The notes under the pieces are model-generated. The model was not told where the DNA came from and ran no database searches. It saw only the letters and a list, made by a program, of their open reading frames with translations. 43,218 nucleotides of DNA from a virus, in IMG/VR virus record IMGVR_UViG_3300045241_000059, positions 1 through 43,218 of that record. One strand, 5' to 3'. This document shows positions 1-43,218 of the stretch, in pieces. Each line of letters starts with the position of its first letter. Within the stretch, counting starts at the first letter, position 1. The position numbers and the translations under genes are program-made.

Positions 1-127
1 GGTGCCGAAACCGCCACCAAAACCTTCGCCGTAGGCGTCGGGAGCACCATACGCCGCGGCCCCAAAGCCGCCGCCGAAGCCGAAGCCTGGCTGGGCATTG
101 GCCGCCTCGTCTATTGGGCTAAGCTCG
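1..127. repeat. Terminal overlap, identical to 43092-43218 (circular closure of the contig)
   Basis: Base-by-base identity of 1-127 with the last 127 nt. The repeat lies inside an open reading frame. Confidence 0.95.
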
Positions 128-948
128 TTTGCGCCGTAGGTCGGACCGACAGCATTCGGACCAAAGGCGGAACTAGAAAAGCCGGCGAAACTCGAGGGCG
201 AGATATCCTCCTGGAAACCGGTCAGGCCGACGCCTGCCCCCCATCCTGGCGGGCCACTGGGGCCAAACTCGGTCGATGAAGGGAAATTCGAGCCGACATA
301 AGACGCTCCATACATACCGGGCTCGCCGGGCGTCACGCCCGGTTGTGCCGCTATGTCGTTGAAGCCGATATCGATCATTCCTTGCGGTGTGGGTGCGCTT
401 GCGTTTGCGGAGAAGGGATCGTCGATCTGACTTTGCGGCCCAGGCGGTGCGGCAGGTGTCGTGCCAAATTGGTTACCCATCTGATCGGAAAACGGCACGC
501 CGCCTGGGTTCACACCCCAGTTGCCGAAATTGCTGTTGACGACGTCATTGGGCGTAGCGATTTCCGGCTCCGCCAACGGCACCGGTCCTTCCACAGAAAC
601 CGTGGGATTGGCCGGCCCTTGCTCGGGCGATCCGCCGCTAATATCGGGCCCACCGCCAGGGCCGCTGTTACCAGGCCCACCACCGACACCACCACCACCG
701 CCGACAGCGCCGCCACCGACACCACCGCCGACACTGCCGCCGCCAAAACCACCACCACCAAAGCCGCCGCTGCCAACATCGCCGGCGCCGCCATCATCGC
801 CACCATAAGGCGGGTAAAACTGCGCCCCAGGATAGCGACGCGCCTGCATCGGCGCGCCAGTATAGGGGGCGGGGGCAGCGGGCGCACCGGCCTGCCGAGC
901 CATCATGGCCCGCACAATGGCGTCGCGCAGTTGCGGATTTACCGGCAT
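1..948 (-). CDS. Glycine-rich low-complexity virion-module protein, N-terminal 316 codons (continues through the junction to 42837; about 400 aa in total)
   Basis: ATG at 948 follows GAGGG. The product starts MPVNPQLRDAIVRAMMARQ and then has GGFGGGG and GGVGGG runs. The frame is open to nt 1 and continues in phase at 43091. Confidence 0.6.
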   Translation of the reverse strand, partial: MPVNPQLRDAIVRAMMARQAGAPAAPAPYTGAPMQARRYPGAQFYPPYGGDDGGAGDVGSGGFGGGGFGGGSVGGGVGGGAVGGGGGVGGGPGNSGPGGGPDISGGSPEQGPANPTVSVEGPVPLAEPEIATPNDVVNSNFGNWGVNPGGVPFSDQMGNQFGTTPAAPPGPQSQIDDPFSANASAPTPQGMIDIGFNDIAAQPGVTPGEPGMYGASYVGSNFPSSTEFGPSGPPGWGAGVGLTGFQEDISPSSFAGFSSSAFGPNAVGPTYGANELSPIDEAANAQPGFGFGGGFGAAAYGAPDAYGEGFGGGFGT

Positions 949-957
949 CGCACCCTC

Positions 958-2646
958 CTAGACATTGACGCCTGCGGGTTCGTAAGTGGCCCCGATACTG
1001 ATCAACTCGACCTGCGGGCGCACGGCTTGTGCAACCGTCACCTGCACGATCGGTGCATGGGCGTAGCCGGTCTCGCCGATGCTGACCCACAAGGTCGAGC
1101 GCACCGGCGGCGCTAGCGGCGGGGGCTGATCCCAGCGCGCGTCGTCCCACAGTCCTTGATCCCACACGTCCAGTGGCCCGGTGTCGGGACCCGCCTGCGG
1201 CGGCGACGGCAGCGTGATGTTGTAGTTCACGGCGGCTGCGAGCTGGGGCTGGAACGGCTCGCCGGCCGCGGAGTGGAAATTGGCGCGCGCCTGATGCCAA
1301 GTGAAGTTGGCGGCGGGCGCGCCAAACATCTCCCAGCCGCCGACCAGCGTGGCGAGATAGGGCTTCTTCGCATCGTTGCCGTCGTCGTAGCCGGTGCGCT
1401 CACCCTGCATGATGATGCCGTCCTGGGTGCCGTAGAACAGATCGGAATTCATGCGCAGGAAGCACAGCGCGTCGTAGCCGACGAACCGGCACCAGGCTCC
1501 GGTCGCTGTATTGGAGACCCCACACATGCGGTCGCCAGGATTGCCGCCAGGCCAGGTGACAAACAGCGCGCCGTACTCGTCCCATCGCGCGATCGTCCAC
1601 GGGAAGCTGGTCCGCGTCGCCACCTGTTGCCGCCACAACGGTTTGATCGTGCGCGTCAACATCGCCAATTCTAATTGCGAGACGTCGCGCGTCAGCGCCA
1701 CCGAGAGCGGTGCGATGCCCTCGACCGTCGCCATGAGAATATCGCCGCCAACCTGGATGTGCGCGTTCATCCCCATCGGCTTGCCGAGCGACCAGCGCCC
1801 TTCCTGTCGCCAGTTGGCGCTGTCGCCGGGGTTGGTGCCGGAAAAGATCAGGACCTCGCCCAGGTTTGTGGCAAACACGCATTTGTCGTCGTTGCCGTCG
1901 CCGGCGTCGGTCGAGTAGACTGCCCCGAACAGCAGCACACCGCCTTTGCCGGCAGACCCCGACAACGGGATCTCCAGCAAGGCGCCACCGACGCTGTTGA
2001 TGTCGAGATACCAGGCGCTCATCGAGTTCTTCTGGATGAAGAATAGGCGATTGCGGTATTTCCAGACGTAGGACAGTGCCGGCGGCGGACCAAAACCAGG
2101 AGCTGGACCGGTGATCTGCGTGGCACCATCACCTGGCGTCGGGCTGACGCCGTCAAGCACGACCCACGACGTGCCATTGAAGCGAAGCGGATGATCGCCG
2201 GCGTCGTTGACGGCAATCAACCACTCGCCACCCTGATTATTCATTTGGGCGGCGGCGTAGTTGCCACTGGTCTGTCCGGCCTTGACCAGCACCGGCGTAA
2301 TCAGCGTCACGTCGAACAGCTTGGTCTGCTGTGCCGCAAACATCTTCTGCTTACTGCCGCTGATATACGTAAACGCGCTGATGACCGGCTGGCGTAGCGC
2401 CGATGGCACTGGCGGCACGGTCGTGTCGAGCGCGTGCAGGTCGCAGTAGCGCACGGTGCCGCCGCGCAGCTTGACGCCGCGCATGGTCGGCGCCCAATTG
2501 TCCTGAATGTTGGCGCCGCCTGGCTGCATGTAGGACTCGTTCTCGCTCTGAACGATGCCACGCGTCGGCGCAGGGAATGTCGTCGTCCGCAGCGACTGCT
2601 CGAACTGTTGCGGTACTGGAATTCGGCGGTGCAGGGCATAGGGCAT
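958..2646 (-). CDS. Putative tail tubular B / nozzle-like virion protein
   Basis: 562-aa ORF. The N-terminal segment RGIVQSENES...NWAPTMRGVKLRGG resembles the start of podovirus nozzle proteins. The assignment rests mainly on T7-like gene order. Confidence 0.55.
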   Translation of the reverse strand: MPYALHRRIPVPQQFEQSLRTTTFPAPTRGIVQSENESYMQPGGANIQDNWAPTMRGVKLRGGTVRYCDLHALDTTVPPVPSALRQPVISAFTYISGSKQKMFAAQQTKLFDVTLITPVLVKAGQTSGNYAAAQMNNQGGEWLIAVNDAGDHPLRFNGTSWVVLDGVSPTPGDGATQITGPAPGFGPPPALSYVWKYRNRLFFIQKNSMSAWYLDINSVGGALLEIPLSGSAGKGGVLLFGAVYSTDAGDGNDDKCVFATNLGEVLIFSGTNPGDSANWRQEGRWSLGKPMGMNAHIQVGGDILMATVEGIAPLSVALTRDVSQLELAMLTRTIKPLWRQQVATRTSFPWTIARWDEYGALFVTWPGGNPGDRMCGVSNTATGAWCRFVGYDALCFLRMNSDLFYGTQDGIIMQGERTGYDDGNDAKKPYLATLVGGWEMFGAPAANFTWHQARANFHSAAGEPFQPQLAAAVNYNITLPSPPQAGPDTGPLDVWDQGLWDDARWDQPPPLAPPVRSTLWVSIGETGYAHAPIVQVTVAQAVRPQVELISIGATYEPAGVNV

Positions 2647-2656
2647 CAGGGATTGC

Positions 2657-3556
2657 TCAATATAGTGGCCAGCTCCAGTTAGCCGCCGTCGGCGTCGGAT
2701 AGGGGTAAGCCACCGAGACCGAACTGGGCATCCGGTGGATCAGGGTCGGCGAGGGCTTGTCCGCCCCCGACGCGCGCGTGAGCGCGTCCATGAACGTCGC
2801 CATGTCCTCCGCGTATGGGCTCCCTTTGAGCGCCTTCCATTGCCAGATCATGCCGAGCTTCAGCAGGCGCTCGTCGAGCACGAACGTGTCGTTGTCATTC
2901 TGAAAGGCGTCGCCGCGGCCGCCGCTGTAAAGGTTGACGCAATCTTTGCTCAGGTAGTTGAACTGCGCGGTGGTGGGCACGCTCACCGCGCCGGTCGCCA
3001 CCCACAAGGTGGGGCGGTCGGCACGGTCCTGCGCGAACAAGCCGGTGGCGGCGCTGGTGTGAGCGATGGCGACCCGCCAGACCGTGCGGTCGTCGGGGTC
3101 GTAGACCACGTAGCCGACGAGGTAGTTGTAGAGGTTGTGCCAGGGCACGCCGCCGCCGTCCAGGACCGGGTGAATGTGCATGTCGGCGAAGATGATCCAC
3201 TCGCCCCAGGCGTAGTTGTAGCCGCGCAGCCGTCGCTGCAGCCATTCGTCGGCGCTGGAGATGAACATCATCGGTTGAACGGCGCTGGTCGAGCGCCAGA
3301 CATTGCTGTTCAGCAGCATGCGCTTATAGTTGGCCGGCAGCGGGAACCTCTCGGACGCGCCGTCGCCGGTGAATGTCACGGTCTCCATCAGCGCCCGCCA
3401 CTCACGGCTGTCATAGGCGATCCGCTGCGCCATCTCGTTGGCCACGCCACGCAGCTCAAGTTGCGTGCGCGGGTCGGTGACACTGCCAAACAACGTCGTC
3501 GGCACATGGACGCCGACGAAGCCGCAGACGTCTTTGACGACCGACAGAATTGTCAT
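2657..3556 (-). CDS. Putative head-tail adaptor / tail tubular A-like virion protein
   Basis: 299-aa ORF whose start overlaps the upstream stop (ATGA-type). It lies between the capsid block and the nozzle-like gene. Confidence 0.5.
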   Translation of the reverse strand: MTILSVVKDVCGFVGVHVPTTLFGSVTDPRTQLELRGVANEMAQRIAYDSREWRALMETVTFTGDGASERFPLPANYKRMLLNSNVWRSTSAVQPMMFISSADEWLQRRLRGYNYAWGEWIIFADMHIHPVLDGGGVPWHNLYNYLVGYVVYDPDDRTVWRVAIAHTSAATGLFAQDRADRPTLWVATGAVSVPTTAQFNYLSKDCVNLYSGGRGDAFQNDNDTFVLDERLLKLGMIWQWKALKGSPYAEDMATFMDALTRASGADKPSPTLIHRMPSSVSVAYPYPTPTAANWSWPLY

Positions 3557-4293
3557 GCTGGCATCAGGTCCGCAGTGGGTTGCTTACTGGCGATCGTGTT
3601 GGCCAATTGCAACAGCGTCTTGCGCGATGGGTTGCCGATCGGGCGCGTGCCGGTCTCCTTGAAGATGAAGTCCTTGATTTGCAGGTTCGACATTTCATCG
3701 AACTGCGAGCCGTCGGTGTCGTCGCGCTTGGCTTTCAGCACTTCGTTATCGGCCTCGAGCGCCTGCGTGCGGGCGCGCAGCGCCTCGAGCTCGGTCTGCA
3801 TTGCGATGTTGGGCACCAGCGCCTTGGCCTCTTCGATGAAGTCGATCGCCTGGTTTTTCCAGTCGCGTCCGCCTGGCCCCAAATTCTTGAGCTCCTGGCC
3901 GTCGATGTGCGCGAGCTGCTCGACCGTGTAGACGTTCAGCGCGCGCAGCTCGGCGCGGCGACCTTCGGACAGGAACGGCACGCGTTCGAGTAGCGTTCCG
4001 CTCTTGGTTTGCGCCGCCTGCTGCTTGAACTGCAGGTACTGGCGCGGAAAACGCTCTGCGTAAGTCACCTTCAGCTGTGCGCCGGTGAACTGGTCATCTT
4101 TCCAGTGGGAAAACTCTGTGGCTGGGAAGTGCTTAATGTCGGTTCGTCCTGGCGTGCGAATTTCGCAGATCTCGACGTCGTCACAGATCAGGCGGCCAGC
4201 TGTTTTCGACTTGGCCTCGTTGGGGATGGCGATGTGCTTGAAGATTGCCACCAGGTCGTCGTCGGTCCCGGTCGGGCGTTTGTTGAGTGCCAT
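3553..4293 (-). CDS. Virion-module hypothetical protein with a coiled-coil region and a SAP/Rho_N-like C-terminal segment
   Basis: 246-aa ORF with ATG start. It has a central coiled coil (ELEALRARTQALEADNEVLKAK) and the C-terminal segment LQIKDFIFKETGTRPIGNPSRKTLLQLA. Confidence 0.55.
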   Translation of the reverse strand: MALNKRPTGTDDDLVAIFKHIAIPNEAKSKTAGRLICDDVEICEIRTPGRTDIKHFPATEFSHWKDDQFTGAQLKVTYAERFPRQYLQFKQQAAQTKSGTLLERVPFLSEGRRAELRALNVYTVEQLAHIDGQELKNLGPGGRDWKNQAIDFIEEAKALVPNIAMQTELEALRARTQALEADNEVLKAKRDDTDGSQFDEMSNLQIKDFIFKETGTRPIGNPSRKTLLQLANTIASKQPTADLMPA

Positions 4294-4326
4294 TAATGCT
4301 CTCTCTCTTGAGGAGTGATGGAGGAC

Positions 4327-4350
4327 GGGCGCGGCCTCACCGCCGCGCCC
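4327..4350 (-). terminator. 9-bp GC hairpin downstream of the HNH gene
   Basis: GGGCGCGGC (4327-4335), a 6-nt loop, then GCCGCGCCC (4342-4350). No clear U-tract follows. Confidence 0.3.
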
Positions 4351-4430
4351 GCTGCTTGGTTAGCAGCCCTTGCCGCCTTTCCTGCTCGGTTTCGGTCTTT
4401 TAGCCATAGCGCTCTCCTTACGTTGCTGGG

Positions 4431-4982
4431 TTACTGTCGTCCGTGGTTGGGGTGGAAGCCGAGCAAGGCTTCGACGCGTTTGCGTGCCTCAACAGCCTCT
4501 TCCTTGCTGTCGAATGCGCCAAGCGTGATGTATGCCGTCCAACGCTGTTGTCGCTTATTGAAGGCAACACCGTGATGGCCAGATTTGTTGGTGCGCTTTA
4601 GCGCGACGTTGCGCAGGTTGTCGGTGCGGGTGCCGTTTTTTAGGTTGCACCATTTGTTGTTGCTGCGATTGCCGTCGATATGGTCGATCTCGACAGGATC
4701 GAGACCAGTCATGATTTTGTAAGCGAGCCGATGGGCCAATTCGGTTCGATAGTTGAAGTGGATGTAGCAATAGCCATCAGGCTTGAGCGTTGACGCAGGG
4801 TTGCCTGCCCAACGGCTATTCCATTGGTTACAGGCATGCTCGGCAGAACGAGGCCGGGCCGTCGTCTTGCCTTGTGTGAACATCGTCACCGGCCTTGGCC
4901 TCCAGCGAAACTCACCTGTTTCATGGTCGTACTTCAGTATTTGGTCGAGCACCTCTTTCGAGGGCAGCGGTCGCGTCTTCAT
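4431..4982 (-). CDS. Free-standing HNH homing endonuclease (HNH_3 plus AP2-like DNA-binding tail)
   Basis: Contains ELAHRLAYKIMTGLDPVEIDHIDGNRSNNKWCNLKNGTRTDN followed by SGHHGVAFNKRQQRWTAYI. GC looks lower than in neighbouring genes. The gene is inserted between the capsid and tail genes. Confidence 0.85.
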   Translation of the reverse strand: MKTRPLPSKEVLDQILKYDHETGEFRWRPRPVTMFTQGKTTARPRSAEHACNQWNSRWAGNPASTLKPDGYCYIHFNYRTELAHRLAYKIMTGLDPVEIDHIDGNRSNNKWCNLKNGTRTDNLRNVALKRTNKSGHHGVAFNKRQQRWTAYITLGAFDSKEEAVEARKRVEALLGFHPNHGRQ

Positions 4983-4989
4983 TTGAAGT

Positions 4990-5031
4990 CTCCGGTCTGG
5001 TTAGAACCAGACCAAACCAACCAGACCGGAG
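4990..5031 (-). terminator. 13-bp stem hairpin just downstream of the major capsid gene
   Basis: CTCCGGTCTGGTT (4990-5002) pairs with AACCAGACCGGAG (5019-5031). An extra CCAGACC copy in the loop allows alternative pairing. Confidence 0.45.
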
Positions 5032-5055
5032 TCGCCCAGTCAAGCTTTGAATGGG

Positions 5056-6078
5056 CTATGTAGCAGGATTGCTATCATAAAATCTCCAATTAAATAGCGG
5101 GTTGGTCATGGTAAGTTCACCCATCCACCCTATGAATTGCGCGATTGCGTCCTTGTCTATCGGCATCTGACCATCGCCGTCGAACAGCTTGTCGAAGTTG
5201 CGGTTGGGGTGGTAGCGCAGCCGCAAGCTGTCGGTGTTGATGCCGAACGTGGTATTGGCCGGCATGTTCGATCCGATGCCGCCATCGAGCACGATCTCGG
5301 CTCGCTTGCCGCCGCCGATGTATTCCAGCGCGCTGAAGCCCAGTTTACCCAGGCTCGTCTCGTTGGTCTGGCGCTGGATCAGGACTGTGGCCGCGTCGTA
5401 GGCCGCATAGTGTTCTGGGCTCATGATCAAGAGATCGGCGTAGTCGCGGCCACGGCTTTGCCGCGTCATGATCGCGTTCAGGAACGGCCGCACGGTGGTC
5501 GCGTTGACCTGCGTGCCGATGACGGTGTTGTACGACTGCGCGTCGAACGTCTGGGTGCGCCAGATGATGGCGTTGGCGCGGTCGATGCCGCCGTAGGTGC
5601 CGCTGGTGTTGACGATCGGGATCGCGGTTGCGAGACCGGTCACCTGCTTGCCGCCGTTGGCGGTGCCGTCGGAGTAGATGGCCGCATCCATCGTGTCCTC
5701 GAGCGCGTTCTCGGCGGCGGTTATGTAGGTGTCGTAGACATCCAGTAGCTGCGACTCGCCCTCATTGTTGAGGATTTCCTGCATTGAAAGTATCACCGGG
5801 ACTACGACCATTTTCGGGTCGTAGTAGGCATCGTTGAACAGGTCGATGGCAGGATTAACCAGCTGGTCGTAGCCCGAATACCACTGCGCAGATTGCTTGC
5901 CGATCTGCAGTGTTTGTCGAATGCGCGGTCCAGAGTAGGTTTGCCACTGACCTTTTCTGCGCATCACCGCGAGCAGCGCGTTATTGTTGCTCACGAGGTC
6001 TTGGTAGGAGCTCGAGCGATCCTCGAGCGCCATTGAGAGGATCTGCTGGTAGGCGACATTGGTGTTGATATTCGGCAT
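5056..6078 (-). CDS. Major capsid protein
   Basis: 340-aa ORF immediately after the scaffold-like gene. Its size, position and composition are typical of podovirus major capsid proteins. Confidence 0.75.
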   Translation of the reverse strand: MPNINTNVAYQQILSMALEDRSSSYQDLVSNNNALLAVMRRKGQWQTYSGPRIRQTLQIGKQSAQWYSGYDQLVNPAIDLFNDAYYDPKMVVVPVILSMQEILNNEGESQLLDVYDTYITAAENALEDTMDAAIYSDGTANGGKQVTGLATAIPIVNTSGTYGGIDRANAIIWRTQTFDAQSYNTVIGTQVNATTVRPFLNAIMTRQSRGRDYADLLIMSPEHYAAYDAATVLIQRQTNETSLGKLGFSALEYIGGGKRAEIVLDGGIGSNMPANTTFGINTDSLRLRYHPNRNFDKLFDGDGQMPIDKDAIAQFIGWMGELTMTNPLFNWRFYDSNPAT

Positions 6079-6138
6079 AGCATTGCTCCCGCCGCGTCAT
6101 GGCGGCGTGCAACGCTCAGCCAGACGGGCACAAAGGGT

Positions 6139-7422
6139 TCAGATCGAGCCGTTCACGCGCTTGAGCGCGTTAACGACGGCGTCTCGTGCTGAAGCCGATG
6201 CTTTCCTTGGTCGCCCCGATCCGTTTGCGGGACCACCTGCGGGCGCGCCAGAAATAGATCGGTCAACGCTTCGGGTCTGAGCCGATGTGGTGCGGGTCTG
6301 ATCCGCGTGTGCGGCCGGTTTTAGCAACGCGGCCCGTTTGTAGGCGGTCGGCAAGTCGTAGCCGAAGCCCAACTCTCGCTTGATGTCGTCGCCTAGCTCA
6401 TCAATCCGCGGGTGGGTCTCGGCGAACCGGTCGACCGCTCCACGCGTGTTGTTGTAGCGCAGCCCGTATATCAGCTGCTGCTGCTGGTGCGCAAGCTGAT
6501 TGACGCTCTGGTACAATTGCCCCATCTGGTGCTGCTGCACCTGCTGCTGGTTGCGCGTCCGCAGCAGTTGGTGGCCTTCGGGCGATTGCGTGGCTAGGTA
6601 GTGGGCGATGTCGCGCAGCGTGAGCTTCTGACCGTTACTGGTCTGTCGGTTGAGATTATCGACAATCCGGCTCAGCCCCGCGATCGGGTCGTCGTTCAGC
6701 ATCTGCTCGATGCCGATGTAATTCTCGAGCGCTTTTGCGAGCGTCGTGTTGTGCTGCTTTGCCATCTGCTGAAACGGGCGCAGCGTGTTCATCTCCTGGC
6801 GGTCGGCCTGCGCTGCCTGCTGGGCGCCCATGAACTCCTTGTGCATGCGATGCACGTCGGCACGCACGCTCTCGGGCGTCGTCGCCCAGTCGTTGCGCGC
6901 TGCCTGTGACCATCCGCGCTGCGAGGGTGGCTGGTGGTAGGGCGCGTGGCTCGGCAATTGTTGTGCGGGCGGGGTCTGGCCTGGCGCGCCTGGCTGCCGC
7001 TGTTGCTGCCCGCGCTCGCCAGGTGGCCGCTCGCGGGGCGCAAAGCGGCCCTGGTCGCGAGGCTGCTGGTCCGCTGGCCGCTTCTTCAGATCGAGCTTCT
7101 CGTCAGCCGCAGGCGCTCCAGTTTTCTCGGTCTTTGGCTCAGCGCGTTGCGTGCGTTGTGGCGGTGGCGTGCGCTCCTTTGCCATCGGCTCAGGGGGGTT
7201 GTTGTGGCCCATCCCTGCCCGCTCATTGGCGCGCTGGAACGCCCGCGAGATCGTGTCGCGCCGGCTCTCGGTGCGGTGCGGTGAGCCCTCGATGTCACCG
7301 ACTGGCTTCTGCGGTGCCTGCGACCCGACCGGGTTCGGTCGCTGTACTGGGCTCTGATCAATGACCGCTTCGGAGGGCGCGGCAGCCGGCGCTGCGGCGG
7401 GTGCGACATTGGTGTCGGACAT
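6139..7422 (-). CDS. Scaffolding protein (Q/P/A-rich, coiled-coil)
   Basis: 427-aa low-complexity protein that is helical and Q-rich, lying between the portal-side genes and the capsid gene. Confidence 0.6.
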   Translation of the reverse strand: MSDTNVAPAAAPAAAPSEAVIDQSPVQRPNPVGSQAPQKPVGDIEGSPHRTESRRDTISRAFQRANERAGMGHNNPPEPMAKERTPPPQRTQRAEPKTEKTGAPAADEKLDLKKRPADQQPRDQGRFAPRERPPGERGQQQRQPGAPGQTPPAQQLPSHAPYHQPPSQRGWSQAARNDWATTPESVRADVHRMHKEFMGAQQAAQADRQEMNTLRPFQQMAKQHNTTLAKALENYIGIEQMLNDDPIAGLSRIVDNLNRQTSNGQKLTLRDIAHYLATQSPEGHQLLRTRNQQQVQQHQMGQLYQSVNQLAHQQQQLIYGLRYNNTRGAVDRFAETHPRIDELGDDIKRELGFGYDLPTAYKRAALLKPAAHADQTRTTSAQTRSVDRSISGAPAGGPANGSGRPRKASASARDAVVNALKRVNGSI

Positions 7423-7424
7423 TT

Positions 7425-7739
7425 TTAGCGTCTCCTAGTCGGTTTGACGTTGCTGCGGGCAAGAGCCCGCTGCAGTGCTTCGCGCCGCGCCTTTTTGACG
7501 TTCGGATCGGCGCTGGCGCGCTGCTTCGGCTTGAACTTCTGATCCCCGACCTCGGTTAGCCCCAGCGCGCGGCCGACGGCGCGGAACGCGCGCTTGGAGG
7601 TGTAGTAGACACCATCGACTTGTTCTGTCGGCTCTATGATGTCGGAGATGATGTGGGGACAAGGCAGGGTCGAGCGAGCCGGCGGCAACGACGGCCGCAA
7701 AAAACGAAAGCGTCCAGGCTCGATCTCGACCAAGGTCAT
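7425..7739 (-). CDS. Hypothetical protein with a basic C-terminus
   Basis: 104-aa ORF tightly packed between neighbouring genes. Confidence 0.5.
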   Translation of the reverse strand: MTLVEIEPGRFRFLRPSLPPARSTLPCPHIISDIIEPTEQVDGVYYTSKRAFRAVGRALGLTEVGDQKFKPKQRASADPNVKKARREALQRALARSNVKPTRRR

Positions 7740-7744
7740 TTGCG

Positions 7745-8437
7745 CTATCTCTTCTTGGCGCGCTTGTGCGCCGGCGTGTCCTTTGCTGCCTTGCGCTCGG
7801 TCTTGAGGCGGCGCCTGACGTCGTTCTTGGCGACAAACTCGAACGTCAGCACCTCAGTCAGATCGTCGCCACGGCTGACCTCGACGTCGACCTCACCAGG
7901 CATCTTGGCGGTCGGCGCCCACGCCACCAGGGTCTTGTCGGTCTCGCACCGTGTCGGCAGTTCCTCGTCGTCAAAGACGATCTTGCAAGTATCGTCGAAG
8001 CCCTCGCCAATGACCCGCAAGTGAAAATCAGCGCCAGTACCAACCGGTGCATGATCGGGCTCGAGCTCGTGCAAAACGACTGCGGCCTGTTTCTTGCCGG
8101 AACGCGCCGCGCCGGCGGCTTCGGTAAAGGCGAAGTCCACCGGATCACTGTGCAGCGTGCCGTTATGCACGTAGACCTTCACAGTGGCCGGCGAACCCCA
8201 CAACAACGGCTTGACCCCAGTCGACACCGTGTCGGCACCATCGAACTCGGTGGGCTCGTCGTGGCCGGCGAAGAAGATGATGGTGTCCCCGGTAAACCCA
8301 GTGCCGGTGATGTCGAGCGTGAAGTCGGCGTCGCCGATCGCGCAGGTGTCCGGCGCGATCGCCGTGATCGTCGGTTTGACCGCGCCGGCAACCTCTCCGA
8401 AAGCAGGCGTTTGCGGCTCGTTGATGGATTGCACCAT
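7745..8437 (-). CDS. Protein with two IPT/TIG (Ig-like) domains and a basic tail
   Basis: Contains PTITAIAPDTCAIGDADFTLDITGTGFTGDT and LEPDHAPVGTGADFHLRVIGEGFDD. A perfect AGGAGG lies upstream of the ATG. Confidence 0.7.
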   Translation of the reverse strand: MVQSINEPQTPAFGEVAGAVKPTITAIAPDTCAIGDADFTLDITGTGFTGDTIIFFAGHDEPTEFDGADTVSTGVKPLLWGSPATVKVYVHNGTLHSDPVDFAFTEAAGAARSGKKQAAVVLHELEPDHAPVGTGADFHLRVIGEGFDDTCKIVFDDEELPTRCETDKTLVAWAPTAKMPGEVDVEVSRGDDLTEVLTFEFVAKNDVRRRLKTERKAAKDTPAHKRAKKR

Positions 8438-8449
8438 GTTTGCCTCCTA

Positions 8450-8728
8450 TTAGGTTTGCTCTGACAAAACGGATTGCCACCATTCGTTAGGCACTCGGTC
8501 GATTGGAGGCCATTGGCCAAGTTTTAAGCCTCGTTGGCCCAGGGCTTCTTTCAACAAGCGCACACTGACCCTTCCGACATTAGGCGTACACAACCACTCG
8601 CACTCCGTCACGGTAAGCAATTGCTCCATCGTCTCGACATCGTGCATCGCAAGCATATTTCGCACCCGCGCGCCCATATGCGGAACGGCAAGTAGGTCAG
8701 CAAGCTCCTCGTGTACCTTCATGTCCAT
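8450..8728 (-). CDS. RNA polymerase alpha C-terminal-domain-like (helix-hairpin-helix) protein
   Basis: RVRNMLAMHDVETMEQLLTVTECEWLCTPNVGRVSVRLLKEALGQRGLKLGQWPP aligns by eye with E. coli RpoA CTD ([45 protein letters not shown]..WPP). An alternative start at 8722 forms an ATGA overlap with the upstream stop. Confidence 0.7.
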   Translation of the reverse strand: MDMKVHEELADLLAVPHMGARVRNMLAMHDVETMEQLLTVTECEWLCTPNVGRVSVRLLKEALGQRGLKLGQWPPIDRVPNEWWQSVLSEQT

Positions 8729-9615
8729 GTGAAGGTCTGTGGAGCAGTAACGACAACGCCACCGGTCACCACTGTGATCGGCCAAGTGCCCGCCGTTGCC
8801 TTCTTGGGCATCGTCGCCGTGAGTGTGGTTGACGACACAAACACCGTCGGGATCGCCACGCCGTTGGCGTACACCACCGACTGGCGGGTGAAGCCGACGC
8901 CGGTCACCGCCGTCAGTGCGGTTGTCCCTGTACCCGACACCGCCGTGGTCGGTGCGATCGTCGTCAGGGTCGGGTTGGCTACTGGCGACAGGCTCGAGGC
9001 GTGCTGCGCATTGGGGCCGCCGGTCGCGATCCACGCGTAGGCGCCGAGATCGCTCACCATCACGGGTGGACCGCCCGCAGCGCCTTCCGCCCACGTCGGC
9101 GTCTGCCCAGTCGGCATGTAGGTCGAGGCCACCCCAGGGACGAGGACGGCCGCATTGTAGCCCGTCAGGTTCGCGCCCGTGCTCGGCCCCCAGGTCTGGG
9201 TCTCGGTGCCGGCGCCCTCGTGCGCCACGCTGGTCGAGGCCGGAACTGCACCGATCATATTCGGCGTATCAAACGGCGCCGTATCAGTGCCAGGATAGGT
9301 GTTCTCGGTGCCGCCGGAGGTCGCGCCCGTGCCACTCGCCAGCGCCGCGGTGTTGGTCGCAAACGTCCCGCGAGCTCCCCCCGTGCCGTCATCGAAGTAC
9401 GGCGGCGGGCTCTGGTTCACCCCGACACCGGGGATGGTCTGCACTGGCCGCCCATCCGTGTAGATCGACGGACTGGCGACCGCCGACAGGTTGAACGGGT
9501 TGAGATAGGAGTTCTTGGTATAATTCGGCGGATTAGGCGGAGTTGCGCCCGTGCAGCTGAAGTTGGTCGGCGGCGTCGGGTTCGGCGGCGTTACCGTCAG
9601 TGCGCTCTGTGCCAT
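8719..9615 (-). CDS. Hypothetical virion-module protein with a C-terminal IPT/TIG (Ig-like) domain
   Basis: 298 aa. The N-terminal part is P/T/G-rich. The C-terminal part reads PTLTTIAPTTAVSGTGTTALTAVTGVGFTRQSVVYANGV. Confidence 0.65.
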   Translation of the reverse strand: MAQSALTVTPPNPTPPTNFSCTGATPPNPPNYTKNSYLNPFNLSAVASPSIYTDGRPVQTIPGVGVNQSPPPYFDDGTGGARGTFATNTAALASGTGATSGGTENTYPGTDTAPFDTPNMIGAVPASTSVAHEGAGTETQTWGPSTGANLTGYNAAVLVPGVASTYMPTGQTPTWAEGAAGGPPVMVSDLGAYAWIATGGPNAQHASSLSPVANPTLTTIAPTTAVSGTGTTALTAVTGVGFTRQSVVYANGVAIPTVFVSSTTLTATMPKKATAGTWPITVVTGGVVVTAPQTFTWT

Positions 9616-9633
9616 GGTTCACTCCTTTAGTGT

Positions 9634-11958
9634 TTAGATGATTCCTGGTGGTGCCGTGCGCTGGGCTGCTTGAGTTTGGCGGAACTGCTGCGCAGCCATT
9701 CGCTCGCGCTGCCGCGCCGCCATATCGCTCTGTCGCGCCTGCGACTCCTGTTGCCGCATGCCGGCCTCTTGCTGATTGATATGGAAGTCGGCGACCCGCT
9801 CCATCATGTCGGCCTGGTGCTGCTCCTGTTCGTGCGCGGCCTGCTGGTCGGCCTGGAAAGCTTTGGCGGCGTTGTCGCCCTGCTTGCCTTGCAGCTTCAT
9901 GCCCTCGAGCCGCTGACTGTTCGCGAGCTTGAGCTTCTCCCAGTTGTCGCGCATCACCAGTTCTTGCTTCTTGAGCGCGGTATCGGCCCGGTCCTTCTCG
10001 GCCTGGCGCTGCTGCTTCATCTGCTCGATCTGAATGGCCGTCTTGTTGGTGGCGGTGGTCGGATCGTCGCCGCGCGGCTGGTCGGCCTTCGTCCGCATGG
10101 TTTCGGTCAGGTCATCGATCGCGCCGTCGAGTGCACGGCCGGCGCGATATGGCGCGCACGCAAATTTGAGCACCTCGCCGCAGAACTCGCCGGTGGCCGG
10201 ATCGGCCGCAAACATCTGGGTGAGCTGCGGCAGCAACTGGCTCAACATCCCCATGAACTCGGCGCGGCTTTGTTTCTCGGCCTGCTCGTCCACGATGATG
10301 GTGCTATCGGTCTCGATGTCGAGCACGAACGAGCGCAAGCGGTAGTCGTGCAGGAACGTGAGCACCTGATCGATGTTGGGGTGCTGGCCAATCTTGGCGA
10401 TAGTGTCCTGCCCGCTTTGAATTTGCTGCTGGGCCTGCGCGAGCATTTGCTTGGCCTGGTCGGGATTGCTTTGCGCGAGCTGCTGCGCTTGCGGCGTATT
10501 CTTCGCCTGCTGGAGCGCTTGCGTCTGTTGGGCGACCTGCCGTTGGACCAGCTCCACGGCCCGCTGTTGCATGACCTTCGTCGGCAATTGCGTCTGTGAC
10601 ATTTCGACGATGGTGGCGTCTTTGAACTTTTCGCAGATGATGTCGCCGGTGATGCAGACGAGATCGCGCGCGATCCGCGCCAATTCGTTTTGCTTGTCGC
10701 GCACGCGGCTCGAGCCATACGAGCTCTTGAGCGACTGCGCGCCATAGGTCTCGCGCGGGTCGGTCGAGCCGCGCATAATGTCGCTGAGCCCAACGATCTG
10801 GTAAATGTCGTTGATGACCTGGGTGCGCAGGTCCATGCACGTCTTGATCACCTCGGAGATCATGTCGATCGGCAGCCAGACAATGATCTCCTTGGTGCCG
10901 CCAAACGTCGCCCAGTTGGCAATCGGCACCAGCACGCGGCCAGGCGTTTTCATCTTGATCGCGGCCTCGACCGCCTCGGTCTTCTCGGCATCGCCGCTCG
11001 GATAAAACCCTTTGGCCTCGAGCACGTCGGAGAGCGCGTGGATTTTGCCAGTGAGCTTGTTGATCTCCTCGAGCTGGTCCTTGTACTGCAGCACGTCGGG
11101 CACCGGGATCAGTGAGCCGCGCTGAACGCTGCCGTAGGCCGGCTTCGGGCACGGGAAGTATCCCTGCAGGTCGAGGTGCGGGTCGTCCTCGTCGAGGATG
11201 TCTTCGCAGCCCTCCGAGACCCACACCACGCGCCGTGACGGCTTGTCCCAAATCTCCCAAAATTTTGCGCGCTCGCGGTTATCGGCGCCGCCGACCTCTT
11301 TGGCGTCGCGGTCGACCTTGTATTCGGCGGTCTGATAGGCGTCGCCAGAATACGTGGAAAACCGCTCGCGGGCTTCTGCGCGCGTCAGGTAGCTCGCGGC
11401 TGCGACCCACGTCACCTCGGGCCACGAGCGCGAGATGCTGTGCAAAAAGTCGCGGCGCTGCTTGACGTCGAAGCAGACCCGCTCGCCGTCGTAGTAGGAC
11501 TTCTTGCTCTTGCCGCCCTCGTAGCGGCACCACACCACGCCGCGGCTGACGAGCGCCAGGTCGTCGCGCACCTGCAGCATCGTCTCGTTGATGTAGGCGA
11601 GATCGAACGCCACCGTGGCGCAGCGCTCCAGCACCTCGCTCGCCTGCTGCACGACCGGCCGGCGATCTTTGAATTTCGGGACCACCACGGGGATCGGCGC
11701 CTGCGCGTAGATCGCGGGCTTAATGACCTCCATATTCGCCCAGAACATCTGAAATTCTTTGTCACGCCCCATCTGGGCGAGGCGCTCGAGGTTTGCATAC
11801 TGCTTGTCGATGCGGTCGCAGTGGTCGTTCCATTTCTCGAACGCGTCCTCGCTTTCCTTGAGCAGGTTGAGCCAGGCCAACGACTTCGTCGGCTCGAGTT
11901 GCGGGTTGTACTCGAGGTCGTCGTGGCGAATGTCGTCGTTGACGGGCTTATCGGTCAT
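9634..11958 (-). CDS. Portal protein
   Basis: 774 aa counted from ATG 11958, which forms an ATGA overlap with the TerL stop. N-terminus is MTDKPVNDDIRHDDLEYNPQ. The protein is large with a Q-rich coiled-coil C-terminus and sits directly after TerL. Confidence 0.8.
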   Translation of the reverse strand: MTDKPVNDDIRHDDLEYNPQLEPTKSLAWLNLLKESEDAFEKWNDHCDRIDKQYANLERLAQMGRDKEFQMFWANMEVIKPAIYAQAPIPVVVPKFKDRRPVVQQASEVLERCATVAFDLAYINETMLQVRDDLALVSRGVVWCRYEGGKSKKSYYDGERVCFDVKQRRDFLHSISRSWPEVTWVAAASYLTRAEARERFSTYSGDAYQTAEYKVDRDAKEVGGADNRERAKFWEIWDKPSRRVVWVSEGCEDILDEDDPHLDLQGYFPCPKPAYGSVQRGSLIPVPDVLQYKDQLEEINKLTGKIHALSDVLEAKGFYPSGDAEKTEAVEAAIKMKTPGRVLVPIANWATFGGTKEIIVWLPIDMISEVIKTCMDLRTQVINDIYQIVGLSDIMRGSTDPRETYGAQSLKSSYGSSRVRDKQNELARIARDLVCITGDIICEKFKDATIVEMSQTQLPTKVMQQRAVELVQRQVAQQTQALQQAKNTPQAQQLAQSNPDQAKQMLAQAQQQIQSGQDTIAKIGQHPNIDQVLTFLHDYRLRSFVLDIETDSTIIVDEQAEKQSRAEFMGMLSQLLPQLTQMFAADPATGEFCGEVLKFACAPYRAGRALDGAIDDLTETMRTKADQPRGDDPTTATNKTAIQIEQMKQQRQAEKDRADTALKKQELVMRDNWEKLKLANSQRLEGMKLQGKQGDNAAKAFQADQQAAHEQEQHQADMMERVADFHINQQEAGMRQQESQARQSDMAARQRERMAAQQFRQTQAAQRTAPPGII

Positions 11959-14156
11959 AGCCGCATCTCCCCAGCGCGCGGCTCGGGCGGCGGCGGGATG
12001 ATCACGCCCGTGGGCTGTCGGCTCGGCTTCGCCGTATGGCGCAGCCTCGGACGCCAGGCCATCGCCAGATAGCGGAAGGCATCGCAGTTTCTGACGACTG
12101 CGCCGTTGGCCAGGGAAAAACACTTAGCGTCGGGGACAGTCAGGCACCAGACATCATCGTGATAGTCCAGTTCTGTTACGCCTGCGATGGTTGGCTGCCT
12201 TGCAGTTAACACCGCAATAGACTTGCGAATGGCCGCTCTTGCGGACCAGAGCCATGAATGCCTTTCCACACTCAGGGCATGCTTTTCGCTTACGTTTCCA
12301 CTTAGTCCATCCCTTTGATCGCTTCGCGTGCCGGCTATGCCAAAGACGACCAGCCTCGGATCGGTGCCATGCCGCCGCGGCGTCGCGGGCGGGTTGACCG
12401 AATGTTCGCGGCTTCCCCTTACTGGTTCGCGACAAGTGCTCCGATGCCTCAACGCATTCGAGGTTGACCAGGGCATTGTTGGCCGGATCGGCATCGCGGT
12501 GGTGAATGTGACACCCTTCGGGAATAGGGCCAAAAGCAAGAGCCCAAACATCGCGATGGAGCTTCTTGCCACCGCGCGAATAGTAGACATCGCTCGGCCA
12601 CAGGCGGTAAAGCCCGCCATCGAAATACTGCGTGAGAGGGTCAAGGACGATCGGATCGGCGTATTGGGTGTGAGGGACGCGGCGGATTGCCAGCCGTCGA
12701 CCGTCGCGAACAAATGATCCGGCGTGCATTTTACCGAAAGTCCGTCGGCGAACGTGACCTCCACAAGTGGGGCACTTCTGCGCGTGATCCTCGGGTTCTG
12801 ATACGGCTTCCAGCCACATGGCGTTAGGACCTCTCCGGTTGGGGGGAGGTCTTTTATCTGATGCATTCCGTAACGTGTCAAGACGGCGGTATCACCGGTG
12901 AAGCACGCGTGACTGGTCCAGTCGTGCAGCGCGCTCTGGCGGAAGCATTTTTTCTCGTCGTTCCATTCGCGGCGATAGAGCTCGAGCGCATTGAGGCCGC
13001 TCAGCTCGCAGCGCGGGTGGAAGACACACAGCGGCAGCGTTTGGCGCGCAGCGTTGATGCCGTCCTCGACGGTGGCGTGCCGCACCAGCACGGGGCGCAA
13101 GCCCATGCTCTGCATGGTCTCGACGCGGGTGCGGCCCGAGCCCCATTCCTTGATCTTGGCGTCGTGCGGAACGTAGTCGACGCCGTGACGCCAGCCATGC
13201 TCCTGCTGGCGCTGCTCGATCACATCGCGATAGTGCTCGAGCCCAACGCCAGAGGCACAGTAGCAGTCGAGGATCAGCAGTTGACCGTTGCCGGCTGGCG
13301 TGAACCACCAGATCGAGGTGTCGTCGGTCACCCCAAGATCCCAGGCGCGATGCACCTCTTGGCCAGGCGGCACCTGGAACTGATCGGTGACGCGGCTCTC
13401 TTCGCGTACCGTTAACATTTCATGCGCGTAATAGGCGCCGAGCACGGCGGCGTTCCAGGACACGAGATATTCGGACTCGAATTGCGCCCTGCCGACGTCA
13501 AATCCGTAAAGCGATTGGTACTCCTCGAGCGCTTCGTCGAGTTGCTCCTCGCTCAGCACGCCGGTGTCGCGCGCGGTGAGGGATTGGTAAAACCAGCCCT
13601 TGGTCTTCGCGGCGTACTGCGCCAGGTCGTAGGCGTGGTTCCTGCCTCTCGGCGTCGTAATAAAAATCGCGGTGCCATTGTTCTCCTGCAGCATCGGCCG
13701 GTGGTAGGCCCACGCCGACGGATTGGAGAGCGCGTACTCCGAGTAGGTGATCAACTTTGGCGACGCCCCGACGGTGCTGTCGTATTTGTCCGAGCCGATG
13801 ATCTGCCAGGTGCTCCCGTTCTTTGCGAATCGGATAAACATCTCGTTGTCGTTGGTGGTCTCGCGCAGCTCTGGCGGAAATGCTTCATCGATGCGCCGCT
13901 TGCCGGTATGCGGGTTGACCGCGCTCCAGATCGCTTTGCGCCCTTGTGCGTATTCGGGCAGGCAGTGCCACGCGTTAATTCCTGTGTGTCGATGCATCTC
14001 GACCGCGGCGAAATGCATGGCGACTTCGTCCTTGCCGGCGCGCCGGTGCCACACCGCCATCGCACGCTTGCCGCCGGCCATGAGGTAATCCCATAGGCCT
14101 TCCTGGTACGGGCGCTCCGTCCAGTTATGGGGCAGCTGTAGGCGCGGCCGATCCAT
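11955..14156 (-). CDS. terL: Terminase large subunit interrupted by an intein (733-aa precursor, 460 aa after removal)
   Basis: The N-terminus carries an ATPase motif (AVWHRRAGKDE). The nuclease-domain sequence HDWTSHA...CDAFRYLA is split by Hint splicing blocks. Confidence 0.9.
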   Translation of the reverse strand: MDRPRLQLPHNWTERPYQEGLWDYLMAGGKRAMAVWHRRAGKDEVAMHFAAVEMHRHTGINAWHCLPEYAQGRKAIWSAVNPHTGKRRIDEAFPPELRETTNDNEMFIRFAKNGSTWQIIGSDKYDSTVGASPKLITYSEYALSNPSAWAYHRPMLQENNGTAIFITTPRGRNHAYDLAQYAAKTKGWFYQSLTARDTGVLSEEQLDEALEEYQSLYGFDVGRAQFESEYLVSWNAAVLGAYYAHEMLTVREESRVTDQFQVPPGQEVHRAWDLGVTDDTSIWWFTPAGNGQLLILDCYCASGVGLEHYRDVIEQRQQEHGWRHGVDYVPHDAKIKEWGSGRTRVETMQSMGLRPVLVRHATVEDGINAARQTLPLCVFHPRCELSGLNALELYRREWNDEKKCFRQSALHDWTSHACFTGDTAVLTRYGMHQIKDLPPTGEVLTPCGWKPYQNPRITRRSAPLVEVTFADGLSVKCTPDHLFATVDGWQSAASLTPNTPIRSSLTLSRSISMAGFTACGRAMSTIRAVARSSIAMFGLLLLALFPKGVTFTTAMPIRPTMPWSTSNALRHRSTCREPVRGSREHSVNPPATPRRHGTDPRLVVFGIAGTRSDQRDGLSGNVSEKHALSVERHSWLWSARAAIRKSIAVLTARQPTIAGVTELDYHDDVWCLTVPDAKCFSLANGAVVRNCDAFRYLAMAWRPRLRHTAKPSRQPTGVIIPPPPEPRAGEMRL
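12087..12905 (-). mobile_element. Intein (273 codons) in terL
   Basis: Block A is CFTGDTAVL, with Cys1 at 12905-12903. Block B is VKCTPDHLF. Blocks F/G are DVWCLTVPD and NGAVVRN, with the terminal Asn at 12089-12087 and a +1 Cys. Confidence 0.85.
12154..12819 (-). CDS. HNH endonuclease ORF nested in the intein, in the -1 frame
   Basis: 221 aa with GGKKLHRDVWALAFGPIPEGCHIHHRDADPANNALVNLECV and CPECGKAF...YCGVNCKAANHRRR. It has its own ATG at 12819, and GGAGAGG (12836-12830) lies 10 nt upstream. Confidence 0.75.
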   Translation of the reverse strand: MWLEAVSEPEDHAQKCPTCGGHVRRRTFGKMHAGSFVRDGRRLAIRRVPHTQYADPIVLDPLTQYFDGGLYRLWPSDVYYSRGGKKLHRDVWALAFGPIPEGCHIHHRDADPANNALVNLECVEASEHLSRTSKGKPRTFGQPARDAAAAWHRSEAGRLWHSRHAKRSKGWTKWKRKRKACPECGKAFMALVRKSGHSQVYCGVNCKAANHRRRNRTGLSR

Positions 14157-14460
14157 TGGCCTTCAGCTCCATTATGCGCGGATCGCTGCGCGGCTCGCGC
14201 TGGCGATAAACGATCTCCACAGTGATGGGACCTTGGCCGTCGATGTCGCGGTGCGCTTGCGCGGCCTTGCCCCAGCCGCGGTCGAGCAGGACCATGCAGG
14301 CGGCCACCCGCGCGCTTTCGCTTAAGCCGTTCTGTGCGATGCCGCCGAGCGTCCTGATCGCCAGATCGGTGTAGCCGCGGGCGAGCGTTGCTACGCTGAT
14401 CTCTTTGTGCGGCTTATGGATTGCCTTGCCGGCCTGCGGCCCGCTCTTCCGTGTCGCCAC
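14125..14460 (-). CDS. terS: Terminase small subunit
   Basis: 111 aa with a GTG start after GAGGG. The LLDRGWGKA motif is typical of TerS, and the gene sits immediately upstream of terL with an overlap. Confidence 0.6.
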   Translation of the reverse strand: MATRKSGPQAGKAIHKPHKEISVATLARGYTDLAIRTLGGIAQNGLSESARVAACMVLLDRGWGKAAQAHRDIDGQGPITVEIVYRQREPRSDPRIMELKANGSAAPTAAP

Positions 14461-14629
14461 CTGACCCTCGCATCAACTGGTCGACGTCGATGCGCAGCTG
14501 CTCGACCTGCGTCCGCAGCTCCCCGACTTCGTGCCGCGTGCTGCCAAGTGCTCGCACGAGAACGACCATGTCGGTACGCACGACCCGAAGCTCCGCGTCG
14601 ATCAAGCTGATCATCTTCGCGTTGGCCAT
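14414..14629 (-). CDS. Hypothetical coiled-coil protein
   Basis: 71-aa ORF with ATG start. It is the first gene after the att-like intergenic region. Confidence 0.45.
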   Translation of the reverse strand: MANAKMISLIDAELRVVRTDMVVLVRALGSTRHEVGELRTQVEQLRIDVDQLMRGSGGDTEERAAGRQGNP

Positions 14630-14716
14630 CGGGTTCGTCGCCTAAAGGGTCCAACCTCCTACTAGCGCCGCTTAAATGCAGAGCCCGCCCACGTCAAGGT
14701 ACAGGACGTGAACGGG

Positions 14717-14746
14717 CTCGGGTGGAAACTCGGGTGGTTTTTGTCA
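14717..14746. repeat. Direct repeat copy 1 (CTCGGGTGGAAACTCGGGTGGTTTTTGTCA), candidate integrase arm site
   Basis: Matches 14950-14979 at 29 of 30 positions. A third TCGGGTGG follows at 14750-14757. Confidence 0.6.
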
Positions 14747-14918
14747 AAATCGGGTGGTCTTACATGGTTTGTTCTTATTTTCTGGACTTCGCGCCGCCGC
14801 CGGAAACTAGACCCAACCCTTTGATAACATATGGTGTTTTTCCGGTCGGTGGTACTTGTTTGGCGTTTGCCATCAGCTTCTACGACTAACTCATGCTCGT
14901 TCGCAACTGTGCCGATGG

Positions 14919-16094
14919 CTATTGGCCTTTCACCAGTTTCAGACGACCACTCGGGTGGAAACTCGGGTGGTTCTTGTCACGCCAAGCGCTTTTGTCACGA
15001 GCTTGGCCGTCCATGGCCGCGCCCACCTCGGCGTCGGTGATGTGACCATAGAACCGCGCCACCATCTCGATGCCGGTGTGATCGAGCATGGTGGCGGCGA
15101 TCTTCAGATTGCCGGTGTCGCGCAGCACCCGCGTCGCCGCCGTGTGCCGCAGGTCGTGGAAGCGAATGTGCTTGAGCCCTGCCTTCGGCTGCAGGTCCCA
15201 CCACAGCGCCCGCAAGCCGGTCAGCGTGATCGGGTAGCGCCGCCCTTTGACGCGCGCACCGGTGCCGTCCTGGTTGGCGCGGCGGGTCTGCGTGGCGGCG
15301 TAGGTGAACACCTTCTCGGGGTGGTGACCTCGCAGCGGCTCCAGGATCGCCCGTACCTTCGGCGTGATCTGCACCCGTACCACCCGACCACCCTTGCCCA
15401 GCCACTCACACCAACCGGTGTCCCAATGCACGTTCCGCCACGACAGGCTCACACACTCCGCCTGCCGCTTGCCGGTCAATAGCGCAAAGTCAAACAGCGG
15501 TGCGTAGTCGGGCCGCAGCGCCGCATCGAGCCGCTCCACTTCGGCATCGCCCAGCTCGCGCCCAACCAAGCGCTCGCGCTCGTTTTGCACCTTGAGCCAC
15601 AGCTTGCGCCAGTTCGGCTCGACCGGAAACACCACGCGCTGCGCCCGACACCAGTTGAACACCTTGAGCAACTGCTCCGTCGTCAGGTTCACGGTCGCCG
15701 GCGCAATCAGGCGCTTCGTGCGCGGGACCTTCTCGCGCCGCCGCTTGGCGATCATCGCCACGACGTCCTCGTGCGTGATGTCGGTGATCAACTTACCGGG
15801 CCCGAAATGCGCGATCAGGAACTTGATGCGGGTCGCGTTGTTGGCGGCGCTCGTGCCCTTGAGGCGGTCCTCGATGTCGAGCAAGTAGCGGCAGCAAACT
15901 GCATCCAGTGTCAGCGATGTCCCCGCCGCCTCTTCAGCGCTACACCGTGCGGTCAACTCTTTTTCGATTTCTCCTGCTGCAATCTCAGCTTCGCGTCGGC
16001 TCGTTCTTTTTGTAGTGCGAGAAAACTTACGGCCCTTGATCCAGATCTCGCAGCGGTAGAATTTTGACCGCGGGTCTTTGTAGAGTGTGGCCAT
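14919..16094 (-). CDS. int: Tyrosine integrase
   Basis: Contains IRFHDLRHTAATR and the catalytic Tyr context VARFYGH. 391 aa. Confidence 0.92.
   Translation of the reverse strand: MATLYKDPRSKFYRCEIWIKGRKFSRTTKRTSRREAEIAAGEIEKELTARCSAEEAAGTSLTLDAVCCRYLLDIEDRLKGTSAANNATRIKFLIAHFGPGKLITDITHEDVVAMIAKRRREKVPRTKRLIAPATVNLTTEQLLKVFNWCRAQRVVFPVEPNWRKLWLKVQNERERLVGRELGDAEVERLDAALRPDYAPLFDFALLTGKRQAECVSLSWRNVHWDTGWCEWLGKGGRVVRVQITPKVRAILEPLRGHHPEKVFTYAATQTRRANQDGTGARVKGRRYPITLTGLRALWWDLQPKAGLKHIRFHDLRHTAATRVLRDTGNLKIAATMLDHTGIEMVARFYGHITDAEVGAAMDGQARDKSAWRDKNHPSFHPSGRLKLVKGQ
14950..14979. repeat. Direct repeat copy 2, inside the 3' end of int
   Basis: CTCGGGTGGAAACTCGGGTGGTTCTTGTCA, one mismatch relative to copy 1. 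Confidence 0.6.
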
Positions 16095-16291
16095 TTTCCT
16101 GGTGGTCCTCTCGTTTGTGTCCGGCGCGCCTTGAACGCCGCGATCTCTTCCTCGTCGAAACGCATGCGCGGGTTTTTGTCGCCGAGACCGACATTGACAA
16201 AGCTCAATAGTCCGCCGTGCACCAACAGCCGTACTTGCTGCTCGGTGACTTTGAGTTCTCTGGCGGCCTCTTTGGTTGTCAACAACTGCAT
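15953..16291 (-). CDS. xis: Excisionase-family helix-turn-helix protein
   Basis: MQLLTTKEAARELKVTEQQVRLLVHGGLLSFVNVG...RFDEEEIAAFKARR. The start was taken at internal ATG 16291. The 3' tail overlaps the int start. Confidence 0.6.
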   Translation of the reverse strand: MQLLTTKEAARELKVTEQQVRLLVHGGLLSFVNVGLGDKNPRMRFDEEEIAAFKARRTQTRGPPGKWPHSTKTRGQNSTAARSGSRAVSFLALQKERADAKLRLQQEKSKKS

Positions 16292-16304
16292 GACCGTTAT
16301 CCCC

Positions 16305-16571
16305 TTATTGTCGCTTCGGTCGCGGCTCGAAATATTTGCAGCTCGGCGTCCCCGCCGGCACCAGCGGAACGGGGCCTTTCTGCTGCGATAGCTTCTTTTG
16401 CATGTGGCAGGCCGCCGCCGCATGGCCGCCGCTCGCCCAATGGTCCTTCAAATAAAAGTCCCAATACACGCAATCGCGGCAGATCGTGCCGGCCGGCCCG
16501 GTGCCGGCGAAATGCGCCATGCCGCGCACGATAGTCGAACTGTCAGGAACGCCTGGGATACGCGTAAACAT
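16305..16571 (-). CDS. Hypothetical Cys-rich protein
   Basis: 88-aa ORF with ATG start, containing CRDCVYWDF...CHMQ...C. Confidence 0.45.
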   Translation of the reverse strand: MFTRIPGVPDSSTIVRGMAHFAGTGPAGTICRDCVYWDFYLKDHWASGGHAAAACHMQKKLSQQKGPVPLVPAGTPSCKYFEPRPKRQ

Positions 16572-16583
16572 CAGCGAGGTGCC

Positions 16584-16847
16584 CTAGTCGGTTCGTCCGC
16601 CCTGGTAGCTCATATCCATGCCGCAGCGCCGACACTTGCCGCTCAACCAACCGTTCTTGCTCGAGATCAGCACCCGCTCGTGCCGGCGGCAGGCATTGTG
16701 CCGCCGGCGCATCGCTTGCAGTCTGCGCACCCAAACCTGCGACTGCTCGTCCAGGCGCTCGATCTCGTCCTCGTTCAACCACAACACTGGCGTGTCGTAG
16801 ATTTCATGCAGGGACTTTTTCGTCGCCACCTTCCGCGCTGCCCTCAC
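16584..16847 (-). CDS. Hypothetical protein with a C-terminal CxxC pair
   Basis: 87-aa ORF whose GTG start overlaps the recT stop. Confidence 0.4.
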   Translation of the reverse strand: MRAARKVATKKSLHEIYDTPVLWLNEDEIERLDEQSQVWVRRLQAMRRRHNACRRHERVLISSKNGWLSGKCRRCGMDMSYQGGRTD

Positions 16848-18019
16848 GACACCGCCTCCAGCTCCTGCTTGCGCAGTGCCTCGAGCGTGCGCTCGAGCAC
16901 GTCACCCGCAATGGAAGCGTCACGGGGGAACATGTCGGCCAAGGTGGGGAGGAACTTGTCCCACACCGCAATGGCCTGCGCGCTGGTGGAGCAGTCCGCC
17001 AGCCTGTCGGAGATGTATGTGAGATACATCTCCGAGTCCTCGGGCGTTGGCGCTTGCTTGTTCCGATCAAGGAACGACGGGATGCCGTCGTAAGGCCCGT
17101 CATGTGCCTCCAGATCTTGCATCGCTGGCGGCTTGGCGGCGGTCTCCTTGAGGATCAGCTTTTTGCGCGCGCTCTCGATGTTGGGCAGGATGCGCTCGTA
17201 GATTTTTGGCGCAGCTTTTTTGACCTCGTCCAGATGCGCGTAATTGGCGCGCTGCCACTGATCGATCTCGACCAGCGTTTGCGCGCCATTGAGTGCCGCG
17301 ATGTAGCTGGCACCCCAGGCGATCATGCGGCGCCATGGCGTGTCGCCTGCCGGCAACGGCAACTCGCGCGGCCCCACCTCGCCAGTCACCGGGTCGTGCT
17401 CCGGTGGCCGTTCGACCGTCACCGGCGCGATCGGCGAGATCTCGCTCGCCGGCGCCGGCTGGTTTGAGTTGGCGGCCTCGGCCGGAAACTCCTCCGGCGA
17501 CCAGACGCCGAGCATCAGCTCGGGCACATGGCGGCGCGCCCACACGCGGCTCCCGTGATACATCAGCTGCTGGTCGGGCTGGGTCTTCCAGACCGCGGCA
17601 TTGGTGCGGGCATCGCGCAGGATCACTGCCACGGTGCGCGCCGCCTTCTCGCCGCGGACCTTGCCACTGACCGTGATCGTGCGGGTCTCGCCAGTGCCCG
17701 CGTAATCAAAGCTCAGCCGCTCCTCGAGCCCGCCGCGCGAGTTGACGACAGCGGCAACGAGCTTGCCGCCATACATCAGCTTGCCTTGGATGACGCTACA
17801 CTCCTGCGCCACCGCGAACGGGTCCATCTGCCAGCGCACCGCCTGCTGGATCACCATCAGGCAGTCGGCTGGACTGTCGCGCAGCGCAACCGGCACCAGC
17901 TTGCTGCTCGCCATCATGTTAGCGAGCTGCATCGCCTCCGCGAGCGTGGTCGGCACCAGCCCCTGTGCGACCGGCGGCGCCGGCGGCACGTAGGGGGCAA
18001 CATTGTTTGTCGCGGTCAT
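16844..18019 (-). CDS. recT: RecT-family single-strand annealing recombinase with a long C-terminal extension
   Basis: The N-terminal half (MQLANMMASSKLVPVAL...DPFAVAQECSVIQGKLMYGGKLVAAVVNSRGG) is RecT-like. It is paired with a YqaJ exonuclease upstream. Confidence 0.7.
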   Translation of the reverse strand: MTATNNVAPYVPPAPPVAQGLVPTTLAEAMQLANMMASSKLVPVALRDSPADCLMVIQQAVRWQMDPFAVAQECSVIQGKLMYGGKLVAAVVNSRGGLEERLSFDYAGTGETRTITVSGKVRGEKAARTVAVILRDARTNAAVWKTQPDQQLMYHGSRVWARRHVPELMLGVWSPEEFPAEAANSNQPAPASEISPIAPVTVERPPEHDPVTGEVGPRELPLPAGDTPWRRMIAWGASYIAALNGAQTLVEIDQWQRANYAHLDEVKKAAPKIYERILPNIESARKKLILKETAAKPPAMQDLEAHDGPYDGIPSFLDRNKQAPTPEDSEMYLTYISDRLADCSTSAQAIAVWDKFLPTLADMFPRDASIAGDVLERTLEALRKQELEAVS

Positions 18020-18291
18020 GTGCGGTGTCCTTTGTGTGAACTCTTTCGGTTAGCGCCGCCTTGAGCAGCCATCTCTTTGGCATCTCGGATCATGTCTTCG
18101 CGCAACTCGCACCATTCTGGTGTATTTCCAGAATGGCCTAGCCGCCGCTGTGGCCTTTTATGAGTGCATGTGTCGCCAGCGCGGAACACACACCATGCGC
18201 ACATGGCGCGAAATGACCCGTCGTCCTCATGCCTTACGATGGGGCCGAATGATCGTTTATCTGAGTGGTTCATCGGGTCAGACCAATCCAA
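18016..18291 (-). CDS. Hypothetical Cys-containing protein
   Basis: 91-aa ORF with a TTG start in the track. An internal ATG at 18273 is an alternative start. Confidence 0.4.
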   Translation of the reverse strand: MDWSDPMNHSDKRSFGPIVRHEDDGSFRAMCAWCVFRAGDTCTHKRPQRRLGHSGNTPEWCELREDMIRDAKEMAAQGGANRKSSHKGHRT

Positions 18292-18371
18292 GCCGATTGC
18301 ATCGAAACGGCAAACAAAACGACCGCGGTGGCCCAGAGAATGGCTTCCAATATCCTCATCGAACGCGCTTC

Positions 18372-18647
18372 CTAATCTGGATAGACGTACATTTTCAGCT
18401 TGTCATCCCAACGGCGTGCGGGCGACGAACTGTCGGGAGCCACCACGTATTTCACCGGCTCTCTGCCGCACTCCACGCAGGTTTCATAAACATTGTCCTT
18501 GCACCAAGTTCGCCCGCCGTCGTTCGAGCAATCATACTTGTCGCAACCATCGCACCATGGCGCTAGCCAGATGATTGGGTGGCGCTGCTCATTGATGTCC
18601 ATCGGCGAGATTTCAAGGTCGGTGGTGTCGGGCATGACGGATTTCAT
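18372..18647 (-). CDS. Hypothetical Cys-rich (zinc-binding-like) protein
   Basis: Contains WCDGCDKYDCSNDGGRTWCKDNVYETCVECG. ATG start. Confidence 0.5.
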   Translation of the reverse strand: MKSVMPDTTDLEISPMDINEQRHPIIWLAPWCDGCDKYDCSNDGGRTWCKDNVYETCVECGREPVKYVVAPDSSSPARRWDDKLKMYVYPD

Positions 18648-18818
18648 TTACGGTCCTTGAATTTGTTTAGGCGGCCACGCTTGGCGTCCTTGTAGCCGTC
18701 CAGATACCAGTTGTGCTCGCCACGCATGTAGGCAAGTTCAATCGCCCCCATGACTTTCGCGATCTATGCGGTGCCGGCTGTTCCACTTGTCCAGCAGGTC
18801 TGCGACGTTGGGCGTCAT
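18644..18818 (-). pseudogene. Small ORF split by a frame change at a C5/G5 homopolymer
   Basis: A 26-aa ORF (18818-18738) and a 35-aa ORF (18751-18644) would join into one 60-aa ORF if one G of the run at 18745-18749 were removed. Confidence 0.3.
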
Positions 18819-18858
18819 GTATTCGCGGGGCCTTACGGCAACAGATTTCTTCACAGGA

Positions 18859-19647
18859 TCAGCCCTCCCGAAGTGACAAGCGACCGGCGCGGTCGCGATT
18901 GATCGTGACGCCTGCGCCGTGACAGCGCGCGGCATCAGCTGGCACCAGTGCCTTGAGTTCTTTCTCGGCGCTCGTCGCCTTCTTGGCGCTCACGCGGTGC
19001 TCAAGCCACACCGCGGCTTCGGAGCCCCAAACATTGTTGCCGCTCATGTCGTAGATCATGACCGGCTTGACCGGTGCCGCGACCGGCGCCGAAAATGTTT
19101 GCACCGGTGGCGTGAGTTCTCGCACACACTGCATGAACGCAGCCGCGCGCCGCATCAGCTCAGCGGCATAGCCGGCATCGAACGGCACCCGCTCGATCGT
19201 GGGCTCGCTCGCGCCCATGATCACCGACAGCGCACACTCCCGCGCGCCGGTGACCAACATCTGCCACTGCATCTGCGGCTGATAGCGCGCGACGATCACC
19301 TCGAACTTTTCGAAGCCACCGACGTGCTTGCACTCGATTGGACAATTGTTGACGACATCCCAGCCGTCGAGTGTTGCCGCCATCCATTCGTGCTGGCCGA
19401 TCACGACCTCGCCGCGGCGCGTGATCGCGCCGTGCTTGCGCTCGTACCACTCCAAATTCAGACCTTCGGTGGTGGAGCCGAGCTGCACCGCCCACACGGC
19501 GGACAAGTCCTCCGGCACGTAGTCGGGATCGCCGACCATTTCGCGCCATAGATTGAGTACAGCTTGCTCGTCGCCGGTCATCAAGCAGGCGACGCGCGAG
19601 GCAGTCAGGCGGCCCTCACGGGCTGCCAGTTGGGTTGGGCTTAACAT
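18859..19647 (-). CDS. YqaJ-like (lambda Exo-type) recombination exonuclease
   Basis: MLSPTQLAAREGRLTASRVACLMTG..., PD-(D/E)xK context LDGWDVVNNCPIECKHV. Start at ATG 19647, preceded by GAGGAG. Confidence 0.75.
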   Translation of the reverse strand: MLSPTQLAAREGRLTASRVACLMTGDEQAVLNLWREMVGDPDYVPEDLSAVWAVQLGSTTEGLNLEWYERKHGAITRRGEVVIGQHEWMAATLDGWDVVNNCPIECKHVGGFEKFEVIVARYQPQMQWQMLVTGARECALSVIMGASEPTIERVPFDAGYAAELMRRAAAFMQCVRELTPPVQTFSAPVAAPVKPVMIYDMSGNNVWGSEAAVWLEHRVSAKKATSAEKELKALVPADAARCHGAGVTINRDRAGRLSLREG

Positions 19648-19933
19648 TTGTGATCTCCTCGATTTTTGCGGTGAACGCGAGAATGCGAGCGCACAGCGCG
19701 CGCGCGCCGGCTGGGTGCATGTCGAGAAAGCGAGTCTGCTTGCCGATGCCAGGCTCAAGGCACAGCGTGACGATCGGAACGAGGTCGTCATCGACGCCGG
19801 CCGCCAAGCTGACGACGGTGCCCTCGTCGCCACTATCCGCAGAGGCAAACTCGAAGGTTTGGCTTTCGATGGCTTCGAGCTTTTCAGCGGTGACTTTGGC
19901 GGCGGAGGCCTGCAGCTGCTCCAGCAAGGTCAT
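19616..19933 (-). CDS. Hypothetical acidic protein
   Basis: 105-aa ORF with ATG start. It is the first gene downstream of the paired palindromic operators. Confidence 0.5.
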   Translation of the reverse strand: MTLLEQLQASAAKVTAEKLEAIESQTFEFASADSGDEGTVVSLAAGVDDDLVPIVTLCLEPGIGKQTRFLDMHPAGARALCARILAFTAKIEEITNVKPNPTGSP

Positions 19934-19969
19934 AGGGACATTCTCCTGGTGAGGGGACCAAGAGAATCT

Positions 19970-20008
19970 CTACAAGATGTAGACATACTAGGCAACTACA
20001 ATTTGTAG
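19970..20008. promoter_or_regulatory. Two palindromic operators, CTACAAGATGTAG and CTACAATTTGTAG
   Basis: Perfect 13-bp palindromes at 19970-19982 and 19996-20008, with centres 26 bp apart. Confidence 0.6.
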
Positions 20009-20227
20009 CTAGCAGGCGTCTTTTTTGTCGCTGGGTTCCACCTGCGCGAACAGCTTTTGCAGGTGGCGATAGCGCGTCATGATCGCGTCGATGCCGGCCC
20101 GCACGCACATCTGGCGTATGGCTTGGCGTGACGTGTCGATCTGCGCGGCGGCCTCGGCATGTGTGATTAATCCCTTGCGCATCAGTTCCAATGCGCGGAT
20201 TTGTGCGCTAGACTTCCTGGTCGTCAT
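20009..20227 (-). CDS. Small helix-turn-helix DNA-binding protein
   Basis: 72 aa, containing ITHAEAAAQIDTSRQAIRQMCVRAGID. Confidence 0.55.
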   Translation of the reverse strand: MTTRKSSAQIRALELMRKGLITHAEAAAQIDTSRQAIRQMCVRAGIDAIMTRYRHLQKLFAQVEPSDKKDAC

Positions 20228-20282
20228 TGTGTTGCCTCTGGGTTGTTAAGCCTTTCGGGCTCAGATGCGCGGGCATTGACGC

Positions 20283-20319
20283 GGGGCGGTCCTTTGCGGG
20301 GGCCGCCCCACCCTTTTTT
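20283..20319 (+). terminator. Intrinsic-terminator-like hairpin plus T6, oriented on the plus strand
   Basis: GGGGCGG (20283-20289) pairs with CCGCCCC (20303-20309), followed by ACCCTTTTTT. In the minus sense the loop contains CCGCAAA. Confidence 0.4.
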
Positions 20320-20326
20320 CGACGCG

Positions 20327-20620
20327 CTAGGCCACGCCATCCATTGGGCCATAGCGCTGCTCGTACTCTTTGCAGAAGGCCGCAAGCTCAGACGCAAGCG
20401 ACTGACCTATTTGCTCAAGGGCTGACGGGTCCGCTTCCTTAGTCTCGTACACCCCGTCCTTACCCACCTCGTAAAGCCCCATCAGGATGACGAACATGTG
20501 CCGCGCGCCCATCATGAAGGCCACGCGAAGATTGTCCGGCCCCGTCGGTAATGCGCGGGATGCCTCCCACATATCCCATCCCCTCTCGATCAGGTCGTGA
20601 TCGTTCAGGGCGTCAGTCAT
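20327..20620 (-). CDS. Hypothetical protein
   Basis: 97-aa ORF with an ATGA overlap to the upstream gene. Confidence 0.55.
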   Translation of the reverse strand: MTDALNDHDLIERGWDMWEASRALPTGPDNLRVAFMMGARHMFVILMGLYEVGKDGVYETKEADPSALEQIGQSLASELAAFCKEYEQRYGPMDGVA

Positions 20621-20847
20621 CGCGCTTCCTCCAGCTTGTCGATGCGGCGCGCTATCGACGCGACCTGATTTGCGAGCGCGTGTACTTGGGCCGCGATCAC
20701 TTTTACCTCGGCCCCGATCAGGGCCACGCTCGCCTCGACCTTGGTCATGCGGGCGCCGAGCACGAGCATCTCGTCGCGCATTGCGCCTTGCTCGGAGAGC
20801 ACGCGCTCGAGCTGCTTGGCGATAAATTCCAGGGTGATTTCTACCAT
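20617..20847 (-). CDS. Hypothetical coiled-coil protein
   Basis: 76-aa ORF preceded by a GGAAAGGAACC ribosome-binding site and the CCCGCAAAC motif. Confidence 0.55.
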   Translation of the reverse strand: MVEITLEFIAKQLERVLSEQGAMRDEMLVLGARMTKVEASVALIGAEVKVIAAQVHALANQVASIARRIDKLEEAR

Positions 20848-20886
20848 CGTGGTTCCTTTCCGTTTGCGGGCCAGTCTACGTTATGT

Positions 20887-21090
20887 TTACCGCCGCGGCA
20901 CCCCTGGCGGCAACGGCAACCGCTGGAACCCCAGCTCGTCAAACACCTCGTCGATGCGCTGTTGCGGGGTTTTCTCGCCAGACGTTGCGGCGGTGGTGGG
21001 TGACCTGTTGAGGCCCATAACCATGCCGTGAACGAGACCTATGATGCCCGCCGCGATGGCGGCGATAGCGATCAGTGATGGTATTCGCAT
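20887..21090 (-). CDS. Small membrane protein
   Basis: MRIPSLIAIAAIAAGIIGLVHGMVMGL... Start at ATG 21090 after GAAAGGAACC. Confidence 0.55.
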   Translation of the reverse strand: MRIPSLIAIAAIAAGIIGLVHGMVMGLNRSPTTAATSGEKTPQQRIDEVFDELGFQRLPLPPGVPRR

Positions 21091-21110
21091 GCTCGGTTCC
21101 TTTCGGTTTA

Positions 21111-21127
21111 GCCCGTTTGCGGCGGGC
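21111..21127 (-). promoter_or_regulatory. Hairpin with CCGCAAA loop
   Basis: In the minus sense, GCCCG-CCGCAAA-CGGGC, about 20 nt upstream of the ribosome-binding site of the 21090 gene. Confidence 0.5.
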
Positions 21128-21138
21128 ATGGTTGGGAC

Positions 21139-21167
21139 TTGCCACGTTGTGTAGAAAGGCGCATTAT
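21139..21167 (+). promoter_or_regulatory. Sigma70-like promoter candidate (TTGCCA-17 nt-CATTAT)
   Basis: The hexamers have 17-nt spacing. The spacer contains CGTTGTGTAGAAAGG, which resembles the half-site CGTTATGTAGAAGG in the immunity region. Confidence 0.35.
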
Positions 21168-21241
21168 GTGGATAGCAGTTTGTGCGGGACCCCCCTCTAC
21201 AGCATCCGCACAAAGGAAGCGTCCTTCGCACAGGGACGCAT

Positions 21242-21279
21242 GGGGCGCAGCCGGAATTTCGCCGCGTCGGCTGCGCCCC
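21242..21279 (+). promoter_or_regulatory. 12-bp perfect GC-rich hairpin in the leader of the 21300 gene
   Basis: GGGGCGCAGCCG (21242-21253) pairs with CGGCTGCGCCCC (21268-21279), 20 nt before the ATG. Confidence 0.45.
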
Positions 21280-21299
21280 TACCGTTTCATGAGGCAAAC

Positions 21300-21497
21300 A
21301 TGATCAGCGGCAAGCAGCGGCTGCAAAACCTGCGAACCAAGGTCAACATCATCGCGCGCCGCAACCTGCGGGACTTCTTGGCCGGCCGTCTGGGCGTCAT
21401 GCCGTGCTCCGGTGATCAGCTTGACGACGAGGTTGCTAAAGAGTTCGAGCGTCTGGAGTTACATGAGCATCAATTGCCGCCTTCGCCTGGTCGCTGA
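21300..21497 (+). CDS. Small hypothetical protein on the opposite strand to the early operon
   Basis: 65 aa. ATG follows GAGG with a 7-nt spacer. The 3' end overlaps the convergent HD-like gene. Confidence 0.45.
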   Translation: MISGKQRLQNLRTKVNIIARRNLRDFLAGRLGVMPCSGDQLDDEVAKEFERLELHEHQLPPSPGR

Positions 21498-21936
21498 TGT
21501 CGCTGTCGCGCAGCTTAGCAAGCCAGCGGCTTGTGCTGCCTTGTTCGAGCAGGTTTGCCGCCTCGATCTCGCGCAGGATGCGCCGCACTGGCTGATCCTC
21601 TGCCACTATAAGCCACTCGGCTGGAGATTTTATTTCCTCGAAAAGAGATCTTGGCCGGTCGATCGTGCAGAACAGAAATGCCGGATATTCTGCTTGGTGG
21701 CCAATCAGCCTCTGGATTGTAGCGCGATCCGTCAGTGGCCAAGCCTTGTGATGGAAATGCACGGTCCCATAGATCGAATGAAACAGGCCGGCATTGCAAA
21801 TGTCCTCGCTGTTGCCCCACCGTTGCAACAGGTCGTGGGTCCCGACGAGGTGATCAAACAAGCTCCGCCCGCTATGGCGCGTCTGGTCCGCCTTCGCTTG
21901 CGCGATCAGAAACTGTGTCAGCTTCGACTCGATCAT
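21436..21936 (-). CDS. HD-like / DUF-type putative phosphohydrolase
   Basis: Contains HSGRSLFDHLVGTHDLLQRWG...NAGLFHSIYGT. 166 aa. Confidence 0.45.
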   Translation of the reverse strand: MIESKLTQFLIAQAKADQTRHSGRSLFDHLVGTHDLLQRWGNSEDICNAGLFHSIYGTVHFHHKAWPLTDRATIQRLIGHQAEYPAFLFCTIDRPRSLFEEIKSPAEWLIVAEDQPVRRILREIEAANLLEQGSTSRWLAKLRDSDISDQAKAAIDAHVTPDARTL

Positions 21937-22573
21937 GTTTGGCGATCCGAGTTTTGAACATCAATGTAATCCGCAGCTCCGGACACGTCCGGCTCACACC
22001 GCGCGCAACATGCGGCATGTTGCCAGGGAAAACCAATAGCCGATTGGGGCGCGGGTAGATGGTCGCGACAATGTCGTCGCGGGCATCATTGAAAATCAGC
22101 GTTTCGCCGCCCCAATTCGGGTCCCATGCCGTATGCGGGTAATAGATCGCGGTGTAGTGTCCTTCGCGCTTGGCGTCGGTGTGGATGGTCCCCTCCCCGC
22201 CAAAGCAGGACCCGTTCGCGTAACAGCGCAGCAATTCGTGGCCGCGATAGAATTCCATGCGCCGCAGCCACTGCCAGAACCGGAATAAAACCGGCGAGGT
22301 TTTTTCCAGCTCGCCGGCACATTCGTAGGGCTTGTCGTTCGCGCCGCTGCGATGGCCAGCAAAGTGCATATGCCAAAACGCGAACTGATCGGTTTTCGGC
22401 GAGGACTTCCAGCCAAACGTCCAGCGGCCATGGCGCAAGTAGTTCCGCACCGAAGCATGCTGATACTCGTCGAGCAGCCCATCGATCACGACAACGCCAG
22501 GCGCCAGCGTGCGGATCGACCTTGCGGGCGCTTCCGCCGCTGGCACGTCAGGTGCATCAATCGTTGTCGTCAC
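21872..22573 (-). CDS. 2OG-Fe(II) oxygenase (prolyl-4-hydroxylase-like)
   Basis: HxD in GTIHTDAK, distal His in GNMPHVARG, Arg in RITLMF, and GGETLIF. Confidence 0.65.
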   Translation of the reverse strand: MTTTIDAPDVPAAEAPARSIRTLAPGVVVIDGLLDEYQHASVRNYLRHGRWTFGWKSSPKTDQFAFWHMHFAGHRSGANDKPYECAGELEKTSPVLFRFWQWLRRMEFYRGHELLRCYANGSCFGGEGTIHTDAKREGHYTAIYYPHTAWDPNWGGETLIFNDARDDIVATIYPRPNRLLVFPGNMPHVARGVSRTCPELRITLMFKTRIAKHDRVEADTVSDRASEGGPDAP

Positions 22574-22860
22574 GGCTTGCCCTCGAGTTCGCGCAGGCGA
22601 GAATTAACACCGCTCATCCAGCGATGGATAGCGGAAAATTCCGCGACCAGACTCGATAGCGTCGTATCCACGCGCATGGCCATTGCTGAGGTAACGTGCA
22701 GATCATCGCGCAAGATCCGCACGTCGCCACGCAAAGTTTGCACGTCGCGCTGTAGTATTTCAATCGACTTGCCCAATAACGGGATGCCGTCGAGAAATGG
22801 TTGTTGGGCGTCGAGCTTGTGATTGATTGCCGCCAGCGCGGCCGCAAGTTCAGGGTCCAT
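22570..22860 (-). CDS. Hypothetical coiled-coil protein
   Basis: 96-aa ORF with an ATGA-type overlap to the next gene. Confidence 0.5.
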   Translation of the reverse strand: MDPELAAALAAINHKLDAQQPFLDGIPLLGKSIEILQRDVQTLRGDVRILRDDLHVTSAMAMRVDTTLSSLVAEFSAIHRWMSGVNSRLRELEGKP

Positions 22861-22910
22861 TGGTCCATCCTCCGGTCAGGTGTCGAATATACCACATACC
22901 GTTGCCGCCG

Positions 22911-23015
22911 CTACCACAGGGCCAAGAGCGCGAGCGCGATGCCGAGCACGATCACGCCCTCGCCCAGGTAGAGCAGCGCCAGCACGGCGTACTCGGCTTT
23001 TTGGTTGCGCGTCAT
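22911..23015 (-). CDS. Small single-pass membrane peptide (34 aa)
   Basis: MTRNQKAEYAVLALLYLGEGVIVLGIALALLALW. ATGA overlap with the upstream stop. Confidence 0.4.
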   Translation of the reverse strand: MTRNQKAEYAVLALLYLGEGVIVLGIALALLALW

Positions 23016-23239
23016 TGGCGATTTGGTTCGCTGTTATCGCGCCAAGATGGACGCGGCGAGCGCCGCCAACGATGGTCGCGGCTTTCCATCAGCTGATTGA
23101 CTGTGTCGCACGCGGTATGGAATAGGTTGGCCTCGTCTTTCGACAGGTCGCCCATATCGGTACTCGCCATGCGGTTCATCTGGCGTGCGAGTGCGGCTAG
23201 CTTGCTATCGATCATCATTGCGTTCCATCCTTTCATCAC
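23012..23239 (-). CDS. Hypothetical protein
   Basis: 75-aa ORF. Confidence 0.45.
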   Translation of the reverse strand: MMKGWNAMMIDSKLAALARQMNRMASTDMGDLSKDEANLFHTACDTVNQLMESRDHRWRRSPRPSWRDNSEPNRQ

Positions 23240-23393
23240 GATAGCGCTGGTAGCGTTCGTCCGGATCCCGGTACAGCCCGCATGGGCAATCGGGATCGTC
23301 GCAGCCGCGCGGCGTCCTGACGGCGTTGTATCCCCCGCAGCGCGGGCATTCGTCGTCGCGCGGATCAGTGGTTTTCCAGTGGTCGTAGGTCAT
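23205..23393 (-). CDS. Small Cys-rich zinc-binding-like protein
   Basis: Contains ECPRCGGYN...DPDCPCG. Confidence 0.45.
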   Translation of the reverse strand: MTYDHWKTTDPRDDECPRCGGYNAVRTPRGCDDPDCPCGLYRDPDERYQRYRDERMERNDDR

Positions 23394-23671
23394 GGGGTAT
23401 TCCTCCTATGCATCTTCCGCCAAGGGCTCGGCATCATAATTCGCGAAACCGCCTGGCGAATCGTTACCGTGTCGGGGCGCTTGAAATCAGCGTCGTCAAA
23501 CGTCGCCCCATTGGTCTTGATTTCGGCTGTTGTGTTGTCGTTAAAGGTCAAATACAGGGTGCCCCATTTGACGTGGTAATCCTTCACGTCGTCCCATTCT
23601 TTCCCCTCCGGCAGGTCAAAAGTGGTGTCGGTTGTGAGCGTGTACGTTGTCGTTATCGACAGAGTATTCAT
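23390..23671 (-). CDS. Hypothetical protein
   Basis: Starts MNTLSITTTYTLTTDTTFDLPEGKEWDD at ATG 23671, after CCTGAAAGGACAC. Confidence 0.55.
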   Translation of the reverse strand: MNTLSITTTYTLTTDTTFDLPEGKEWDDVKDYHVKWGTLYLTFNDNTTAEIKTNGATFDDADFKRPDTVTIRQAVSRIMMPSPWRKMHRRNTP

Positions 23672-23697
23672 GGCTGAGTGTCCTTTCAGGTTGCGGG

Positions 23698-23865
23698 TTA
23701 GCTTGCGAAAAAGCGCAGTGTTGTGACGCACCAAACGCCCTCTATGCGTTGTATGCGCGGGCGGTCGCTATTGTCGAATTCGCCCATGAGGCGCATGTAG
23801 TCCAGACCCATTCGCGCCAGCATGCGCGATGCAAAGCGCGAGTAGACGATACGGCGCGTGATCAT
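23698..23865 (-). CDS. Small hypothetical protein (55 aa)
   Basis: Starts MITRRIVYSRFASRMLARMGLDYMRLMGEF. ATG follows GGAAAGGGAATAAGCC. Confidence 0.4.
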   Translation of the reverse strand: MITRRIVYSRFASRMLARMGLDYMRLMGEFDNSDRPRIQRIEGVWCVTTLRFFAS

Positions 23866-23962
23866 GGCTTATTCCCTTTCCGCCGTTATGGTCCTGATAA
23901 CGCGCTCGCCCATAGGGACAAGCACGCGGCTTTGTAGCCACGCGCGCGCGGCGTACAGTTGC

Positions 23963-24274
23963 TCACTGTGTTCTGTGAAGGCGCATGCGCGCACGCCGCC
24001 GTGAATGATCGGACCCTCGGGGGTGCCGTACCATCCGATCTCCCCCAAGGGCTTTAGCCTGATTGAACGTGAGGAACCGCATGGTTGGCCAATTGTGCTT
24101 TTGCGTGGCCATCCAAAGCAGCACTACGTTGCAGCCGGAATAGGGGCGGCCGGTACCGGCATTGTGCGGATGATTGCAGCCTGGCATAGCCGACCAAGGT
24201 TTAACCCAAGGCACGGCGCCGGTTTCTAGTTCAGCAACAATGCGGGCAGTGACTTCGCTGTAAATATCGCGCAT
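23963..24274 (-). CDS. ArdC N-terminal-domain-like (ssDNA-binding, DUF1738-type) protein, apparently truncated
   Basis: MRDIYSEVTARIVAELETGAVPWVKPWS...NAGTGRPYSGCNVVLLW...FLTFNQAKALGG, followed by an unrelated R-rich tail. Confidence 0.6.
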   Translation of the reverse strand: MRDIYSEVTARIVAELETGAVPWVKPWSAMPGCNHPHNAGTGRPYSGCNVVLLWMATQKHNWPTMRFLTFNQAKALGGDRMVRHPRGSDHSRRRARMRLHRTQ

Positions 24275-24297
24275 GGGGATAGCCTTCCTGGGTTTAA

Positions 24298-24341
24298 GCG
24301 CCGTTTGCGGCGGCGCGTGCGACGTTGTTTGCGGCAACGTC
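24298..24341 (-). promoter_or_regulatory. Two tandem hairpins, each with a CCGCAAA loop
   Basis: In the minus sense, GACGTTG-CCGCAAA-CAACGTC (24341-24321) and GCGCCG-CCGCAAA-CGGCGC (24316-24298). Confidence 0.55.
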
Positions 24342-24395
24342 TGAGCGGCATGGTGCCACTATGAGGCGGCGCGCATGGCGTCGCCCTTAGTGTCA

Positions 24396-24596
24396 TCATC
24401 CTCCGAGTTCACCGAACACTAACCAGTGGCGATATATGTTTTGCAGTTCGTCATACCGGCGAACGTCCATCGCCGTTCCAGCTGGCAGCTTTGCCACCAT
24501 GCTAAACAGCATCGCGATCGAGTAGCTGTGACGGCGGAAGGCCTCGGCCGCAAGAATGGACCATTGCCGCTTGTCGTAGGATGTAGGAGTGATCAT
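24396..24596 (-). CDS. Hypothetical protein
   Basis: Starts MITPTSYDKRQWSILAAEAFRRHSYSIAML at ATG 24596, after GAAAGGCAAAGCT. Confidence 0.5.
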   Translation of the reverse strand: MITPTSYDKRQWSILAAEAFRRHSYSIAMLFSMVAKLPAGTAMDVRRYDELQNIYRHWLVFGELGG

Positions 24597-24617
24597 AGCT
24601 TTGCCTTTCATGGTTAT

Positions 24618-24638
24618 GGGCACGTTTGCGGCGTGCCC
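24618..24638 (-). promoter_or_regulatory. Hairpin with CCGCAAA loop
   Basis: In the minus sense, GGGCACG-CCGCAAA-CGTGCCC. Confidence 0.55.
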
Positions 24639-24647
24639 GATTGTGAA

Positions 24648-24869
24648 CTATGCCGCACGTGCGGCCCGCATCTCATCGACTTGTGCAGCTGCCGCATCGA
24701 TAGCGGCCCGCGTCTGCGCTGCAAGCAAGCGCTTGAGCGCGATATTTTCGCGGGCGATGCACGGGAAATGGCGCTCGTTATGCGACCATGCGTCCGACAG
24801 TGCGACTTGCACGTCCAGCCATTGCGCCGTTGTCAGGGTGACGGTCAGGGGTTGATCAAATAGTTTCAT
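24648..24869 (-). CDS. Hypothetical protein
   Basis: Starts MKLFDQPLTVTLTTAQWLDVQVALSDAW at ATG 24869, after CCCGAAAGGCAAATCCA. Confidence 0.5.
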   Translation of the reverse strand: MKLFDQPLTVTLTTAQWLDVQVALSDAWSHNERHFPCIARENIALKRLLAAQTRAAIDAAAAQVDEMRAARAA

Positions 24870-24951
24870 TGGATTTGCCTTTCGGGTTTTGCGGGATTGG
24901 ACATCATCAGGCACGGCCCTACCGTGCGACGGGCTTGCGCCCGTTTCGTCC

Positions 24952-25284
24952 TTAGCGATTGAACAGCCGCACGATGCGACTTCGCAATGCTGCGGTGACG
25001 TGATCGGGGATATGCAGCGACCGTTGCTCTTCCGTCCCCGTCTCGAAATATTCGCGCGTCCCGTCATTCCAACGATAGAACGTGAGCCATCGGACATCAT
25101 CCGGACAGCCGGTACTATCGGGCTCGCAAGCGCCCGCCCATGATGGCTCGCGGTATTCAAGGCCTAGCCGGATTGCGTCCGTTAGGCTGCAATCCTCGAT
25201 CACATAGCCACGGTCGTCGGTATCGCCGGCCTCGACATCATCGTGCGACCAGCGTTCGAAGGTGACGGAAAAATTTTTGCTCAT
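24952..25284 (-). CDS. Hypothetical acidic protein
   Basis: 110-aa ORF. ATG follows CCTGAAAGGCAAAGGCA. Confidence 0.55.
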   Translation of the reverse strand: MSKNFSVTFERWSHDDVEAGDTDDRGYVIEDCSLTDAIRLGLEYREPSWAGACEPDSTGCPDDVRWLTFYRWNDGTREYFETGTEEQRSLHIPDHVTAALRSRIVRLFNR

Positions 25285-25374
25285 TGCCTTTGCCTTTCAG
25301 GTTTGCGGCGGATTGCCATTCATGCCCCCCCCTCGCGAGGGGCATGGGCTGCAATCAAATGCCTCCGTTTCGTT

Positions 25375-25569
25375 CTAGACTGGTGTGCAGTCGTCCAAGT
25401 AAACGCGAATTACCTTGCCGCTTTTGTCGAGCTTGACGCGCGCGACGGTAAGTCCGCGCGGGTCTTTGGGATCAAGAAACCGCTTGGGCTTGCTGTACCC
25501 AATGATTTCGCCGTAGCGATCGCCCATCATCCAACGGTCGGTGTAGGCAGGAATTTGCACGCGGGTCAT
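25375..25569 (-). CDS. Hypothetical protein, first gene of the leftward early operon
   Basis: 64-aa ORF. ATG follows CCTGAAAGGACACACC. Confidence 0.55.
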   Translation of the reverse strand: MTRVQIPAYTDRWMMGDRYGEIIGYSKPKRFLDPKDPRGLTVARVKLDKSGKVIRVYLDDCTPV

Positions 25570-26189
25570 GGTGTGTCCTTTCAGGTTGCGGGATTGTCAG
25601 TCTGAGGTGAAATCAGAGCCGGCGCCGCATGGGCGCCAGGTCTGATATCGCCATTGCCTGGGGCGGATGTTTCGGCGACGGGACAGGCATTTGCGCCTGG
25701 CGTTCGATCCGTCGGGCCACCGCATTGGCGCGGCATTGCGGCTAGCCCTTCCGCGCACATGCGCGACTGCTAATCCGGTCCCGAAACCCGCGTTGCCAGT
25801 TCACGTTAGAGGCTGCCTGCGGGTTAACGTGACTACATTAAGCAGACGCCTACACCATTGTCAACCGGAAACGTCATCAACTATCACTTGTCCAAAAAAT
25901 AGTTGGCGGCCACTTTCCTAACTGATTTTGCTGCGCTGCAACCGCCGAATCTGTTGTGATAACACGGTTCGAAATGGCCGTAAGTCTTTGATCCTGCTTA
26001 TGTCGAGTGACATCTTGACAAGTGGTTTAGTCCTAGCCTCTACTCGCGCGCGGCTCCCGCCCTTGCCGTCCCCCCATTCCCAGGTTTGCTACGAATTGCA
26101 CCTAGGCCAGGTGATCATGGCGTTGGGAACCGCTATGTCGGTTTGGATATAGCGCTGCGTGTTCCCGTTATGTCCTTGCCATCCGTGTT

Positions 26190-26470
26190 AACAGGGATAA
26201 CATGCCTAGGATATCAGTCCTAGCAAGCGGGCGCCCCCATAAGACCCGAAAGGAACTCCCCGCAGGGGGGGGGTAGGGGGGGGTGAAGTTATCCGAACGA
26301 CAGCCAAGGGGCCCCAGCACCACCCAGGAAACCGGCGGCAGAAATTCTGGGCACACCAGCCCCATCCTCTGCGGGGTAAGATCTAGGGAGCACGGGGCAG
26401 CCAAGGGGCGGAGACCCTCGGACGGCCAGTAGCGGGGGTCGGCAAAGAGGAGAGGTCTTGTCGGAAGCTG
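26190..26470. ncRNA. Candidate structured GC-rich non-coding element (class unknown)
   Basis: No credible ORF. GGATAAC (26195-26201) can pair with GTTATCC (26288-26294), enclosing a CTAGGA/TCCTAG hairpin (26206-26223), a CC-GAAA-GG mini-hairpin and C-run/G-run pairings. The 12-mer CAGCCAAGGGGC occurs at 26301 and 26398. Confidence 0.25.
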
Positions 26471-26474
26471 TGCC

Positions 26475-26663
26475 ATGAGAACGGAACACAAGCCAACCGA
26501 GCCTGATCCCGACCTGGTGCTGCTGGCAAGCCTGCTCTTTGCGGCAGAGCCGGAGGGGGACGCCTCGGGGGCTAAGGCGGCGATCGGACGGCTGGCACTC
26601 AAGCTGTACGTGTTGGAGCAGTGTAGCAAGGGGCGTGACAAGCCGCCAAAACCTACTGCATAG
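26475..26663 (+). CDS. Small hypothetical protein
   Basis: 62-aa ORF with G/C-rich third codon positions and GGAAG 9 nt upstream. Confidence 0.45.
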   Translation: MRTEHKPTEPDPDLVLLASLLFAAEPEGDASGAKAAIGRLALKLYVLEQCSKGRDKPPKPTA

Positions 26664-26687
26664 TGTAGTAAGGACCGGAGGTCACGG

Positions 26688-27932
26688 ATGGCGATGGGCG
26701 ACCTGGCGCGGCTGCCGCGGCCGGACGAGGACGGCAGCGATAGTTACGATGTCCCTATGGGCTCGTTGCTGCGCGCCGACGATGGCAGGCTAATGGCCCC
26801 GCCCCGCAATCCAGCGATGCCGCCGCAGAGCGTCGTCGACCTGTTCGCGCCCAATCTGTCACGGCCAGAAACTTACGCCCCGCGGTCGGCCGACTTGGTA
26901 CCCAATGCAGCCGGCAAGGTCCCGACTAGCGATCCGCTGAGCACAGGTGCTGCTGCCGATCTCGCCAACATGGCGGGCTATGCCATCCCGTTCGGCGGAC
27001 CGACGGCAGCGACTACCAAGCTGGCGCTGCCGTTGCTCGCGGTCGGACGACGGCTGGTACCGGCAGCGGAGGAAGCGGCTGCGACCGGCATCCGCGCCTA
27101 CCACTCCTCGCCGCACGATTTCGAGAAGTTCGATTTCGGCGCGGGCACGGCCCGTACCGGCGAGGGCGCGCAGACGTACGGACCTGGCGGCTACTTTGCC
27201 GAGAACCCAGCGGTGTCGGGACAGGGCGGGAAGTATTGGAACCAGTTTTTGCCGCGGTTTGCAGGAACGCCGGAGTGGGAAGCCGCCCTGGCTTTGCGAC
27301 GGGGCGGCTTTGATCGTGAAGCCGTCACGCGTCAGATGCGGGCTTACGTCGAGGACTTGCGCAAGGCTGGCGACAGCGATTGGCGCAAGTCGGTATTGCC
27401 ACTGCTCGAAAGCGGCAAGCCGGTCGGGCCGCGGACGTATGAGGTCAACATCAAGGCCCATCCGGACGAGATGCTGAACTACGACGTGCCACTGGCGCAG
27501 CAGAGCGAAGGGGTTCGGGAAAACCTCAAGGAGCTGATAGGGCGCGGCTGGAACGAGTTCAGGCACGCCGACCCGCACACCGCCATCAACCAGGGCCTCG
27601 TCGACTTTGACCCGCGCGCCGCTGCGTTCCGCATGCAAGAGGCCGGCATCCCCGGTATCCGCTACCTCGACCAGGGCTCGCGGGCATTTACAGATATGAT
27701 ATCTGTCGCCAAGCGTGACTTGCAGCGCGCTATCGAGAAGGGCGACGATCACCAAATCACTCGCATCAAAGCCGGTATTGCCGACCTCGAAAACAGAGCA
27801 GAGAAGGGCACCCATAACTACGTCATGTTCCCCGGCACCGAGGACAGGGTCCACATCATGGCGAAGTACGGCCTGGCAGGCGCCGTACCGACCATGGGCT
27901 CGCTGGCGGATATGAGTTACAGGGAACAGTGA
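26688..27932 (+). CDS. Hypothetical protein with a possible ART/PARP-like (H-Y-x) signature
   Basis: RBS GGAGG upstream. Contains AYHSSPHDFEKFD...GEGAQTYGPGGYFAENPAVSGQGGKYW and, late in the protein, THNYVMFPG. Confidence 0.7.
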   Translation: MAMGDLARLPRPDEDGSDSYDVPMGSLLRADDGRLMAPPRNPAMPPQSVVDLFAPNLSRPETYAPRSADLVPNAAGKVPTSDPLSTGAAADLANMAGYAIPFGGPTAATTKLALPLLAVGRRLVPAAEEAAATGIRAYHSSPHDFEKFDFGAGTARTGEGAQTYGPGGYFAENPAVSGQGGKYWNQFLPRFAGTPEWEAALALRRGGFDREAVTRQMRAYVEDLRKAGDSDWRKSVLPLLESGKPVGPRTYEVNIKAHPDEMLNYDVPLAQQSEGVRENLKELIGRGWNEFRHADPHTAINQGLVDFDPRAAAFRMQEAGIPGIRYLDQGSRAFTDMISVAKRDLQRAIEKGDDHQITRIKAGIADLENRAEKGTHNYVMFPGTEDRVHIMAKYGLAGAVPTMGSLADMSYREQ

Positions 27933-28027
27933 TGACGGAGGAGCAGCAGCTGCAGCTCTGGCGTGGATTGATGGTCGCAGCGGTGGTGGTGGTGCTGCTG
28001 GTGCTGGTGCTGACGGGAGCCTTGTAG
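27932..28027 (+). CDS. Small transmembrane peptide (31 aa)
   Basis: MTEEQQLQLWRGLMVAAVVVVLLVLVLTGAL. Start overlaps the upstream stop (TGATG). Confidence 0.45.
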   Translation: MTEEQQLQLWRGLMVAAVVVVLLVLVLTGAL

Positions 28028-28036
28028 GGAGAGAAT

Positions 28037-28255
28037 ATGGGCAAGCCAAAGGATATCGGCGACAACGAAGCGTTCCCCGCCATCATTGTCGAGGTCGACG
28101 GTAGCCCGCTTCCGTTCGATCCGCACGTCGGCGACTTGCTATCCTGGGACGGCAAATACTGGCAGATCGCGCGCTATAAGGGGGTCGCCTATCGGAACAC
28201 GGCAGAGGCGCTGCCAGCGGCGGACGTGGCCGAAGCGCCAGAGCTGGAGAAGTAA
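28037..28255 (+). CDS. Hypothetical protein
   Basis: 72-aa ORF with GGGAGAG upstream. Confidence 0.55.
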   Translation: MGKPKDIGDNEAFPAIIVEVDGSPLPFDPHVGDLLSWDGKYWQIARYKGVAYRNTAEALPAADVAEAPELEK

Positions 28256-28256
28256 A

Positions 28257-29102
28257 ATGGGCATGCCGGTGGTCAGTGTTGCCAGTGGCGGGCTTCCCGT
28301 CGTGGATGTCGGCGGGTCGTTGCGCGGCACGCCGGTGACAGAAGTGGCCAACGGCCGCGGTGTCCCCGTCACCAAGGTGGCGGCGCTCGGGCTGCCGGTG
28401 GTGTATGAGACGATCGGGGTGGGACCGAGCGGCGATCCATCCTGGACCAGCGTGAAACTGTTGATGGGGTTCAACGGCACCAATGGCGCCATCGGCGGCC
28501 CAGGATTTACCGACGAGAGCAGCGCCGCACATGGTGTTGCCAGCCAGGCGGGAAATCCGGCAATCAGCACCGCCCAATCGGTGTTCGGCGGGTCATCGAT
28601 GAAGTTTTCTGGGTTCGAGCGCGTGTATTACGCAGATCACGCCGACTGGAATTTGGCCAATGCGCCGTTCACGATCGAATGCCGATTGCAGCACAATACT
28701 GCCGGGCTGGTTTATGTCATCGGGCAGTGGGACGCTTCTCCCAACAACGGCTGGATCATCTACCTGAACACCGCTGTCCTGACTTTCAATCTCAGCACCA
28801 CCGGGTCCGACAATATCATTCAGATCACTGGCCCTGCATTGACGACCAACACCTGGTATGCGGTGGCGCTGGATTTCGACGGCACCAAGTACCGCCTGTA
28901 TGTCAACGGCGCCATGGTGGCGTCGTCCGTTACACTGCGCACCATCTTTAATTCCCCGCTCAATCTCGCCATGGGGTCATCGTCCTCTGGCGCCAACTAT
29001 CTGGTCGGCTACATCGATGAATTGCGCATTACCAAGGGTGTGGCGCGCTATGCCAGTGATGCCGGCTATACCGTAGCGGCAACGGCATTTCCAAGGATGT
29101 AA
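28257..29102 (+). CDS. LamG/concanavalin-A-like lectin-domain protein with N-terminal GxPV(V/T)xV repeats
   Basis: GGLPVVDV, GTPVTEV, GVPVTKV and GLPVVYE, then FTIECRL...WYAVALDFDGTKYRLYVNGAMV...GYIDELRITKGVARY. Start taken at ATG 28257. Confidence 0.7.
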   Translation: MGMPVVSVASGGLPVVDVGGSLRGTPVTEVANGRGVPVTKVAALGLPVVYETIGVGPSGDPSWTSVKLLMGFNGTNGAIGGPGFTDESSAAHGVASQAGNPAISTAQSVFGGSSMKFSGFERVYYADHADWNLANAPFTIECRLQHNTAGLVYVIGQWDASPNNGWIIYLNTAVLTFNLSTTGSDNIIQITGPALTTNTWYAVALDFDGTKYRLYVNGAMVASSVTLRTIFNSPLNLAMGSSSSGANYLVGYIDELRITKGVARYASDAGYTVAATAFPRM

Positions 29103-29163
29103 TGATGTCGAGCAAGCCATCGTCGCCTGCCGGTTCGTCCGGCTTCACGGCTGGGTGGCCGGC

Positions 29164-29373
29164 ATGAGCGCGTCGCCAATGACAAGTAAACCAGACCTGC
29201 GCGATCTCGCCCGCCAGATCCGCTTCGTGGCGCAAACCCACCCCTGCTGGTCGCAGGCGCAATTTGCGGTGGCTCAGCTCGAGGAGCAGCTCTGCGCCAT
29301 CGCCGCCGTGCACGAGCTCAATCGCAAGCTCTCCGACCTTCGGGCGGCCGCTCGCGCTGGCGCCACACCATGA
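29164..29373 (+). CDS. Hypothetical protein
   Basis: ORF in the track from GTG 29155; ATG at 29164. Helical composition. Confidence 0.45.
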   Translation: MSASPMTSKPDLRDLARQIRFVAQTHPCWSQAQFAVAQLEEQLCAIAAVHELNRKLSDLRAAARAGATP

Positions 29374-29726
29374 CAACCTCTCGGCACGATCCCACGCCCG
29401 TGTCGAGGCCCCTCCCGACGCTCCGGACGGTCCAACCTCGTCGGGAGGGGTTCTCACCAGGCTACGGCGAGTGCCCGTGCTGCTATGGCGAGCGCGTGCT
29501 CTACGCCTATGACCTCGACCAGCCGGCAACCCCGCAGCAGCATCCGTGCGGGCACTGCCAGGGCAGCGGCCAAGTGCCGATTGACAACCACATATCCGCA
29601 GATGCGACACCGATGCGGAGTGCGTCCGCAATGGTCTACGCAGTCCGCACGGTCCTCAAAATCCAGAAAAGCCGCAGCAAAACCAAATCCGCAAAACCCG
29701 CAAAACGACAGGGACGCAAACGATGA
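29370..29726 (+). CDS. Zinc-finger protein (CxxC ... CxxCxGxG) with a basic tail
   Basis: Contains CPCCYGERV...CGHCQGSGQV. ATGA overlap with the upstream gene. Confidence 0.55.
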   Translation: MTTSRHDPTPVSRPLPTLRTVQPRREGFSPGYGECPCCYGERVLYAYDLDQPATPQQHPCGHCQGSGQVPIDNHISADATPMRSASAMVYAVRTVLKIQKSRSKTKSAKPAKRQGRKR

Positions 29727-30205
29727 TGAAGTCCAGGGAGGCGCTGATCGCCCGCAGAGCCGAGCCGGATTGGGCCAAACGGAAGGAGCCTGCGGAGCCG
29801 ACGCCAGCCGCGCAGCAGTTCCTCGAGACCGCCCTGGCTCTCGACGAGAGCGTGCTCGATAATCAGGAGCGGCTCGAGCGGGAAATCCAAGCACTGCGCC
29901 GCAATAATGCGAGCTTGGGCAAGCTGCTCGAGGACGAGCGCCGCCGCCACGCCGCCGCAGTCGAGCGCAGGGACTACTATATGCGCTACTGCATCGAGAT
30001 CCGCACCCATCTGACCCACGTCATGCACGCCGCCCACGCTGCCAACGAGCGCGCCCTGGCCTGCGCCGAGACGCCCAAATCGGAAGCGCACCCGCCGGCG
30101 CCAACGATCGAGATCGAGGAGGCACTGGCGGCCGTGATCGCGCAAGATACGGCTCCAAAGGAGCCTGTACCTGCTGATAAAGTCCCAACAGGAGAGCCGT
30201 CATGA
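29723..30205 (+). CDS. Hypothetical coiled-coil protein
   Basis: 160-aa ORF overlapping the upstream stop. Confidence 0.55.
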   Translation: MMKSREALIARRAEPDWAKRKEPAEPTPAAQQFLETALALDESVLDNQERLEREIQALRRNNASLGKLLEDERRRHAAAVERRDYYMRYCIEIRTHLTHVMHAAHAANERALACAETPKSEAHPPAPTIEIEEALAAVIAQDTAPKEPVPADKVPTGEPS

Positions 30206-30414
30206 ACCTGTTCGTTCGCATCCTGTCGATCTTGCTGGCAATCGCCTTTGTCGTGCTCGCCTACTACGTAGTCATTTACGTGCTGGGACTCCTGGGAATA
30301 CATATCCCACAAAATATTTTGACTGTCGTGTTTGTCATCATCGCTCTTCTGGCTGCGATCGCAGCCTTGTCAGGGCGGTTTGACGACATCACGACTTGGG
30401 GGCGTGGACCATGA
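30202..30414 (+). CDS. Small two-TM membrane protein (holin-like by topology only)
   Basis: [32 protein letters not shown]...[21 protein letters not shown] upstream. Confidence 0.6.
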
Positions 30415-30888
30415 GACGACGATTGGCCGATTGGCTTGTTGTTCTTTTCTGGTCGCCCATTTGCAGTTCGACGGCTCGTAATCGCCGTCGTTGTCAATGC
30501 GCTCGATTGTCAAGCCGGGTGGACGCGGCCCCATATCCGCAATGAAATTAGGGTATTGGAGCCACCGCTTGCACACCTTGATGCCGCGGCCGCCGTAGTC
30601 TTTCCACTGACGGACATTCGGATTGATGCAACGCTGCAACATCGCGACCCAACAATTGTATTCCGGCGTTCGAGCGCCGTTCCGGCTTTCCCCGTGCTTG
30701 AGGTGAAATCGTGTGCAGCCGCAAGATTGGGTTTCCCCGCGCTGCAAATGGTCGAGCCGAGCAAGAACATGCCTGCCGCAGTCGCACCGGCACTCCCAGT
30801 GCGTCATTCTCTGGTGTTGAGTTTCGGGGCGCTTCACGGCCGTCAATCGACCAAAGCGCAATCCTGCGATATCCTTGAATTTGGGCAT
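30370..30888 (-). CDS. Homing-endonuclease-like DNA-binding protein (phage HNH/AP2-associated family)
   Basis: Contains RFGRLTAV...WECRCDCG...SCGC and [15 protein letters not shown]...[12 protein letters not shown]...[36 protein letters not shown]. Confidence 0.65.
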
Positions 30889-30920
30889 CGCTACAACCAG
30901 GCCTCCACGATCGACCTCGA

Positions 30921-31433
30921 ATGAGCTACTACGACCGCACCAACGTCGTTCATCTTGACGGCTCGTCGATCTTTCACAAGCCGGAAGACCAACGCGCCGA
31001 GCGCGAAGTGGCAGACCAGATCAGCGCGGCGTGGAAATGCAAGCTGTACTCGTTCGGAGCGCTGGCGCCGATCGACTGGTACGCGCTACGCCACGATCGC
31101 ATGGTCGGCGTGCTCGAGCTCAAAACACGGCACCACGCGAGCAATCTCTATAGATGCGTATTTCTCAATGTCCGAAAGTGGCTTGCATTGTCGCTTGCGA
31201 GTGTCGGTCTCGGTGTGCCGGCGATCTTTGTGGTCAAATTTTCCGATTGTGTTGTTTGGATTCCGTCGAGCGAGATCGATCCAAAACCGATGCGGATCGC
31301 TGGCTGCTCGCGACTGGTGAAGTCCTGCAACGACATCGAGCCGATCATCATGATCCCGTTTACCTCGATGCGACCATTGCGCCGAGGCGTGCTCGTTAGT
31401 GGATTGGGGGGAAGGCTTCGGGCGGGATCCTGA
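30921..31433 (+). CDS. Putative PD-(D/E)xK-fold nuclease
   Basis: [21 protein letters not shown] fits a D...ExK arrangement. 170 aa. Confidence 0.45.
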
Positions 31434-31599
31434 CATGCTCGTCGGTTCCTGGCTTCGCCACCGACGCCGGCAACTCTCCCGAACGACATTTTTGCGCCAG
31501 CGCTACCTTCGCTTGCCGGCGGGTTCTGCCGGTGCGTTGCATGACGAGCTCGATCGCCTCTTCCCAACTGATCCAGTCTTTGATTTTCTCGGTGGCCAT
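31396..31599 (-). CDS. Hypothetical protein
   Basis: Starts MATEKIKDWISWEEAIELVMQRTGRTRRQAKVALAQKC at ATG 31599. Confidence 0.45.
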   Translation of the reverse strand: MATEKIKDWISWEEAIELVMQRTGRTRRQAKVALAQKCRSGELPASVAKPGTDEHVRIPPEAFPPIH

Positions 31600-31692
31600 T
31601 CTCCGCTTCCTCGGTGACGTCGTTGGCGGCCTGCACGACCTTGTCCATGATGTGGGTGGCGAGGTCGCCACGAACGTGTTTTGGTGTCTTGC

Positions 31693-31920
31693 TCATGGCT
31701 TGTCCTTGGGTTTTCCGAGCTTCTCGAGACCCCGCCGCGCCGCCTGCTCGATCTCAACCACCGCACCTCGACCGGTGACCAACTCCTCGAGTTCCAGCGC
31801 GTCGAACTCGGCCAAGAGTCCAGGCGACCTCATCAGCTTTTCGAACGCGCTGCGGGTCGCATGGCAGTGCTCGATCAGCTCCAGCAGCTCGCGCACGGCT
31901 TTTTTCTGTTTCGCATCCAT
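31693..31920 (-). CDS. Hypothetical protein
   Basis: 75-aa ORF with ATG start, 10 nt downstream of a palindromic operator. Confidence 0.5.
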   Translation of the reverse strand: MDAKQKKAVRELLELIEHCHATRSAFEKLMRSPGLLAEFDALELEELVTGRGAVVEIEQAARRGLEKLGKPKDKP

Positions 31921-31927
31921 CCCACAT

Positions 31928-31944
31928 AGCTACATAATGTAGCT
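31928..31944. promoter_or_regulatory. 17-bp perfect palindrome AGCTACATAATGTAGCT (operator)
   Basis: Core CTACATAATGTAG at 31930-31942, of the same type as the sites at 19970, 19996 and 35016. Confidence 0.6.
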
Positions 31945-31981
31945 GCCCCTGTACAGCCGCATTGTTTCACGTGACACGATG

Positions 31982-32161
31982 TCAGGGGAACAGCGATCTG
32001 CGATCAGGTCCGCTGATGCAGAACGACACCACCCGCAGTGGCGGCGGCCCAACGATCTGGGTCACCGCCGACTGGCAGGCCTGCAGCGAGCTGTAGCCGT
32101 CGACGTGGGTGACGCTGTGGGTGGCGCCGAGCCAGGCGAAGATCAGGAGGGTGTAGGTCAT
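31982..32161 (-). CDS. Small protein with a hydrophobic N-terminus
   Basis: Starts MTYTLLIFAWLGATHSVTHVDGYSSLQACQ. ATGA overlap with the upstream stop. Confidence 0.45.
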   Translation of the reverse strand: MTYTLLIFAWLGATHSVTHVDGYSSLQACQSAVTQIVGPPPLRVVSFCISGPDRRSLFP

Positions 32162-32709
32162 GGCTCCCTCATGGATGCCCAAGTGGAACTCGGCGGCTGA
32201 TCCGGAAGTGCATCCCACTGCGCCTGCGACAGGCCAAATTTAGTCCGAACCGCCTCGGGCGCGAACTCGGAGGCCGCTCGCGGCGCGTCGCCACCCCGCA
32301 GTCGTTCCAGGAGGCCCCTGAAACCTTCTGCAATACGCGTACGCTCGTTTTCCACAGCCGGCCCTAGGATGGGAGCCTCCCGCTCCTCCAACTGCACCTG
32401 TGACCGTCCCTGCCAATCTTCGGCCCACGCCCGCGTCGACTTTGCGGGTGCATAGCGCTCGCAGGCCTCGTTGACCTCGGCCAGGCACGGAACGAATTTT
32501 GAGGATTTGGCCACGTCGGCGACGGCGCGCTCGCCGACCCAGAACGAATAGCCGCAGAGCAGCGAAGTGACGGCCGCCATGTAGATTTCAGGATCGTGCA
32601 GATTTACCGAAGGGTAGCAGCCCAGCATCCGGTCGACCAGCGCCGCCGCTTGGCTGCGCGTCATCGGCGTGATCACCATTCGCGAAAGCTTTGAGTTCTT
32701 GTTGGGCAC
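32158..32709 (-). CDS. Hypothetical replication-module protein
   Basis: 183-aa ORF with a GTG start after CCGAAAGGACCTACC. Confidence 0.5.
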   Translation of the reverse strand: MPNKNSKLSRMVITPMTRSQAAALVDRMLGCYPSVNLHDPEIYMAAVTSLLCGYSFWVGERAVADVAKSSKFVPCLAEVNEACERYAPAKSTRAWAEDWQGRSQVQLEEREAPILGPAVENERTRIAEGFRGLLERLRGGDAPRAASEFAPEAVRTKFGLSQAQWDALPDQPPSSTWASMREP

Positions 32710-33367
32710 GGTAGGTCCTTTCGGCGCGGTCTTCGCGGGATCCTGGACGAGGCAGCGGACTGCCGGACGGCGCGCGCGCCCGCAGCCCCGCGGCCTGATA
32801 CGGCGAGGTCACCCAGTTGCGAAAAGCGGCGTTGAGATCGCGGTATTTTTTGTCGTGGGCAATGACGTAGTTGCGAAAGCGACCAGCCTCAAAGGCAATA
32901 TGTTCGGGCGTGCAGCCGTGGTCGGTTGCAAATTGGACAGTCTTCTCGTTCGGCGTCCAATCTGATGGCGCACACTCTATAGCTTTCTTTCTTTCTTTCT
33001 TAATCTTTCTTTCTTTAGGAAGAGAAGAAAGAGAAGGAAGTAAGCAAGTACTATCGAGGGGGGTGTGGGGGGATTTCCCGGTTTGGTGATCACTAAGTAT
33101 TTGAGTAATAGGCGCTTTTTCGGTTTGGTGATCACGCTGATCACCAGTGATCACGCTGATCACCCGCTGATCATTCTGATCAGCGCTGATCACCCGTTTC
33201 TTTGCCTTGTAGCGCGCTTGGGCTTGCGCGTGCTTCGACCGGCCGGCTTGCTCTGCCGCAGTGGCAGCCGCCAGTTCAGCCTCGATGCGCTCGGCCGCTG
33301 CAGCCAACGCATCCCCTGTCAGGCCTGCAGCCATCAATTCGCGTAATGCGGCAGCAATCACGCTCAT
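32588..33367 (-). CDS. Putative replication initiator (O-like) with an internal origin-like repeat array
   Basis: Starts MSVIAAALRELMAAGLTGD at ATG 33367. The C-terminal segment DWTPNEKTVQFATDHGCTPEHIAFEAGRFRNYVIAHDKKYRDLNAAFRNWV is typical of phage initiator/DnaT-type domains. Iterons lie within the ORF. Confidence 0.55.
   Translation of the reverse strand: MSVIAAALRELMAAGLTGDALAAAAERIEAELAAATAAEQAGRSKHAQAQARYKAKKRVISADQNDQRVISVITGDQRDHQTEKAPITQILSDHQTGKSPHTPLDSTCLLPSLSSLPKERKIKKERKKAIECAPSDWTPNEKTVQFATDHGCTPEHIAFEAGRFRNYVIAHDKKYRDLNAAFRNWVTSPYQAAGLRARAPSGSPLPRPGSREDRAERTYRAQQELKAFANGDHADDAQPSGGAGRPDAGLLPFGKSARS
32983..33040. repeat. Pyrimidine tract (CTTT)n followed by the complementary-type purine tract
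   Basis: 32983-33016 is CTTTCTTTCTTTCTTTCTTAATCTTTCTTTCTTT. 33017-33040 is AGGAAGAGAAGAAAGAGAAGGAAG. Confidence 0.7.
33079..33191. repeat. Iteron array: two CGGTTTGGTGATCAC copies and seven phased TGATCA(C) units (8 GATC sites)
   Basis: 15-mers at 33079-33093 and 33121-33135. GATC sites at 33088, 33130, 33139, 33149, 33158, 33169, 33178 and 33188, with the last seven spaced 9-11 bp apart. Confidence 0.7.
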
Positions 33368-33371
33368 GCCA

Positions 33372-33800
33372 TCACCCCGATCGCGACTGTTGAATTTTTC
33401 GGCGCTCGTCCATGCGGGTGGCGAGGTCGCCGATCGTGCGCAGCGCCGCGCGGCCGCGCAGCACGCCCCAGTCCTCGAGGATGGCGACCGCCTGGTCGAT
33501 GCTGTCACAGACTGCAGTGATTGCACCGGCGCGCTCGAGCGCCACCAGCGCCTCGCGTTGCGTGGGCCCTGGCTTGCGACCGGGCGCCTTGAGCTCCATC
33601 GCGAACACGCGCGCGTTCATGATGATGAAAATGTCGGGGACGCCGGCGCGCACGCCGAGACCGTACAGGATCGCGGCCTCGATCTTTGAGCGCTGGCCGC
33701 CATTCGGGACATGGAAGAAGAAGATGTTGGGCACGCCACGCGCGTGCAGGTGGGCGATCACGCCGCGCTGGATTTTGTCCTCGGGGCGCTCGCGCCTCAT
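33372..33800 (-). CDS. VRR-NUC domain nuclease
   Basis: Contains KIQRGVIAHLHARGVPNIFFFHVPNGGQRS...GVRAGVPDIFII...AMELKAPG...PTQREALVALERAG. Start at ATG 33800. Confidence 0.8.
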   Translation of the reverse strand: MRRERPEDKIQRGVIAHLHARGVPNIFFFHVPNGGQRSKIEAAILYGLGVRAGVPDIFIIMNARVFAMELKAPGRKPGPTQREALVALERAGAITAVCDSIDQAVAILEDWGVLRGRAALRTIGDLATRMDERRKIQQSRSG

Positions 33801-34258
33801 GGCCGCCACCGTTCCCAGGCCACGCCGGCGTGCTTGGCGCAATAGGGCTTGCCGTCGATCTGGGTCAGCCCGCAGTAGCGGAATTCTGGGGTCTTTGGAT
33901 CGCCGAACGGCCACCGGCAATGATGCGGCTGTAAGTCGGCCAACGTCACAGTGCCGATCTTGGGTTCGATGATCGGCGTCGGCGGTGGTAGTGGGCGCCG
34001 TGAGATCTTCTCGCGTAGGCGCGCGTCCATCACGGCGGGTGATGCGCGGCTGGGGGATGGCTTGCGGTTGCGCTTGCGCTTGCCGACGAGCCGACCCCAT
34101 TGGGAATTCCAAGGGATCTTGTGGCGATGGATTTTACCGATGACGGCGTTGCGGGTACGGCCGGTCTCCGCCGCGATCTCGCTGGCGGTCAGTCCCTGCC
34201 TGGCGAACTCCGTGAGGCTTGCGAGTAACTGTTGGTTCCACTGTTGTGGCCACGCCAT
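33797..34258 (-). CDS. gcrA: GcrA-like cell-cycle regulator homologue
   Basis: N-terminal LTEFARQGLTASEIAAETGRTRNAVIGKIHR and C-terminal HHCRWPFGDPKTPEFRYCG...GKPYCAKHAGVAW match the two conserved GcrA modules. Confidence 0.8.
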   Translation of the reverse strand: MAWPQQWNQQLLASLTEFARQGLTASEIAAETGRTRNAVIGKIHRHKIPWNSQWGRLVGKRKRNRKPSPSRASPAVMDARLREKISRRPLPPPTPIIEPKIGTVTLADLQPHHCRWPFGDPKTPEFRYCGLTQIDGKPYCAKHAGVAWERWRP

Positions 34259-34471
34259 GCGGTGTCCTTTGGTGCGCGGCCGCGTGGGGCCGCTACGCAA
34301 CGTAGAAGGGTTGGTTCCAGCTCCTAAAAATTAGGTTTACTCGCCGTCGAAATCCGTTCCGCCTACGCAACGCATCCGCTATGGTGCAACCCGCTGACAT
34401 GTAGCCACCGACCAACATGTGTGGCTGTCTACAATCGCTGCACCAACTTTGCTGGGGCAAGGAAGCAGACA

Positions 34472-34735
34472 ATGGACCAGACCAATGTACCCGCGCTGAA
34501 AATCGTCGACTTCAATACTTCCGAGCGGGAGCACTACGACAAGTGCACGCAGTTGACGCAGTACAACGACACAATCATCTTTAGTTTTGCGCAGCAGGAG
34601 CCGTACGAATACGCGCCAGGGGCCGCGGTCGAGCAGGTTCTGATGGTGCGCAAGCGCATCTCTATCGGCCTCGAGGAGGCGCGCGACCTCTACGCGATGT
34701 TGCACGACGTCTTGCACGAAGCCGGCCACGGCTGA
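34472..34735 (+). CDS. Hypothetical protein on the opposite strand (moron-like)
   Basis: 87 aa from ATG 34472, after AGGAAG. GC is lower than in the flanks. Confidence 0.5.
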   Translation: MDQTNVPALKIVDFNTSEREHYDKCTQLTQYNDTIIFSFAQQEPYEYAPGAAVEQVLMVRKRISIGLEEARDLYAMLHDVLHEAGHG

Positions 34736-34743
34736 CATGATTT

Positions 34744-35004
34744 TCACGCCCGCTTCTTGCGTTGGCCGGCCGGCCGGCGCACGCGCAGCGTGGTTTTTGA
34801 GGCGAGCCTCGCCAGCAGCTCGTAAGTGATCCCCGCGTAACCGCGCTCGTCGGCGGCCTTGACCACAGCCAGCCAATGGTACGGCGGGATCGAGTCACGC
34901 GCGTACATCGCGTGGGCATGCTTGCGGGGGATGCCGACATCCTTGGCAAAGGTGCCGAAGCTGGGCCAGCGGGTGATGATACTTGCGTAGTTGGTGATGG
35001 GCAT
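34744..35004 (-). CDS. Cro/YdaS-like DNA-binding protein
   Basis: Contains FAKDVGIPRKHAHAMYARDSIPPYHWLAVVKAADERG. It is divergent from the CI-like gene. Confidence 0.55.
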   Translation of the reverse strand: MPITNYASIITRWPSFGTFAKDVGIPRKHAHAMYARDSIPPYHWLAVVKAADERGYAGITYELLARLASKTTLRVRRPAGQRKKRA

Positions 35005-35015
35005 GGCCCATGTTT

Positions 35016-35180
35016 CTACAAAATGTAGGAGGCCCTGTCAACTCCACTTTGTAGACGTTTTGTGCGACAAAATATTTGTGAATATCTACTCGTTATGTAG
35101 AAGGTTTTCTGGTAGTTGGGTATATGCGGCGACCCATTATGTAGACAAAACATATGGCCATTCCGATATCGGTGATGTAG
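35016..35180. promoter_or_regulatory. Immunity-region operator cluster: CTACAAAATGTAG plus four further TGTAG half-sites
   Basis: Full site at 35016-35028. Half-sites at 35050, 35096, 35140 and 35176, in the contexts TTATGTAGA, TGATGTAGG and TTTGTAGAC. Confidence 0.55.
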
Positions 35181-35188
35181 GATAAGCG

Positions 35189-35563
35189 ATGACGACTCGC
35201 GGCGAGCGCCTCAAGCAGGCACGAGAAGGTTACTTCAAATCGGCTCGGCAGGCTGCCATAGCTCTGGACGTACCCGTGGCAACCTATAATGCCCACGAGC
35301 ATGCACAACAAAAGGGCGGACGTGATTATTCTCCGGAGGAGGCGCAGCGCTACGCACACAAGTTCGGGGTCAGATCAGAGTACCTTTTGATGGGAATTCC
35401 TGGCGACCCGCCGGCCAATGACACCCAGCCAACCATCCCCGTGATCGGGTACGTTGAGCCCGGTGATATCGTGCATTTTTTTGGAGAGGACAAGATCGAG
35501 CGGGTCAAGATACCTCCAGGCTGGCCCGCGTCCTGTGGGTCTCGACGGTCGGTGCGTTGGTGA
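35189..35563 (+). CDS. CI-like repressor: XRE-type HTH plus only the first strands of an S24 (LexA-like) domain
   Basis: Contains ERLKQAREGYFKSARQAAIALDVPVATYNAHE, then PVIGYVEPGDIVHFFGED, then an unrelated tail and a stop. Confidence 0.65.
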   Translation: MTTRGERLKQAREGYFKSARQAAIALDVPVATYNAHEHAQQKGGRDYSPEEAQRYAHKFGVRSEYLLMGIPGDPPANDTQPTIPVIGYVEPGDIVHFFGEDKIERVKIPPGWPASCGSRRSVRW

Positions 35564-35654
35564 CATAGACCCGGTATAGGTTTCCGATCTGCGCGGAAAA
35601 GGCCTGTTCGAAGGCGCGCTGCATCAACAGCCTGATCCCATCAGCATCGCTCAT
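35505..35654 (-). CDS. Small ORF (49 aa) downstream of the tail fibre gene
   Basis: Starts MSDADGIRLLMQRAFEQAFSAQIGNLYRVYVTN. It overlaps the 3' end of the convergent repressor gene. Confidence 0.25.
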   Translation of the reverse strand: MSDADGIRLLMQRAFEQAFSAQIGNLYRVYVTNAPTVETHRTRASLEVS

Positions 35655-35665
35655 GGCGTCACACG

Positions 35666-37483
35666 TCATGCCGCTTCCAGCGCCTCGATCCTTGCCATCG
35701 CTTCTTGCAATGCCTTGGTCAGCGCTGCGCAGATCGCCATCAGGTTCGGCGACTGCACCTCGACGGGACTGTCCTTCTCGCCGGTCGCCGCGCTCGGCAA
35801 CAGCGTCTCCTGCAGCTCGTGCGCGATGAAGCCCCAGCGCACGATGTCGTCGGCTACGAAGGTCGGCGGTGGGATCTCGATTTGCGCCTTCGGGTCGGCC
35901 TCGCGGGCTTTGCGCGCCTGTTCCGCTTGCACAAGTCTGGTGGAGGGCGACGTAAATTCAGCCTGCGTGTAACTGATCGGCTTGAGCGCCTTCACCGCAT
36001 CCCAGGTCGACGCCAATGGCGCCACATCCTTCTTGATGCGGTAATCGCAAGTGATCGTCAGGGTGCCGACATTGGTGCTGTCGATCCACACCTGTGCGGC
36101 CGAGCCGGTCCAGTAGAAATTGTGGGCGTTGGTGTCGTAGGCGCCGGCATAACCGGCTCTCCCGTACATGCCGTTGGCAACAGAAACAACACCGATGCTG
36201 TTTATGGCAATGATGCCGGAGCCCTGAAAATTCATTTGCATGACATTGGAGGAACGCACCCAGACCAGGGACCCCTTCAACCCTGCCGCCTCGTCCTGCA
36301 ACTCGAACCGGGAATTATTGCCGACCGGCGCCCGTGAATGCACGCTACCGGCCGTCGTTGCGAGTACGCCACCGGCCTGGATGTAACTGCCCGCCGTGAT
36401 GGCGGCGGTAACACTCAAATTGGACGCAATCGACAGCCCGCCACCGACCAACGCGAAAAACCCGCTCGGATCGAATTTTAACTGCTTGCCGCCATCCTGG
36501 AAAAAATACACGCCGCCTTTGGCCTGGATGTTGCCATTGGCAGTGATGTCACCGGACGCGGCTATGGACGTCGTTGCTAGCGCCCCGGTTGTCGTCAAAG
36601 CACCATTCAGTTGCAAGGCCCCGCCGTCGAGCGTGTAGTAGCCCACTCCAGCGTCGAACCGCAGGTTTTGCCCGCCGGTCTGGAAAAACAGCGTGCCGCC
36701 TTTGGCCTGGATGTTGCCATTGGCAGTGATGCCGGCATTGACCTGCAGTTGCCCGGTCAGCGTCACCAACGAATTGCCGCGGCTGATCGTGAGAGGGGTG
36801 TCGAGATAAGTATTAGCACCGCCATATCTGAGAATGGAGAAGTCGTTACCAAAGTCGGCAGCCTCGGCGCCCTCGTTTCCCAGTCGCACGATCCAGCGGA
36901 CGGAACCGGCGGTCGTTCCCACGATCTGGCTGACGTCGCCGCCGGTCGCAGACGCTTTGTCTAAAAATAGGGTTGGCGTGCCTTTGCTGATCGTAAGATT
37001 TCCCGACATGGTGTCGCCGGCGCGGTCCACCTTGTCGGAGGGGTCATCGCGCACCCATGCCTGCCACACCCCACCAGCCTTGCGGCGCAAGTACTTGGTA
37101 TTGGTGGCGAGAGTGCGCGCCTCGAGAAAAAAGTCGCCGGCGAGGTTGGTCGTGTAGCAAATTCCTTCGAACCAATTGGCGCTGGCGCCGGCGCCTTCAG
37201 GCGTGTCGGTCGCGCCCGGTGACGCGAAGAACGATCCAGACTTGAAAGGGAACGTCGCGAAGTTGCGCACGTCGCCCTGGTTGGCGATCTCGCCGCCCAG
37301 CGCCACTATGGCGTCGACAGCATTGCTGGCGCCGGTGCCGCCGGAACTGATCGGCCGCGGCGTGTTGAGATCCGTCTCGACGTCCTGGACGTTGAGATTG
37401 TACTTCGCGCTCTCGATGGTCGTGTCGGTGACCGCGTCAATCCCAGCGGGACGACTGTACACGCCTGCTCCGTCGCGGGGCAT
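35666..37483 (-). CDS. Tail fibre with a C-terminal intramolecular-chaperone (peptidase S74-like) domain
   Basis: The N-terminus MPRDGAGVYSRPAGIDAVTDTTIESAKYNLNVQDVETDLN is fibre-like. Internal repeats read ITANGNIQAKGG. The C-terminus has DYRIKKDVAPL...WGFIAHELQE. Confidence 0.8.
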   Translation of the reverse strand: MPRDGAGVYSRPAGIDAVTDTTIESAKYNLNVQDVETDLNTPRPISSGGTGASNAVDAIVALGGEIANQGDVRNFATFPFKSGSFFASPGATDTPEGAGASANWFEGICYTTNLAGDFFLEARTLATNTKYLRRKAGGVWQAWVRDDPSDKVDRAGDTMSGNLTISKGTPTLFLDKASATGGDVSQIVGTTAGSVRWIVRLGNEGAEAADFGNDFSILRYGGANTYLDTPLTISRGNSLVTLTGQLQVNAGITANGNIQAKGGTLFFQTGGQNLRFDAGVGYYTLDGGALQLNGALTTTGALATTSIAASGDITANGNIQAKGGVYFFQDGGKQLKFDPSGFFALVGGGLSIASNLSVTAAITAGSYIQAGGVLATTAGSVHSRAPVGNNSRFELQDEAAGLKGSLVWVRSSNVMQMNFQGSGIIAINSIGVVSVANGMYGRAGYAGAYDTNAHNFYWTGSAAQVWIDSTNVGTLTITCDYRIKKDVAPLASTWDAVKALKPISYTQAEFTSPSTRLVQAEQARKAREADPKAQIEIPPPTFVADDIVRWGFIAHELQETLLPSAATGEKDSPVEVQSPNLMAICAALTKALQEAMARIEALEAA

Positions 37484-37555
37484 GATTTAAATCCTATTGC
37501 GTTCGGCCGCACTCAGGCGGCGCATTTTGGCGTTCGGCATCGCTCGTCTCCTTCA

Positions 37556-38431
37556 CTATTTTTCCGTTCGCTGGGCGCGCTCGACGACGCTCGGCTGCGT
37601 CACCGCTTGCTGGAGGAGCGCTTGGGTGACGATGTCTCGGCTGCTTTGCGGCACTAGAGTGTTGCCTAGATAGCCGCGGACCGGGCCGCTCCGTAGAAGT
37701 CGCTCAGTGGCGTAAGGTACGGACCCGCCGATTATGGCTCCTGGCAGTCCACCACCGAACTGATGACCAGCAGCGGCACCGATAGCGCTGGCGACCGCCT
37801 TGGCGCCCCCGCTGAACTTCGGTGCTGCGGTCATCGGTGAAAGCACCCTTGCTGCCCCGCCGCCGCCCAAAAGCGCGCCTGCGGCCTGGCCGTAGTTCGC
37901 GTAGGGTGTGTCCTTGGTCAACTCCTCGCCAGCGACCGAGCCGGCCGCGCCACCGAGTGTATTGGCCGCCCTGGCGGCGATGGCCGTCGGGAGTTGGCGT
38001 TGGCGGACTACCAATCCAGGGATCGATGAGATGTTGCGCGACGCCGCCATCCCGCCCCACGGAGTCATTGCGGCGGGAGCAAATTCGACCGCTCTTGAAG
38101 CGACCTTCCCAAGGTCTGTTTGCGGCTCGTAGAACTTGCCCGTATACGGCTCGACCGCCTGCTGGATTTCGGCCGAGGTTGGGAACCGAGTGGTCCCCTG
38201 CGCGCGCCGTTGTTGATTGACGGGCGGCAGACCGGCAAGCCCAAGACCGTAATCGACGGCGGCTTCTGTGCCATGCTGGATGTCGCCGGGCATGCCGAGG
38301 ACGCCGGTTGCAGCGCGCCCAAGTCCGCCGACAGCGCCCTTGTAGACGTCCTCGTAGTCTGACGTCGCGGGCTCCGGCAGCGTGTTCTCTTTCTCTACGC
38401 GCGCTCGGATCGCATCCCATTCGTTTGCCAT
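37556..38431 (-). CDS. Gly/Ala-rich putative internal virion protein
   Basis: 291 aa with hydrophobic G/A-rich segments, lying between the hydrolase protein and the fibre gene. Confidence 0.5.
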   Translation of the reverse strand: MANEWDAIRARVEKENTLPEPATSDYEDVYKGAVGGLGRAATGVLGMPGDIQHGTEAAVDYGLGLAGLPPVNQQRRAQGTTRFPTSAEIQQAVEPYTGKFYEPQTDLGKVASRAVEFAPAAMTPWGGMAASRNISSIPGLVVRQRQLPTAIAARAANTLGGAAGSVAGEELTKDTPYANYGQAAGALLGGGGAARVLSPMTAAPKFSGGAKAVASAIGAAAGHQFGGGLPGAIIGGSVPYATERLLRSGPVRGYLGNTLVPQSSRDIVTQALLQQAVTQPSVVERAQRTEK

Positions 38432-38433
38432 GA

Positions 38434-40572
38434 CTACCTCAGCTTCTCCCAGCTGTGATCATAGTCGAGCGGATTGCCTCTGAGATAGCGACGGGGAATG
38501 CCATCAGCAAAGTCGGTCACGATCTGACCTTTGTCTGGGGCGACAGGATCCTCGGGCTTGGTCTTCCAGGCAGTTACCGGCTGGTTGAGCCGGCGCTGGA
38601 TGGCCTCGTAGTCCTCGCGCACAGCGTTTCCAAAGTCTTGCAGCGCGGCGCGGAATTCCTTTGGGTTGGTTGCCTGGTTCAGGCGCGTTTGGGCGGCGGA
38701 CGCTTTGGCGCCCTCGATGTTGGAAATTTGGCCACCGCCCTTGAGAATATCTTGATAGACGCCAAGGAAGGCTTGGTTTTTGATTTGGTCGATGCGCAGC
38801 GCCAGCGCGCCGGCTTCCGTTGTCGGAATGAGCGACTTGGCTTTGCCGATGAGACCGAGGGCCTCACCGGATTTCACGGCTGGATTGTCGGCGATCTCTT
38901 GGATGTGCCTGGCCATCCGACCGAAGATTGGCGTAGCTTTCTCGCCGACCGCCATATCGGCCTCGATCTTTTTGGCTTGCGCTGCATCCCATAGCTTGGC
39001 CGGCACGCCAGGATTTGGTTCCGGCGTTGGAATGCCGATGCGTTGCGGACTGGCGGCGCTTCCCCACCGCTGGTCGACGAGGCCATAGGGAGTATTGACG
39101 ACTGGCGATGTCTGCCCGGTCGGCACTCGCGGCAATTCGTATTCCTTCCCGCGCAGCTCGAGCTCTTTTTCCGCCGAGGCTCTGGCCGCGACCTGATTGG
39201 CCGCCTTCGCAGTGGTGACGCGGCCTAGCTGCGCTTGATACTGCTGGTCGAGGATCTTGTCGTTGAAGGTGCGCTTGGCCGCTTCCTGCTGTGCGATCGG
39301 CTGCCAGATGCGCTGGACGTCAGGGTCGCCAGGGAACATGGCCATGCGCTGCAAGGCCTGTAGCTCGCGTGGCGATTGCGGGGTCGGCCGCGGCGGCTTC
39401 GGGTCTGGCACATAAAGCTCGACCGCCTCGGTCGGCGGGCGCGCAACGATCGGCTGATAGGCATCTTGCGATGCCGTTTGCGTCGGCGCGGCTTGTTGTG
39501 GCGCCGGCGGCGCGGACGGGATAGCAGTAAACGCATCGTTGATGCGTGCGGCGGGGGCCGCACCAGGCGGTGCCGATGGGATGTCGGTCATGGTCGGGGA
39601 AGCGCCGCCGCCGGTCAGAGCGGCCATGCGCTGCGGCGCCGTAGTTGGCACAAAGTCCGGCGTATTCTGTCGCGTGGCGGCAAGGCGGGCAAGCTGTTCG
39701 GGACGCTCTTGCTGTACATAAGTTTCGGCGCTGCCAGGTAGCTGGCCGGCAACGTTGTAGCGGCCGGAGGCGACACCGCGAGAGGCAACACCGCCGGAGG
39801 CATTACCGGTCGGCGCAAAGCCTAACGCCTGCCCACCGGCATCGGACCCGCGTAAAACCGGCGACAGGATATCGAGCGGGGCTGCCCCTCTTCCGAACGT
39901 AGATGCCGGATAATAGCCGGTCGATCCAGGGCCGGTGTATTGACGTGTCACCTGCGCCAGCGGCTGGTCGCGCGCGGCAGCGCGGTTCATGATTGTTTCG
40001 GCAATAATCTGCTGTTCTTGCGGGTTGTCCCCGACTTCGCCTCTGGCGATCGTCAGGATACGGTTCGCCAGAGCAGGGTTGGCCTGGAGCTCGGCAATTT
40101 GCCGATTGCGGTCATACACTGGGCGTGGCGGCGGCAGCGGAATGCGCCCCTGACCTGCGGGCACTTGCGGCGGCGGCGTCATAACTGTCGCGATCTGATC
40201 GCGCATCGGATTGGGAGCGGCGGGCTCGTCGGTCGCCGTCGGCGTCAACGCTGCCGTCCTGACGGGCGCGCTTGCGGGCGGCGTCTCGTCCGTTGGCTCG
40301 TTGTCTGCGGCCACGGTGGGAGGATAGGCCTTCGTTGCCTCCTGGCCGAGTGCTGCGGTTCGTGCCGCATCACGCCTGTCAAGGTCGCGCTGCGCTGCGA
40401 TGTCGTAGATGCTCTCGCCCACAGAGGTGAGGCCTTCACCGAAGTTTTTTGGATACGGCGAGCGCTTGCCAGCCAGCGCTTCGACGATCTTGCGGCGCGA
40501 TAGCAGCGCGTCGTAACTGCCAGGCCCGGTGGGTTGGTTGCCGAAAAAGGCGTAGGACAGCTCGTTGGCCAT
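38434..40572 (-). CDS. Internal virion protein with a SleB-like cell-wall hydrolase domain
   Basis: TIARGEVGDNPQEQQIIAETIMNRAAARDQPLAQV resembles the SleB/Hydrolase_2 core. 712 aa with P/A-rich linkers. Confidence 0.6.
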   Translation of the reverse strand: MANELSYAFFGNQPTGPGSYDALLSRRKIVEALAGKRSPYPKNFGEGLTSVGESIYDIAAQRDLDRRDAARTAALGQEATKAYPPTVAADNEPTDETPPASAPVRTAALTPTATDEPAAPNPMRDQIATVMTPPPQVPAGQGRIPLPPPRPVYDRNRQIAELQANPALANRILTIARGEVGDNPQEQQIIAETIMNRAAARDQPLAQVTRQYTGPGSTGYYPASTFGRGAAPLDILSPVLRGSDAGGQALGFAPTGNASGGVASRGVASGRYNVAGQLPGSAETYVQQERPEQLARLAATRQNTPDFVPTTAPQRMAALTGGGASPTMTDIPSAPPGAAPAARINDAFTAIPSAPPAPQQAAPTQTASQDAYQPIVARPPTEAVELYVPDPKPPRPTPQSPRELQALQRMAMFPGDPDVQRIWQPIAQQEAAKRTFNDKILDQQYQAQLGRVTTAKAANQVAARASAEKELELRGKEYELPRVPTGQTSPVVNTPYGLVDQRWGSAASPQRIGIPTPEPNPGVPAKLWDAAQAKKIEADMAVGEKATPIFGRMARHIQEIADNPAVKSGEALGLIGKAKSLIPTTEAGALALRIDQIKNQAFLGVYQDILKGGGQISNIEGAKASAAQTRLNQATNPKEFRAALQDFGNAVREDYEAIQRRLNQPVTAWKTKPEDPVAPDKGQIVTDFADGIPRRYLRGNPLDYDHSWEKLR

Positions 40573-41999
40573 TACGTTGCCCTCATGATCGAGCCCATTA
40601 CACGGCGCTGGTTGATGTATTTGGTGCCGCTGCGGTCAGTGCCGACTGCGCCTGGATCAACCTTCTCGACGTCCTGCGCCATCGGACCGATGTGCTGCGT
40701 GCTCGCTGGGTCGCCTTTGTAGGAGTACGTGTAGATCGGCAACTTCTTACGTTCGTCACTGTCGACGTCGCTGACGGCGAAGACCGTGCCCATCTTGTGG
40801 ATGTTCTCCTTGGCGCGGCGATCGGACAGCGCATACGCCTTGGCGACGTTGCCGCCCAACCCCAGGAGGCCTCCGAGCAGCGCTTGTTGCTGCTGGTTCT
40901 GGGCGTTGTAGTTTTGGAATTGTTGACTGAAGTTGGTGTTGATCAATCCCGCAATGTCGGTGGTCGGAATGCTGGTCTGCGGCGTGGTGACGAAGTTGGG
41001 CCGAGAGACCTGCGACCCCGACACCAGCGCATTGATCTCGTTGATGGGCTCTTGGCGCGTGGCATACTGCTCTTGCAGATAATTGGCGCGCCGCGCGTTC
41101 TCGGCGTTCAACGCCGCCTGCGCGTTCTGAGCATTCTGCAGTTGCCCAGCGTTCGCGAAGGTGCCGCGGCCGAGTGCTTGCTGGTAATTCTGTGCTTCCG
41201 CAGCGTTGGCAAACGTGCCGCGCCCTTGCGCTTCTTGGTAGGCTTGCTGTTGCGCCTCATTTTGGAATTGGGCCTGGGCCTTGGCCATCTCGGACATGCG
41301 CTGCTGTTCCGCGCCGCCCGCTGCCGTCACGGCCAGCCGCGCGTCGGTGGACTGCCTGTTAAAGTCGCTCATCGCCTGCTGGTAGGCCGGGGAGCCGTAG
41401 CGGATACCTTGATCGGCGAGCTGCTGCTCGAGGCGCGAGCGGTCGCGGTCGAGCTGTGGGCTCAGCCGACCAAAGAGCGCATCCTCGACGCGCTGGCGGT
41501 CGGCGGAAAAATTGTCGCTCGGGCCATAGCTTCGCGTGAGGTTGCCGGCGTCATCGAACGTGCTCTGCTGCGAGCCGGTGCCGCCGAACGTCGTCGCTGC
41601 ATTGGGCAGGCCGCTAATGCGCGAGGTGTCACCCGCCGCCGGCGCCTGTGACAGGTCGATAGGGTTTGCGAGCAGGTTACTAATATTGCCGCTCTGCGTC
41701 TTGGACAATGTCGCAAGATTGAGTTTTGCTCCCTCTGTTTGGTCCTGGATCGCCTGTTCGTTCGGCGTTAGCGTCTGCGTCGCCGTGAAGCGCGGGATGT
41801 TGTAGGTCTGGCCGGTCGATGGGTCGGTGAAAGTATAGGTCGACGATTGGTTGTAGGTCAGATCGCCCGTTGGCGTGCTCTGGTTGGTGTTGTTGAGAAA
41901 CGCGTTCGCAATTGCGGTCGAGACGTTAGCTGACGTCTGCGCACCGGCGACCGCAGTCGGGTTCGGCGGCTGAGGCGGGTCGGATTTGGTCGACATCAC
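40572..41999 (-). CDS. Q/N-rich virion protein with a C-terminal S74-like intramolecular chaperone domain
   Basis: Contains LSDRRAKENIHKMG...LPIYTYSYKGDPASTQHIGPMAQDVEKVDPGAV. Confidence 0.6.
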   Translation of the reverse strand: MMSTKSDPPQPPNPTAVAGAQTSANVSTAIANAFLNNTNQSTPTGDLTYNQSSTYTFTDPSTGQTYNIPRFTATQTLTPNEQAIQDQTEGAKLNLATLSKTQSGNISNLLANPIDLSQAPAAGDTSRISGLPNAATTFGGTGSQQSTFDDAGNLTRSYGPSDNFSADRQRVEDALFGRLSPQLDRDRSRLEQQLADQGIRYGSPAYQQAMSDFNRQSTDARLAVTAAGGAEQQRMSEMAKAQAQFQNEAQQQAYQEAQGRGTFANAAEAQNYQQALGRGTFANAGQLQNAQNAQAALNAENARRANYLQEQYATRQEPINEINALVSGSQVSRPNFVTTPQTSIPTTDIAGLINTNFSQQFQNYNAQNQQQQALLGGLLGLGGNVAKAYALSDRRAKENIHKMGTVFAVSDVDSDERKKLPIYTYSYKGDPASTQHIGPMAQDVEKVDPGAVGTDRSGTKYINQRRVMGSIMRAT

Positions 42000-42005
42000 G
42001 CGCTC

Positions 42006-42335
42006 CTAAAACTGTGGTGCAATTCCTGGCAGCCTGGCGGCGGACGAGTACGGCCCGCCGATTGGTCCCATCGGACCGCCTGGAGGCGGTGCGGTGCCGA
42101 ATGCCGCTGGCTGCAGGCCTGGCATTTGCCCCGCCATGCCGCCCACGGGTGCTTGCGGCGCCATCATGCCGCCAGGCTGCATCATGCCGCCTGGCGGTGT
42201 CTGGCCGCCCTGTTGCGCCATCGCTGGCGGCATCCCACCGGGAGGTTGATGGATGCCGCCTGGCGGCGGGTCGGTAATCTGGAGTAGTGCGCGCGTGATC
42301 GCGTCTTGCTGGGTACCGTCGTCGTAGGGCATCAC
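42006..42335 (-). CDS. P/G/M-rich low-complexity protein
   Basis: PPGGM, QPGGMM and PVGGMAG repeats. 109 aa. Confidence 0.45.
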   Translation of the reverse strand: MMPYDDGTQQDAITRALLQITDPPPGGIHQPPGGMPPAMAQQGGQTPPGGMMQPGGMMAPQAPVGGMAGQMPGLQPAAFGTAPPPGGPMGPIGGPYSSAARLPGIAPQF

Positions 42336-42829
42336 GCGGCCTCCTCAATCTGCATCTCTGGGAGATGGTGTCCGTATCGCCGACAGATCTTGTTGGCGGC
42401 CCAGTCGTCGTCGGTGAGCTCGCACAGCACGCCGTCGTTGTGACGACCATATAAGCGTGGCACTTTGATCAGCATGTAGCCGAAGGCAGCGAGCTGCCGC
42501 AGGATGTGCTCGTTGCCGGCATGCGTGCGCATGAACACCGTTTGACAGCGCAACTGCAGGAACGGGTATTGGTACATCAGCCGAAGCGTCATCGGCGTGA
42601 GCCAGCGGCAGCCTGGCAAGGCCGCGACCGACATCTCGATCGCGGCGCCTTCCCCAGGCGCCGGTTCTGGGTCGAAATTGTGATAGGCGATGCCGGCGAT
42701 CAGTTCGTCGTGCGCGTCGACCACACCGATAGCGGTGCATTTGCCAAACCCGCGATCCCGACAATGCGGGATCATGAGCGCGACAAAGTCCGCCACCAGG
42801 TCGTTTTGATCGAGCACGTAGCGCAGCAT
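42332..42829 (-). CDS. Putative GNAT-type acetyltransferase in the virion module
   Basis: 165 aa. The C-terminal half FMRTHAGNEHILRQLAAFGYMLIKVPRLYG...DGVLCELTDDDW is GNAT-like. Confidence 0.45.
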   Translation of the reverse strand: MLRYVLDQNDLVADFVALMIPHCRDRGFGKCTAIGVVDAHDELIAGIAYHNFDPEPAPGEGAAIEMSVAALPGCRWLTPMTLRLMYQYPFLQLRCQTVFMRTHAGNEHILRQLAAFGYMLIKVPRLYGRHNDGVLCELTDDDWAANKICRRYGHHLPEMQIEEAA

Positions 42830-42836
42830 TGATCAC

Positions 42837-43218
42837 CTAACTATCGTCATCGCCGCCACCGTCATCGTCACCGCCGTCGTCGTCGTCACCCTCACCTTCG
42901 CTAGTGCCACCACCTCCTCCGCCCTCGCCCTCGCTCTCGCCCTCGCTGGCGCCGAACCCACCCCCACCGGCCTCGCCCTCGCTGGCGCCGAACCCACCCC
43001 CACCGGCCTCGCCCTCGCTGGCGCCGAACCCGCCACCAAAAGCTTCACCCTCGCTGGTGCCAAAGCCGCCACCAAAAGCGTTGCCTTCGCCGGTGCCGAA
43101 ACCGCCACCAAAACCTTCGCCGTAGGCGTCGGGAGCACCATACGCCGCGGCCCCAAAGCCGCCGCCGAAGCCGAAGCCTGGCTGGGCATTGGCCGCCTCG
43201 TCTATTGGGCTAAGCTCG
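42837..43218 (-). CDS. C-terminal part of the glycine-rich protein (same gene as 1-948; 43092-43218 duplicates 1-127)
   Basis: In phase with the 948 ORF across the junction. Contains (A/T)SEGE(A)GGGGFG repeats, ends ...GDDDDGGDDDGGGDDDS, and stops at TAG 42839-42837. Confidence 0.6.
   Translation of the reverse strand, partial: ELSPIDEAANAQPGFGFGGGFGAAAYGAPDAYGEGFGGGFGTGEGNAFGGGFGTSEGEAFGGGFGASEGEAGGGGFGASEGEAGGGGFGASEGESEGEGGGGGGTSEGEGDDDDGGDDDGGGDDDS
42939..43031. repeat. 36-bp in-frame tandem repeat (about 2.6 copies) inside the glycine-rich gene
   Basis: 42939-42974 and 42975-43010 are identical. A third copy diverges after about 20 nt, and degenerate related units follow. Confidence 0.85.
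43092..43218. repeat. Terminal overlap, identical to 1-127
   Basis: Direct comparison of the two ends. Confidence 0.95.

Follow-up and report, generated by a model that had tools for sequence, protein, structure and literature searches.

A phage terminase intein with a probable HNH homing-endonuclease gene overprinted on its loop

Introduction

How can two reading frames stay open over the same stretch of a phage terminase gene, one of them reading through an intein and the other encoding a complete nuclease? The question is raised by the terminase large subunit (TerL) gene of IMG/VR virus record IMGVR_UViG_3300045241_000059, whose 43,218 nucleotides were analysed as a whole and are called the window below; every feature for which we give coordinates lies on its minus strand. 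A preliminary description of this DNA had offered three explanations: a free-standing HNH gene overprinted inside a mini-intein, a fusion that depends on ribosomal frameshifting, or a conventional HNH intein that recently acquired two compensating frameshifts. It added that it knew of no described case of the first arrangement.

The idea that the arrangement is undescribed is out of date. In actinophage inteins, TerL inteins among them, an endonuclease VII-like homing endonuclease is encoded in 'frame 3'; these cases were described as rare and actinophage-restricted, and were proposed to have originated from a free-standing homing-endonuclease gene invading an intein (Gosselin, Arsenault & Gogarten, bioRxiv 10.1101/2025.01.02.630785). 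A cyanobacterial DnaX intein carries a LAGLIDADG homing endonuclease in the +2 frame (Phillips, DeSimone & Gogarten, bioRxiv 10.64898/2026.09.14.751524), an out-of-frame idea that this paper credits first to Gorbalenya 1998. Two related arrangements are ShiLan, in which an HNH gene is inserted out of frame into DNA methylases of actinophages (Arsenault et al., Genes 2025, PMC11855218), and fractured genes, in which a free-standing homing-endonuclease gene lies between the parts of a split intein (Dassa et al., NAR 2009, PMC2677866). A family of HNH genes in TerL inteins was not found described in our literature searches.

Results

The TerL precursor and its intein

The TerL precursor ORF (11955..14156; N-extein, intein and C-extein) stands in the ORF list at 733 aa, has terminase large subunit as its PHROG match, and is 57-59% identical to the TerLs of Rhizobium phage RHph_I3_18 and Bradyrhizobium phage ppBjS10J-1. 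The N-extein (12906..14156), delimited by alignment with intein-less homologues, comprises TerL residues 1-417 and ends in HDWTSHA, and the 43-aa C-extein (11958..12086, with the stop codon at 11955-11957) begins CDAFRYLA. Computed excision of residues 418-690 leaves a 460-aa TerL, which aligns without a gap to intein-less TerLs of 458 and 460 aa across HDWTSHx|xDAFRYLA; the intein-less terL region of RHph_I3_18 and ppBjS10J-1 encodes HDWTSHLADAFRY at the insertion site. The insertion falls in H-D-W-x-S-H-x-x-D-A-F-R-Y, a motif conserved in the C-terminal part of TerL that we take to lie within the nuclease domain. Ten other window proteins run against Pfam matched only RecT and one Peptidase_S74 domain. 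Neither an exact look-up of proteins nor a megablast against phages gave a match for the window.

The intein itself (12087..12905) has 273 aa, is assigned to class 1 (Cys1 ... Arg-Asn | Cys+1), and has the junctions HDWTSHA|CFTGDT and NGAVVRN|CDAFRY. Its limits at TerL residues 418 and 690, its blocks A, B, F and G, the +1 Cys and the 460-aa length of the spliced product all agree with the preliminary description. The nucleophile at position 1 is Cys418 of TerL, in a C-[FLVM]-x-G-[DE]-T motif kept in 81 relatives. T61 and H64 of block B (CTPDH) are invariant in the alignment of relatives, as is N273 at the C-terminus (N690|C691), and the +1 residue is C or S in all of them. The penultimate His is absent from the window intein, which has Arg instead (VVRN); in the family this residue is His in at least 90%, Lys in a few and Ser in distant relatives. 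In general, splicing does not absolutely require a penultimate His; Arg at this position could make Asn-cyclisation slower.

The Pfam hit that had been anticipated for the TerL frame fell below its cut-off: Intein_splicing (PF14890) matches the window TerL at E 6e-5 and 23.3 bits, under the gathering score of 35.8, and precomputed PF14890 matches exist for 20 of 23 relatives. The identity of the intein is nonetheless secure, because the family profile matches 30 inteins in the PDB (E 2.7e-7) and because the fold predicted for it is that of a HINT domain. AF2 models both lobes with confidence (residues 1-88 and 235-273; pLDDT >90) and leaves residues 92-231 at pLDDT <50. All of the top 30 Foldseek matches of this predicted model are inteins, with a TM to target of 0.70-0.75 for those of Mtu RecA, Npu DnaB and Npu DnaE, the Mtu RecA intein reaching 0.75. 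In this model the two lobes of the intein form the HINT fold.

Blocks A and B, the latter with T61-x-x-H64, lie in an N-terminal splicing lobe (12642..12905; intein residues 1 to ~88; pLDDT 85-97), and blocks F and G (DVWCLTVP ... NGAVVRN) in a C-terminal splicing lobe (12087..12209; pLDDT 93-97); in both, TerL codon position 3 is the wobble position. Between the lobes the TerL frame reads through a linker (12210..12641; intein residues ~89-232) that is kept open and is unselected at the amino-acid level. A stretch without recognisable domains had been noted here and does exist, at ~140-160 aa by the wobble switch and pLDDT where 'about 165 aa' had been given. The term mini-intein is slightly off, the intein being full length and its loop a non-selected read-through of the HNH gene. 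The window TerL ORF is continuous rather than split at the intein into two ORFs; its frame is uninterrupted, and the intein is therefore contiguous and predicted to splice in cis.

The HNH reading frame

The HNH homing-endonuclease ORF (12154..12819) encodes 221 aa in the -1 frame relative to TerL (offset +2); its position and frame, like the 733-aa length of TerL, agree with those first given. It matches Pfam HNH_3 over residues 85-128 (E 2.7e-14; 53 bits, gathering score 24.8), as had been anticipated, and a PHROG HNH endonuclease (2.9e-22). Among its 267 homologues the top 120 are near full length and 58-71% identical. The catalytic core (12436..12567; residues 85-128) contains H88, H106, N119 and H128, and a C-terminal zinc ribbon (12202..12279), with weak zinc-ribbon Pfam matches, contains C181-x2-C184 ... 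C202-x3-C206; the four core residues and the four Cys are invariant in 36 HNH sequences, which include TJE1, LS06 and PAE1 as well as distant relatives. Every catalytic and zinc-binding residue is intact in the window, and the ORF is full length, its stop TGA (12156-12154) falling within the Asp-Asp codons that immediately precede DVWCLTVP of block F. The AF2 model of the protein has a mean pLDDT of 79.7, and its best PDB match is I-HmuI (1u3e; prob 0.95), a weak one at E 0.011 and TM ~0.3. A search of PDB sequences with the HNH profile returned nothing but a spurious RING-finger match, and neither Endonuclease_7 nor LAGLIDADG was matched by the ORF among the best 25 of 28 Pfam families returned.

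The start signals of this ORF are written into intein codons, and we assessed them, together with selection, in 73 unique close relatives. A Shine-Dalgarno (SD) sequence, GGAGAGG (12830..12836), lies inside the intein codons Gly-Glu-Val, and the ATG (12817..12819) consists of the last base of one intein codon and the TG of Cys30; the spacer of 10 nt between them is the one originally reported. Of the 73 relatives, 60 have an SD-like 4-mer, and the Glu codon of the region is written GAG in 56 and GAA in 11. The ATG is found in 61 of 73, and the codon before it (CCA at 12821-12819 in the window) has A as its final base in 69 of 73 and encodes a variable amino acid (P, S, L, Q and others). Conservation of the ATG and SD is, as read from these alignments, beyond what the intein residues require. 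Translation of HNH could instead start at the equivalent of M31 (codon 12729-12727), as in some database gene calls. The spacer is rather long for an SD, and the SD sits inside a predicted hairpin.

Pairing potential in that hairpin, with its GACCUC/GAGGUC stem, is high: the SD has a pairing probability of 0.87 in the window, its mean is 0.74 against 0.53 overall, and 84-86% of cells pair, against 34-52% when slid. Covariation in the hairpin is no better than in shuffles, and because of this the structure is inseparable from protein-coding constraint; we have set it aside as an established SD-sequestering element and keep it as a lead only. RNAalifold over the whole intein yielded no consensus structure. 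A scan for slippery heptamers turned up none that is conserved: no column has a heptamer common to more than 9 of the 73 sequences, and that of the window, C_CCC_CCA (12846-12840), which lies at a point where the HNH frame is open, occurs in it alone.

Selection in the two frames

Codon wobble in the 73 relatives keeps to the TerL frame in both splicing lobes and to the HNH frame across ~12215-12695. Within the overlap the second TerL codon position is the most variable (1.47 bits), and after the HNH stop the wobble of the C-lobe is again TerL position 3 (1.63 bits). Identity to relatives over the linker is 33% in the TerL frame versus 61% in the HNH frame. A dual-coded segment (12695..12819) lays the HNH N-terminus, including its CPTC, over intein beta-strands and block B; here none of the three codon positions varies much (0.57, 0.70 and 0.93 bits) and both frames are conserved, at 67% and 55% identity.

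Stop codons tell a similar story. The TerL frame over HNH has 0 stops in the 73 relatives versus 2.14 expected; for the third frame the figures are 13.9 observed and 13.7 expected. The TerL frame is likewise free of stops in ~30 distant nested relatives, and the equivalent frame of free-standing and fractured relatives has 2-21. For the window alone, synonymous resampling gives P ~0.055 for the TerL frame being open over the HNH core, so that chance openness in this one sequence is only mildly unlikely. Taken over the relatives, these data show purifying selection on TerL codons within the lobes and on HNH codons between them, and a TerL frame that is kept free of stops.

Distribution and mobility

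A search of related TerL inteins for the same frame relation, proposed at the outset, found HNH nested inside the intein in 111 of 135 related loci, at the same offset throughout. The arrangement holds down to ~30% HNH identity, and the nested loci come from isolates, MAGs and viromes. Cultured phages that have it are TJE1, phiCDHM19, Highwayman and LS06-2018-MD07, and cultured Clostridioides difficile and Acinetobacter phages belong to the family; its hosts overall are phages and MAGs of many phyla. At least 501 IMG/VR stretches encode HNH relatives, and the best 80, which we examined, are almost all nested. Among the related loci none has an HNH in frame in a TerL intein. Eight (L024, L029, L032, L034, L038, L039, L040 and L043) have a fractured terL, a split intein with the HNH as a stand-alone gene between its halves, and free-standing HNH relatives adjoin terS or terL (PAE1, BP10).

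HNH identity (42-67%) is all but uncorrelated with that of the N-extein (20-67%; r = 0.08). The intein and HNH are far more conserved as a unit than their host TerLs, occur across unrelated TerL families at the same motif every time, and are missing from the closest sequenced phages; the closest TerL homologues have neither intein nor HNH. By these comparisons of sequence the unit is sporadic and mobile independently of its host gene.

Discussion

We consider it likely that a homing-endonuclease gene of the free-standing HNH type is overprinted on the loop of a contiguous class-1 intein and translated independently. The first of the original explanations thus gains good support from frame-specific selection, the conserved ATG and SD, and 111 loci. 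The HNH gene, with its HNH_3 domain of I-HmuI-like type and its zinc ribbon, would occupy in the -1 frame the position that the endonuclease domain has in canonical inteins. Ribosomes translating terL would pass straight through it and make a loop of ~140 disordered residues that the intein tolerates, after which the intein would splice itself out to leave the 460-aa TerL. Separate ribosomes would initiate at the ATG at 12819 and produce a 24-kDa HNH enzyme. During co-infection this enzyme would cut intein-less terL alleles at the same motif, and repair would copy intein and HNH gene together into the cut allele (homing). The -1 relation may be the only one to survive because this alternative frame of the HNH gene is poor in stops (~2 expected versus ~14). 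We speculate that the hairpin, in which Asp-Leu codons would pair with the Glu-Val codons, hides the SD and so throttles HNH synthesis or couples it to terL translation.

Two frames open over one stretch are the typical signature of an indel error, and the open TerL frame of the window by itself, as the resampling indicates, could have come about by chance, which raises the prospect of a sequencing or assembly artefact, or of a conventional in-frame HNH intein that has recently undergone two compensating 1-nt frameshifts. That such an error or double frameshift should underlie the same offset in 111 independent loci is scarcely credible: no related TerL locus has an in-frame HNH, the wobble pattern shows that each frame has long been under selection, and the alternative frame has kept its ATG and SD. 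We regard this explanation, one of the original three, as refuted by the identical arrangement of those loci and their frame-specific purifying selection. Programmed -1 ribosomal frameshifting, yielding a fusion of N-extein, intein-N and HNH in place of a separate start, would suit the -1 relation seen in every case and the heptamer of the window, at which the HNH frame is open. It is nonetheless very improbable, since that heptamer is not shared by the relatives, RNAalifold found no conserved RNA structure, the ATG with its fixed wobble base and SD points to independent initiation, and in fractured relatives the HNH is a gene of its own. A group I intron with an HNH ORF, the open TerL frame being coincidental, comes to mind because phage group I introns commonly carry HNH genes; we rejected it as next to impossible, as no Rfam family reaches its gathering score anywhere in the window, the flanks of the insert encode a confidently predicted HINT fold with Cys1, TxxH and Asn-Cys, and the TerL frame is selected against stops.

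The remaining alternatives concern what the HNH protein does. The window ORF might be an unexpressed or inactive relic, the element being a mini-intein with a junk loop that has lost homing: by the homing-cycle model an element should decay once fixed, the predicted hairpin would sequester the SD, and the change of the penultimate His to Arg suggests some drift. This is unlikely, given an ORF of full length with all catalytic and zinc-binding residues in place, purifying selection on the HNH frame across the family, and a signature of horizontal transfer in the uncoupled identities. Alternatively, the protein might be an accessory nuclease of the terminase that acts in DNA packaging rather than homing, a role known for HNH proteins whose genes adjoin those of terminases; this could be read from the free-standing relatives beside terS or terL and from phage HNH genes adjoining cos sites and terminase genes, as reported in PMC3592412. 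We think this very improbable, since the closest TerL homologues do without both intein and HNH, nucleases of the HNH_3/I-HmuI type are typically homing enzymes, and the unit passes between unrelated TerL families, each time into the same motif.

An overprinted homing endonuclease in an intein is not a new kind of arrangement, because it has been published with other nucleases, in the actinophage inteins and in cyanobacterial DnaX; the architecture is already known for endonuclease VII-like and LAGLIDADG enzymes, and what is new is the HNH_3 family, which is very widespread. The window resembles the actinophage inteins in residing in a phage gene (the terminase large subunit is among theirs), in having a same-strand endonuclease ORF between the splicing blocks, and in an in-frame translation over that ORF that is unstructured. 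It differs in its nuclease, with HNH_3 at 85-128 and a C-terminal zinc ribbon where theirs has an endonuclease VII-like core at residues 1-67, in the dual coding of ~125 nt of the N-lobe in the window family, and in its occurrence in phages and MAGs of many phyla, whereas theirs are described as restricted to actinophages. With the DnaX intein it shares the +2 offset, an overlap that is relaxed in the extein frame and constrained in the endonuclease frame, and a reading as secondary invasion of a mini-intein; the DnaX host gene (dnaX) is in contrast cellular, and its nuclease LAGLIDADG. As in ShiLan, an HNH gene is hidden in the alternative frame of an insertion that is open in the host frame, but here a complete HINT domain is predicted to remove the insert, which in ShiLan stays in the protein because there are no splicing domains. 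The eight fractured terL relatives have exactly the arrangement of fractured genes, a free-standing endonuclease gene between the N and C parts of an intein, in contrast to the uninterrupted host frame of the window; the endonucleases of Dassa et al. (PMC2677866) are GIY-YIG and Vsr-like, that of the window HNH_3. I-HmuI, from a Bacillus phage intron, also belongs to Pfam HNH_3 and is the best, though weak, structural match of the HNH model, in which an N-terminal beta-sheet, an HNH motif and a helical region follow one another; I-HmuI differs from the window protein in being encoded by an intron and in lacking a C-terminal zinc ribbon.

Out-of-frame intein endonuclease genes have so far been reported as rare, and here at least one family is found across tailed phages of bacteria from many phyla. 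Whether the HNH_3-in-TerL intein is far more widespread than any other family of overprinted homing endonucleases, a stable and long-lived arrangement rather than a rare accident, complete with 125 dual-coded nt, a start within intein codons and an SD hairpin, is a larger claim that we offer tentatively, as a possibility we would not yet bet on. If it were true, the family, taken with its free-standing and fractured-terL relatives, would be a natural series for testing the idea that the splicing domain came first in intein origin and the endonuclease invaded later. One nuclease family joins three states, free-standing beside terL, between the halves of a split intein, and overprinted in a contiguous intein, and so bears on how inteins gain endonucleases. 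For the study of overlapping genes, it supplies a large comparative data set on the choice of a stop-poor frame, on start signals set in the codons of another protein, and on a segment selected in both frames. Annotation is affected as well: annotators record a 'terminase large subunit' alone and overlook the nuclease, and metagenome gene callers conversely truncate terL. Finally, splicing lobes that appear to tolerate an arbitrary loop of ~140 residues may be of interest for intein engineering.

An HNH gene nested within a TerL intein

The minus strand of the window encodes a 733-aa precursor of the terminase large subunit (TerL) at 11955-14156, which matches the PHROG terminase family and, over residues ~4-418, shares 57-59% identity with the TerLs of Rhizobium phage RHph_I3_18 and Bradyrhizobium phage ppBjS10J-1. 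Its residues 418-690 (12087-12905, minus strand) start with CFTGDT, hold CTPDH and end in NGAVVRN ahead of a Cys, and their excision gives a 460-aa product that aligns without gaps across HDWTSHx/xDAFRYLA (slashes mark splice junctions) to intein-less homologues of 458 and 460 aa. Nested in the TerL ORF at offset +2, that is, in the -1 frame, is a 221-aa ORF (12154-12819, minus strand) matching Pfam HNH_3 (E 2.7e-14) and a PHROG HNH endonuclease family (2.9e-22). On the same strand, a Shine-Dalgarno (SD) sequence, GGAGAGG (12836-12830), lies 10 nt ahead of its ATG (12819-12817), and its TGA stop (12156-12154) falls within both Asp codons ahead of block F. The preliminary description, made from the sequence alone, had these features right throughout: the ORFs, the splicing blocks, the 460-aa product, the HNH motif ORF, the SD, the ATG and the position of the stop.

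The single-sequence Pfam intein score of the window is 23.3 bits, below the gathering score of 35.8, and we therefore added profile, structure-model and fold searches. A search with the 273-aa TerL-frame sequence returned 23 proteins, 20 of them with PF14890, and a profile built from these 23 matches 30 solved inteins, led by the Spl DnaX mini-intein (E 2.7e-7), to which the matches cover the block-B and F/G regions. AlphaFold2 on the intein alignment gives confident all-beta lobes at residues 1-88 and 235-273 (pLDDT 85-97) and pLDDT <50 at residues 92-231. The top Foldseek matches of this model in the PDB are solely inteins and HINT domains, including the Mtu RecA, Npu DnaB and Npu DnaE inteins at a TM to target of 0.70-0.75, in an alignment that spans the low-confidence insert. 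The proposal that the flanking blocks are an intein is thus borne out by both profile and fold. The penultimate intein residue in the window (12090-12092) is Arg (VVRN/C); relatives carry His there in at least 90% of cases, with Lys in a few and Ser in distant ones. This Arg may affect splicing efficiency, and is a caveat for the window copy specifically.

In the HNH protein, H88, H106, N119 and H128 do not vary, nor do the four Cys of the C-terminal ribbon, and this extends to Tetrasphaera phage TJE1, Rhodobacteraceae phage LS06-2018-MD07 and Pseudomonas phage PAE1. Its AlphaFold2 model (mean pLDDT 79.7) opens with a beta-sheet, after which come the HNH motif, helices and a zinc ribbon, and the top PDB match, a weak one, is the homing endonuclease I-HmuI (prob 0.95, E 0.011). 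Searched with a profile of the HNH protein, 1.84 billion cluster representatives yielded 9,090 relatives at E<=1e-3, of which 1,789 reach E<=1e-10 and 37 reach E<=1e-30; the majority align from query residue ~55-66 onward, so residues 1-55 are particular to the close family.

The nested layout recurs with a single frame relation

Searching phage genomes with the HNH ORF by tblastn, we found matches in genes labelled solely 'terminase large subunit' in five phages: TJE1, LS06-2018-MD07, Clostridium phages phiCDHM19 and phiCD119, and Acinetobacter phage Highwayman. We retrieved the loci of TJE1, LS06-2018-MD07, phiCDHM19 and Highwayman. In all four the HNH match sits at offset +2 from the terL start, and in the terL ORF intein termini flank an unrecognisable middle (CFIGSTL ... 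VLVSN/C in TJE1, CFAAGTL ... ILVSN/S in LS06-2018-MD07). These four are cultured or complete phage genomes, annotated at the nested ORF as 'terminase large subunit' only.

A large protein collection yielded 267 HNH homologues, the top 120 of which are 215-240 aa long (a few up to 317) and 58-71% identical over near full length; their contigs have the nested layout of the window, with an SU10-type portal gene downstream. Scans of one-genome-per-species contigs and of IMG/VR, where at least 501 stretches encode an HNH relative and the best 80 were retained, added 130 loci, and a frame script was run over all 135 loci with a match. In 111 of the 135, no stop interrupts frame +1 (counted from the HNH frame) anywhere in the HNH region, which lies within a host open frame of ~660-1,130 aa (mostly 700-800) where complete and shorter where cut by a contig end. 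The frame relation is that of the window in every case, and no terL locus among the 135 holds the HNH in frame. The arrangement persists down to ~30% HNH identity and across G+C 0.32-0.66, with MAG labels of hosts that include Bacteroides, Coprococcus, Streptomyces, Frankia, Nostoc and Saccharibacteria. We rejected an assembly artefact or a recent double frameshift as the source of the two open frames, as the layout recurs in these 111 loci.

Other matches take different forms. At three loci (L052, L055, L056) the HNH core matches in frame within very long non-terL ORFs (open frames of 1,300-2,300 aa). A copy in an Acidobacteriaceae MAG (L015, 3193-4214; contig of 305 kb) has 64% HNH identity confined to the first ~130-170 residues and broken frames, and looks like a decaying prophage remnant. 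Metagenome gene callers retain the HNH ORF and shorten or omit terL, as in L010 1-1551 (genes at 2-592 and 651-1361) and L006 585-2914; as a result, the TerL entries that databases list for this family are systematically broken.

Selection on two reading frames

The preliminary description had offered three explanations for the two open frames: a free-standing homing endonuclease gene overprinted in an intein, a fusion made by frameshifting, or recent compensating frameshifts. We extracted 81 close-family inteins (73 unique, 810-873 nt), aligned their DNA and computed column entropy by codon phase. In the N-lobe ahead of the HNH ATG, entropy at TerL codon positions 1/2/3 is 0.73/0.56/1.28 bits, with identity to the window of 67% in the TerL frame and 41% in the HNH frame; past the HNH stop it is 0.63/0.48/1.63 bits, and identity over the whole C-lobe (~12087-12212) is 50% and 30%. 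Wobble is thus at the TerL third position on both sides. Across ~12215-12695 the values are 0.76/1.47/0.91 bits, with 33% identity in the TerL frame and 61% in the HNH frame: variability peaks at TerL position 2, the third position of HNH codons, and the HNH frame is the one under selection. Over ~12695-12819 variability is damped at all three positions (0.57/0.70/0.93 bits; identity 67% TerL, 55% HNH). This 125-nt stretch is truly dual-coded, one frame giving intein beta-strands and block B and the other the HNH N-terminus with its CxxC.

Over the HNH core (~186 codons) the TerL frame has no stop in any of the 73 sequences, against 2.14 expected per sequence when HNH codons are resampled synonymously, a conservative null, since the codon usage is that of the family itself. 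Under it, the probability of no stop in the TerL frame is ~0.11 (0.055 for the window alone). In the third frame, the observed and expected numbers of stops are 13.9 and 13.7. The TerL frame is also stop-free in distant nested relatives, whose third frame contains 1-27 stops, and non-nested HNH relatives have 2-21 in the corresponding frame. By these counts the open TerL frame is maintained by selection; that it is the stop-poor alternative frame of the HNH gene would account for the single frame relation.

A frameshift fusion would make the HNH protein from the TerL start. A scan of the TerL frame of the 73 sequences for X_XXY_YYZ heptamers found none conserved (at most 9/73 at any column), and RNAalifold over the whole intein gave no consensus structure. 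Of the 73 sequences, 61 have the HNH ATG and one more has GTG, and an SD-like GGAG/GAGG lies 5-18 nt upstream of the start in 60. The ATG joins the final base of one intein codon to the first two of the next (TG, Cys30); the codon ahead of Cys30 ends in A in 69/73 while encoding Pro, Ser, Leu, Gln and others, and this base is therefore fixed for the ATG and not for the intein. At the SD, the Glu codon is GAG in 56 and GAA in 11. With a conserved ATG and SD and neither a conserved slippery heptamer nor a consensus structure, independent initiation is the best-supported route to the HNH protein. Per-frame selection, the open TerL frame and these start signals together give good support to the overprinted free-standing gene, and the first explanation is thus right. 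The window itself has a C_CCC_CCA (12840-12846) in the TerL frame, ahead of the HNH ATG at a point where the HNH frame has already opened; this heptamer is unique to the window.

Some database homologues (P0147, P0149, P0180, P0290) are called from the equivalent of Met31, whose ATG in the window (12727-12729) is built from the Lys-Cys codons of block B, so HNH translation may start at either ATG. A predicted hairpin at 12824-12851, GACCUC(C)...GGAGAGGUC, pairs Asp-Leu codons (GACCUC) with the SD/Glu-Val codons (GAGGUC) and buries the HNH SD, and a second predicted one spans the HNH AUG. Pairing probability of the SD hairpin is 0.74 family-wide vs 0.53 overall, 84-86% of cells pair vs 34-52% with the partner slid, and most relatives have the potential to form it; its covariation did not rise above shuffles. 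We regard translational control by this hairpin as a possible lead, not a finding.

Mobility and states of the nuclease family

HNH identity to the window is 42-67% while N-extein identity is 20-67% (r = 0.08, n = 65), and the element is absent from both sequenced phages with the closest TerLs. In L063-L134 and the window (junctions 12087/12905), members of the close intein family, ~60% identical, are inserted at four neighbouring points that fall within five residues of one TerL motif, H-D-W1-x2-S3-H4-x5-A6-D7-A-F-R-Y: after W1 (/CSHPAD), after x2 (/SHGADA), after H4 (/CADAF) and, in the window, after x5 (TSHA/CDAFRY). Allelic inteins normally have one exact insertion point common to all. Distant relatives are inserted at the equivalent ..DH/C...N/C.D..RY site of other TerL families. 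The unlinked identities, the absence from the closest phages and the conserved target motif are marks of a homing element, which intein and HNH gene would together form.

In eight loci (L024, L029, L032, L034, L038, L039, L040, L043) terL is fractured: an ORF of TerL-N and intein-N ends shortly past block B and is followed by a stand-alone HNH ORF and then by an ORF of intein-C (..VYNMEV..HNF.VNGG.IVHN/C) and C-extein, a split-intein arrangement like the fractured genes of Dassa et al. (PMC2677866). L025 has a single TerL-frame stop just ahead of the HNH region. The HNH gene is free-standing beside an intact terL or terS in PAE1, BP10, L026, L031 and L041; in PAE1 and BP10, the latter an Acinetobacter phage related to Highwayman, it adjoins an intein-less terL. 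A single nuclease family thus occurs in three forms: as a free-standing gene, between the halves of a split intein, and overprinted in a contiguous one.

The preliminary description had held the overprinted arrangement to be undescribed, a claim now outdated. Gosselin et al. (bioRxiv 10.1101/2025.01.02.630785) report actinophage inteins, TerL among their hosts, with an endonuclease VII-like homing endonuclease in 'frame 3', along with antisense LAGLIDADG and Vsr-like ones, and term such arrangements rare. Phillips et al. (bioRxiv 10.64898/2026.09.14.751524) describe a cyanobacterial DnaX intein with a +2-frame LAGLIDADG and frame-dependent selection as in the TerL intein here, and credit Gorbalenya 1998. 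Arsenault et al. (PMC11855218) report an out-of-frame HNH insertion with no intein involved. Our literature searches did not find the HNH_3/zinc-ribbon family described within TerL inteins. The element belongs to a known class, non-canonical inteins with out-of-frame homing endonucleases, in which it is new and apparently very common; splicing, HNH expression and cleavage are its predicted functions. What the case contributes is breadth, a segment coded in both frames, start signals embedded in intein codons and a connection to fractured genes; it brings no new principle.

Genomic context

The window looks like a phage or prophage without a close sequenced relative: megablast against INPHARED gave no match, and the whole window has no tRNA and no Rfam match. 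Long spurious alternative-frame ORFs are numerous in it, as expected at ~62% G+C. The terL stop overlaps the likely portal start as ATGA (11955-11958), with the portal (MTDKPVNDD...) running from 11958; a mechanically called 829-aa ORF from a GTG at 12123 is probably an over-extended portal call. The window portal has no Pfam match, and the portals of relatives carry SU10_portal. Elsewhere, a RecT-like protein is encoded at 16844-18019 (minus strand), and a Peptidase_S74 chaperone domain forms the end of the ORF at 40572-41999 (minus strand).

Follow-up and report, generated by a model that had tools for sequence, protein, structure and literature searches.

A short motif, CCGCAA(A), stands in gene sense at a fixed distance upstream of ribosome-binding sites in the leftward early operon of a viral DNA (the window, the whole analyzed stretch of 43,218 nt), and it is either left unpaired or presented as the invariant loop of hairpins whose stems covary. 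Our leading reading, still tentative, is that the motif may be an RNA-level recognition element, read by a factor, which heads independently translated accessory and anti-defence cassettes and doubles as a joint for recombination.

Strand and spacer restriction of the motif

An earlier note on this DNA had listed ten heptamers in gene sense, and all ten were recovered on the gene-sense strand only. One further copy was found.

20293, 20863, 21116, 24304, 24328, 24625, 24888 and 25302, minus strand: copies of CCGCAAA
23691 and 25586, minus strand: copies of CCCGCAA
19645-19671, minus strand: eleventh element, CCGCAAA at 19665-19671, inside the 3' end of g18

The eleventh copy lies 18 nt 5' of the AUG (19647) of a YqaJ-type exonuclease and is conserved in relatives. 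The whole window contained 23 copies of CCGCAAA, compared with 9.5 ± 3.3 in shuffled sequences, and none of 100 shuffles reached 23. The hexamer CCGCAA was then counted on the sense strand of a curated gene map of 19648-25700, and the claimed confinement to the spacers of early genes was borne out: the spacers (938 nt) hold 10 occurrences, the coding sequence (5115 nt) holds 4, and the antisense spacers have none (Poisson P = 1.6e-8, Fisher P = 1.4e-6). The hexamer was absent from about 25 other spacers of the window, and three further early-operon spacers have good SD sequences and are motif-free. Two plus-strand copies (29689 and 29698) were rejected as coincidental; they sit in a coding Lys/Ala-rich tail.

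The full form of the motif is G-CCGCAAA-C, and it was predicted to be unpaired in every context (probability 0.60-0.95). In relatives it heads non-homologous genes. No complementary RNA partner was found within the operon.

Spacing to ribosome-binding sites

The unpaired copies and their surroundings are as follows.

25567-25592, minus strand: unpaired copy 1, CCCGCAA (25586-25592), then CCT, the SD GAAAGG (25577-25582) and the g1 AUG (25567-25569)
25282-25374, minus strand: g1-g2 spacer with ACGAAACGG (25365-25373), a bipartite hairpin (25311-25356), the motif CCGCAAA (25302-25308), an SD (25293-25298) and an AUG (25282-25284)
24867-24898, minus strand: head of g3 with the hammerhead 3' tail AAUCC, then the motif CCCGCAAAA (24887-24895), an SD (24878-24883) and the g3 AUG (24867-24869)
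23669-23697, minus strand: unpaired CCCGCAA (23691-23697), then CCTGAAAGG and the g7 AUG (23671)
20845-20870, minus strand: unpaired motif CCCGCAAA (20863-20870), then CGGAAAGG and the g15 AUG (20847)

The unpaired arrangement is CCGCAA(A)-CC(Y)-GAAAGG-N7-8-AUG, in which the motif abuts a uniform ribosome-binding site. The SD-AUG distance was 7-8 nt at 42 of 46 real sites, and the distance from the motif end to the AUG was 16-19 nt for most unpaired copies and 23-26 nt for five. The placement just 5' of ribosome-binding sites was therefore as described before, with the spacing fixed. A longer module beginning with CAATCC had also been proposed upstream of several starts; its motif-SD-AUG order held, but the spacer before 23671 has TAACCCGCAA and not CAATCC. 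The unpaired motif of g3 is dispensable, being missing from four lineages that show GUCCAAUCC-GAAAGG, and CCGAUAC replaces it in lineage L282.

Heptaloop hairpins

Four hairpins with the heptamer as an exact 7-nt loop (G-CCGCAAA-C) were confirmed as claimed.

24618-24638, minus strand: H1, GGGCACG-CCGCAAA-CGTGCCC (covariance model 36.8 bits; fold z = -3.3)
24321-24341, minus strand: H2, GACGTTG-CCGCAAA-CAACGTC (covariance model 34.5 bits)
24298-24316, minus strand: H3, GCGCCG-CCGCAAA-CGGCGC (covariance model 22.8 bits)
21111-21127, minus strand: H5, GCCCG-CCGCAAA-CGGGC (covariance model 31.5 bits)

H1 and H4 begin 6-9 nt downstream of stop codons (H1 9 nt past that of g3). The motif ends 29-30 nt before the AUG in H1 and H3 (29 nt to g4 and 30 nt to g5, respectively) and 25-28 nt before it in H5, which lies 26 nt 5' of the g14 AUG (21090) in the window. 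The stems span 5-9 bp.

In related phage contigs, the stems change by compensatory or G.U substitutions while the loop is constant, in agreement with the description of an invariant loop on variable stems. Orthologous H2 hairpins show four stem variants, comprising two compensatory changes and two G.U intermediates; H1 has a G.U variant in L293, and the H5 stem is extended to 8 bp in L289, while in L011 it contains a G.U pair. Across 15 distinct aligned sequences, paired cells made up 92%, compared with 63% in shuffled alignments and 25-44% with slid partners, and both sides had changed in 6 of 7 pairs. A.C mismatches were absent from non-recombinant stems, in which six G.U wobbles occurred, indicating that pairing is kept on the sense strand only. 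The loop and closing pair were invariant in 45/45 columns, whereas 35/110 stem and flank columns varied, and the loop was intact in every lineage possessing the locus. Matches of the covariance model were restricted to family loci and always fell on the operon-sense strand; no Rfam match to the hairpins was found. The comparative set consisted of about eight closely related metagenome lineages or contigs, and because of this shallow depth the covariation rests on few independent events. H2/H3 and H5 have only modest z-scores for stability. Taken together, these data support an element acting as a nucleic-acid signal with defined structure and strand specificity.

The heptamer in a 13-nt loop at 20283-20309, previously counted as a fifth hairpin copy, reached only 11.9 bits (E = 0.69) with the covariance model of the hairpin family.

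20283-20319, plus strand: hairpin GGGGCGG...CCGCCCC and T-run, intrinsic terminator for antisense transcription

Read on the plus strand, the 12 pairs of 20283-20309 and the ACCCTTTTTT behind them make up a canonical intrinsic terminator, and the fold energy of 20283-20319 is -24.5 kcal/mol on this strand versus -22.9 kcal/mol on the minus strand. The hairpin is better read as an opposite-strand terminator; CCGCAAA (20293-20299) sits in the minus-strand loop by chance and is thus a doubtful member of the motif set.

A hammerhead ribozyme in the g2-g3 spacer

Descriptor search and a covariance model revealed a ribozyme that is absent from the earlier account.

24899-24951, minus strand: type II hammerhead ribozyme, g2-g3 spacer

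Its 5' half consists of GGAC-GAAA, stem III (CGGGC GCAA GCCCG) and U-C up to the cleavage point, which is predicted between 24928 and 24927, and its 3' half of stem I (GCACGG UAGGG CCGUGC), CUGAUGA, an extra U and GUCC. The purpose-built covariance model scored 83 bits (E = 6e-22); 16/16 pairs were paired in all aligned sequences, 7 of them with compensatory change, and the minimum-energy fold was the three-way junction (z = -3.4). With Rfam Hammerhead_II, the orthologue in L294 scored 30.3 bits and a paralogue there 25.3 bits, both below the gathering score of 37. The pseudoknot from loop I to the 3' tail has only 2-5 bp. The extra U of the window copy lies between A9 and G10.1, and a surplus residue at the same position is known from a naturally occurring, active hammerhead (PMC3705267). 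The ribozyme is located directly past the g2 stop codon and 30 nt 5' of the next AUG, between same-strand genes. From this fold we infer that it would be active and hence that RNA would be processed within the spacer series.

As had been claimed, ACGAAACGG occurs after the stop in two spacers, with exactly two copies (24941-24949 and 25365-25373), but the copy at 24941-24949 is the GAAA core of the hammerhead. The g2-g3 spacer has both ACGAAACGG and CAATCC because the hammerhead core and 3' tail supply them. The copy at 25365-25373 is probably a hammerhead relic from which the CUGAUGA core is missing.

Operon context and cassette junctions

Upstream of g1, two further features were recognized.

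25836-25864, minus strand: putative early promoter, TTGACA (25859-25864), 17-nt spacer, TTAATG (25836-25841)
25612-25836, minus strand: structured leader RNA of ~220 nt, from the promoter to the first cistron (RNAalifold)

The promoter was read from the sequence, and a consensus scan made no call there; its -35 hexamer and spacing are conserved in six relatives. The leader, analyzed with RNAalifold on 6 lineages, has 62 pairs, 11 with compensatory changes, and no match in Rfam. The leftward early operon is presumably transcribed as a single RNA. Its layout is like that of lambda pL, with small genes followed by the phage's own YqaJ exonuclease and RecT and then the integrase. Among anti-defence genes, ArdC-N is found in the window operon, and those of relatives contain ArdA, ArdC-N, GP88, Tad2-like, Sequestin and HicB genes; the ArdA cassette is headed by a heptaloop hairpin, not by a hammerhead. 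No factor that reads the motif was found; the sole family-wide small basic protein, g6 (55 aa, 10 Arg), is conserved in the family; it had no match in Pfam and PHROG, and its predicted model had no significant structural neighbor. A search for an N-like protein found none, and boxA was not found in the window. The motif spacers have no detected promoter, their hairpins are without a U-tract, and no sense-strand intrinsic terminators were found in the spacers. A different palindrome, CTACA-N-TGTAG, marks promoter-like spacers. The host group of the element is a small set of uncultivated temperate phages.

Hybrid hairpins in relatives combine the H2 5' arm with the H3 3' arm (L292) and an H1 flank with the H3 3' arm (L298), which places the cassette junctions in the loop, and the earlier suggestion of repeated boundary elements at cassette edges agrees with these junctions. 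In addition, g4 is an indel cassette between H1 and H2, and homology breakpoints are enriched ~3-fold in the modules (17 observed versus 5.4 expected).

Proposed function and its alternatives

According to our tentative model, CCGCAA(A) would be read as single-stranded RNA and would delimit, on the 5' side, the translation-initiation region of accessory genes, which include many with anti-defence roles. It would be displayed in two ways, unpaired beside the ribosome-binding site or as the heptaloop of a 5-9 bp hairpin at a fixed upstream distance, and the hammerhead would cut the polycistronic RNA directly past the g2 stop codon. The elements may then act as interchangeable 'cassette heads' that free each cistron from the sequence preceding it or shield it against that sequence. 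A trans-acting factor of phage or host, either an RNA-binding protein or an endoribonuclease, would read the heptamer and determine how the early cassettes are translated or what becomes of their mRNA. As one short sequence heads many cassettes, it could double as a joint for their recombinational exchange. Each shuffled gene thus seems to bring its own built-in expression "head". The invariant loop could also stem from gene conversion between copies instead of a binding factor.

Gene conversion would also keep the loop uniform in an unlikely alternative, in which the octamer with its palindromic flanks is a crossover point without RNA function, used for short-homology recombination via the phage YqaJ exonuclease/RecT or for template switching at single-stranded DNA hairpins. 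The loop junctions of the hybrid hairpins, the g4 cassette bounded by H1/H2, the breakpoint enrichment, the phage recombination genes and the PeSL precedent (PMC2839356) are consistent with it. However, homologous recombination requires identity rather than hairpins, and the stems are kept by compensatory change yet differ between copies; the fixed SD/AUG distance and the sense-strand restriction would be superfluous, and G.T pairs solely on the sense strand would demand one specific DNA strand as the substrate. Somewhat less likely again is a purely structural role in insulation or ribosome standby, where hairpins would block pairing of upstream RNA with the SD and protect the 3' ends of upstream cistrons, and the C/A-rich octamer would be contacted directly by the 30S subunit (e.g., S1) without a dedicated factor. 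The motif directly precedes a uniform SD with constant spacing, both are predicted to be accessible, H1 and H4 closely follow stop codons, and the arrangement is like that of RiboJ, a synthetic ribozyme-plus-hairpin insulator. Against this, an invariant 9-nt loop plus closing pair on five different stems exceeds any structural need, and the three motif-free spacers possess good SDs. From the known 16S 3' terminus it can be reasoned that its colinear pairing with the motif is ruled out on geometric grounds, given that the motif is 5' of the SD.

The earlier note had proposed a protein-binding RNA, for example boxB/nut or translational control; the structured, RNA-like signal near the ribosome-binding site stands, but boxB/nut membership does not. 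Antitermination, in which a phage N-like protein would bind the loops and render RNA polymerase terminator-resistant, is very improbable: fixed-loop hairpins within a lambda pL-like operon and the conserved Arg-rich g6 would suit it, but the 7-nt loop is not GNRA-like, boxA and an N-like protein are lacking, and 4-6 copies per operon, half of them unpaired, are tied to SDs rather than to terminators or to one promoter-proximal site. Moreover, five motif copies precede g6, the sixth gene of the operon, which is without N-like features, and the conserved leader is a better candidate for operon-level control. Marginally less probable are anti-defence decoys, that is, hairpins acting as sponges by resembling either an anticodon arm or, in Racr-like fashion, a CRISPR repeat. 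RNA anti-CRISPRs are intergenic neighbors of anti-defence genes and in some cases share their operon (PMC10651486), and such genes are present here and in relatives; a 7-nt loop on a stem of at least 5 bp has, as read from the sequence, anticodon-arm geometry, and the loop CCGCAAA departs from that of tRNA-Cys(GCA), YUGCAAA, at position 33 alone. That position, however, is U in all elongator tRNAs and C in this loop; the stems vary between copies, whereas repeat mimics preserve the whole repeat, Rfam CRISPR-repeat families gave no match (best E = 9.6, on the wrong strand), and the tight SD spacing and the unpaired half of the copies are left unexplained. We consider least probable of all a double-stranded DNA site for an elongation-blocking repressor like the stoperators of mycobacteriophage L5, even though a short, asymmetric intergenic site in one orientation relative to transcription is the stoperator pattern (PMC3203893). 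The constant part measures only 8-9 bp, palindromic flanks that covary serve nothing at a double-stranded monomer site, the early promoter/operator region of the window is without the motif, and the promoter-like spacers bear the CTACA-N-TGTAG palindrome instead.

Relation to known systems

The nearest analogues of the proposed recognition element appear to be mycobacteriophage SAS, T4 PeSLs and prophage hammerhead arrays. SAS/ESAS are start-associated sequences of Cluster K mycobacteriophages (PMC3203893), and their function was still open in 2025 (PMC12699233). Like the motif, SAS is a short, asymmetric repeat in one orientation, located few nt 5' of the starts of non-structural genes only; both head different gene families, are clade-specific and absent from host-like background, and have an added inverted repeat at about half of the sites. 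The sequences are dissimilar, and SAS (GGGATAGGAGCCC) includes the SD, whereas the phage motif is 5' of it. The ESAS arms are conserved in sequence without covariation, for which reason DNA binding was proposed (PMC3203893); the motif stems covary and the loop alone is fixed, which points to RNA.

The PeSLs of T4-like phages are likewise small regulatory cassettes, repeated between early genes that are not essential in a hyperplastic region, where recombination between copies shuffles or deletes genes (PMC2839356, PMC4122927). A PeSL, however, is a sigma-70 promoter plus terminator stem-loop of ~50-60 bp, features not found in the motif spacers, and the conserved part of the motif is an 8-9 nt loop tied to a ribosome-binding site. 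The lambda nut site (boxA plus boxB bound by N) is also a small fixed-loop, variable-stem hairpin early in a pL-like operon; it differs in its GNRA-like pentaloop, its boxA and its N protein, and the motif has many copies, each beside an SD and half of them unpaired. We think that the motif may work like the translational operators of CsrA (GGA), T4 RegA and RNA-phage coat proteins, which are short motifs, in a loop or unpaired, near several SDs. Their sequences are unrelated to the motif, which overlaps neither SD nor AUG, and no homologue of CsrA, RegA or coat protein was detected.

Prophage hammerheads flank single genes, with ardA directly 3' in some cases (Perreault et al. 2011, PMC3088659). 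The ribozyme at 24899-24951 has the same type II topology and full core, and its operon, in this family, also houses anti-restriction genes, ArdA among them. Unlike those prophage loci, most junctions in this operon bear the heptaloop element and no ribozyme.

The early operon and its relatives

The window, about 43 kb at 61% G+C, has the appearance of a complete genome of a temperate phage. An extended early operon, with the same gene layout as the lambda pL operon, runs along its minus strand, and the principal genes and sites are as follows (plus-strand coordinates).

25836-25864, minus strand: promoter-like site at the start of the long early operon
25569 to 19616, minus strand: about 18 small genes of this operon (g1 to g18, promoter-proximal first)
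23963-24274, minus strand: g5, truncated ArdC N-domain, 103 aa (family match)
19647-18859, minus strand: YqaJ-type exonuclease, operon continuation
18019-16844, minus strand: RecT, operon continuation
16094-14919, minus strand: ordinary phage-type integrase, the sole integrase, operon continuation
33797-34258, minus strand: homologue of the cell-cycle regulator GcrA (E = 5e-29), followed by a VRR-NUC nuclease

GcrA is not known outside Alphaproteobacteria, and its homologue therefore points to an alphaproteobacterial host. The search for tRNA genes gave none.

Relatives were collected via RecT, g3 and g6, which yielded about eight lineages, all of them virome or metagenome sequences (including IMG/VR 3300047408_000130 and 3300047388_000325 and the loci L282, L289, L292, L293, L294, L298 and L301). 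The RecT search returned chiefly short contigs from metagenomes, and no match, hence no host genome, from genome contigs. No similar phage was detected in the GenBank phage collection by megablast or blastn, and tblastn with RecT against GenBank phages retrieved unrelated phages only (best identity ≤40%), so that these searches supplied neither a cultured relative nor a host. At the position of g5, a 296-aa ArdC-N plus metalloprotease gene is present in L282 and a GP88-family gene in lineages A and B. The relatives' copies of the early operon also contain ArdA, full-length ArdC, GP88 and HicB-like genes, and Tad2-like and Sequestin genes were found among the adjoining divergently oriented genes. 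The ArdC-type, ArdA, GP88 and HicB-like content indicates that the early operon is an array of accessory and anti-defence cassettes.

A motif tied to the start codons of the early genes

The earlier note had located ten copies of a CCGCAA(A) motif in the spacers of this operon, and all ten coordinates were correct. On the sense strand of 19648-25700, CCGCAA occurred 10 times in 938 nt of spacer versus 4 times in 5115 nt of coding sequence (Poisson P = 1.6e-8), and it was absent from the same spacers on the opposite strand, which confirmed both the confinement to spacers and the single orientation. The motif was present in 9 of about 12 spacers in this region and in none of about 25 elsewhere in the genome. 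With an eleventh copy, the total is 10-11 copies across 6 kb. Two plus-strand copies, at 29689 and 29698, were rejected as coding sequence of a Lys/Ala-rich tail. The hairpins and other elements of the operon are listed here.

24899-24951, minus strand: complete type II hammerhead ribozyme (RF02276 type), directly 3' of the g2 stop codon and 30 nt before the next start codon
24618-24638, minus strand: hairpin H1
24321-24341, minus strand: hairpin H2
24298-24316, minus strand: hairpin H3
21111-21127, minus strand: hairpin H5
20283-20319, plus strand: intrinsic terminator between g16 and g17, opposing the early operon, 100% conserved in relatives
19665-19671, minus strand: eleventh motif copy, within the preceding gene, 18 nt 5' of the exonuclease AUG

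The full module reads CCGCAA(A)-CC(Y)-GAAAGG-(CAA)N-AUG. The 16S tail CCUCCUUUCU would be the pairing partner of its uniform SD, GAAAGG. Spacing was measured on 46 distinct real motif-to-start cases across the family, a 47th regex match (window 32447) being left out as coding. The distance from SD to AUG was 7-8 nt in 42 of the 46 cases (range 6-9), and the motif lay 2-31 nt 5' of the SD. From the motif end to AUG, the unpaired copies mostly showed 16-19 nt, with five at 23-26 nt; the corresponding distances were 29-30 nt for H1 and H3, 25-28 nt for H5 and 44 nt for H4, a further hairpin of the family. The distance from the upstream stop codon was free (about 1 to >90 nt), and the motif was predicted to be unpaired in every context with a probability of 0.60-0.95. 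Taken together, the fixed spacing to the start, the free spacing to the stop and the unpaired state indicate that the element is part of the downstream translation-initiation region.

In all of the roughly eight relatives the motif recurs in the corresponding operon and on the corresponding strand, heading among others genes that are non-homologous to those of the window. In phages with RecT at 52-60% identity the motif was not found, and a k-mer count gave no obvious analogous repeat. The pattern CCGCAA-N0-2-CCTGAAAGGCAA matched genome contigs only by chance in coding sequence (e.g., R-N-L-K-G-N). Among viral contigs, the module pattern was found in the known relative only, and a tandem-loop pattern matched at least 119 loci, with hairpins in the known relative alone.

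Covarying stems around an invariant loop

Four hairpins with exact CCGCAAA heptaloops (H1, H2, H3 and H5) are formed as the earlier note had described, and the 7-nt loop recurs in 22 of 22 distinct hairpins across the family. The element G-CCGCAAA-C is common to fifteen distinct hairpin sequences with different stems. In a 7-pair model of these, 92% of cells were paired, versus 63% after shuffling and 25-44% with slid partners, and 6 of the 7 pairs showed changes on both sides. Because the fifteen sequences were picked for having stems, the orthologous comparisons carry more weight. The H2 stem is GACGTTG/CAACGTC in the window, GATGCTG/CAGCATC in A, GATGTTG/CAGCATC in B and GATGCTG/CAGTATC in L282, a set in which two compensatory changes and the G·U intermediate of each can be recognised. 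The H5 stem extends from five pairs to eight in B, and H1, H4 and H5 each show a single G·U pair in one lineage. The non-recombinant stems contained six G·U pairs and no A·C mismatch (binomial P of about 0.016, by hand arithmetic), which indicates that pairing is kept on the gene-sense strand only. The loop and its closing pair were invariant in 45 of 45 orthologous columns, whereas 35 of 110 stem and flank columns varied, and the loop was intact in every lineage having a given locus. A covariance-model search, as had been proposed, retrieved exactly the four hairpins in the window and, elsewhere, family loci only, always on the operon strand.

A fifth copy, previously read as part of a larger loop at 20283-20309, is better taken as an antisense terminator than as a family member. 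It scored 11.9 bits (E = 0.69) in the hairpin model, and the plus strand there forms a canonical 12-pair terminator with a T-run, which implies an antisense or convergent transcript across g17. No GC hairpin followed by a U-run was found at H1, H2, H3 or H5 on the minus strand. Rfam gave no hit for the whole window at gathering scores, and only noise for the hairpins and the leader when the region was searched in E-value mode. The heptaloop and the linear start-associated motif belong to no Rfam family.

Two more hairpins precede H2 in the g4-g5 spacer (24343-24395, minus strand). The loop of one of them is CCAUGCG and its stem covaries (GGCGACG/CGCCGCC in the window versus GGCCAUG/CAUGGCC in B), and in L294 a hammerhead takes the matching position.

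A hammerhead ribozyme in the g2-g3 spacer

In the segment 24899-24951, which the earlier note had not recognised as a hammerhead, CGAAAC is followed by a hairpin that has a GNRA cap and ends in GUC; next come another hairpin, CUGAUGA and a strand that complements the initial four bases. The hammerhead explains part of the repeated ACGAAACGG that had been noticed after stop codons: the second copy is the hammerhead core, and the first (25365-25373), which has no CUGAUGA partner, is probably a hammerhead relic. Likewise, CAATCC, previously taken as part of the conserved module, is in this spacer the 3' tail of the hammerhead.

The core was compared with C3-U4-G5-A6-N7-G8-A9, G12-A13-A14 and an N-U-H cleavage triplet; CUGAUGA, GAAA and GUC were invariant in seven aligned sequences, with GUA in a paralogue. 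Stems I and III are loop-closed and stem II is open, and the core-adjoining pairs A15.1-U16.1, 10.1-11.1 and 1.1-2.1 are formed. All 16 pairs are formed in all seven sequences, 7 of them with compensatory changes spanning all three helices, and the three-way junction is the minimum-energy fold. Cleavage is predicted between 24928 and 24927. Type II hammerheads have a pseudoknot of at least 4 bp between loop I and the 3' tail in most, not all, members (PMC3088659); as counted by hand, only 2-3 bp could form with AAUCC(C) here and up to 5 bp with CCUGA in L289. In the window and in lineage B/L289, A9 and G10.1 are separated by an extra U. A natural hammerhead known to be active likewise carries an additional residue at precisely that site, where U raised activity (PMC3705267), and the compensatory changes between the window and B indicate that the extra-U variant is still under selection.

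Orthologues were found in five further lineages. L294 additionally carries a paralogue (2073-2130) whose helices are entirely different and whose cleavage site is GUA; it precedes H2 by 15 nt, giving the arrangement ribozyme-hairpin-hairpin-SD in which the hairpins are H2 and H3. With Rfam Hammerhead_II, the two copies in L294 reached 30.3 bits (E = 4.6e-4) and 25.3 bits (E = 9.3e-3), both below the 37-bit gathering score, and the window copy was not reported in the Rfam search. Our own model gave the window copy 83 bits, this being one of its seven training sequences, and detected no second copy in the window. The g1-g2 spacer was rejected as a second hammerhead, having no CUGAUGA core and no covariance-model match. 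From sequence and pairing, 24899-24951 is a new member of the known hammerhead family, and its self-cleavage is predicted.

In four lineages the g3 initiation region lacks the motif and a canonical hammerhead abuts the SD, and in L282 the motif is replaced by CCGAUAC; both cases speak against the unpaired form being essential. Hammerhead and motif occur together in two lineages only, both with the extra-U ribozyme, a co-occurrence of little weight since it may be a single evolutionary event. Perreault et al. described prophage hammerheads flanking single genes, noted ardA directly downstream of hammerheads, and proposed processing of long phage transcripts (PMC3088659).

Cassette junctions within the loop

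The operon is mosaic among relatives, g4 for instance being present or absent between H1 and H2. In L292 (5418-5444), before an ArdA-like gene, the 5' arm and flank of H2 are joined via one CCGCAAA to the 3' arm of H3, and the hybrid hairpin is poorly paired. In L298 (9445-9475), before the same ArdA-like gene, the H1 flank is joined to the 3' arm of H3. The two hybrids place cassette junctions in the loop, and several homology blocks start exactly at the motif, which bears out the suggestion that the repeats are boundary elements of cassette shuffling. Breakpoints were about threefold enriched in the modules (17 observed versus 5.4 expected), a figure confounded by gene boundaries as such.

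Comparison with known systems and interpretation

The boxB/nut resemblance suggested earlier was not supported, the defining features of nut-like antitermination being absent. The CCGCAAA heptaloop of all 22 hairpins is not a GNRA-like pentaloop on a 5-bp stem; GCTCTTWA, sought as the boxA (CGCUCUUA-like) that lies 5' of boxB, had 0 matches in the window; and instead of one promoter-proximal site with an N protein there are 10-11 copies over 6 kb and no N-like Pfam or PHROG annotation. Stoperator-like DNA sites fail in the same way. The L5-type stoperator is a 13-bp double-stranded site that also serves, in the same asymmetric form, as operator at the early promoter; here no motif copy was found in the promoter region 25836-25900, and the constant part is just 8-9 nt with covarying flanks. 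Decoys mimicking CRISPR repeats or anticodons are unsupported: an RNA anti-CRISPR is expected to match a known CRISPR repeat at 90% identity or more for the greater part of its length, the best match of Rfam CRISPR-DR families to the hairpins had E = 9.6 on the opposite strand, and the stems differ between copies. Integron attC sites have RYYYAAC/GTTRRRY cores in an imperfect palindrome of 57-141 bp and act with IntI; CGCAAAC and GTTTGCG are off this consensus, the hairpins are 17-25 nt, and no IntI was found, the integrase being of phage type only.

In anatomy the motif is closest to the SAS/ESAS of mycobacteriophages, and in evolutionary behaviour to the PeSLs of T4. The SAS of Cluster K mycobacteriophages is a 13-bp GGGATAGGAGCCC with the SD inside it, 3-7 bp from the start codon, whereas the present motif has another sequence and lies 5' of the SD, and is thus an analogue rather than a member. 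A PeSL combines a strong sigma-70-like promoter with a terminator stem-loop; the motif spacers showed no promoter-like site and the four hairpins no sense terminator. The invariant loop, the covarying stems and the position 5' of the SD set the motif apart from both.

The data fit best with an RNA-level "cassette head", in view of the sense-strand structure, the invariant exposed loop, the fixed RBS spacing, the limitation to independently translated cassettes, the ribozyme in series and the loop junctions. At the 5' edge of the RBS, a trans-acting factor would recognise the octamer as a single strand, the same transcript may also be cut by the predicted ribozyme, and the repeated motif would double as recombination joint. 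A more specific version, offered tentatively and with considerable doubt, is that the G-CCGCAAA-C hairpin represents a new intercistronic RNA class, functionally interchangeable with the hammerhead: a site of processing or insulation that depends on a protein, either a dedicated endoribonuclease or one that binds the loop. The element would supply every anti-defence cassette that is shuffled with an mRNA 5' end and RBS that are autonomous and do not depend on context, with the loop as exchange point. If so, RiboJ and Csy4 insulators, which are synthetic, would have a natural counterpart in it. A joint that serves recombination alone, possibly via single-stranded DNA hairpins and kept uniform through gene conversion, is a less likely explanation. 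Insulation by structure alone, or a standby site for ribosomes, is more doubtful still.

The location of a ribozyme 30 nt before a start codon, with heptaloops in sibling spacers, suggests a shared task, such as the production of single-gene mRNAs or insulated ribosome-binding sites. The function of the mycobacteriophage SAS has stayed open for 15 years; here the covarying stems, the G·U pairs confined to the sense strand and the fixed loop favour RNA over DNA, which makes the question of start-associated motifs directly testable. Junctions exactly in the loop may mean that one element serves both expression and exchange, which bears on how accessory and anti-defence arrays remain expressible under shuffling. 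Should there be a factor specific for the loop, it and the hairpin would together make a compact orthogonal part for engineering operons in Alphaproteobacteria.

Candidate readers of the motif

None of the operon's sense transcripts contained a 7-mer complementary to the motif. A hairpin at 26530-26550 with a complementary loop was rejected as a trans-acting RNA, since the region in which it sits (ORF 26475-26663) had no detectable equivalent in relatives. Base pairing with the 3' end of 16S rRNA was ruled out on geometry, reasoned from the known 16S sequence. The g6 product matched no Pfam or PHROG family, had homologues only at ≥84% identity, and gave an AlphaFold model (pLDDT 76, beta-alpha-beta-beta) with no significant PDB neighbour; g6 as the motif-reading factor is only a guess. 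The factor may be a translational regulator, an endoribonuclease or the ribosome itself, and the analysis brought up no supported candidate.

Other features of the window

A 109-aa ORF (21139-21497, plus strand), antisense within the early operon, has its own sigma-70-like promoter (21139-21167) and no family match, and looks like a moron insertion. The 733-aa protein at 11955-14156 (minus strand) matched an intein splicing domain at E = 6e-5, which falls short of the Pfam cut-off. The long untranslated region upstream of the plus-strand genes includes an unusual G-rich tract, CCCCGCAGGGGGGGGGTAGGGGGGGGTG (26250-26285, plus strand). The first gene is separated from the early promoter by a leader RNA of about 220 nt (25612-25836, minus strand). 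It is highly conserved and structured, with 62 predicted pairs, 11 of them with compensatory changes across six lineages; Rfam has no match for it, and it may regulate in cis, e.g., as an attenuator or put-like element. Palindromes of the form CTACA-N3-6-TGTAG were found in promoter-like spacers (about 19950-20005, 26645-26665, 31700-31720 and 34790-34830), one of them adjoining TTGACA, and they probably constitute the phage repressor operator set.
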